DNA of 34,686 nt from a virus (IMGVR_UViG_3300005512_000149:1-34686), one strand, 5' to 3'. Shown: positions 1 through 34,686, numbered from the stretch's first letter. The notes: a model not told the origin generated them from the letters alone. Numbers and translations: made by a program.

Positions 1-140
1 GTAAAGGAATAGAGTTCCTCTTCGATGTAGACCTCCTCAGCCAGCTCTATGATGGCATTACGCAAGCGCATAAAGACTTCAGCCTCAGTTATCTGGGGGA
101 AGAGCCGTCTTACTTGTTCTGTAGCTTGCTGATAAGTCAT
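1..140 (-). CDS. Putative head-tail adaptor/head-completion protein (partial, runs off the window)
   Basis: ATG at 140-138 overlaps the stop of the upstream ORF (TAATG). Open frame MTYQQATEQVRRLFPQITEAEVFMRLRNAIIELAEE reaches the window edge. Function inferred from position and a helical MT..L...V-type start. Confidence 0.55.
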   Translation of the reverse strand, partial: MTYQQATEQVRRLFPQITEAEVFMRLRNAIIELAEEVYIEEELYSF

Positions 141-580
141 TACTGAACCGATTCAAATCGAATAATGTTAAGCGTAGTTGTAACAGTTTCTGCTTGCGCG
201 TAGTACTTGGTAGGGGCACCAGCTTCTGCCATTAGGAATGTGCATTCACCTGGCCCTATTCTGCAAAACTGTGTTGGAGGAAAACTTCCATCATCTACAG
301 AAAGTATTACGGCACTATTGGTGGAAGGGTTGCTAAATATCAGCAAGTCACCATCGCTATATCCCGTGTATTCAGCTTGAGTCGATGGCGTTGGGTTTAC
401 TTGCAGGGAAACAACCTCTGGAAAAACAGCAGGGTCAATCGTCTTGGTAAAATCGGCTTCAAACTTATGAACAGCTTTTGAACCAGATGTTACATACTGA
501 AGATCATTGGTCGACGTATTTGTTGATCCAAAGTTTGTAGGCGCTGTTATCTTTAGCTGTATCCTTACGTTATCTGCCAT
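140..580 (-). CDS. Putative virion structural protein (beta-rich, paralog of 604-1011)
   Basis: 146-aa T/S-rich ORF in the late operon; similar in length and motifs to its neighbour. Confidence 0.6.
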   Translation of the reverse strand: MADNVRIQLKITAPTNFGSTNTSTNDLQYVTSGSKAVHKFEADFTKTIDPAVFPEVVSLQVNPTPSTQAEYTGYSDGDLLIFSNPSTNSAVILSVDDGSFPPTQFCRIGPGECTFLMAEAGAPTKYYAQAETVTTTLNIIRFESVQ

Positions 581-603
581 AATACGCTAGATTGCTTAAG
601 AGA

Positions 604-1011
604 TTAAAACGAAGACCTAAATACAACTACGTTCACCGTAATAGTGCCACTATCAGCCTCAATGGAAAGCTGTGGAACATTTAAGCCGTGGGCAATAACA
701 GCTATTCCTTGCTGTGGTCTAAGAGAGCTAAATGTATAGTCATTCCCGCCAACAACCACACCAAGATACCCCGGTATACTAGTGCTTGTATTTTCTACAT
801 AGATAATATCCCCAGCATCAAAGGTTGCTATGCCTGACGTGATGTTTGTTGGAACCGCATCATTAGTATCTGATGTTTGTATTGTTACTACTTCTTGTAC
901 GACACTATCAAACGTATCGCTTGCCCTAAAACCAGCAATGTACTTTCTGTCTAGTCCGTACTTTTCAAGTACTCCCTCGATAGACAAACCTATGTTTACT
1001 TTGTTAGCCAT
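604..1011 (-). CDS. Putative virion structural protein (beta-rich, paralog of 140-580)
   Basis: 135-aa ORF starting MAN, overlapping the stop of the upstream gene, located after the capsid gene. Confidence 0.6.
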   Translation of the reverse strand: MANKVNIGLSIEGVLEKYGLDRKYIAGFRASDTFDSVVQEVVTIQTSDTNDAVPTNITSGIATFDAGDIIYVENTSTSIPGYLGVVVGGNDYTFSSLRPQQGIAVIAHGLNVPQLSIEADSGTITVNVVVFRSSF

Positions 1012-2083
1012 TTGCCTGAACCACTCCTAGTTTTTGTAACTCTTGTGCATACATCGCATCGTAATACTGACGATCTGCGGTAAGCGATTGGATCTCGAGC
1101 GTCTTACGTTGAAGCTTGTCGTTTGCTTCACTGACCTTGCTTTGAAGCTGTAAGCCATAAGACTGCAGCTCTTGCCCGTAAGTCTGAATCTCAGTACCAA
1201 AGCGTTCTAATTCAAGTCGGTATTCCGATACTTCCTTCTCAAGCCTGCGGGCTTCATCTTGTATCGCAAGATTATCAGTACGCTGAGCCGTCTCGACAAG
1301 TCGCTCTTGTGTAAGCTGTGCTTGCGATATAGCTTTTTGTACTTCTATCTGATGCTCATTAAGCTCGGCCTGATACAAGCTCAGAGATGACTGGTACTCG
1401 CTTATTTGGGCTTCAAGCGTACGAGCCTCGTTCTGTACGTTTACGTCTGTTTCAAGCTGTGCGTTTGTCCTAAGCTGTTCTAGCTCTATCTGAGTAGCTT
1501 GTACAAGCTTCTGTACGTCTGCTTGGTACTTGTTCAGATCTTGCGTGTACCGATCAAGGCTTAGACGATACGTAGATACTTGCTTTTCTAATTCCTTTGC
1601 TTCGTTCTGAAGCGCTACGCTGTCTGCACGACTTGCAATGTCTTGCAGTCTTTTTAGATAAGCATCAACCTTGTTGATCGCGTGGTTAATCGAAGAGTCA
1701 TACCTGCGGGCATTAAGAGCCGTAAACTCATTGATAGCCGTCTGCGATTCTGCTTGGTACTCAGAAAGCTCTGTCTGTATCTGGCTTAGATAGGACTGCG
1801 CAAGCTCAATATCGCCATTGGTCATGGCCGTATTGAAGTCTGCGTAGCTTACAGATAGAACGGGTAGCGTTATAAACGAAGGCGCAAGATCTTGTATGAT
1901 CGTATCTACTTCGTTAAGCGCCGCATCAGCCTCTGTGTAGGTGTCAGATACTACGTCTGTATACGTAAATATCGGAGCCCCAGGCACTGAAAGCGTATTC
2001 GCAAGACTGGTTATAGAGCTTATGTTTATACCAAACACCGTGCTTGCGACAGCGTCTGTGTAGGTAAAGCTTGGGCTACCCAA
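1004..2083 (-). CDS. Coiled-coil virion protein with three 58-aa repeats; probably 5'-truncated
   Basis: 359-aa Q/E/L-rich ORF. Only a TTG start without an RBS, with an in-frame TGA shortly upstream. QNEA/QNEA/QDEA motifs are spaced exactly 174 nt apart. Confidence 0.65.
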   Translation of the reverse strand: MGSPSFTYTDAVASTVFGINISSITSLANTLSVPGAPIFTYTDVVSDTYTEADAALNEVDTIIQDLAPSFITLPVLSVSYADFNTAMTNGDIELAQSYLSQIQTELSEYQAESQTAINEFTALNARRYDSSINHAINKVDAYLKRLQDIASRADSVALQNEAKELEKQVSTYRLSLDRYTQDLNKYQADVQKLVQATQIELEQLRTNAQLETDVNVQNEARTLEAQISEYQSSLSLYQAELNEHQIEVQKAISQAQLTQERLVETAQRTDNLAIQDEARRLEKEVSEYRLELERFGTEIQTYGQELQSYGLQLQSKVSEANDKLQRKTLEIQSLTADRQYYDAMYAQELQKLGVVQANG

Positions 2084-2111
2084 AAAGCTGACGTAGGGGC
2101 TTGTTCAACCG

Positions 2112-3533
2112 TTAGGAGAACTTGAGTAGGGCGTGCGTTTCAGGAAGGCTGATCTCAAGACCTGCTTCCGTCAACACCATATCCTTACGACCATCAACGT
2201 CGTTGTTCTGTACATTGGTGATGATCTGCGTGTCGCGGTTCTCACCATTGCCAACGAGAGGACGGTACTTCACGTTTGCCATATCGACGGCGATCGCCAT
2301 ATTCTCGAATGGGCCACGGAGTAGTGGTTCCATTACGAAGTTAAGCGATCCGTACATCGTTTCGATCTTCGTGATATTGTGACCGAAGCGACCTTGGCCA
2401 GTCTGAATGTCAAACTTCAGAGCAGTTGCATCTGTCGTTCCCGTAACACCAAACGAGTTGGCTAGGAATCCGTTGCCACCCAGCTTCTGGAAGTAGTTCA
2501 TTACCTTACGAGACGCAAGAACAAGCTTGTTAGGCGAGTTACCAATTTCTGGCGCAAAGAACTCTTCGGTGAAGTCTACGAAGTCATCGTAGCTTGAAGA
2601 AGCATAGGTAAACGCTTTGTTGTACCCATACTTCTCGGTGTAAGGAACGATACCGTGGGTGTATCGGGCAGGGCCAGATCCAGACTCATCAGCACGACCT
2701 ACACCAAACATCAGTGCGTGTTCGATGTCGATCTTGTGCTCTTTGAGCTTCTGGTTCCAGATGCGCATATACTCATCGGGACGACCACGGTAGCGCGTAG
2801 CCAGTGCCGTACCAGAGAAAAGAGGCACAGCCGTCTTGAAGATCTGCGTATAACCTTCTCGGTCATAAAGCTGATCTACCCAGCCATCGGGTGCCGTTGA
2901 TCCTTCACCAAAAGCAGAGCCAATGATCTGTCCCTTGTAGCCTTCAACGCTTGCGGTCTTCTGATAGAAGTCCATCGCCGTAAGACCCGTAAGCGTATCG
3001 GTGTAACCGCTCGTTCCCGTGATGTCGGATACGTGCGTAACCGTGATGTTTACGGTCGTACCGTCGCCAGAGTCAGAGCCTACGCTGTTGATCGTAGCAT
3101 ACACCAAGTAGTTTGGCGTAGAGTCGATGGCAGCTCCTACAGAACCCTGTAGAACAATACGCTGATTAGGAAGGAAGAAATCAGCCGTACCCGTTACTTG
3201 AAACCCGTTGGCATCCTTGCCGAGGTCACGGCCGTAGTTGTCTACCGTAGCACCAAGAACGATGTCAAAGGTAGGGGTCGTTTGTAGGTTTTGGTCTACC
3301 TTATCGGTCGAAACGATAAAGTTACGACGTTGCCATTGGTGACGCTGCTCCAAGAACTTGAATACAGGATCATCCGTAGGGGCTTTAGATAGTTGCGATA
3401 GATACGCAAAGAAAGGTGATTCCATTGGCGCAAGTTCTGCGACACGGTCACCAAAATTAAAAATTCGGCGTGAGCTGTCAATGCTCACTCCCTGCACCGT
3501 ATTGGACGGCGTTACTGAGTACTGATTAGCCAT
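2112..3533 (-). CDS. Major capsid protein (SU10/DUF5309-like, HK97 fold)
   Basis: 473 aa, downstream of portal and scaffold. Motifs ELAPMESPFF, YTQIFKT, KEHKIDIEHALMFG and DGRKDMVLTEAGLEISLPETHA are typical of this capsid family. Confidence 0.85.
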   Translation of the reverse strand: MANQYSVTPSNTVQGVSIDSSRRIFNFGDRVAELAPMESPFFAYLSQLSKAPTDDPVFKFLEQRHQWQRRNFIVSTDKVDQNLQTTPTFDIVLGATVDNYGRDLGKDANGFQVTGTADFFLPNQRIVLQGSVGAAIDSTPNYLVYATINSVGSDSGDGTTVNITVTHVSDITGTSGYTDTLTGLTAMDFYQKTASVEGYKGQIIGSAFGEGSTAPDGWVDQLYDREGYTQIFKTAVPLFSGTALATRYRGRPDEYMRIWNQKLKEHKIDIEHALMFGVGRADESGSGPARYTHGIVPYTEKYGYNKAFTYASSSYDDFVDFTEEFFAPEIGNSPNKLVLASRKVMNYFQKLGGNGFLANSFGVTGTTDATALKFDIQTGQGRFGHNITKIETMYGSLNFVMEPLLRGPFENMAIAVDMANVKYRPLVGNGENRDTQIITNVQNNDVDGRKDMVLTEAGLEISLPETHALLKFS

Positions 3534-3553
3534 TGTATGTCAAGGTTTCGACG

Positions 3554-4495
3554 CTAGAAGTCGGAGTTCTTTTTCTCCATACCCAGCATCATTTCAAAGA
3601 ATTGATCCTCTGCTTTTGGCTGAGGAATGCTAGAGTTGCCGACGGTACTAGCTGGCATAGGGAAATTCACCTGCTGTGGTGGCTTTCTCTGTGGCTGTTG
3701 CTGAATACCGTTCTTCATCTTGTATAAAGCCACAACGTCCTGCGGGGTTACTTGATAACCCTGCGCCCATTGAATCACACCAGCGGCTTCCTGTGGGTTT
3801 ACACCAGACTCTACGAATGAACCGTAGATCTGCTGCATTTGCTGCTGTTGCGCTTGGGCTTGGCGCTGCTGCTCCATTTGTTGGATGTAAGGCTGAAAAG
3901 CTGATTCAACCTGCTGTCGCGTCATAGCAATGTCATACTCACGCCGTTCTTCGTAATAGCTGTCAAGCTTACTTAGATAAGCGTCGTACTCTTGCTTATA
4001 ACGCCCAGAAGGACTTGAAGCGTCTACGTCATACGGATCGTAGTCTCTAGGCTTTTCTGGTGCTTTAGGCTTTTCTGGCGGCTCTATCTTTGATTCAGCT
4101 GGCGCTTGTGCGTCGCTGGAACCTTGCCGCGAGAGTTCTTGCTCAATGGTCTCGTAGACCCTTTTCGCGACAGAAGGATTGCCATTGATGTACTCCATCA
4201 GTGGCATTACTTCCTTCATACGCGTAAGCTCACTCTGCGCCTTGTCGTATTTGGACTGAAAATCCCGTCGTCGTTTCTCTTCTAACGCAATACGCTCTTC
4301 GATTGGTATGTCTTGCGAACCCTCATCGGATTGCTCAAAACCACCCTCTTCTTGAACGTCTTCTGGCATTGGCACACGTTGTGGTGCCGTGTCAGGCGCT
4401 TCGTTTTGAAACGAGTATGGATCACTCGAAGACTTGCCCATGAACGCGTCCATAAGCTCATCTACGCTATTTGTTGTCTCGGTTACGTTGCTCAT
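3554..4495 (-). CDS. Capsid scaffolding protein
   Basis: 313-aa acidic, Q/P-rich coiled-coil ORF (FQSKYDKAQSEL) between portal and capsid. Confidence 0.7.
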   Translation of the reverse strand: MSNVTETTNSVDELMDAFMGKSSSDPYSFQNEAPDTAPQRVPMPEDVQEEGGFEQSDEGSQDIPIEERIALEEKRRRDFQSKYDKAQSELTRMKEVMPLMEYINGNPSVAKRVYETIEQELSRQGSSDAQAPAESKIEPPEKPKAPEKPRDYDPYDVDASSPSGRYKQEYDAYLSKLDSYYEERREYDIAMTRQQVESAFQPYIQQMEQQRQAQAQQQQMQQIYGSFVESGVNPQEAAGVIQWAQGYQVTPQDVVALYKMKNGIQQQPQRKPPQQVNFPMPASTVGNSSIPQPKAEDQFFEMMLGMEKKNSDF

Positions 4496-4832
4496 TTATA
4501 ATGGTTGCGGCTTGCGCTTTGTTTTTGATCTTGTCAAGTTGAGAACCAAACTTCTCTACTTCGACACGCTTACGAGCCTGTATCGCTTCACGATCAGCCG
4601 TCTGTAAGTCGCCTTGTAGTCGCTTGATTTCTTCTTGAGCCTGCTGTAGCTGACCTTGTAGATTCCTAACGATTCCAACACGTTCCATAACACCATCGGC
4701 ATCAGCCACGTCTGTCTTCTTAAGGATCTCTACTTGGTCAATGATTCCCATCTGATACAACTGCATATAGTATTCCAGTAGGGCATATCTGTTTGTAGGC
4801 AGAATAGATCCAGATACAACCTGCACGTCATA
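4467..4832 (-). CDS. Portal protein C-terminal segment (out of frame with the N-terminal segment)
   Basis: Frame reads YDVQVVSGSILPTNRYALLEYYMQLYQMG followed by a coiled coil, resembling the YDV.V..G motif and C-terminal barrel of P22-like portals. Confidence 0.75.
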   Translation of the reverse strand, partial: YDVQVVSGSILPTNRYALLEYYMQLYQMGIIDQVEILKKTDVADADGVMERVGIVRNLQGQLQQAQEEIKRLQGDLQTADREAIQARKRVEVEKFGSQLDKIKNKAQAATIINEQRNRDNK

Positions 4833-6256
4833 CCCATCTCTGCATCATACTCGATGATTGCGCTACCTGCTTTTGCAAAGTCTTGTTCGATGACTCTCTT
4901 ATCAACACTGCCTCTAGGAAGGAATACTTTGACATTAGTACTGTTAGCAAGATTAGCCACCAACTGCATATGAAGCTTGTTGATGCTGTCTTGGAATGGG
5001 CGCACGAAATCAATATCACTTATCGGATATGGATCACGGTCGTGTCGTCCTAGGATAGGCACAATCGGATACTCGTCAATCGGTAAGTAGTAGCTACGAT
5101 ATAGCTGACCACCGATGATGATTACGTGCTTGATCCTTGGAAGCCGAACGGGTCTTGCCTCCATAACGCCATTGTCGAGTAGCACTTGATGTGGCATACT
5201 CTTTATGATCGCAGGCTGCATTGGGATCATAGCACCCGTCTGTGGATCCTGCTGTGGCGGTATTTCTATAAGCCTTGTTTCGGGGTCTTCCGTAGGCTGT
5301 GCCATCTCAAAGAGTTCGGCACCATTACTTGCTGTATCTACAGCGTAGATCTGTTGCTGCCCCGTATTCGGATCACTAAACACAAAAGCTGGCGTTTCCA
5401 TCAGCTGTGCAAAGTCATCGTACAGATCTACCTTTTCCTCACCACCAGACATGGAATGGTGTATGTAATCAACCTTGACCTTGCTGTAACGGTCAATAAC
5501 TACATAGCGTCTGTGGTGGTTGTCATACACACGGTCTCGGCTACGACTCAGATCGTCAACCTTCGTTGAGACAAATTCCTCAATGTCATCGTGTGTAGTT
5601 TGGGCTCTGCTCAGTATAGGCTTGGAATCTGGCCACATACCTAATACTTGCTCACCCGTAAGAAGGTGCTCTACGAGCACATGGCTTGCGTCACGGAACA
5701 GCCTATCACGACTGTTCGGATCAGGCAAGACCTTGAGTGTGTCAACGGCTACAACCTTGATGTCGCCCCGATTGTAATCACTTTCGGGATCAACGTAAGC
5801 CATCAAAAAGCCACGGCCCGTCATAAAGTAGTCATAGAGCGACTCTTTAAGCTGTGCATTGCCATAGCTGTTTGCCCATATGTAAGACATCAGATCGCTA
5901 ATAGCACGTGCTGTCTTAACGTCTGAATCCTCCCGTGCCGTTGCTTGAAAGCCTGGCGGTCTGCCCGTCAATAGACTGATCGACAACTCCATTGCTGGGT
6001 AGATCACATTGATCGGGACAGCCGCCTGTCCACGACTGGCTAAGGTGTCTACTTGTTCTGCACTGAACTGATAACCGTGCGCGTAATCCTTACTCTCAGA
6101 AGCGCGATCTCCCCAAGCGTCCTGTGAGTCACGGTAGTGTCTGTGCAGGGATAACGTCAGAGTGACCTCTTCGTTTGAAGACGTGTCCTCTGTCTCTTCT
6201 ACGTTATCCGTAGGAGAAAACTCTTCGTGTGTATTTGGATCAAATATCTTCTCCAT
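4730..6256 (-). CDS. Portal protein (P22-like), N-terminal segment; frame broken near 4833
   Basis: Follows terL. Motifs GYQFS...LASRGQAAVPINVI, VLPDPNSRD.LF.DA and YPIVP...PYPISD. The last 33 aa after IIEYDAEMG look non-native. Confidence 0.85.
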   Translation of the reverse strand: MEKIFDPNTHEEFSPTDNVEETEDTSSNEEVTLTLSLHRHYRDSQDAWGDRASESKDYAHGYQFSAEQVDTLASRGQAAVPINVIYPAMELSISLLTGRPPGFQATAREDSDVKTARAISDLMSYIWANSYGNAQLKESLYDYFMTGRGFLMAYVDPESDYNRGDIKVVAVDTLKVLPDPNSRDRLFRDASHVLVEHLLTGEQVLGMWPDSKPILSRAQTTHDDIEEFVSTKVDDLSRSRDRVYDNHHRRYVVIDRYSKVKVDYIHHSMSGGEEKVDLYDDFAQLMETPAFVFSDPNTGQQQIYAVDTASNGAELFEMAQPTEDPETRLIEIPPQQDPQTGAMIPMQPAIIKSMPHQVLLDNGVMEARPVRLPRIKHVIIIGGQLYRSYYLPIDEYPIVPILGRHDRDPYPISDIDFVRPFQDSINKLHMQLVANLANSTNVKVFLPRGSVDKRVIEQDFAKAGSAIIEYDAEMGMTCRLYLDLFCLQTDMPYWNTICSCIRWESLTK

Positions 6257-7734
6257 TACTCAACCATCCAGTCGTAAGAGCGCTCCCTTACGATAGGTTC
6301 ATCTGTATTGTTACGAAAGTCGTGATCGCCATATGGCGGGAACGCACCTTTGACGGCATAGAAGAAAGCATCTAGCGTGTCATCGTGCTTGCCCCTTGGA
6401 AAGATCAGTACCTCGTCAGCGAACTCACTGTGAGACTTCTTGATGTATACCTTCTTGCGAGCAAACATAGGTTGTAAGCCTTCAAGCCGCTGAACCTTAC
6501 CCTTGCGTGGTTGGTTCTTAATCGCAAGGCCAGGTATGTACACGCCTTCCAATCTCGTAAGATAGTCACGTAGCATCTCTTGGTAGCCTACGGTTTCTAT
6601 CTGAACCTTAGCTGGCTTGTACTTCCTATACCAATCCAAGATAGCGTCAGCTACGTCCATAGGCTTGATACGCTTCCTTAGGTAGTCAATAACATAGACG
6701 TTCTTGTCCTCGTCCATACCTATGACCATAATGCACGTGTAGTCTGCAGTAGCTCGAACACTACTAGCAGGGTCAACGCCCATAAAAATATTAACGGCGG
6801 TTTTTTCCTTGGTCTGGCTGTCGACGATGTAGCCATCGGATAAATCTCCTTCATAGTACTGCAAGTCATTTTCTCTGAATAGCTGGTCACTATCTCCAAT
6901 CACTTCGCACTGATACTCACGATAGAAAGCGCTTACCCTACCAATCGACTCCAAGCTTGCCTTCTTCTCATACAGCCATTCAAGACTGCGCATCTCTGGC
7001 CATAAAGCCAAGTCATTTCCATCAGCATCCTTATCAATAGCCTTGTAGGATAGCGTCATCCAGTCAGGCATCTGTTTGAGCGTGAATACCACACTACGCT
7101 CTTTTTGTGGCGTACCAATGTTTACAACCTTGCAGTCCCTACTACCCGCAGGTACAAGCCCTTGAAGGATCCAGCGCAGGTTGTCTTCCATACGCTCTAC
7201 CGTCTTGGTATTCTCTTCGTCCTCAGCGTCATCCAAGATGATATAATCGGGACGCATACCATCAATGTTCAAACCACGGACTTGTTGGCCCATACCACGA
7301 CACACAATCATACTACCGTTAGATAGCCGTATGATGTCCTCACGCCAAGCCTTCGCGTTAGCAGCACCTTGATACCCAAACAGATCCTTAAGGTGTGGGT
7401 TGTACTCAAGCTGGTTCTTTATGGTCGTAAGCAGGTTAACCGTATGGCTCCTACTCTTAGATACAAGCAGGATGAACTTGGGACTAGGACGCTTCTTGTT
7501 TCTTAGATCCTCACAAAAGATGCGCCAGAGCGGGAATAGCAATGCACATAGCGTACTCTTTGCGTGACCACGGGGCGCAAGCACATTAAGTTGCTTGACA
7601 TCCAAGTTCGTCATAGCGTCTATAATCTCCCTATGGAACGCAGGACTTTCCGTCTCAAACAACTTGGGAAGACAAGCTTTGGCAAAGTACAGCGGGTCTT
7701 CCACACAACGACGCTGCACTTCTTGTTTTAGCAT
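6256..7734 (-). CDS. terL: Terminase large subunit
   Basis: Walker A-like APRGHAKST, Walker B IILDDAEDE, IGTP coupling motif, RNase H-like MGVDPA and GKHDDTLDA. Confidence 0.95.
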   Translation of the reverse strand: MLKQEVQRRCVEDPLYFAKACLPKLFETESPAFHREIIDAMTNLDVKQLNVLAPRGHAKSTLCALLFPLWRIFCEDLRNKKRPSPKFILLVSKSRSHTVNLLTTIKNQLEYNPHLKDLFGYQGAANAKAWREDIIRLSNGSMIVCRGMGQQVRGLNIDGMRPDYIILDDAEDEENTKTVERMEDNLRWILQGLVPAGSRDCKVVNIGTPQKERSVVFTLKQMPDWMTLSYKAIDKDADGNDLALWPEMRSLEWLYEKKASLESIGRVSAFYREYQCEVIGDSDQLFRENDLQYYEGDLSDGYIVDSQTKEKTAVNIFMGVDPASSVRATADYTCIMVIGMDEDKNVYVIDYLRKRIKPMDVADAILDWYRKYKPAKVQIETVGYQEMLRDYLTRLEGVYIPGLAIKNQPRKGKVQRLEGLQPMFARKKVYIKKSHSEFADEVLIFPRGKHDDTLDAFFYAVKGAFPPYGDHDFRNNTDEPIVRERSYDWMVE

Positions 7735-7735
7735 A

Positions 7736-7954
7736 TTAGCTTAAACTAAAATAGCGCTTCATAAAGATATACTCTCCCGTATCATCATCGGTAAACGAAG
7801 TAGACGACTCACCTATACCACCAAGTATTTCATTAGCTATAACAGCAAGCTCTACAATGTTAGCGCCCTTATGTGCCTTAAAGGCAACACCAAGACACAA
7901 GAACAAGTTTTCTGGATCAGTGCCCCAAAACTCTTCTATTTGGATTTCGTGCAT
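7736..7954 (-). CDS. Hypothetical protein
   Basis: 72-aa ORF filling the gap between the DUF5675 gene and terL on the late strand. Confidence 0.5.
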   Translation of the reverse strand: MHEIQIEEFWGTDPENLFLCLGVAFKAHKGANIVELAVIANEILGGIGESSTSFTDDDTGEYIFMKRYFSLS

Positions 7955-8343
7955 ACATCAAGATAGAACTGCTTTCCACCAAGCTCATCCATAACATAAG
8001 CAAAGGCTTCACGGCTATTTGTAACTGCCCACTTCTTATTAACATAACCAAGATCCATACCTGGCGCTATACAGCCAGCTAGGTCATCCATGGTATTGCC
8101 TCTGTGGATCAGTATGTAGCTTCTATCTGGCACATCTAATACCTCAATGGCTTCATAGCCACCACGGTAGTACTTCCTTGGCTGACAAGGATACGTACCT
8201 TCTGGTATACAGCTAACCGTAGGCTTGTTATTAAGCCAGGGTCTTTCAACCGTGTATAGCGTCCTACCACTAGGCAGGATCAGCTCACCGAATACACCTA
8301 CGGGCGTGTGTGCAAACCGATTGAGGGTGACTCCAATCTCCAT
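7936..8343 (-). CDS. DUF5675 family protein (L,D-transpeptidase-like; candidate cell-wall/lysis enzyme)
   Basis: TVERPWLNN...SCIPEGTY...RSYILIHRGN...DLAGCI.PG signature, with the His/Cys pair. Confidence 0.8.
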   Translation of the reverse strand: MEIGVTLNRFAHTPVGVFGELILPSGRTLYTVERPWLNNKPTVSCIPEGTYPCQPRKYYRGGYEAIEVLDVPDRSYILIHRGNTMDDLAGCIAPGMDLGYVNKKWAVTNSREAFAYVMDELGGKQFYLDVCTKSK

Positions 8344-8434
8344 ATGAGTACCGTCTTGTTCTCGTCAGCGTTCACAGAGTGAACCCTAACACCTACAACA
8401 TTAGTACCCCTATACGATAGGTGGCCACTACTAG

Positions 8435-8692
8435 TTACTTTGGAGCTGCTTGAAATAAAGTCTTCTTGTTCTCTGCTTTCCATACATCCTTGGCCGTACG
8501 CTTGTTTAACAGCTCTAGGTTATCCTCGCTTGTCACAATCACATTCCACCTTCCTACATCCACAGCGATACGTCGGTGTCCATTCGCTCCAATAAACTCC
8601 TCCCGCACCACTGCTATTTCCTTCAGATCCTTCACCATCACTATATCCCCGTATAGTAGCGTTGGTAGGTAGTTCTTTTCCTTCTTTCTCAC
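8435..8692 (-). CDS. Hypothetical small beta (KOW/SH3-like) protein overlapping the upstream gene
   Basis: 85 aa, GTG start, pattern LLYGDIVMVKDLKEIAVVRE. Overlaps 8520-8978 by 173 nt. Confidence 0.45.
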   Translation of the reverse strand: MRKKEKNYLPTLLYGDIVMVKDLKEIAVVREEFIGANGHRRIAVDVGRWNVIVTSEDNLELLNKRTAKDVWKAENKKTLFQAAPK

Positions 8693-8978
8693 AAATCAGA
8701 CCACCGATAAGACTAGCGTAGTTGATTATATCCATAACCGCGTCCTCTGCGCTTTCGTTATCAAGCTTGCCAACCACTCCATAGTTGTTAAGGCGCTGGA
8801 TCTTGTCCATGATACGAATGAGTATACCCTTAATAGGTTTCACTCCAATGGCTTCAGCCGTACGAAAGTTGGCGAAAGGATCATCGCCCCTTGCGTAGTC
8901 ATTGCCCTTCTTGATCGCAATCTTGTGACAGGCCTCAAACAGCTTCTTTTGATACAAATAAAAGTTAGTCTTATTCAT
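8520..8978 (-). CDS. DUF1599/nucleotide-modification-associated all-alpha NTP pyrophosphatase-like protein
   Basis: KKGNDYA..DPFANF...ILIRIMDKIQRL...NESAEDAVMDIINYA. Confidence 0.75.
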   Translation of the reverse strand: MNKTNFYLYQKKLFEACHKIAIKKGNDYARGDDPFANFRTAEAIGVKPIKGILIRIMDKIQRLNNYGVVGKLDNESAEDAVMDIINYASLIGGLICEKEGKELPTNATIRGYSDGEGSEGNSSGAGGVYWSEWTPTYRCGCRKVECDCDKRG

Positions 8979-9294
8979 TGGCCTTGGGCTTTACGGTTCG
9001 TCGCCTGCGCGTAGCAGGTTTCTTGGGCTCAGCTTTTGGCTCAGCCTTAGGCGCAGGTTCGGCAACCACGTCTTCAATAAGCTCGCTGTTACCATCAATA
9101 ACCGTCCTTGAGTTGGTCATAATAACAACCGACCCATCAAGCTTCTTAACCAAAGCTACGGGCCCATCAAAGACAACCGTCTTTTCTACTGCGTAGGCAT
9201 CACCTGCCGAATACAATACAACCTTACTCGTCGTATTCAAGTGGATCTTCTTCGATCTCACGGGGTCTAGTCTTTTTGTCATAGGATAGCGCAT
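8971..9294 (-). CDS. Hypothetical protein with PKAE repeats and basic C-terminus
   Basis: 107-aa ORF whose stop overlaps the start region of the next gene; start uncertain. Confidence 0.6.
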   Translation of the reverse strand: MRYPMTKRLDPVRSKKIHLNTTSKVVLYSAGDAYAVEKTVVFDGPVALVKKLDGSVVIMTNSRTVIDGNSELIEDVVAEPAPKAEPKAEPKKPATRRRRTVKPKANE

Positions 9295-10105
9295 CGCGCC
9301 GTTTAGGTTCTATCTCGTACTCAGCATCATCCCCTTCATCAAGTAGGTGATCCCAAGTAATCTGCGCCTCAACTTGTGTGGTAGTCTTGTCAGGCTTCAT
9401 GTCCAGCATATCCATAAACCTTCCATTAGCCTTCTCAGCTACCGATAACTGACCAGCATCCATAGCATCATGTATGATCTTCTGATGGGTCTTAATCACA
9501 GTATCAACCGTAAGCCCATTCTCAGACATAATCCTAGCCAGCTCTTCCTTTACCATACTCTTGGTCTTCTCTTGTTTCAGTAATCTCTTAACGCTGGCTG
9601 CTGGTATCTTTTGATCGGGTCTATACAACCTACCAAGCATATCATACTGCTCGGCAGACAGTACTCCCCCCGATTCCATCAACAACCTAGCATATGTTTC
9701 TACGACCCTTTTGGCCCTAGACATCTTAAGTTCTTGATCTATCCAAGTCTTATTCGGTGACGAACTATTATAGTTTCCCGTGTCCAGAAATTCCCTTGCC
9801 AAAAGCTTGCCAGCCTTACTCCTACGTACCCATTTCCTACAATAAGGAAGCACCAGACACCATTCTTTACCCGTCTTGGTATCGTAAGGCCCGTTTATTC
9901 TTATGACCTCAGCTACATAACCATCATCAGATATAACCCAGTCACCAACGGTAACGCTTACGTCCCTCCAATGCTTATATCCACTCTTATGATCCCCTTG
10001 CTTACTGTCTTCTCTTACAGTAAGAAACTCCTCCTCCGTATAAACTACGAACTCCTTGGTACCACTCCTTAGCTTACGCTTTACTAACTCTGGCATATAA
10101 TCCAT
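9224..10105 (-). CDS. Putative terminase small subunit
   Basis: First gene of the late operon. The helical C-terminal half (SVKRLLKQEK...VKEELARIM.ENGLTVDTVI...MDMLDM) is typical of TerS. ATG at 10105 preferred over TTG at 10159. Confidence 0.55.
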   Translation of the reverse strand: MDYMPELVKRKLRSGTKEFVVYTEEEFLTVREDSKQGDHKSGYKHWRDVSVTVGDWVISDDGYVAEVIRINGPYDTKTGKEWCLVLPYCRKWVRRSKAGKLLAREFLDTGNYNSSSPNKTWIDQELKMSRAKRVVETYARLLMESGGVLSAEQYDMLGRLYRPDQKIPAASVKRLLKQEKTKSMVKEELARIMSENGLTVDTVIKTHQKIIHDAMDAGQLSVAEKANGRFMDMLDMKPDKTTTQVEAQITWDHLLDEGDDAEYEIEPKRRDALSYDKKTRPREIEEDPLEYDE

Positions 10106-10485
10106 TTGCCTGTGATTCAGCCAATATAGGCTAAATACAGCTTCGCTTTTTAGCTGCAAGGGTAACGCAAGAACACGTTACATCTCCTATGGTCAGATTT
10201 ACCTCCATCTGAAGGGGAATTGCGCCGCTTTTTGGTCAGCGAAAGCCCCTTTTAAGCGCTCTCGTCTAGGCTATTACCCCTAGATTGACACAGACGCACC
10301 CAAAGCAGCCCCTTGATAATGATTACTCAACTATTAGGCGACCCATTTATTTGGGAGACGGCACAATATACGCTGTCGGAAGGCGCTGGTTTCGATGTTT
10401 CGCTCTCTTTTATCACCATAAGCTAGGTGCCCACCCCTTCAAAATTGAAGGACACTGGGAGTTGGAGATATAACAGTTCCTTTCT

Positions 10486-10622
10486 CGCTTGGGCAGGGTG
10501 TACGGGGGTCGATTTGGTTGAAATTGCCTACCGTTAAGTCGTTGCTAACGTTGGACTTAGTGCCACACTTAGAACGTACACCCATTGCCCAGCGCTCGAA
10601 AGTTCTCCTCTCTCGCTTGGGC
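10486..10622 (+). ncRNA. Candidate structured leader RNA of the early operon
   Basis: 10486-10504 (CGCTTGGGCAGGGTGTACG) pairs with 10575-10594 (CGTACACCCATTGCCCAGCG) and encloses two hairpins. TCTCGCTTGGGC is repeated at 10483 and 10611. Confidence 0.4.
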
Positions 10623-10670
10623 TCGTAACTTCGCGCGCCCGTCACAATCATTAAACCTTACACAACTGCA

Positions 10671-10991
10671 ATGGCAAACTCAGACAGATTACCTTTCCGT
10701 GTCGTATTTCGCGACGAAGTTCTTGCCCAGCTCCAAGCACGCATCGACAAAGGCGTGTATAAGGGAATGGGCGAAGCGCAGCTTGCGCTCACGACTTGGG
10801 CCCGAGAGAAAGGGCACATCCCGCCACGCACGTACACTGGTCATAGCGAGAACACCGTAGGTGAACTTCGCATTGGCCGCAAGTACGTGAAGACGGGTTG
10901 GAGAACGAAGGCAGACACAGTTGTGTTTGCGCTTGTGCCCAAGAAGAAGACCGTCGCTAAGAAGAAAGTCGCGGCAAAGAAGGACGCTTAA
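10671..10991 (+). CDS. First early gene, basic protein with histone-like KKVAAKK tail
   Basis: 106 aa, A/C-rich leader, followed by a terminator. Confidence 0.75.
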   Translation: MANSDRLPFRVVFRDEVLAQLQARIDKGVYKGMGEAQLALTTWAREKGHIPPRTYTGHSENTVGELRIGRKYVKTGWRTKADTVVFALVPKKKTVAKKKVAAKKDA

Positions 10992-10998
10992 GCGTCCG

Positions 10999-11027
10999 TG
11001 GCAAGGGCTTCGGCCCTTGCCATTTTT
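10999..11027 (+). terminator. Intrinsic terminator
   Basis: TGGCAAGGGC-TTCG-GCCCTTGCCA-TTTTT. Confidence 0.85.
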
Positions 11028-11064
11028 GCTGAGACCTACAACAACCGCAAACAACATACTTGAA

Positions 11065-11340
11065 ATGAAAACAGAACAGACTTTTCCAACCGAAATCAAT
11101 TCACACGAAAGAAACCTCGATCATATAATTATAGCTGCTCAAGACCTTAGATCCAGCTTGAGACAGTATTGGGATATAGAAGGGGAATTAGGTAGCTTGA
11201 TGCTTACTATGAAAGAGGATAACATAAGGGACATAAGAGTCGATGTCCTGAAATGGTATCGAGCATTGGCTTTGAATAACATTGCTCAAATGGAAGACGA
11301 AGTAGCTGAACTCAAGAAGCGATTTGAGGCATGGCTATGA
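11065..11340 (+). CDS. Hypothetical helical protein
   Basis: ATG at 11065 (MKTEQTF) after the terminator and ACAAC leader. The longer ORF call crosses the terminator. Confidence 0.65.
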   Translation: MKTEQTFPTEINSHERNLDHIIIAAQDLRSSLRQYWDIEGELGSLMLTMKEDNIRDIRVDVLKWYRALALNNIAQMEDEVAELKKRFEAWL

Positions 11341-11504
11341 ACGAGCTTAAGCTATTCAAGCTACTCTTGCTAGTAGCTAACGCAGTCTTCTGCGTAATCA
11401 GTTTTATCATGGCTATAACAAACGCGAACGCTTTTGTTATTCTGCTTATGGTAACTACCTACGCTAACACAGCAGTGATTGCCACAAGCAAGCATTACTT
11501 GTAG
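11337..11504 (+). CDS. Small membrane protein (55 aa, two hydrophobic segments; not in ORF track)
   Basis: ATGA overlap with the upstream stop; MNELKLFKLLLLVANAVFCVISFIMAITNANAFVILLMVTTYANTAVIATSKHYL. Confidence 0.6.
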   Translation: MNELKLFKLLLLVANAVFCVISFIMAITNANAFVILLMVTTYANTAVIATSKHYL

Positions 11505-11509
11505 CGTTT

Positions 11510-11550
11510 AGCCCGTAGCGTCGTGCCTGTTCGGCGCTACGGGTTTTCTT
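11510..11550 (+). terminator. RNA hairpin/terminator
   Basis: AGCCCGTAGCGTCG pairs with CGGCGCTACGGGTT (G-U pairs), followed by TTCTT. Confidence 0.7.
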
Positions 11551-11577
11551 ACGACAGGCAACAAAAACCCAAACAAA

Positions 11578-12012
11578 ATGAGCAATCTAACTTTGCTTGA
11601 GAAGTACATTAACCGCAACGAGATCACCATCCGTATGCGATTGGACGACGGCAAATACAAGGTCGTGAGCAAGCCCGCAGAAATGCGTGACGTGATCGAC
11701 CAGGGTAAGGGCCGTGGTAGCCACGTCATTGTGCAGGCAGAGCTTGTTGAGCGTATGGCCGACAAGCTCTTTGACTATTGTGCAAACGAAGACGAGCTTG
11801 CCGACAAGATCAATACGATCATTGTCGCTTGGTTCAAAGAGCACGGTATCACGTTGCTCAAGCGACCGATTGAGCTTGTTGGCCGTAACGCTGACGGTAG
11901 CCTCAGTGGTGAACCCACGGGCGCATTGAGCTACTTGTTCTTGCATCCAATGCCGAAAGTAGACGATCAAGAAGAGCTTGCTGATTTCACAGCGACGCTT
12001 GGCGTTGAGTAA
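11578..12012 (+). CDS. Hypothetical early protein
   Basis: 144 aa, A-rich leader, flanked by hairpins. Confidence 0.75.
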   Translation: MSNLTLLEKYINRNEITIRMRLDDGKYKVVSKPAEMRDVIDQGKGRGSHVIVQAELVERMADKLFDYCANEDELADKINTIIVAWFKEHGITLLKRPIELVGRNADGSLSGEPTGALSYLFLHPMPKVDDQEELADFTATLGVE

Positions 12013-12017
12013 GTAAT

Positions 12018-12065
12018 GGTGTAGCACGGTGCATAGTCCATGACTATGTGCCGTGCTATGCTTTT
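12018..12065 (+). terminator. Long RNA hairpin (terminator or processing site)
   Basis: GTAGCACGGTGCATAGTC-CAT-GACTATGTGCCGTGCTAT, an 18-bp or longer stem with G-U pairs, followed by a short T run. Confidence 0.7.
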
Positions 12066-12091
12066 CGGAGCACGAACAACAACCCGCGACT

Positions 12092-12283
12092 ATGCTTGAA
12101 GAATTTAGGATTCTTGTTAAGTACAAGAACGAATGGATACCTTTTGCTTCTGGCGTAAGAGACGTAGAGTTACGTGCTTACGTTGAACAAGCAAGAGCCC
12201 AATACGATTCTATCAAAGTGCAGCGCAATGGCAAAGATGTGTTTACAGCTGAAAAGCAGTTGACAAAAACTGTGCTTCCATAG
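12092..12283 (+). CDS. Hypothetical early protein
   Basis: ATG at 12092 (MLEEFRI) after the hairpin and ACAACAAC leader. Confidence 0.6.
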   Translation: MLEEFRILVKYKNEWIPFASGVRDVELRAYVEQARAQYDSIKVQRNGKDVFTAEKQLTKTVLP

Positions 12284-12294
12284 TGAGCACAACA

Positions 12295-12343
12295 CCATAG
12301 TAAGTCTGCGTTTGATGGATGCGCAGGCTTGCTATGGCTTTTT
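12295..12343 (+). terminator. Long RNA hairpin/terminator
   Basis: CCATAGTAAGTCTGCG pairs with CGCAGGCTTGCTATGG (16 bp, G-U pairs), followed by CTTTTT. Confidence 0.7.
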
Positions 12344-12364
12344 CAACACTGAACAACAATCCCC

Positions 12365-12565
12365 GTGAATGACAAAGAACTCTACGAGTTTATCACATCG
12401 GAGCTTCGTTCCTATTGTGATCGAAATGGAATTCTGTTTCACAGATTCATGGCTACAAAGCTAACTGACTTGCTCCAAGAGCTGGAAGCAGAAGAAGAGT
12501 ACGAGGCTTACGAAGAAGCTAAGCACATTATGAACAACCAAAAGGAAGAGGTATATGCGAGGTAA
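12365..12565 (+). CDS. Hypothetical acidic protein
   Basis: 66 aa, GTG start, overlaps the start of the ATPase gene. Confidence 0.6.
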   Translation: MNDKELYEFITSELRSYCDRNGILFHRFMATKLTDLLQELEAEEEYEAYEEAKHIMNNQKEEVYAR

Positions 12566-13394
12566 GACACCAAAGGCTAATGAACTTGGTCGATTAAAGA
12601 TGTTCTTGTATGGCGACTCTGGCGCAGGCAAGACCACAGCAGCTATACAGATGCCAAAGCCCTACGTCATTGACGCAGAGCGCGGCTCAGTACATTACAA
12701 CAGTATCATTGCCGAGCGTGGTGGTGCTGTGTATCATACCAACAGTATTGATGATGCTATCGAAGAAGTACGTAGTGTGCTTCAGACAAGGCATTCATTC
12801 AAGACGTTGGTGATCGACCCGATTACTATCCTCGAGTCAGAGCTTATGGCTCAGCTTGATGAAAAGTATTCGGGCGATATGCGTATGTGGCGTGACCGTG
12901 ACAAGGTACTCAAGCGTTTGTATAATCTACTTGTACAGCTTGATATGAATGTCGTAGTCACGGCACACGGTAAGCCAGAGTATGGCCCAGGTATGTCTAA
13001 GCTAGGCACTACCTTCGATGGCTGGCGTAGACTACCTTATATGTTCGATCTTGTTGTACAGATCGACCGTGAACGGAGTGGCAAGCGTCGTGCATCGGTA
13101 GTTAAGTCACGCTTTCCAAACCATATGCCAGACGGTGATACCTTCGAGTGGTCTTATGACGTATTGAAGGATCGGTTTGGCCAATCAATGCTTGAGCGTG
13201 ACGCTACGTCTACGCTTCTTGCGACAGCAGAGCAAGTCTCTATATTCAGAGGCTTGCTTGACGAACTAACTGAGAGTACCAAGAAAAAGCTTGGTATACA
13301 GAGGGTCGTTTCTGAGTATCATTCACTTGAAGATATGCCATCTGAGCGTATCCAAAAGGGTATTGATCTCATCAACGGCCATCTATCTAAGTAG
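12555..13394 (+). CDS. Sak4-like/AAA_24 ATPase (single-strand annealing recombinase)
   Basis: LYGDSGAGKTT, IDAERG, TLVIDPIT, NVVVTAH, LPYMFDLV and KSR motifs; GAGGT RBS. Confidence 0.85.
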   Translation: MRGKTPKANELGRLKMFLYGDSGAGKTTAAIQMPKPYVIDAERGSVHYNSIIAERGGAVYHTNSIDDAIEEVRSVLQTRHSFKTLVIDPITILESELMAQLDEKYSGDMRMWRDRDKVLKRLYNLLVQLDMNVVVTAHGKPEYGPGMSKLGTTFDGWRRLPYMFDLVVQIDRERSGKRRASVVKSRFPNHMPDGDTFEWSYDVLKDRFGQSMLERDATSTLLATAEQVSIFRGLLDELTESTKKKLGIQRVVSEYHSLEDMPSERIQKGIDLINGHLSK

Positions 13395-13428
13395 TTCTTT
13401 TTTCTAAAACCCAAAACATAGGTACCTT

Positions 13429-14082
13429 ATGTCTTTCTTTACCAATGGTAAGTCTTCTTCACCCGTGACCAGCAAGTTCAACACAGAACGGCCTGGTGTT
13501 TATGGTAACATAGGCGAGATCCAAGCTGTCGAATACCAGTTCAGCGAAGCAGACACACTTATGCCAGACATACGTGTAAAGCTTACGGTATTCGTAGACG
13601 GTCTTCAGTATCCTAAGATCATCGAGATCGCTTCTTGGTTCTCCAAGGACAACGGTGAGCTTTCTGGCCCAGGCAGTACGTTCAAGATCAATCGTCTCTT
13701 TGAAGGCGTTGGCGTGAACCTCAAGGCTGAGGCAGAAGGAAAGGAAATCGTGACTATCGAAGACTATGTAGACTTCTATAGTTCAATGACAAACCGACTG
13801 CTTGATCAGAAGGTCGTATGGATCTCTTACGTTAACCGTGAGTGGGAAGGTAAGCTTAAGTATGCTGCGCATTCGTTTGTGGGCACGCTTCCTTCTGACG
13901 CTACGGAAGACCAAGAGTCTAGCGCTTTCTCTGCTGTGCTTGCTGACTTCAACAGCTCGTACGAGCAAGGTCGCTTGCAAGGACGTAACGCGTATCGTCC
14001 AGACCTACTCACAAGCAATGGTGATGGCGCATCTGTTGAGGCGCAGCCTTCTAGTGAAGTTCCAGACGATATGCCCTTCTAG
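13429..14082 (+). CDS. Putative single-stranded DNA-binding protein
   Basis: Follows the Sak4-like gene; acidic tail ending DDMPF. Confidence 0.7.
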   Translation: MSFFTNGKSSSPVTSKFNTERPGVYGNIGEIQAVEYQFSEADTLMPDIRVKLTVFVDGLQYPKIIEIASWFSKDNGELSGPGSTFKINRLFEGVGVNLKAEAEGKEIVTIEDYVDFYSSMTNRLLDQKVVWISYVNREWEGKLKYAAHSFVGTLPSDATEDQESSAFSAVLADFNSSYEQGRLQGRNAYRPDLLTSNGDGASVEAQPSSEVPDDMPF

Positions 14083-14113
14083 GTAAGCAGAGGGACTGCT
14101 GTTTGCCTATCAC

Positions 14114-14152
14114 AGGGACGGGGGGTGGCGGTTGCCCTCCGTCCCTTTTTTT
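14114..14152 (+). terminator. Intrinsic terminator
   Basis: AGGGACGGGGG pairs with CCCTCCGTCCCT, followed by a T run. Confidence 0.8.
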
Positions 14153-14177
14153 ATACGACAACAACAACGAGGTTATT

Positions 14178-15011
14178 ATGGTAAGTATTTACGGAAAGCA
14201 AATTGAACTAGACAAGGCACTTGATGATCTAGTAGACATCGAAGACCTTGAAGTCTATCGAAGCATACGCGAAGAAGGCGAGAGAACACGCCGTGGGTAC
14301 AGTATGTACACGCACTCAGAGGTTCTTCGTGATATGGTAGGTATGTCTGAGTATCACCTTAAGCAACAAGGCTACAACCTTGTAGACGCAAGAGTAGAGT
14401 TTGATGACGGCAAGTATTATGCGCCTAACTCTGTACACTACAAGGATGCGCCAGCGTCAAGGATGTTTGCTAAGCTGTACTTTGAACACCCAAGCCATCC
14501 AACTTTCGACAACAGAATGATTGTAGGATTTCGCAACAGTATGGACAAGTCTATGTCCTTCGGTATTGCTATTGGGGCAGAGGTGTTGGTATGTTCCAAC
14601 CTCTGCATTTCTGGTTCTGGAGTCACCTTACTGAAGAAGCACGTTGGAGAGATACGAGAGAAGGTTATTGTTCTTGCCACCAAGCACTTGCCAGTTGCGT
14701 CTAGCGAGTATACGAAGATTCGTAACCTTCTATCTAAACTGAAGGAGACGGACATCACGAATGACGACGCTTACAGTATGCTTGGCCGTATGTATGGCAA
14801 CAAAGTCATACGTGCGAACGAGTTCACCAACTCGGTGAGAACGTTCAATCGTCCTACGCACAGTGAGTATGGTGAGGGCACGCTTAATACCTTGTATCAA
14901 GCTGTGACCGAGTCTTGTGGCGAACAGCCTATTCAGAAGCGTCTGCATACTATGAGCAAGGTCACGGACTTTGTTCGTAACGAAGCTTACACCAAGTATA
15001 TGCTGAATTAG
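14178..15011 (+). CDS. DUF932 family protein
   Basis: GFRNSMDKSMSFGIAIGAEVLVCSNL...KKHVG and TLNTLYQAVTE. ATG at 14178 with GAGGT RBS. Confidence 0.8.
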   Translation: MVSIYGKQIELDKALDDLVDIEDLEVYRSIREEGERTRRGYSMYTHSEVLRDMVGMSEYHLKQQGYNLVDARVEFDDGKYYAPNSVHYKDAPASRMFAKLYFEHPSHPTFDNRMIVGFRNSMDKSMSFGIAIGAEVLVCSNLCISGSGVTLLKKHVGEIREKVIVLATKHLPVASSEYTKIRNLLSKLKETDITNDDAYSMLGRMYGNKVIRANEFTNSVRTFNRPTHSEYGEGTLNTLYQAVTESCGEQPIQKRLHTMSKVTDFVRNEAYTKYMLN

Positions 15012-15013
15012 TC

Positions 15014-15310
15014 ATGCAACTAATCGAGATCGTAAAGAAAGCACTGGAAGAGGACGAGCGTTATCGTGATGATGACATCAATCTGTACTTCCGTGTGCTG
15101 AGTGATCACGGTTTCTCCAAGGACACGACCATCTATGAACTGCTATCTGCACAGAAAGCTGGTCGTGTTCCTTCGGAAGAAACCGTAAGAAGAACGCGTC
15201 GCCAACTACAGGAACACAACCCTAACCTGCGTGGCAAGACGTATGTTTTGAGACAAAGACGGGGCACAAAACACAGGGAAATGTATCGTGAATCCAAAGG
15301 CAGGACATAA
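15014..15310 (+). CDS. Conserved phage hypothetical protein
   Basis: RDDD..LY...PSEETVRRTRRQLQEHNPNLRG pattern seen in many phages. Confidence 0.7.
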   Translation: MQLIEIVKKALEEDERYRDDDINLYFRVLSDHGFSKDTTIYELLSAQKAGRVPSEETVRRTRRQLQEHNPNLRGKTYVLRQRRGTKHREMYRESKGRT

Positions 15311-17144
15311 CCTTCACTATGGAGTAGTTATAGACAGTATATGGAACCGTAAGGGTCTTACTGTACCTGTCGGTGGTGAGTACAAAGATTCGTTTCTCTC
15401 TACACTGAATAACGTTGTTGCTTGGCGCAGTCAATACGCTTTCGATCAAGAAGGCGTTGACTTCATTAAGAAGCAAGCTGTCAACAACAAGGGTATTACC
15501 GCTGATTTCAAGGGAAAGGTTTACGTAACCGAACCTATTCTTGATTTCGACGGTGATCCAGAACTCGTTTATGCAGACGTTAATCGTATGATTATGAATC
15601 TGCATAAGTATATGGATGCCGACCTTGAACACATTCGTGTGTATAGGTCTGGACGTAAGGGTGTACACGTGCATTTAGATGGTCGTCTTTTCGGCATCTA
15701 CCCCACAATGCACAGCGCATCTATTCTCAAGGCTACAGTAGAGAAGCTTTTTCCCTACGAAACGTTAGACACAGCACCCCTTGGGATACACAGCCATATA
15801 CGCTTGCCATTCAGTAAGCACGAGAAGTCTGGTCGCATGAAGACGAGCCTCGATCCTTCTGTATTCTTCAAGTCATTTGAAGAGTTTCAGGGGCAGATGG
15901 ATCGTGATCTTTTTCTTGATCCTGTCATGCCTGAGGAAGATCCTGAGCCTGTACTGAAGCAGCACTTAGTAATGGGTGCTACCAACGGTAGATGGCGAAG
16001 TGAACTCAGAGTTGTAGTAGAGCCTACCCGCTACTACACTTGTATGCAGAAGCTGATAAACAAGGAACCAGCACTTGGCAATAGACACGAAGAGCTACTA
16101 CGGCTTGCCTCGTGGCTATGGCGTATCGGTCTTCCGATTGACCACGCAGAGACCGTGCTTGCTGATTGGTTATCAGACACAACTATGGCTGACGAGCTGA
16201 AAAGGATCGTCAAAAGTGCTTACGCTAGGAAGTACGCTTATGGTTGTAAGGACAAGATCATGAAGAAGAACTGCTCGTCTTCGTGTGTTTTCTACCCTAA
16301 AAAGAACAACGTTATGGAGTTTGAATCACCAGAAGATCTTGCTGTACACTTAGGTGTGTACATAGACAAGATCAGAAATGGCAAGTACATTGACCTTGGT
16401 TCAAGGTACGGTGGCGAGTCTTACAAGCTAGTGCCAGGCGAGCTTATGGTAATCACGGCCGACACGGGTATGGGTAAGTCCATGCTTGTGCAAGACATCG
16501 TGATGGCTGAACAGCGCAAGACAGTTTACTTGAATCTAGAGATGCCCAAGCACCTACTCTTTCGCAGGTTCTTACAGACGGCGTATGCGTCTAACAAGGA
16601 CGAGATCGAAGAGATGATTGTGCAGGGAAAGAACATCACAGATAAGGTAAACCATATTGCTATGCACTCGGACTCTATTACGATAGATACGATAGAGCAA
16701 GCTGTTCAGAGTATGCGACCAGAGATCTTGGTTGTTGATACCACCGACGGTATCACGGTTAAGGAAGCTGGTAACAACGAGTTCTTTAAAATGGGTCGCA
16801 TCTTGGAAGGACTGCGTGGCATTGCCCAAAAGCAGAACATCATCGTCATATGTGTTCACCATCTAAACAAGTCTGGCGCTCGTGAGACGCAAGGCATCGT
16901 TAATATGAAAGGTGAGACCGTAAGACGTGAGCTACAGCTTACGGACTTGACGGGTAAGCAAGACATCGTAACCAAGGTAGATCACGTATTAGCGCTTGAA
17001 GGTGATCGTGATCTTGATACGCGTAGACTTAGGTCTATGAAGTCACGTGACAGTAAGCCGCTTGATGTTAGACTTAGGTTTAACTTTGAACGGCAGACAG
17101 TTCACACGCTTGAACAGCAACAAACGGTGTTTATAGATGGGTAG
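15288..17144 (+). CDS. AEP primase(-polymerase) fused to DnaB/SF4-like helicase
   Basis: ILDFDGD, SGRKGVHVH and IRLPFSKHEKSG (AEP motifs); GNRHEELLRLA (PriCT-like); ADTTGMGKS-type Walker A (ITADTGMGKS), YLNLEM, LVVDT, VHHLNK. Confidence 0.88.
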   Translation: MNPKAGHNLHYGVVIDSIWNRKGLTVPVGGEYKDSFLSTLNNVVAWRSQYAFDQEGVDFIKKQAVNNKGITADFKGKVYVTEPILDFDGDPELVYADVNRMIMNLHKYMDADLEHIRVYRSGRKGVHVHLDGRLFGIYPTMHSASILKATVEKLFPYETLDTAPLGIHSHIRLPFSKHEKSGRMKTSLDPSVFFKSFEEFQGQMDRDLFLDPVMPEEDPEPVLKQHLVMGATNGRWRSELRVVVEPTRYYTCMQKLINKEPALGNRHEELLRLASWLWRIGLPIDHAETVLADWLSDTTMADELKRIVKSAYARKYAYGCKDKIMKKNCSSSCVFYPKKNNVMEFESPEDLAVHLGVYIDKIRNGKYIDLGSRYGGESYKLVPGELMVITADTGMGKSMLVQDIVMAEQRKTVYLNLEMPKHLLFRRFLQTAYASNKDEIEEMIVQGKNITDKVNHIAMHSDSITIDTIEQAVQSMRPEILVVDTTDGITVKEAGNNEFFKMGRILEGLRGIAQKQNIIVICVHHLNKSGARETQGIVNMKGETVRRELQLTDLTGKQDIVTKVDHVLALEGDRDLDTRRLRSMKSRDSKPLDVRLRFNFERQTVHTLEQQQTVFIDG

Positions 17145-17454
17145 TATGCAACGGCGTAAGGGCTTTGCTTATGAGCGAGAAGTCGTAGAGGTACTGAAGG
17201 AGGCGGGCTTCAAGGCAGAACGGTGTTGGGGTTCTAACGGTAGGACGAGAGGACTACCTGAGGAAGTAGACATCGTATGCAACATAGGGCCTGACTATGA
17301 CCTATGGTTTCAGTGTAAACGTAAGAAGGCTATATCCAAATATCTGATACCAACAGAAAGGATAGACGCAACTATTATTCGGGAAGACAGAGGTGAAAAC
17401 CTTGCTGTTATCCGATTGAGTGATTTACTAACCCTAATGGACAAGCTCCGTTAG
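17137..17454 (+). CDS. Holliday junction resolvase (archaeal Hjc-like PD-(D/E)XK)
   Basis: RKGFAYEREV...GFKAER...DIV...FQCKRKK. Confidence 0.8.
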   Translation: MGSMQRRKGFAYEREVVEVLKEAGFKAERCWGSNGRTRGLPEEVDIVCNIGPDYDLWFQCKRKKAISKYLIPTERIDATIIREDRGENLAVIRLSDLLTLMDKLR

Positions 17455-17470
17455 ACAAACCCGAGGTGAA

Positions 17471-17827
17471 ATGAAGAACAAAGCATTTGACATATTGAAA
17501 GCTACGGGCCTACGGGAAGCGATTCCCTATGAAAGCTTTGAGCCTACGGGCACTGAAAGGGAGAGGTACAACAATATGCTGAAAGAGATCTTCGATAAGG
17601 AACCCAAGTTTCACAGCTGGGGAGCTGGGCTACATAACGAAGTCTTTGACATAGCTATTGAAAGCTCTGGCCCTACGGGCAGAGGGTTCAAGTCTTACCT
17701 AATCGGTACGGCTAAGGTATCGTTCTACGTCAATCCAGATGGATGGATCACTGTTGAGACCATTGATGTGGATGTAGATGTAGACGATGTGCAATCAACA
17801 ATCGAGGAACTAAACAGGATAGCGTAA
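17471..17827 (+). CDS. Hypothetical protein
   Basis: 118 aa, GAGGTG RBS, TAATG coupling to the next gene. Confidence 0.7.
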   Translation: MKNKAFDILKATGLREAIPYESFEPTGTERERYNNMLKEIFDKEPKFHSWGAGLHNEVFDIAIESSGPTGRGFKSYLIGTAKVSFYVNPDGWITVETIDVDVDVDDVQSTIEELNRIA

Positions 17828-18234
17828 TGGGACTGGATCAATACTTACGGATCGAGATGGCTACTAAAACCATAGATCCCAGTCAGTACAAGGAAGACAC
17901 AGACATCGTAGACTTCTTGGAGGGAGACGAGGGGCTTGCTGTGTACACTAAGCATATGGCTTACTGTGCCTACTGGCGCAAGTTCTGGCCACTCCAAGAC
18001 TACATCAAGGAGAACTATGATAACGAGACTACCATCTATTTATACATCGAGGACTTGATCAAAATACGAGATCACTTCCAAGATGTGATCGAAAGCTGGA
18101 ACAGTTTCGAAGAAGCAGATAGCTATAATGGGTCTTGGACTGAGTACACTGTGCAAAGATTTACCCAACTCATAGATCTGTACGGAAGAAAGAAGCGCAC
18201 AGGTGTTTCCTTTCTGTATATTGCGTCATGGTAG
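17827..18234 (+). CDS. Conserved phage protein (MGLD...YWRK family)
   Basis: MGLDQYL start, AYWRK motif, Y.ASW end. Confidence 0.75.
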   Translation: MGLDQYLRIEMATKTIDPSQYKEDTDIVDFLEGDEGLAVYTKHMAYCAYWRKFWPLQDYIKENYDNETTIYLYIEDLIKIRDHFQDVIESWNSFEEADSYNGSWTEYTVQRFTQLIDLYGRKKRTGVSFLYIASW

Positions 18235-18258
18235 CCAGATACCATATGCGCCTCGATT

Positions 18259-18294
18259 GGGCGGGCTCTTCTTCGGAGGGGCTCGCCCTTTTTT
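18259..18294 (+). terminator. Intrinsic terminator
   Basis: GGGCGGGCTCTT-CTTCGG-AGGGGCTCGCCC-TTTTTT. Confidence 0.85.
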
Positions 18295-18316
18295 GTTTAA
18301 CTAAACGGTATCTACC

Positions 18317-18424
18317 ATGTTTGAGAACGAGATAGCAAACATAATCTTTACTGTGATCTTCGTAGGTGTTGCCTTGTCGGGAATCATAGACTATGTTAAC
18401 TACAAGTACGGTGACAAGAAATGA
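18317..18424 (+). CDS. Small single-pass membrane protein (35 aa; not in ORF track)
   Basis: MFENEIANIIFTVIFVGVALSGIIDYVNYKYGDKK; ATGA overlap with the Gp157 gene. Confidence 0.55.
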   Translation: MFENEIANIIFTVIFVGVALSGIIDYVNYKYGDKK

Positions 18425-18918
18425 AACTATACGAACTAACGGAAGAGCTTGAGCAGCTTCAGTCTATGCTTATCGAGTCTGGAGGTGAGATCACCGAAGA
18501 GCTTGAAGAGCTTATGAGTCGCAACGAAGCGGCCGTAAAGGACAAGATGAAGGGCTACATAATGGTGATCAGGCAGCTTCAAGCAAGAGAGCAGGCAGCT
18601 CTTGAAGAGAAGCGCCGTCTTGATACCATAAGCAAGAAGGCAGGAAGGGCAGCAGACCGTCTCAAGTCTTACATACTCCATCATATGGAGGTTATGGATG
18701 TGAGATCTGTTGACACTGATCTTGGCAAGGTGTACGTTGCAAGGGCAAGCAAGGGCAAGCTTGTGATCAACAAGCCTGTTGAGGAGTTGCCGCCTTCCTT
18801 TGCGAAGTATGTCAAGGAACCAGACAAGGATGCTATTAAAGCAGCGCTTGATTCTGGTCGAGACATATCAGACATCGCATACTACGAAGAGCCATCGAAG
18901 CACATTAGAATAAGCTAA
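18421..18918 (+). CDS. Siphovirus Gp157 family protein
   Basis: MKLYELTEE...EEKRRL...RLKSYI...EPDKDAIKAAL..G...HIRI. Confidence 0.85.
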   Translation: MKLYELTEELEQLQSMLIESGGEITEELEELMSRNEAAVKDKMKGYIMVIRQLQAREQAALEEKRRLDTISKKAGRAADRLKSYILHHMEVMDVRSVDTDLGKVYVARASKGKLVINKPVEELPPSFAKYVKEPDKDAIKAALDSGRDISDIAYYEEPSKHIRIS

Positions 18919-19034
18919 TGGGTTACGGTGAGCAGTGGGAAATGGTAACTCTAGCCGTTGCTTGTTTATGGCTAGGGTTACTGTTTATCCTATCAGATAT
19001 GGACTACGAAAACAAGAGGCACAATGATAGTTAG
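18918..19034 (+). CDS. Small single-pass membrane protein (38 aa; not in ORF track)
   Basis: TAATG coupling; MGYGEQWEMVTLAVACLWLGLLFILSDMDYENKRHNDS. Confidence 0.5.
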   Translation: MGYGEQWEMVTLAVACLWLGLLFILSDMDYENKRHNDS

Positions 19035-19350
19035 AGAGATATATGAGTCGGAGTGGATTGACAATCTGCTCGACGACGAACTTGCAGGGTGGTCATACGA
19101 AGGTGCACAAGCCTTGTATGACTACTATTGGACTATTGCCATTAAAGATGGCAAGCCATTCCTTCTTGAGTTAGACTTTCTTCGTTCAGAATGGAGTGAG
19201 TACCTTGAAGAGGATGCAAGAAATCGCTTTGGTATAGAGCACGAAATCACTGAGATCGGGCTGAATATGCATCCAAGGGTAGAGGAAGTGATTGCATTTA
19301 AGCACACTAAGCTCAATGCTTGGAGGTACTTGATAAAACTAAAACGATAA
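19024..19350 (+). CDS. Conserved phage hypothetical protein
   Basis: WSYEGAQALYDY...LELD..RSEWSEY pattern. Confidence 0.7.
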   Translation: MIVREIYESEWIDNLLDDELAGWSYEGAQALYDYYWTIAIKDGKPFLLELDFLRSEWSEYLEEDARNRFGIEHEITEIGLNMHPRVEEVIAFKHTKLNAWRYLIKLKR

Positions 19351-19356
19351 ACAGAG

Positions 19357-19569
19357 GTGACAATGGCTATGGAATGGAAGGATTACTCACAGACAAAGCC
19401 GCATAAGCCAGATTGGTATCTAGTTTGGGTAGATCTGTACTTAGACGGAGAGGGCTATGCAGACGTTGATTACTGGGAAGGCGACAACTGGAAGTTTATT
19501 GACGCGCCAATAAGCTGGTGGTTTGAAATAGAACCGCCGCCATCTAACAACAAACAGGTAGAACAATGA
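19357..19569 (+). CDS. DUF551-like small protein
   Basis: MEW...KP....YLVW......W....ISWW.EI.PP pattern. Confidence 0.65.
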   Translation: MTMAMEWKDYSQTKPHKPDWYLVWVDLYLDGEGYADVDYWEGDNWKFIDAPISWWFEIEPPPSNNKQVEQ

Positions 19570-19988
19570 AGATCGAGGAACTAGAAAACCCACCACAGTG
19601 GCTATTGGATGCTGATACCAACTTTGCCGATGTAGAAATCATTGATGGTATTGTTCATTGGAATGGTGGCGTCTGGAAAGAAGGCGTATGGCACAACGGC
19701 GTTTGGAAGGACGGTACTTGGCTTGATGGTGTTTGGTATGATGGAATTTGGGAGAATGGTACTTGGTATGGAGGGACTTGGCAGAATGGCATTTGGTATG
19801 GAGGCACTTGGAAAGGTGGAATTTGGCTTAATGGCGTATGGAATGAGGGTTATTGGTTTAATGGCGTATGGAAGTATGGTCGCTGGCATGGAGGCTACTG
19901 GTATGCAGGGAAGTGGGAAAAGGGATACAAATGGAAAGGTGGCAAGGATAATCTTGTGCTGTCTGACACACCACCATCTAACGACTAA
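19566..19988 (+). CDS. Trp-Gly pentapeptide (xWxxG) repeat protein, copy 1
   Basis: 18 consecutive xWxxG units between conserved termini. Confidence 0.8.
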   Translation: MKIEELENPPQWLLDADTNFADVEIIDGIVHWNGGVWKEGVWHNGVWKDGTWLDGVWYDGIWENGTWYGGTWQNGIWYGGTWKGGIWLNGVWNEGYWFNGVWKYGRWHGGYWYAGKWEKGYKWKGGKDNLVLSDTPPSND

Positions 19989-20002
19989 ACAAGAGGTAAG
20001 CT

Positions 20003-20545
20003 ATGAGGATTGAAGAACTTGAAAACGCGCCACAGTGGCTATTGGATGCGGACACCGTAGATGCAGACGTAGAGATCGCAGGTGGTATTGTGCATTGGTA
20101 TGATGGTACTTGGAAAGATGGCGCTTGGCAAGGAGGTACTTGGTGGGCGGGCACTTGGGAGAATGGCACTTGGGAAGACGGGCTTTGGAAGGGAGGTATT
20201 TGGAAAGGCGGTACTTGGAGTAGCGGTGTGTGGCAAGATGGCATCTGGCAGAATGGTGATTGGAAAGACGGCATATGGCACAACGGTGTTTTTGAAGGAG
20301 GTGATTGGGAAAGTGGTGTCTGGTATAATGGTACTTGGGAGAATTGTACTTGGAGAAGTGGCGTTTGGCAAGGGGGGACTTGGAGAAATGGTGTTTGGTA
20401 TGATGGCTATTGGCTTGATGGCGTATGGGAGTATGGTTACTGGTTCAATGGCTCTTGGTATGGAGGCAAGTGGAAAAGGGGGAACAAGTGGAAAAGGGGC
20501 GAGCCTAAATTCTTGACTTCTGACACACCACCAAGTAACGACTAG
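20003..20545 (+). CDS. Trp-Gly pentapeptide (xWxxG) repeat protein, copy 2
   Basis: 26 units; same M.IEELEN.PQWLLDADT start and SDTPPSND end as copy 1; GAGGT RBS. Confidence 0.8.
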   Translation: MRIEELENAPQWLLDADTVDADVEIAGGIVHWYDGTWKDGAWQGGTWWAGTWENGTWEDGLWKGGIWKGGTWSSGVWQDGIWQNGDWKDGIWHNGVFEGGDWESGVWYNGTWENCTWRSGVWQGGTWRNGVWYDGYWLDGVWEYGYWFNGSWYGGKWKRGNKWKRGEPKFLTSDTPPSND

Positions 20546-20753
20546 GGCAAGGCAACACCAATCTTGCGGTCACACTCTGTGATTACAACGCAAGGTTAGT
20601 ATCTGGAGACATCGGTTTTTATCGCAATAGCAGTAATAACCGCTCTGTCTCCAGATATTTGTGCCCATAAACAACAGTAAACACCCGTTTTTATCGCGTT
20701 AACATTCATTTAGATTGTTTTATTCTGCATAACCGCAGTTTGCAGATTAAAAC
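20545..20753 (+). ncRNA. Candidate structured RNA/regulatory element
   Basis: Stems 20560-20568/20589-20597 and 20598-20611/20646-20659, closing GGGCA/TGCCC, and a further hairpin at 20717-20753. Confidence 0.45.
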
Positions 20754-20786
20754 CTCAGCTTGCAGATAAGCAGGAAGATATGAGTT

Positions 20787-21653
20787 ATGGAGAAATACAA
20801 GGGTAGACCCGACCTAGCGAAGAAGCTTAAGAGTCTTATGTGGGAAGATGGCCTTCCCGTTAGGGAGGCAGCAGAGATGCTTGACATATCATCTCGAAAC
20901 GCCAACATCTTGTGTGACTACTATGGCATAGAGACTAGACCTGGCTTTGACTACACTGTAGTAAGAAGGGTTTACAGTCGCCATCTTATTGACAAGATAG
21001 GAAGGCTTTTGTCTGATGGAGTACCTATAAAGAAGATCGCCAAAGATCTTTCGATCAACAAGGAATATCCAACAGTAGTCAAGTGGTTGTTTCAAGATGA
21101 CCTTGCCAAGTCCAAGGAAGCGAGGTTAACTTCTCCCTACGGCATAAGAACTCCAAGCGGTCTTCGTAACGACGTTATGTTCGATGACCTTATTCGCATC
21201 TGTAAGATGACGGATGATGGAGAGTCTAGCTATAGCATATCCAAGTTTCTTAGGTTTTCCGAAACCACCGTCAAGGTATACCAACGGATCTATCGAGAGA
21301 ATGGATTCGATGGCTTCTACATTGACAAGAACAACAAGGTATGGAAGACAAGAGAATCTTACGATAGATGGAGGGAGTCCGTAACTAAGCCAGCTGTCAA
21401 GACAGAAGCACCACACTTTTATAAACCGATGGTACTTGAAGCTATTTCCTATTGGAACAAGATCGGAGGGCCACACGCAAAGTATTGGCAGGATCAACTA
21501 GATCAGATCAATAAGAATGTAGTTCCCGACGTAGCTTCAAATACCACACAAACAGAAGAGGAGCAATGGACAAAGACAGTACGTCGTCTACAAAGACTCA
21601 GTACACAATCAGGAAACCACAACACAGAAAAGCGTATAGATACGAACCTGTGA
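20787..21653 (+). CDS. Multi-HTH DNA-binding protein
   Basis: Three HTH-like segments: LPVREAAEMLDIS, VPIKKIAKDLSIN and ESSYSISKFLRFSETTV. Confidence 0.65.
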   Translation: MEKYKGRPDLAKKLKSLMWEDGLPVREAAEMLDISSRNANILCDYYGIETRPGFDYTVVRRVYSRHLIDKIGRLLSDGVPIKKIAKDLSINKEYPTVVKWLFQDDLAKSKEARLTSPYGIRTPSGLRNDVMFDDLIRICKMTDDGESSYSISKFLRFSETTVKVYQRIYRENGFDGFYIDKNNKVWKTRESYDRWRESVTKPAVKTEAPHFYKPMVLEAISYWNKIGGPHAKYWQDQLDQINKNVVPDVASNTTQTEEEQWTKTVRRLQRLSTQSGNHNTEKRIDTNL

Positions 21654-21913
21654 AGTGGAGTGCGTGTGACATCGAGAGACACAAGACCTTCGTTTACATA
21701 AGGAACGGTATAGGGTCTTGTGGTATCAAGAGAGTACCTGTTAAAGGGTACGGAAAGCATCAGACATATGACTTTGAGTATATGCCTTTTGTATTCCGTA
21801 CTATGGAAGAAGCCGAATCAACATCAAAGAGATTAAACCGATGGAGGGAAAGACCACTTACCAAGAAAGAGCGCTTAGAACACTATCACAGAAGGTTGCA
21901 ACGCATACCGTAA
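21650..21913 (+). CDS. Hypothetical basic protein
   Basis: GTGA overlap with the HTH gene stop suggests a start at 21650. Overlaps mazG by 73 nt. Confidence 0.5.
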   Translation: MKWSACDIERHKTFVYIRNGIGSCGIKRVPVKGYGKHQTYDFEYMPFVFRTMEEAESTSKRLNRWRERPLTKKERLEHYHRRLQRIP

Positions 21914-22341
21914 GCGCAAAAAGATGGGAGTCCTTTAGACATTTGTTGTTCGGTATATCCGAAATGGCAGATGATCTTAAGCGAGACATCTTCTACGGGC
22001 TTGGTGAACCACAGCCTGGGTACAAGATGATGCCGCCTATGGATACTCACGAAGCTTATATGTACCACGCAATCCTTGGTATCATAAGCGAACTCGGGGA
22101 ACTGTATGACTCTGTCTTGATGAGAGACAGGCTTAACACCATAGAAGAGCTTGGTGATCTTGAATGGTACCTAGCTCTTGCTCGCAAGGCTGTGAGTACC
22201 ACGCAGGATGAAGTTCAAGAAGCTAACATCAAGAAGCTTATGGAACGCTTCCCAGAGAAGTTCAACGAGAAGGACGTTGTGAATCGAGACCTTGACGCTG
22301 AACGGGATGCCATAAGTATGGTGATGAACGCACAGAAGTAA
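21841..22341 (+). CDS. mazG: MazG-like nucleoside triphosphate pyrophosphohydrolase
   Basis: YQERALRT, LGIISELGELYD, IEELGDLEWYL and ANIKKLMERFPEKF. Confidence 0.85.
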   Translation: MEGKTTYQERALRTLSQKVATHTVSAKRWESFRHLLFGISEMADDLKRDIFYGLGEPQPGYKMMPPMDTHEAYMYHAILGIISELGELYDSVLMRDRLNTIEELGDLEWYLALARKAVSTTQDEVQEANIKKLMERFPEKFNEKDVVNRDLDAERDAISMVMNAQK

Positions 22342-22450
22342 GACATTGAAGGTAAGGAGAGCGCCTTCAATACCTAACTAATTGCTCTTCGTAACCCTGT
22401 GGGGGTTGCCTATACCGTCTACAAGCGAGGTTGATGCGCACGTAGATATT

Positions 22451-22492
22451 AGGAGGGAATAGGGGCTTACGTCCTTATTCCCTCTTTTTTTT
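22451..22492 (+). terminator. Terminator at the convergence of early and late blocks
   Basis: GAGGGAATAGGGGC-TTAC-GTCCTTATTCCCTC followed by a T run. Confidence 0.85.
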
Positions 22493-22493
22493 A

Positions 22494-25400
22494 CTATTGC
22501 GACTGAACTGCGTAGTTGAACTCCATCACCATTGACCTAATGGCGTTGTTCAACTCTTCATCGCTATTACCGCTAACAACAGTCCCCGATTCTGAGTCAA
22601 GCATAGCGTCTTCCCGTTCTTCCCTTATTTCCTTGCGTCGCGCACGTTTCTCTTTGTCCGTCATCGCAGGCACAGCAAGTCTTGCGCTACCGAACGGCAT
22701 CTGATACAGCTCATCTACACTGTTGAGCCTGTTCATTGTCCTTGACAGCGCCATATAGGGTAGTCCCGTCAAGAACTCTATGCTCATCTGTGGTGATTCC
22801 TTGGCTCTGTACAGGTTCTTAACCATAGACCCGAACGGTATCAAGGACGTTAGGTCGTTCTGCAAGAACAGTTCAAGATCTTCACTACTGTTGAGTAACA
22901 TAAGATCAAACAACGCCATACCACCCTTGACTGGCGTAGTAAGTATCCTAAGCCCAGGAGGTGCTGCCAAACCTATGATGTTTGCAGGGTAAGGAAGGAT
23001 ACCAAAGAAAGCTTTCTCGCGCTCTTCCTCGTCACCGAAGAGGTACTCAGATAGACTTGTAAGCGCGCCAAATCCAACGGGCGCTACTGCTTGGAACGTA
23101 GAGTATGGAAGCGTAGACGCAAGCCCTAAGACCATCAGATCTGCTGTAAGCGCCGTACGCAGTCTTTCAAACTCTGGCGTGTCCTGCCTAAACCCGAGCG
23201 CCTTAGCTTGCTGATACACGTCCCTACGGAAGCGTACGCTGTTCCAAGCATACAGTTGGAATCGGGAAAAGATTTTACCGATAGGCGTGGCTGATGCGAT
23301 AGGACGGCTTGCACTATTGTACAAGAACTGAGAAGCGTCTGATCCTTTTTTCGCAAGCTCAATCAGCCTCGGGTCGTTGTACCTTGTAGTACGGTCTATG
23401 TTATAGACTTCCCTTGCTTTAAGGTAGTGAGCCCAGAACGCGTTGGTACGTACCTGCCGCTCAGAGAACTGCATGAACCAGCCAGCCGTAGATAGTAGCT
23501 TGTCTTGCAGACCACGGTTACGCAAGATGGTTCGTATCTCAGAGTCTTTGGCTAAAGGATTCTGCTTAATCAGCTTAAGCACATCCTTAAGCGCAGCCCT
23601 ACCTATTACGGTTTGGAACGCAGGTGTTAGGTTTGCTTCCTTCTGAATAAAGGTTTCAATCACACCATAGCGTTCTGCCTCTCTTATCCTATCTGCCGTG
23701 GTAGCAAGGTTGGGGCTGATCCCAGCCATATAGTCTGATCTCGACGCTCTGATGAAGTTCCTAAACCCAACAGAGGCCATAGTCATAGCGCTACCACCAA
23801 CAAGGTTGTTCGTAAGAGACCTTGTGTTTGCAAGCAGTGTCGCAAGCTGATACTTAGCTTCAGCCCTACTGAATGACCTAAGCCAGTTGGAAGCACGCTG
23901 TTTGGCAACGCGCTCTGCTTCGGCTTGTGACATACCGTTCTCTACGTCGCGATCAATCTGTCGCTGTACGTACTTGCCACCGAAGAACCTCCGATCAAAG
24001 GTTCTCCATTTCTCAAACACGGCTTCGTCACTGGTAAAGAACCCTACGGTTTTACCCTTTGTACCATCGGATGAAGCTACGCCTTCTGTTGTAAGGCTTG
24101 ATATACCAAGGTAGGACTGAAGGTATGTACGCAGGTAGTCCTTCCATTCTACGATAAGGTTGGGTCTAATCTGATTCTCAGTAACAGCCCGTGACTCAAA
24201 ACGCTTGACCGTGTCTTGCCCAAGTAGGATAGACACAGCCTTGGCTTGTGCCTCTACCATAGAACGAGAGTAGTCCGTAAGCACAGTAATGTCTGACGAC
24301 CAACCTGGGAATGGTATAAAGCCACGCGCCTTAAGGTTGGACGGGGTTCTTACGATAGCTTCTGTGAAGACTGGATCGGTACCATCACGCAAGGGTTCGT
24401 AACTATTGACAATAGCCTGCAAGTCTTGCGACAACATCTCCGAAGAGATCTTGCTCTGCATGATTAGGTTCTTAAGGAACACGGCCATACGGCGCTCATC
24501 AGCAGGGTTCTCAGGCTTCTTCAGGCCACGCACAAACTTATCTACCACGGCAGGGTCGTGGTTCATACGCGCCCAATACACGTCACCGTCGCGCTTGCCT
24601 ACGGGGTTGTATCGCGTCTTGTACCTTCTTGCTGCGTATATGTTGTCTACTTCTTCGGCTTGAAGTATGTTGACTTCGTAAGCTTCATCGTCATCGCCAC
24701 GGTTTACGTCTCGGCTTGGATCCTTTTTCCATACCACGTTCTCAAACGGGTGATTGCCTTGATACTCAAAGCCACCTACATCTTCCCGTATGAAACGGTT
24801 GAGTTCATCAAAGCCATTGACACGCTCGACCTTGTACTCGTTTTGTCTTCTTACGCCTTGGATTGGCCTTTCGCCTTCCTCGCCTTGAACAATCACGTCT
24901 TCTCTTGACGTAATCTTGCGATACAGTTCTACGGGTCTGTTCAGCAAGCCAGCTTCACGCAGGTCACGAGACGAGCCTGTCACGACGATACCATCATCAC
25001 CCTCAGCAAAGCTTAGGCTTGGGTGGCGCTCAATGTAGTCACGCTCTTGTGCCGTAAGACGACTTACAAGTATCCTATTCTGATGGTAAAACTGTACTTG
25101 CTGTTCATACATCAAGCGCTGTACGCCGTTGTATGTAAGGTTAGGTAGCTTCCCGTTCTGCGCCATATACTTGCGCAGTTTGTCTACAGACGCAGCGTAG
25201 TTTATATCACCAGCGCTGTCCATTACCATAAACTTGGCGTCACGTTTAGGCACATTGCCTTCGCTATAGTCGCCAATGTAGTCTTCGTAGACAAGCTTGT
25301 ATATGTCCGTAATACGCTTGTTGATAGCGCCAGCTTTGTCTCTTTCACCAAGAGTGCCCATCATTTCCTCGGCGCTTAGTCTGATAAACTTGTCGCCAAG

Positions 25401-28400
25401 ACCTCCCATCTTGAAGCTGTAAGAACGATCTAGTTCAAGTATGCGCTTGTAGTCAGCGTATAGATCTCTGAAGCGCATGATCTCTTCTGGTACTTCTACG
25501 CTTCTATTGCCGATCTTTATCGTGCTCTCGGTAGATTCGATGGCATCAATCAGTTGCTTCTTGCTAAGACGTAAGCCACCATCTCTTTCCTTGCGCAGGT
25601 AAGAGTTCATCTCACGAATACCAACGGCGATCTTGAACATCGTATCGCCGTCTTGATTCCTACCTTGGTCACCTATATCGCCAGCAAGATCGTTGATTAG
25701 TCGATCAAACACAGAGAAGTTCTCAGACTCTGCTTCATTCGCAAGCTTGAAGGTATTCACCATCTCGTCGCCAGCAGAGTACACGGGTCTTACGGGTAGG
25801 TTCTTAACACCATCCTTAGTAAAGACAAGCTTTCTGACCTTATCGTTTCCTATTATAAGGTCATTCGCCTTCATAGCATTAGCTATGCTGTCTGGGAAAA
25901 AGTACGGCAACCATTTGGATAGTAAGCCGTCCTCGCCAGCAGCAGCACGATTGACCAGATTCTGCAAGATACCACGGTCAAACGGCTTCTCGAAGAAAGC
26001 CAAGAACCTATCTATTGAATCACGGTCGGCGGCACTCAGCGCTGTGTATGGGCCAAACAAACTTGCCTCACCCGTAGCGTAAGAGAACACTTCGTTGAAG
26101 TGCTCAAGTAGCTGTGGGTTACGGTTAAACACGGCAACCATACGGTCGCGAAGCTTCTGCGCTTCTTGTCCAGACTTCTTGCTTGGATCAAAGACACCAG
26201 CCTCATCAACAGCCCCCTTGATTGCTTCTATGTTCTCAAGATGGCCAAGCATACGCTTGCGTTCATCAAGACCGTTCACACGGTAAGCGCGCTCAGCCTC
26301 TGCGTTTACTTCAAAGCCAGCTGCCTTGGCTGCTTGTGTCGCAGGATCAGATACAATATCTGAATCAACACTTGTTGACGGACTGTCGCCCATTAGGCTT
26401 GGTCTTGTCACCCTTGGCGCAGGCTCAGCTACTGTTGCTTTAGTTTCTGGCTTAGGACGTAGTATAGTAGTCTTGCCAGAGTAGCCAGTCTCAACAGAAG
26501 AGATAAGCTCAAAGTACATTCTTACGTCATCGGGACGTATACCATAGTAGCGACGTATGGCTTGACGTAGGTTAGTGTCAAGCACGGGGCCCGTCTTGGT
26601 CTTCTTAAGACCGTTGATAGGACTGTAGAGTAGCATCATATAGTGACTGCGTACATCACGTCCTACCGCAGAAAGCCTTTCAAATATGTTGTCTAGCCTT
26701 GCGTAAGCTCTTTCGATGGCCTCTACATCACCACGGTTGGTGGCATCATTAAGCGCGTTCTTGATCTCAAAGATCTTGTCGTTGAACTGCTGCATCGCAG
26801 CGAGCGCTTCCTTGTCGTTTATATTCTGTTTAGCTTTAATCTGAGAGAGCGCACGCTTGCCCGTCTCAGTTAGGGCCGTAGCTATGGTAGACGCTTCTAT
26901 GTCGCCGTTAGCTTGCCAACGGCTTTTGTAGTTTGTAGCAGCGCCGAATGCAGCACGACCACCACCAACAAAGGTTTGTATAGGACTTCCTTCCTTGCCA
27001 GACTCATTCCTAATCCTTTCAGCCATACGTATGATACCTTCGTGAGGCATAAACGATGGACGCAAGTTGTTTGGATTAGGGTTGTTTTGCCGAAGCTTGC
27101 TGTCTGATAGCTGACTACTCTTTGTTGGTGCTAACTTGTTTATATCAAAGGACTTACCTAAAACAGATAGCGACCTATAGTATATGTTTGACTTCTTAGT
27201 TTTAGTTTTAGAAAAGTTGGATATACTATTAAGGTAGTCGTATAGGTTTTCTGCCGTTCTCTTACCGCTGTCAAGGCTAATAGCGTCTTCCATAACAGCA
27301 ATACGAGACGCTTTAACAGACTTTGGTTCTACGGGAGGCGACAGTGCTGGCTGCCCTGGGCTTGCCTTTTCACTACCAAGATTAACAAGCTTGTCTACAA
27401 CAACCTGCATTCTTTCCTCGAGACTGTTCTTCATCGGAACGTCAGCAGAGTCGGCAGACCGCTGTAATAAGTCGTTGTTTATCCTATAGGTTTCGCGTAC
27501 TCTGTCTTCAAATCCGTCTACACTAAACCAAGACCTAATTACGTATTTATTTCCGAATAGGTCTACTTTTACACTGCTATCTATGTGTACAACGTCCTTG
27601 CCAGCCTTCCTTGCTTGCGCTACTTTTTCCCTTAGTACATCAATAAGCTCTTGTGCGCGCCTTGGAAACAGTGCGTGAGCGCCAATACCTTGGTTACCGT
27701 GACGTGCGCTTATACCAGAGTAGACATTAGTAACGGGGTTCAGCACAGAGAACTTGCTGTCGAATCGCTCTTCGTCACGTATGTCAAATATGACATCAAG
27801 CTTTGGATCCTTAACTGGCGTAGGCACATCAGAAACCAAGGGATCGTCTGACTTCTTGAGTACGCCCGTGTCTGCAAACTTGCGATAATAGTTTCGGACG
27901 GGGCCAGACTTGCCGCCCGTCTTGTCCATATCGAATATGAAGAAAGCCTTGTCACCATCAAGGTCAGCGCCACCAAGCTTGTTCATATCGAAGCCGTGCA
28001 TGTAAACGCCATAGCCTCGCTGATTAGTAAACCCTGCAAGCTTTAGGTTTCGTGCGCCTTCTTGTGTAGCCATAGGCACACGAATGTAGAGCGCTTCAAG
28101 CGCTTCTTCCATCTGAGTCTTAATTGAAGGCGCGGCCACTTTCTCTTTGGCAGGCTTACCAAAACTAGCGCCAGCAAATCTATCCTTAAATTGTTGCTCA
28201 TTAGAAATATCCCTTCCCTCAACGTTCCTAAACGTCCAGCCCTTAGGTGCTAATATCGTTGTAGGAATACCTAATCTAAGTCCTGCCTTAGCTCCAGCCT
28301 CATCAAACCCAGTTTGCCCGCCAGTTCTAATAGAAGTTATTTTGTTTTTAAGATTCGGGGATTCGATAACAGCTTTTAATAAATCATAGGTAAAATCATC

Positions 28401-31400
28401 AACTTGTTTTTGAGTATACTTGCCTTTCATTGTATATATGCCATTGCCAGCTATATTCAATGTCTTGGCATTAACAGAGTTTAGTGTTTCTACAATTTTA
28501 TTTGATCGCTTGTCTATGTCTGATAATTTATTAGCGTCAATAGGAATATACTTTTTGCCTTGATTTAGTACTGAAGATTTAGTGAGTCTTTCTCCAGCAC
28601 TATTAAAGTCCACCGCTATTGCAATGGTAGCATCAGCAGAAGCATTTTTAATAGTTCTGTTTCTGTAGCCTCTGGTTTGCTCCTCTTGAAAATCTATTTG
28701 GGAAACAGCAATGTCTTCTTCTTTGGCAGGCCCAATAGGTAGCTCTGCCCTAGGCTCTTCCTTTTGTACAGCTTTGATGTAAGCATCCCAAGCATCTCCA
28801 AGCTTTGTGTCCTTACCCATAAACGGGATAATGACATTCCGCATTCCAGAATCAAGAACGACGTAACCCCTTGGTATCTGCCCCTTGGGCATCGTCTTAG
28901 CAAGCTTCCCGTCATACATCTTATCCGTAGGAAGGGACTTGGATAACTGTAAGATACTTGATATGGCTACCTCACTTTGGAGTGGGTACATCTGCGACTG
29001 GCCACCGTAGTCAAAGCGTGGTCTTGTAACCCTACGGTTTATGTAGTTGATTATAGAGCGCTCGATGTAGTTACCAAAGCTTGTGACAAGCGTAGGGCTT
29101 ATCGCAGAGGGCTTGTCTAGAATTGCCTCAAGCTGACCACGAGCGCCAGCCATATCAGCGGCAAAGCTCATGTCGTCTACGCTTGATAGCCCGTCATCAT
29201 CTTGGCCAATCTCTTCGTCTGCTGCAACAATCTTGTTGCCTTCTTTCGGTGGTCTACCGAATATTATTTGGTGCATCGCGTGCTGATAGACTTCCAAGTT
29301 AAATGGATTCTTACCAAGCACATCTTCTACAAGAGACTGTATCGGAATGTTGTCTATATCAAAGTCAGACAGATCACCATTCAGATAGCGACGATACGCC
29401 TCAGCATCTCCCTCGATAGACTCAGATATATACGAATCCATCACGCTGGATACAGCGCCTTCATCGTCTCGTATAGTAGTCAGTAACTGTAGTGGTATAT
29501 TGTTCTTGCGTGTAGGTACACGAACACCCTTTACAAACTTAGACGTAATCGCAAGAGACCTGTGCTGAGAAGCACCAGGGTTCATTCTGAACGCACTGAA
29601 TGGTGTGACGTAAGTCTCGGGGTCTGTTGTTACTGCGCCCTTGTCGTCAAAGAAGTCTATGGACTTAATGACACCGTTCTCATCGGTAGATGTCTTTCGC
29701 TTGTACAGCTTGCGTGTACCACGGATCTTGCTTGACGTATCCATCACGATCATCCCTATGCCGCCACGACCCATCCTTTCCATTTGTTCAGAAAGATCGT
29801 CGCTTGCGCGCAGGAAGAACGCCTTATTAAAGTCCAAGCCGTCTACGCCGTTGTTGTGTACCGTAGATAGCTTAAGGCCACTCTCACCACCAGACTGACC
29901 CATAAGATCAGCCATTCTATCGTAGAGATTGTTGTGCACGTATACGTAGCCGTCATACACTTCTTCTACGGGCTTACCGTCTGCGTACTTGTATGGTACG
30001 TATCCGTCCATATCAAGATCGCCTTGTACATACATTGTACGCACACCACCTACACGGCCATAGGTAGGTACTTGCGCTCTCCTGACAGATGGGGCTGCCT
30101 CTCTTTCTGTGTCTTGTAGTATGTTGCTTATAGCATCTTGTCTCTTGCCGAACACACCACCGACAGGTACAGCGCTTGGGATCTCGCCTTCTGTTGGTAC
30201 ATACTCTGTTCGATACTCCCTGCCGCCAGCAGTGGCTGTACCAGTAACACGCTCTACATCAGCAGGATCTCCAAGCTTGTAGGTTTGCCAGCCACCTTTG
30301 ACCTTGGATATAAAGAACTGTCCAAGCTCTCCGAAGTCGTATCGGTAGCCCATTGCAGGTACTGACCCTATGCCTTCTACGTTAAGGGTTAGTCCTTCTC
30401 GACCCCTACGGTTGCTACCACCCGTGTACGCAAGATCTCCAAATCGCTTCTTAGCCATGATGGGCTGTATAGCAATGCGGTCAAAGAACGAAGCTGGTAC
30501 AGGCATATTACCATCGGTAATACCCTGCATACGTTTGTTGAGATCAGCTGCGTTCTTGAATAGCTTGCCTTCACCGAAGAACATACGCTTGAGTGAGGCA
30601 GCTATATCCAGTGGATCTGCTGTAAGCGTAGGCTGGTCGTAAATACGACCAAGCATAATCATATTGTTCAGAAGCGCATTCTTCCGAAAGCTTCTTTCAA
30701 CACCAGATGGAGTAAGCAACGAGCCTACTTCTACCATCTTTCTGATTTCGCTCTCGCTTACGCCAGAATCTCTGAGCCTTGAGTATATGTTGCGCAGTAA
30801 GGGATCAACTTCGTTTGGCTTAACGCCAAGTCCTTCCCAAACATATCCCTTGGTTACAATAAGCTGACCACTGTCTTTCCTAAACTGAAATGGTATCCAG
30901 CCTTTGTTCACAAGGTCTTTTACAAGAAGGGAAGCATCGCCATCTATGCCCTTCTCTGCAAGCTCTAAATCTTCGTAGACCTGTTTAATACCAGTAAAGG
31001 AATCTGCTGCGCCACCCTTTGTCCAAGTTACTCTCTGCCCTTTTCTTTCTCCAAATAGAGCAATATCTAGATACCGTACCTCAACACCAGCGTCTTCAAG
31101 TACGGCATCAAGCAGGGTCGTGTCGTAGTCTTCAGATATTTTGTCACCATTAGGAAGAACATTTTCAAAGTCGTCTCCCTTAGACCCAGCCGTGTGTAGA
31201 GTTACATTTACTTCTTCACCCTCCTTATTCCTTACGTATACAAGTTTTTTCTTAGCTGTCTTGGTAGGACTAATCTCACGAAGAAGGGCTTGTACTATAT
31301 CAGACTTGCCTGAGTGCGTATCTATATAGTCCTTCAAAGCACTATATCGGTTACGAGTCTGAACAAATCTGCGTGTCTCAGCCTCAGTAGCGCCCTTCTT

Positions 31401-33110
31401 TATCTCTGCGTCTGCTGGGTATAGAGACAGGTCATCAAAGAATTTAGTAAGCTCTATGTCGTTGAACTTGCGCGTTCCTTCCTTGATCTCACTAGCAAAC
31501 TGCCTAATCTTGCCACCGACAAGCGCTAGGTCTTCTGGGCCAACGAAGGTAGCAATACGCTGTAATGGCTTCTGAAGCGTAAGTGGTACGTCGTGATCTT
31601 CAAGCGTCTGTCGTATGGAGGCGTTTTCTACAGCGTCTGATCGTGTACCTTCTAGGATACCATCAATCAAGAACTTGGTCTTGCCAAGCTCATCAAGCGC
31701 TTCGTAAGCAGCCTGCTCGTTGATTTCCCTTGCATTAGGATCAGCCGTAGGCTCTTCCGTCTTAGTGCCTACGCCAAAGGACTCTAGGGCTTCGCGCTCT
31801 GCTTCTGCCGACCGTGACTGCTCAGCTTCGGCAATAGCCTCTGCTTCCATATTGGTCGTCTCTTCGTCGATACCTTCCTTGACACGTTTGATGAAAGCCA
31901 TCTCAGCGTATGAGTTGGCAGCATCAGCATCGTTGCGTGTAGCGGCATCAATCGCAAGATTACGAAAGTAGTTAGAGTCACCTGCGGCATCAGCGGCAGA
32001 TATAAGGCTTATGGCCTCACCAAGACCTACCGTTTGCTGAACACCTTCTTTGTCTACGTAGTTTATGTTGGCGGCAAGCGTAAGGTCGAACTGCTCTTTA
32101 ACGATCTCTTGTACGTCCGTAGGCAGATCAGCAAACTCTGGATCCTTCATCGCCTGTGCAATGGCCGTTCCCTTGAACATATGGGAAGTACCCTGCATCT
32201 TACGAGCCATATATCCATTGGCTCTAATCTCGTTGAAGGGCAGATCGTCTGCGCCCAAGAGACCACCAAGTAGCGTGTGATATACGGTTATCGGAAGCGG
32301 GTCATCACGCAAGCCAGAATAAGCCCCAGAATAGGCCGCATTCGTCACGGCACGTAATGCTATGGCTGTACCACCCTTGCCAGGTATTGCGTTCGATACA
32401 GCCCTAAATACGGCGTTCTCAGTGGCACCTATAAGACCAGCCTCGCCAGCTTCTGAAAAGCCGTAAGGAAGGGTAGATACACCAGAGGCAACACCACCGA
32501 TAAAGCCTTCACGTAGCGCCGTGCCTGCTCTTGTTTCAGACAAGAACTTGACAGCGTTAGGCGACAGTCTCTTGCTTAGAGCGCCATAAGCTTTTTCTGC
32601 TACAAGAAACGGTACACTTGTGACACGCGTGTACGGCTTGCCGAACATCTCGCCCTTAGATATAAGGGAAGATCCAGCCCTGCCCGTAGCGCCAATGACT
32701 TTGGCTGCACGCTCGGTAGCACCAAAGGCTTTTCCAGCGGCAAGCACACCACGGGTAAGACCATTGAATCCTATCTTGGCTACTGTACCAACACCTGGGA
32801 TTATACCTAGAAAGCCAAGTACGTTACCTACGTTTCTAGATATAGCCTCAGCTATGTTGTCGGGATCATCGCCAGCTGGAAGGGTAGTAAAGCCTTGGAT
32901 AAACCCAAGACCAAACTGAGACAATACGCCACCGAAAGAGAAGTCGTTATTGTCACGCGCATCAAACTGTGCCTGCTGTAGTGTAAACAGAGACGGCGGT
33001 TGATCTACGCCTTGATACAAGCTAGAAATTGGCTCGTAATCTTGTGGCGCAAAAAGATCAGGGTTTGTCTCAAAGACACTACGAAGAGCGAAGATTTCGT
33101 CTTCGTTCAT
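22494..33110 (-). CDS. Giant polyvalent internal virion protein containing a two-barrel (DPBB) RNA polymerase and an inserted SLOG domain
   Basis: 3,538 aa. RFDYGGQS, YIRVP and LGGADLDGD match beta-prime-type barrel motifs; YDG, LK, NK and TSSK form a plausible second barrel. G/A-rich N-terminus; helical C-terminus resembling ejection/large polyvalent proteins. Confidence 0.8.
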   Translation of the reverse strand: MNEDEIFALRSVFETNPDLFAPQDYEPISSLYQGVDQPPSLFTLQQAQFDARDNNDFSFGGVLSQFGLGFIQGFTTLPAGDDPDNIAEAISRNVGNVLGFLGIIPGVGTVAKIGFNGLTRGVLAAGKAFGATERAAKVIGATGRAGSSLISKGEMFGKPYTRVTSVPFLVAEKAYGALSKRLSPNAVKFLSETRAGTALREGFIGGVASGVSTLPYGFSEAGEAGLIGATENAVFRAVSNAIPGKGGTAIALRAVTNAAYSGAYSGLRDDPLPITVYHTLLGGLLGADDLPFNEIRANGYMARKMQGTSHMFKGTAIAQAMKDPEFADLPTDVQEIVKEQFDLTLAANINYVDKEGVQQTVGLGEAISLISAADAAGDSNYFRNLAIDAATRNDADAANSYAEMAFIKRVKEGIDEETTNMEAEAIAEAEQSRSAEAEREALESFGVGTKTEEPTADPNAREINEQAAYEALDELGKTKFLIDGILEGTRSDAVENASIRQTLEDHDVPLTLQKPLQRIATFVGPEDLALVGGKIRQFASEIKEGTRKFNDIELTKFFDDLSLYPADAEIKKGATEAETRRFVQTRNRYSALKDYIDTHSGKSDIVQALLREISPTKTAKKKLVYVRNKEGEEVNVTLHTAGSKGDDFENVLPNGDKISEDYDTTLLDAVLEDAGVEVRYLDIALFGERKGQRVTWTKGGAADSFTGIKQVYEDLELAEKGIDGDASLLVKDLVNKGWIPFQFRKDSGQLIVTKGYVWEGLGVKPNEVDPLLRNIYSRLRDSGVSESEIRKMVEVGSLLTPSGVERSFRKNALLNNMIMLGRIYDQPTLTADPLDIAASLKRMFFGEGKLFKNAADLNKRMQGITDGNMPVPASFFDRIAIQPIMAKKRFGDLAYTGGSNRRGREGLTLNVEGIGSVPAMGYRYDFGELGQFFISKVKGGWQTYKLGDPADVERVTGTATAGGREYRTEYVPTEGEIPSAVPVGGVFGKRQDAISNILQDTEREAAPSVRRAQVPTYGRVGGVRTMYVQGDLDMDGYVPYKYADGKPVEEVYDGYVYVHNNLYDRMADLMGQSGGESGLKLSTVHNNGVDGLDFNKAFFLRASDDLSEQMERMGRGGIGMIVMDTSSKIRGTRKLYKRKTSTDENGVIKSIDFFDDKGAVTTDPETYVTPFSAFRMNPGASQHRSLAITSKFVKGVRVPTRKNNIPLQLLTTIRDDEGAVSSVMDSYISESIEGDAEAYRRYLNGDLSDFDIDNIPIQSLVEDVLGKNPFNLEVYQHAMHQIIFGRPPKEGNKIVAADEEIGQDDDGLSSVDDMSFAADMAGARGQLEAILDKPSAISPTLVTSFGNYIERSIINYINRRVTRPRFDYGGQSQMYPLQSEVAISSILQLSKSLPTDKMYDGKLAKTMPKGQIPRGYVVLDSGMRNVIIPFMGKDTKLGDAWDAYIKAVQKEEPRAELPIGPAKEEDIAVSQIDFQEEQTRGYRNRTIKNASADATIAIAVDFNSAGERLTKSSVLNQGKKYIPIDANKLSDIDKRSNKIVETLNSVNAKTLNIAGNGIYTMKGKYTQKQVDDFTYDLLKAVIESPNLKNKITSIRTGGQTGFDEAGAKAGLRLGIPTTILAPKGWTFRNVEGRDISNEQQFKDRFAGASFGKPAKEKVAAPSIKTQMEEALEALYIRVPMATQEGARNLKLAGFTNQRGYGVYMHGFDMNKLGGADLDGDKAFFIFDMDKTGGKSGPVRNYYRKFADTGVLKKSDDPLVSDVPTPVKDPKLDVIFDIRDEERFDSKFSVLNPVTNVYSGISARHGNQGIGAHALFPRRAQELIDVLREKVAQARKAGKDVVHIDSSVKVDLFGNKYVIRSWFSVDGFEDRVRETYRINNDLLQRSADSADVPMKNSLEERMQVVVDKLVNLGSEKASPGQPALSPPVEPKSVKASRIAVMEDAISLDSGKRTAENLYDYLNSISNFSKTKTKKSNIYYRSLSVLGKSFDINKLAPTKSSQLSDSKLRQNNPNPNNLRPSFMPHEGIIRMAERIRNESGKEGSPIQTFVGGGRAAFGAATNYKSRWQANGDIEASTIATALTETGKRALSQIKAKQNINDKEALAAMQQFNDKIFEIKNALNDATNRGDVEAIERAYARLDNIFERLSAVGRDVRSHYMMLLYSPINGLKKTKTGPVLDTNLRQAIRRYYGIRPDDVRMYFELISSVETGYSGKTTILRPKPETKATVAEPAPRVTRPSLMGDSPSTSVDSDIVSDPATQAAKAAGFEVNAEAERAYRVNGLDERKRMLGHLENIEAIKGAVDEAGVFDPSKKSGQEAQKLRDRMVAVFNRNPQLLEHFNEVFSYATGEASLFGPYTALSAADRDSIDRFLAFFEKPFDRGILQNLVNRAAAGEDGLLSKWLPYFFPDSIANAMKANDLIIGNDKVRKLVFTKDGVKNLPVRPVYSAGDEMVNTFKLANEAESENFSVFDRLINDLAGDIGDQGRNQDGDTMFKIAVGIREMNSYLRKERDGGLRLSKKQLIDAIESTESTIKIGNRSVEVPEEIMRFRDLYADYKRILELDRSYSFKMGGLGDKFIRLSAEEMMGTLGERDKAGAINKRITDIYKLVYEDYIGDYSEGNVPKRDAKFMVMDSAGDINYAASVDKLRKYMAQNGKLPNLTYNGVQRLMYEQQVQFYHQNRILVSRLTAQERDYIERHPSLSFAEGDDGIVVTGSSRDLREAGLLNRPVELYRKITSREDVIVQGEEGERPIQGVRRQNEYKVERVNGFDELNRFIREDVGGFEYQGNHPFENVVWKKDPSRDVNRGDDDEAYEVNILQAEEVDNIYAARRYKTRYNPVGKRDGDVYWARMNHDPAVVDKFVRGLKKPENPADERRMAVFLKNLIMQSKISSEMLSQDLQAIVNSYEPLRDGTDPVFTEAIVRTPSNLKARGFIPFPGWSSDITVLTDYSRSMVEAQAKAVSILLGQDTVKRFESRAVTENQIRPNLIVEWKDYLRTYLQSYLGISSLTTEGVASSDGTKGKTVGFFTSDEAVFEKWRTFDRRFFGGKYVQRQIDRDVENGMSQAEAERVAKQRASNWLRSFSRAEAKYQLATLLANTRSLTNNLVGGSAMTMASVGFRNFIRASRSDYMAGISPNLATTADRIREAERYGVIETFIQKEANLTPAFQTVIGRAALKDVLKLIKQNPLAKDSEIRTILRNRGLQDKLLSTAGWFMQFSERQVRTNAFWAHYLKAREVYNIDRTTRYNDPRLIELAKKGSDASQFLYNSASRPIASATPIGKIFSRFQLYAWNSVRFRRDVYQQAKALGFRQDTPEFERLRTALTADLMVLGLASTLPYSTFQAVAPVGFGALTSLSEYLFGDEEEREKAFFGILPYPANIIGLAAPPGLRILTTPVKGGMALFDLMLLNSSEDLELFLQNDLTSLIPFGSMVKNLYRAKESPQMSIEFLTGLPYMALSRTMNRLNSVDELYQMPFGSARLAVPAMTDKEKRARRKEIREEREDAMLDSESGTVVSGNSDEELNNAIRSMVMEFNYAVQSQ
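28144..28731 (-). other. In-frame AT-rich SLOG (YpsA/MoCo-carrier-like) domain insertion flanked by a 12-bp direct repeat
   Basis: TCTTTGGCAGGC at 28144-28155 and 28720-28731 (576 nt apart). Motifs YRNRTIKNASADAT, TLNIAGN and IRTGGQTGFDEAG. Confidence 0.75.
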
Positions 33111-33122
33111 GCGCTAATTACC

Positions 33123-33920
33123 CTATTCTGATTCTTGTTGTTGCGTTAAGCCAGACATATTAAGCGACGAGAATGCTGGAAGACCTACGTCCAAAAGAGC
33201 CCTGTCTACCATTCCCAGTACATTCTGCCTTTGAGTTTCATATTTGCTTTCAGTTGGCACGGCCTGAAGCGCAGAGCTAAGACTTGCATAAAGAGACGCA
33301 GGGTTGACATAAGCCGCTTCTATTTGCTCTTGCCTTAAGCCTCTAATTGCTGATGACAAGCTTGAGCCATAATTAGTAAACCTTTCCTCTGGTATGACTT
33401 CTGACACAATTTGCCTACTTCCAAAAATTGGAGCCCTTGTGCCGCCTGGAGTCCAAGGCTGGTCATATGTTGTTACATCTGGTGTAAAGTCTGCCTGACC
33501 AAGAAGCCTATTAAATGTAGAAGCTGTCTCTATCGGAGCCCTAGTCATCCTAAACTGATAAGCCCTATATGGGTCTTGTTGTTCAGGCTGCAAACTAATA
33601 AGCTGAGCTGGAGTAAATGTTGTTGTTACTTGCTGGCCGCCCCTTGTAGTAATAGTGGCCTCTCTTGATAGGCTTCTGAGATAGTCTTGATACTCTTTTT
33701 CCGTATCAAACTGTTCTCGTCTTAGTGCAACGTCTTGTCCCATTAGACCAATGCGCTCTGCATCTTGGGCTTCTGAGACACCAGCCGCACGAATCTGTTC
33801 AGCAAGAGCGCGTTCGCGTAGTTGTTGTGCTTGCTGTTGAAGGGCAAACTGTCTCTCTTGTTCTCGCCTCTGATCCATTGCAGAGACAGAGGTCATATAC
33901 TGTTCGTACAAACTAGCCAT
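33123..33920 (-). CDS. Putative internal virion (ejection) protein
   Basis: 265 aa with Q/R/E-rich N-terminal helix, directly upstream of the giant gene. Confidence 0.6.
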   Translation of the reverse strand: MASLYEQYMTSVSAMDQRREQERQFALQQQAQQLRERALAEQIRAAGVSEAQDAERIGLMGQDVALRREQFDTEKEYQDYLRSLSREATITTRGGQQVTTTFTPAQLISLQPEQQDPYRAYQFRMTRAPIETASTFNRLLGQADFTPDVTTYDQPWTPGGTRAPIFGSRQIVSEVIPEERFTNYGSSLSSAIRGLRQEQIEAAYVNPASLYASLSSALQAVPTESKYETQRQNVLGMVDRALLDVGLPAFSSLNMSGLTQQQESE

Positions 33921-33921
33921 T

Positions 33922-34686
33922 CTATCGCATCATTTGAGGGAAGTAAGCAGACGGGTCAAATCCAATAAGGTTTTGTATTGGAAACGAAGACGGAACTGGC
34001 GATGGCGTTCTCAATGGTATCTGACCCAATCCCATTCCTTGGTATCGACTTGTTCCAGCTAAAGCGCCAAGCATTCCAGTCTGCGCCATTGTTGGCCCAA
34101 CCTGCCCCATTCTTGGGTCAAGCATACTCATACTTCTTCTCATTGTAATCGGAGAAAGAACTGGTGCGCCAGCAACTCTTTGTGATGGCCCGTTTGATGG
34201 TAAGCCATAACCACCACCACCAGCTATAGGCAACATTCTGTTTGGTATTGCAGGCGCAGTAAAGTCTCTGAGCATAGGAACGTTTGGCATCATCCCAACA
34301 CGAGAAGGCGCGGGCAATGGTTCAGGCATAGACTGTGGCACGGAGGTTCCAACGGGAATGTTTTGTAATGGTGCGCCCATAAATATGCCCTCAGTGCCTG
34401 GCATTCCAAGCATCTGAAGGTTTAGCGTGTCTGCTTCTGGAATAACATCAGTAGGCGCAACGGGCGTATCCATTAGTGCTGCGCTTTGATTACCATAAGC
34501 ACTAGCCATATTCTGTGCTCTTTGCCCATCCATCATCCTACGAATACCAACATCCAAGGCAACACCACCAATGTCTCGCATCGCGCCACCGAGTAGTGAC
34601 TGCGTATCACGCGCTTGGTTCTGCATAGCTTGCGCTTGGAAGGCGCGCTGACGACCCGTTTCAAGGGCTCCTAAGTAGGCGTTACT
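33922..34686 (-). CDS. Putative internal virion (ejection) protein, partial; M/P/G/Q-rich low complexity
   Basis: Frame stays open from 34626 to the window edge (SNAYLGALETGRQRAFQAQA-MQNQ...). Confidence 0.6.
   Translation of the reverse strand, partial: SNAYLGALETGRQRAFQAQAMQNQARDTQSLLGGAMRDIGGVALDVGIRRMMDGQRAQNMASAYGNQSAALMDTPVAPTDVIPEADTLNLQMLGMPGTEGIFMGAPLQNIPVGTSVPQSMPEPLPAPSRVGMMPNVPMLRDFTAPAIPNRMLPIAGGGGYGLPSNGPSQRVAGAPVLSPITMRRSMSMLDPRMGQVGPTMAQTGMLGALAGTSRYQGMGLGQIPLRTPSPVPSSFPIQNLIGFDPSAYFPQMMR

Follow-up and report, generated by a model that had tools for sequence, protein, structure and literature searches.

A Likely Exchangeable Cargo Slot in the Predicted Two-Barrel Virion RNA Polymerase of Marine Phages

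The loop that interrupts the catalytic barrel of a giant polymerase-like protein was found to hold a SLOG domain, a NADAR-like domain, or only nine residues in near-identical marine phages. This likely makes the loop a slot in which enzymes can be exchanged, their predicted role being to oppose host defences based on ADP-ribose. A literature search found no published description of an exchangeable polymerase slot. The SLOG allele is that of the window, by which we mean the whole 34,686-nucleotide stretch of viral DNA that was analyzed (IMGVR_UViG_3300005512_000149). Its relevant features are as follows.

22494..33110, minus strand: giant ORF of 3538 amino acids, a predicted virion two-barrel RNA polymerase with a cysteine count of 0
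29511..30047, minus strand: predicted first (beta-like) double-psi barrel, residues ~1022-1200, borders approximate
28761..29024, minus strand: N-terminal half of the DxDGD barrel (strands 1-2) with hairpin and helix toward the slot, residues 1363-1450, from the model
27936..28124, minus strand: C-terminal half of the DxDGD barrel, residues 1663-1725, with the RVP motif and DLDGD
28113..28766, minus strand: polymorphic cargo slot, widest replaced span (SLOG, NADAR-like, empty, and further unread fills)
28170..28706, minus strand: permuted cpYpsA-type SLOG domain, residues 1469-1647, AT-rich, cysteine count of 0
33123..34686, minus strand: two Gln/Ala-rich genes without cysteine, directly upstream of the giant ORF, with no Pfam or PHROG match

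The giant ORF is predicted to encode a single-chain RNA polymerase of the QDE-1/gp66 type, composed of two double-psi barrels and a connector. When its polymerase core was compared with PDB sequences by profile, only chance matches were returned. The best Foldseek match of the polymerase model was 6vr4 (phi14:2 gp66, E 3e-4). In the VIA structural comparison, QDE-1 was matched with Z 17.4 and rmsd 5.1 over 328 aligned residues spanning positions 7-743 of the model, with other matches to P74 gp62 (Z 12.0), RDR2 (11.4), gp96 (10.4), and 6vr4 (9.2); positions 349-738 were aligned structurally with the catalytic-barrel domain of Pol IV and of vaccinia polymerase. D1053-G1054, K1080, K1096, and K1128 of the first barrel are invariant in the family alignment, the three lysines in 80/80 rows. 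The catalytic DLDGD (27951-27965, residues 1716-1720) contributes D1716, D1718, and D1720, also invariant in 80/80 rows; the invariance of RVPM and GGADLDGD in this alignment is built into the search pattern.

The slot lies, as first noticed, between the FDYGG and DxDGD motifs, more exactly between RPRFDYGG and RVP..GGADLDGD. In the model it is a hairpin-and-helix excursion that joins strands 2 and 3 of the DxDGD barrel and is outside any strand, a position that we take to be the one where cellular polymerases have their "dock" domain. Long, low-confidence linkers are found on either side of the insert, which had no alignment depth in the polymerase model and was misfolded there at low confidence (ferredoxin-like rows), so that the model is no guide to its geometry relative to the active site.

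Phi14:2 gp66, in the available text of bioRxiv 10.1101/2020.03.07.982082, also has two double-psi barrels and a connector in one chain, and the spacing of R-x-P and DxDxD is common to both proteins. The crAss enzymes of that text, however, have Ile or Val where the window DLDGD has Gly, and the window sequence departs from the motif rule given there for Crassvirales polymerases. Cargo domains are not mentioned in the available text on the crAss proteins. As a further difference, tblastn of the family polymerase core against 50,697 phage records matched no polymerase of a cultured phage and found no cultured relative. The window has an SU10-type capsid and a P22-type portal; none of the 4 matches of the capsid and none of the best 15 of 754 matches of the terminase is crAss-like. 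Family relatives are present on contigs of up to ~56 kb, and the family motif gave 0 matches in prokaryotic genome contigs. These phages apparently constitute an undescribed, uncultured marine family with its own two-barrel polymerase.

The near absence of cysteine extends beyond the window protein to the family (10 in 310,053 residues) and to its inserts (0 in 8,119 residues of 35 inserts). The SLOG domains of 73 giant proteins contain 0 cysteines in 13,499 residues versus 92 in 18,113 residues for 97 short SLOG proteins; the counts are non-independent across kin, and some of the "short" proteins are fragments. We read the absence of cysteine as an ejection signature, which suggests that the giant protein is packaged and injected, much like crAss cargo proteins such as those of PhiCrAss001 (PMC10172136). 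The two upstream genes likely encode further ejection proteins, and they too would be an indirect sign of packaging.

The identification of the insert as a SLOG domain, first made in an earlier note on this DNA, was confirmed. The insert as a whole spans residues ~1456-1656 and was matched by Pfam cpYpsA (PF12694) with E 1e-12 and 48.3 bits versus a cut-off of 26.2; phrog_10774 matched the domain along its entire length. The motifs YxxRTxxNA (1482-1490), NIAGN (1552-1556), and GGQTGFDE (1597-1604) are intact. The best structural match of the SLOG model (pLDDT 96.8) was 3imk, with Z 9.6 (next row 6.7) and rmsd 2.9 over 107 residues. Fold and motifs are thus shared with 3imk, but the window domain sits in a polymerase loop and has GGQTG last, whereas the cpYpsA family has it first. 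Positions 1-115 of the model were aligned structurally with 3imk 49-157, and 3imk matches in two swapped pieces (54-137 to 13-96, and 5-42 to 128-165). The permuted order described earlier therefore stands, but it is not special to the insert: the whole phage family phrog_10774 has the same order, its members including genes that stand alone in phages of Vibrio and Pseudomonas, and a permutation made by this insertion event was rejected. The GxD/E signature, described as substrate-binding for the YpsA clade in the available text of PMC6459960, is present as G1601-F-D1603-E1604 (equivalent by motif, without superposition), with the Asp invariant in 92/92 rows. YpsA-type chemistry is a prediction in print as well.

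Composition supports the foreign origin that had been proposed. The GC content of 28321-28620, previously put at about 32%, was recounted as 31.7%, and that of the repeat-bounded block as 36.7%; the flanks were found to be 48-50% and the gene 47.6%, below the 52-57% claimed for the flanks. GC3 is 27% in the insert (49/179 codons) versus 48% in the rest of the gene (1586/3336; Fisher p 8e-8). The bias toward AAA- and TTA-type codons was borne out, with an AAA:AAG ratio of 10:7 versus 45:151 and TTA used for 5/11 versus 16/269 Leu codons.

A profile of this SLOG clade retrieved 3038 representatives at E up to 0.001. Proteins of at least 1500 residues account for 73 of the 131 best newly listed profile matches, 44 of these 73 having a DxDxD-type motif, and 47 of 69 distinct SLOG domains in viral loci are in ORFs of at least 1000 residues. 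In cultured PhiCrAssBcn2 the domain belongs to the DxDxD polymerase, close to the N-terminus, and in cr10_1 it is C-terminal in a giant protein. The clade is a frequent passenger on crAss-type polymerases, and the uniqueness of the window insert is not supported. The nearest relatives, 77-78% identical, are in contigs of 26-28% GC. A quick tree of 55 rows, one per near-identical set of 80 loci (L248 and L260, with mid-size or short ORFs, are mislabelled giant), does not single out a donor: no starred set holds the window, and the tree does not link the window to L167.

The exchange is evident in P0122/P0128, which equal the window protein at 3208/3337 positions outside the slot (96%) and have a different, NADAR-like domain of 130 residues within it, encoded by 455 nt in place of 28115-28755. 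An empty allele, in which the joint 28112>28767 is bridged in frame by 27 nt (9 residues, R/K-E/K-G-S-E-N-V-K-D), was found in 5/8 marine runs (X1, X2, X3, X7, and X13). The joint 28114>28756 was present in 6/8 runs, and the gap was 455 nt, exactly the P0122 length, in the four that were read. With this read allele assigned to NADAR by length and breakpoints alone, a NADAR or NADAR-length allele occurs in 8/8 runs; loose contig ends spelling the end of the P0122 domain were found in X2 and X3. Other fills were seen in X1, X7, X9, and X17. The SLOG allele was detected in 1/8 runs, X3, as a 151-nt piece with 1 difference, its flanks also being present there; missing SLOG read cover in the other 7/8 was counted as evidence only where contigs join across the site, and contig depths were not taken as allele frequencies. 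The empty-site and other-domain alleles that the earlier note had proposed to seek were both found, although the empty ones lack the single PAKE envisaged, and their occurrence in near-identical phages supports a recent and dispensable gain. Close relatives of the slot flank were absent from viral contigs, and a search among short proteins gave no fragment of the flank on the upstream side.

The P0122 domain gave E 0.0035 and 18.1 bits against Pfam NADAR, below the cut-off of 35.1, E 7e-8 against phrog_1017, and E 1e-7 (phmmer) against the NADAR domain of P0149, itself above the cut-off. An E-x6-K pair is present in 6/6 rows, with the spacing, compared by sequence only, of E36/K43 in T4 AdfN (gp30.3; available text of PMC11257639); the C-terminal D-x-x-W-G of its relatives is missing. 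AdfN is the product of a stand-alone gene, whereas the P0122 allele is shorter, divergent, and fused in a polymerase, and its activity is putative. Its nearest NADAR-like relative (L323, 72%) likewise ends a giant protein, one with a GC content of 25%. The ESM Atlas gave no usable match for this allele, and a three-sequence NADAR profile none in family loci; a later profile matched L154 (E 6e-9), and its match to L036, already in the alignment, is circular. The NADAR-like character of the alternative allele lends weight to the NAD/ADP-ribose theme.

In the wider family, which comprises at least 112 clusters at 80%, the slot is empty in 105/106 cluster representatives with sufficient upstream sequence, the sole filled one (L026) having an unrelated ~95-residue fill. 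That the slot is mostly empty and the SLOG allele rare would also fit weakly selected passengers. Pfam assigned 8 of 81 lineage-specific segments from the 112 clusters to cpYpsA SLOG, 2 to DUF4326, 2 to DUF7831, and 6 to GNAT-like domains, leaving 63/81 in none of these; relatives carry such domains at loops other than the slot. The same permuted SLOG is elsewhere in the protein in L167, as is a DprA-like SLOG of canonical order in L008, to which the permuted domain has no sequence-level match. A second hot spot for inserts is found ~70 residues past RVP, just behind the barrel. HExxH-like inserts were recognized by eye in L041 and L155; the window protein has no zincin metallopeptidase or LPD-type Pfam match. 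Since GNAT, zincin-like, and unnamed inserts are present, the cargo is not solely ADP-ribose-themed.

The block described earlier as bounded by an exact 12-bp repeat was verified. The repeat, TCTTTGGCAGGC, is in frame at both copies, which encode PAKE on the minus-strand ORF at a spacing of 576 nt.

28720..28731, strand not assigned: 12-bp direct repeat, copy upstream within the gene, PAKE 1461-1464
28144..28155, strand not assigned: 12-bp direct repeat, downstream copy, PAKE 1653-1656, its end adjoining the NADAR-allele junction at 28142

A 12-mer repeat is by itself ordinary here, since the gene has 12 exact 12-mer repeat pairs in total. Its presence at both allele borders is unlikely to arise by chance, because, when pairs of 90-nt windows were drawn at random from the gene, a 12-mer was common to both in only 30/20,000 cases (p ~0.002). 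The exchanged segment (~28113-28766) exceeds the repeat-bounded block. A target-site duplication, as the repeat had been interpreted, is not supported: the empty alleles seen and the P0122 flanks lack PAKE, and no joint skipping exactly 576 nt was found in the 8 marine runs. A transposon with target-site duplication was rejected, as the empty alleles keep no repeat copy.

We consider it rather probable that the slot of a predicted packaged and injected polymerase swaps SLOG, NADAR-like, and other domains or nine residues, and that these domains likely act in the first minutes as enzymes or binders against ADP-ribose-based defence. With the slot in an excursion between strands 2 and 3, the barrel is predicted to close still. 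The AT-rich cargo of crAss-type polymerases may be the pool that supplies the cassettes. Recombination may bring them in, either within the conserved flanks or where short linker repeats are in frame, and the PAKE repeat is probably such a joint. As with crAss cargo proteins, the giant protein would be packaged and would leave the virion in a partly unfolded state, and for this reason any fused domain would reach the cytoplasm ahead of phage gene expression. NADAR could strip ADP-ribose from DNA bases, countering DarT-type attack, and SLOG could bind or cleave an ADP-ribose-type molecule, with several alleles maintained in the population by differing host defences. Phage SLOG, NADAR, Macro, and DUF4326 co-occur in the available account of PMC9503650, where an early counter to ADP-ribose derivatives is proposed.

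A bolder version, which is possible but not likely, makes the loop a tool holder that swaps ADP-ribose-removing enzymes from other phage families, so that the polymerase clears ADP-ribose lesions or signals from its own template in the first minutes of infection, with SLOG, NADAR, and empty alleles balanced by host defences and SLOG being a new enzyme class interchangeable with NADAR. It is unlikely that the cargo acts in cis, removing ADP-ribose marks beside the template or RNA or editing NAD/ADPR-type 5' ends during transcription. The slot is within the catalytic barrel's own excursion, the second hot spot is just behind that barrel, and NADAR, the family that the commonest allele resembles, has ADP-ribosylated DNA as its target (PMC11257639, available text). 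Most crAss-type giants, however, hold the same domains terminally or far from the barrel, many SLOG copies are stand-alone genes, and SLOG is inside the barrel span in 0/32 strict-motif proteins and 0/80 viral loci with the motif in view. Since SLOG elsewhere is mostly terminal, distant, or stand-alone, the slot position looks permissive, not required.

We also doubt that the fills are merely tolerated, AT-rich fragments that entered a permissive loop by recombination and now drift, of little benefit to the phage. The empty alleles in 5/8 runs, the rarity of SLOG, and the 105/106 empty distant clusters would fit such drift, but the fills are whole in-frame domains with intact motifs and without cysteine, they come repeatedly from one functional theme, and added cargo needs packaging and ejection. 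Quite improbable is an allosteric sensor, in which SLOG binds a host NAD/ADPR-derived signal and toggles early transcription. The SLOG of ThsA senses cyclic ADPR, SLOG-regulated fusions with nucleic-acid enzymes are proposed by Iyer et al. (PMC9503650, available text), and the insert borders a helix running into barrel strand 3; the linkers, however, are long and of low confidence, and a NADAR-like fold or nine residues in near-identical phages leave no time for co-evolved coupling. An assembly chimera or intein-like self-splicing element is very improbable despite the flanking repeat and the lack of a contig spanning a SLOG junction in 8 runs, for the insert is in frame without a stop, its junctions are at the loop used by two other alleles, its 151-nt piece occurs with the flanks in X3, and an intein was rejected in the absence of Cys/Ser..His-Asn splice ends and of any intein or endonuclease match.

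Read as a slot for swappable cargo, the finding may be a variant of polyvalent virion proteins, here on two-barrel polymerases. The polyvalent proteins of Iyer et al. 2017 (PMC5512222), in its available text, are similarly large and probably injected, with variable enzymatic passengers on an early RNA polymerase; they include N4-like virion polymerases fused to ART, lysozyme, PBECR, or metallopeptidase domains. The variable, unrelated effector domains across relatives that define them were found here, and injection is probable. Those polymerases, however, are T7-like, whereas the window protein has two barrels with cargo in the catalytic barrel span, and its alleles, unlike the proteins in that text, swap within one population. 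SLOG, NADAR, and YpsA are absent from the main text of PMC5512222.

The polyvalent-protein idea would thereby be extended to two-barrel virion polymerases. The catalytic barrel excursion, which tolerates domains of 130-200 residues, is a candidate fusion site for phage protein delivery. PhiCrAssBcn2, which is cultured and carries the same SLOG on its polymerase, opens the question to experiment now. For a widespread, uncharacterised phage SLOG clade, allele swaps at one site are a rare functional clue: exchange with a NADAR-like domain suggests that the chemistry concerns ADP-ribose and indicates which substrates should be tried.

The insert of the window occupies a slot in a giant protein predicted to be a polymerase, and this slot holds different alleles. 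The window, a 34,686-base virus record, includes a terminase, a P22-type portal, an SU10-type capsid, and a primase-helicase, identified by Pfam and PHROG matches, as well as the giant open reading frame (ORF).

33110..22494, minus strand: giant ORF of 3538 aa, from ORF calling
about 28113..28766: the slot, a polymorphic loop of the giant protein
28144..28155 and 28720..28731: copies of a 12-bp direct repeat, each read as PAKE

Outside the slot, two ENA proteins, P0122 and P0128, have 96% identity to the window protein; within it they carry a different, NADAR-like domain of 130 residues. Contigs from 8 of the 20 marine sequencing runs that hold the region were aligned to the window. An empty allele was found in 5 of the 8 runs, with 27 nt in place of 654, in frame and encoding nine residues. 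A joint from 28114 to 28756 was found in 6 of the 8, and the 455 letters between, in the 4 runs where these were read, are the exact length of the P0122 allele, a match of length and breakpoints. In runs X2 and X3, loose contig ends carry the final stretch of the P0122 domain. A piece of the SLOG sequence (151 nt with 1 difference) was found among the 8 runs in X3 only, and additional fills with unread letters occupy the slot in X1, X7, X9, and X17. Elsewhere in the gene, an acidic connector loop at 29156-29239 is replaced in several marine runs, and loose ends at 27272-27638 mark an alternative segment near aa 1825-1945.

The 12-bp repeat that the earlier note placed around the SLOG block is exact and in frame, with copies 576 nt apart. 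The giant gene contains 12 exact 12-mer repeat pairs, and two random windows of the gene had a 12-mer in common in 30 of 20,000 draws; a repeat at both allele borders is therefore unlikely to be due to chance. Empty alleles, which the earlier note suggested looking for with a single PAKE, occur in the marine runs, but none of them contains PAKE. Because, in addition, no joint in the 8 runs removes exactly 576 nt, the repeat is not supported as a target-site duplication. In 13 of 80 SLOG loci, a direct repeat of 12-23 nt is found in both flanks of the domain, often in low-complexity linkers; this is a raw count that is inflated by AT-rich DNA. We infer that the PAKE repeat is a recombination joint of this kind. 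The reported AT-richness of the block was reproduced (31.7% GC at 28321-28620); its flanks were measured at 48-50% GC rather than the 52-57% estimated previously. GC3 was 49/179 codons in the block versus 1586/3336 elsewhere in the gene (p 8e-8), the lowest of any 179-codon stretch. A second, shorter low-GC patch at 27110-27260 (33% over aa 1951-2000) is rich in Lys, Ser, and Asn and is also present in P0122.

The assignment of the insert to the SLOG family was confirmed. Over residues 1469-1647, the insert matches Pfam cpYpsA (E 1e-12), phrog_10774 across its whole length, and the cpYpsA structure 3imk as two pieces in swapped order. A model built from 92 sequences (pLDDT 96.8) had 3imk as its best match (Z 9.6), with model residues 1-115 equivalent to 3imk 49-157; Foldseek placed 3imk fourth, among weak Rossmann-type matches. 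The permutation is real relative to 3imk, but it is not special to this insert, being the usual order of a large phage clade with 3038 representatives and 592 matches among proteins of 107-343 aa. Vibrio and Pseudomonas phages carry the permuted SLOG as stand-alone genes.

The putative polymerase was modeled over aa 1015-1810 with 79 family rows (mean pLDDT 69, high in the barrels and low in the insert). The predicted fold gave the crAss phi14:2 virion polymerase as the top Foldseek match (E 3e-4), and the VIA matches were QDE-1, P74 gp62, RDR2, gp96, and 6vr4 (Z 17.4-9.2). In this model the DxDGD barrel extends from about aa 1363 to about aa 1725, and the insert is sited in a hairpin-helix-loop-helix excursion between strands 2 and 3. 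The insert is therefore inside the barrel in sequence, as first described, but probably beside it in space. This position probably corresponds to that of the dock domain of cellular polymerases, which lies close to the RNA exit. An action of the cargo in cis, on the template or the transcript, is unlikely in our estimate.

The polymerase core had no match among cultured phages, and the family motif was absent from all prokaryotic genome contigs searched. Motif patterns recovered at least 119 viral and at least 120 metagenome family loci, and at least 160 family ORFs of at least 1000 aa formed at least 112 clusters at 80%. The family contigs (window 22494-33110, L002-L240) reach about 56 kb, and the window lineage is an outlier, with about 20-26% identity to the remainder. 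Among the matches listed, 106 cluster representatives extend far enough upstream to be judged, and in 105 of them the loop that holds the insert in the window is empty; a pattern showed this for 103, and inspection by eye for L122 and L123. Locus L026 has an unrelated fill at this loop, and a homologue of that fill occupies the preceding loop in L008, which also carries a DprA-like SLOG. Among the matches listed, 81 lineage-specific segments tend to fall into hot spots, a prominent one lying about 70 residues past the RVP motif. Pfam names were assigned to 8 as cpYpsA, 2 as DUF4326, 2 as DUF7831, and 6 as GNAT-like, with none of these in 63.

L003, L017, L029, L036, L041, L049, L050, L079, L134, L141, L147, L177, and L196, about locus 6200-7800 or mirror: second hot spot, directly behind the catalytic barrel (about 70 residues after RVP), with SLOG, DUF7831, DUF4326, phrog_9995, and unnamed domains of 150-540 aa
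L016, L031, L040, L063, L068, and L159, about 435 residues before RVP, near the first barrel: inserts, each about 200 aa long, that resemble GNAT acetyltransferases

Extra sequence is nested within the SLOG of L017 and L050. By eye, we take the insert L145:4129-4893 to resemble an ADP-ribosyltransferase (R-S-E motifs), L041:4318-4887 and L155:4753-5286 zincin HExxH domains, and L029:6178-6768 and L138:3595-4569 ASCH domains; these five gave no profile match. That the slot fills are tolerated passengers is unlikely; the window SLOG keeps every family-invariant residue, among them those of the GxD/E signature that PMC6459960 reports for YpsA.

The nearest SLOG copies are 77-78% identical and lie on contigs of 26-28% GC, 3 of the first 4 in giant ORFs, and GC3 was 0.03-0.22 in the 12 nearest rows examined. 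The SLOG tree did not resolve the donor of the window copy. Distinct SLOG domains lie in ORFs of at least 1000 aa in 47 of 69 cases. Among the matches listed, 73 of 131 profile matches are proteins of at least 1500 aa; a crAss-type motif was detected in 32 of these by a strict pattern and in 44 by a loose one. None of these giants has its SLOG within the barrel span, and in most the domain is C-terminal.

L241, 8878-16704, and L242, up to 9657: unannotated permuted SLOG in Crassvirales giants, N-terminal in cultured PhiCrAssBcn2 (WCF57538.1, about aa 85-260 of a DxDxD polymerase) and near the C-terminus in cr10_1 (QOR58745.1)

Within the family, L167 has the same permuted SLOG as the window about 800 residues upstream of RVP. 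We regard a role of the window SLOG as an allosteric sensor as very unlikely, and a chimera or an intein as highly improbable.

No cysteine occurs in the window protein or in the products of the two genes upstream of its gene (together 22494-34686), nor in P0122. Among the matches listed, family proteins have 10 cysteines in 310,053 residues, 104 of 112 representatives (some truncated) have none, and the SLOG domains of the 73 giants have none; 35 family inserts also lack cysteine. The 97 short SLOG proteins have 92 cysteines. In the window, the count is 4-8 per protein for the portal, terminase, and helicase and zero for the capsid protein. The cysteine loss may reflect passage through the periplasm. 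The available text of PMC10172136 describes crAss cargo proteins as packaged and as having to unfold in part in order to leave the tail, and that of bioRxiv 10.1101/2020.03.07.982082 has gp66 delivered into the cell.

Injected polyvalent proteins are known, among them fusions of N4-type polymerases to ART domains (PMC5512222); SLOG, NADAR, and YpsA are absent from the main text of that paper. Here the slot of a predicted two-barrel polymerase is SLOG, NADAR-like, or empty, among other fills. Iyer et al. (2022) proposed that phage SLOG, NADAR, Macro, and DUF4326 act early in infection against ADP-ribose derivatives, and described them as typically stand-alone (PMC9503650, where "crAss" does not occur in the available text). 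SLOG and NADAR do not occur in the available text of PMC12386605 or PMC13232231, and the polymerase passages of PMC7886860 and PMC11054128 name no fusion of either to a polymerase. In the literature searched, neither SLOG/NADAR cargo in two-barrel virion polymerases nor the phage family of the window was found; subscription papers, figures, and supplements may list such fusions.

A MazG-like pyrophosphatase gene at 21841-22341 converges on the polymerase gene and is possibly another nucleotide counter-defence function. Marine phages with this polymerase, a predicted two-barrel enzyme with canonical DLDGD, apparently form a family that has been neither described nor cultured. We favor, as reasonably probable, the reading that the SLOG domain is exchangeable, co-injected counter-defence cargo: the giant protein would be packaged in the virion, its slot cassettes would come from a donor pool and be exchanged through joints, and the slot domains may act on ADP-ribose.
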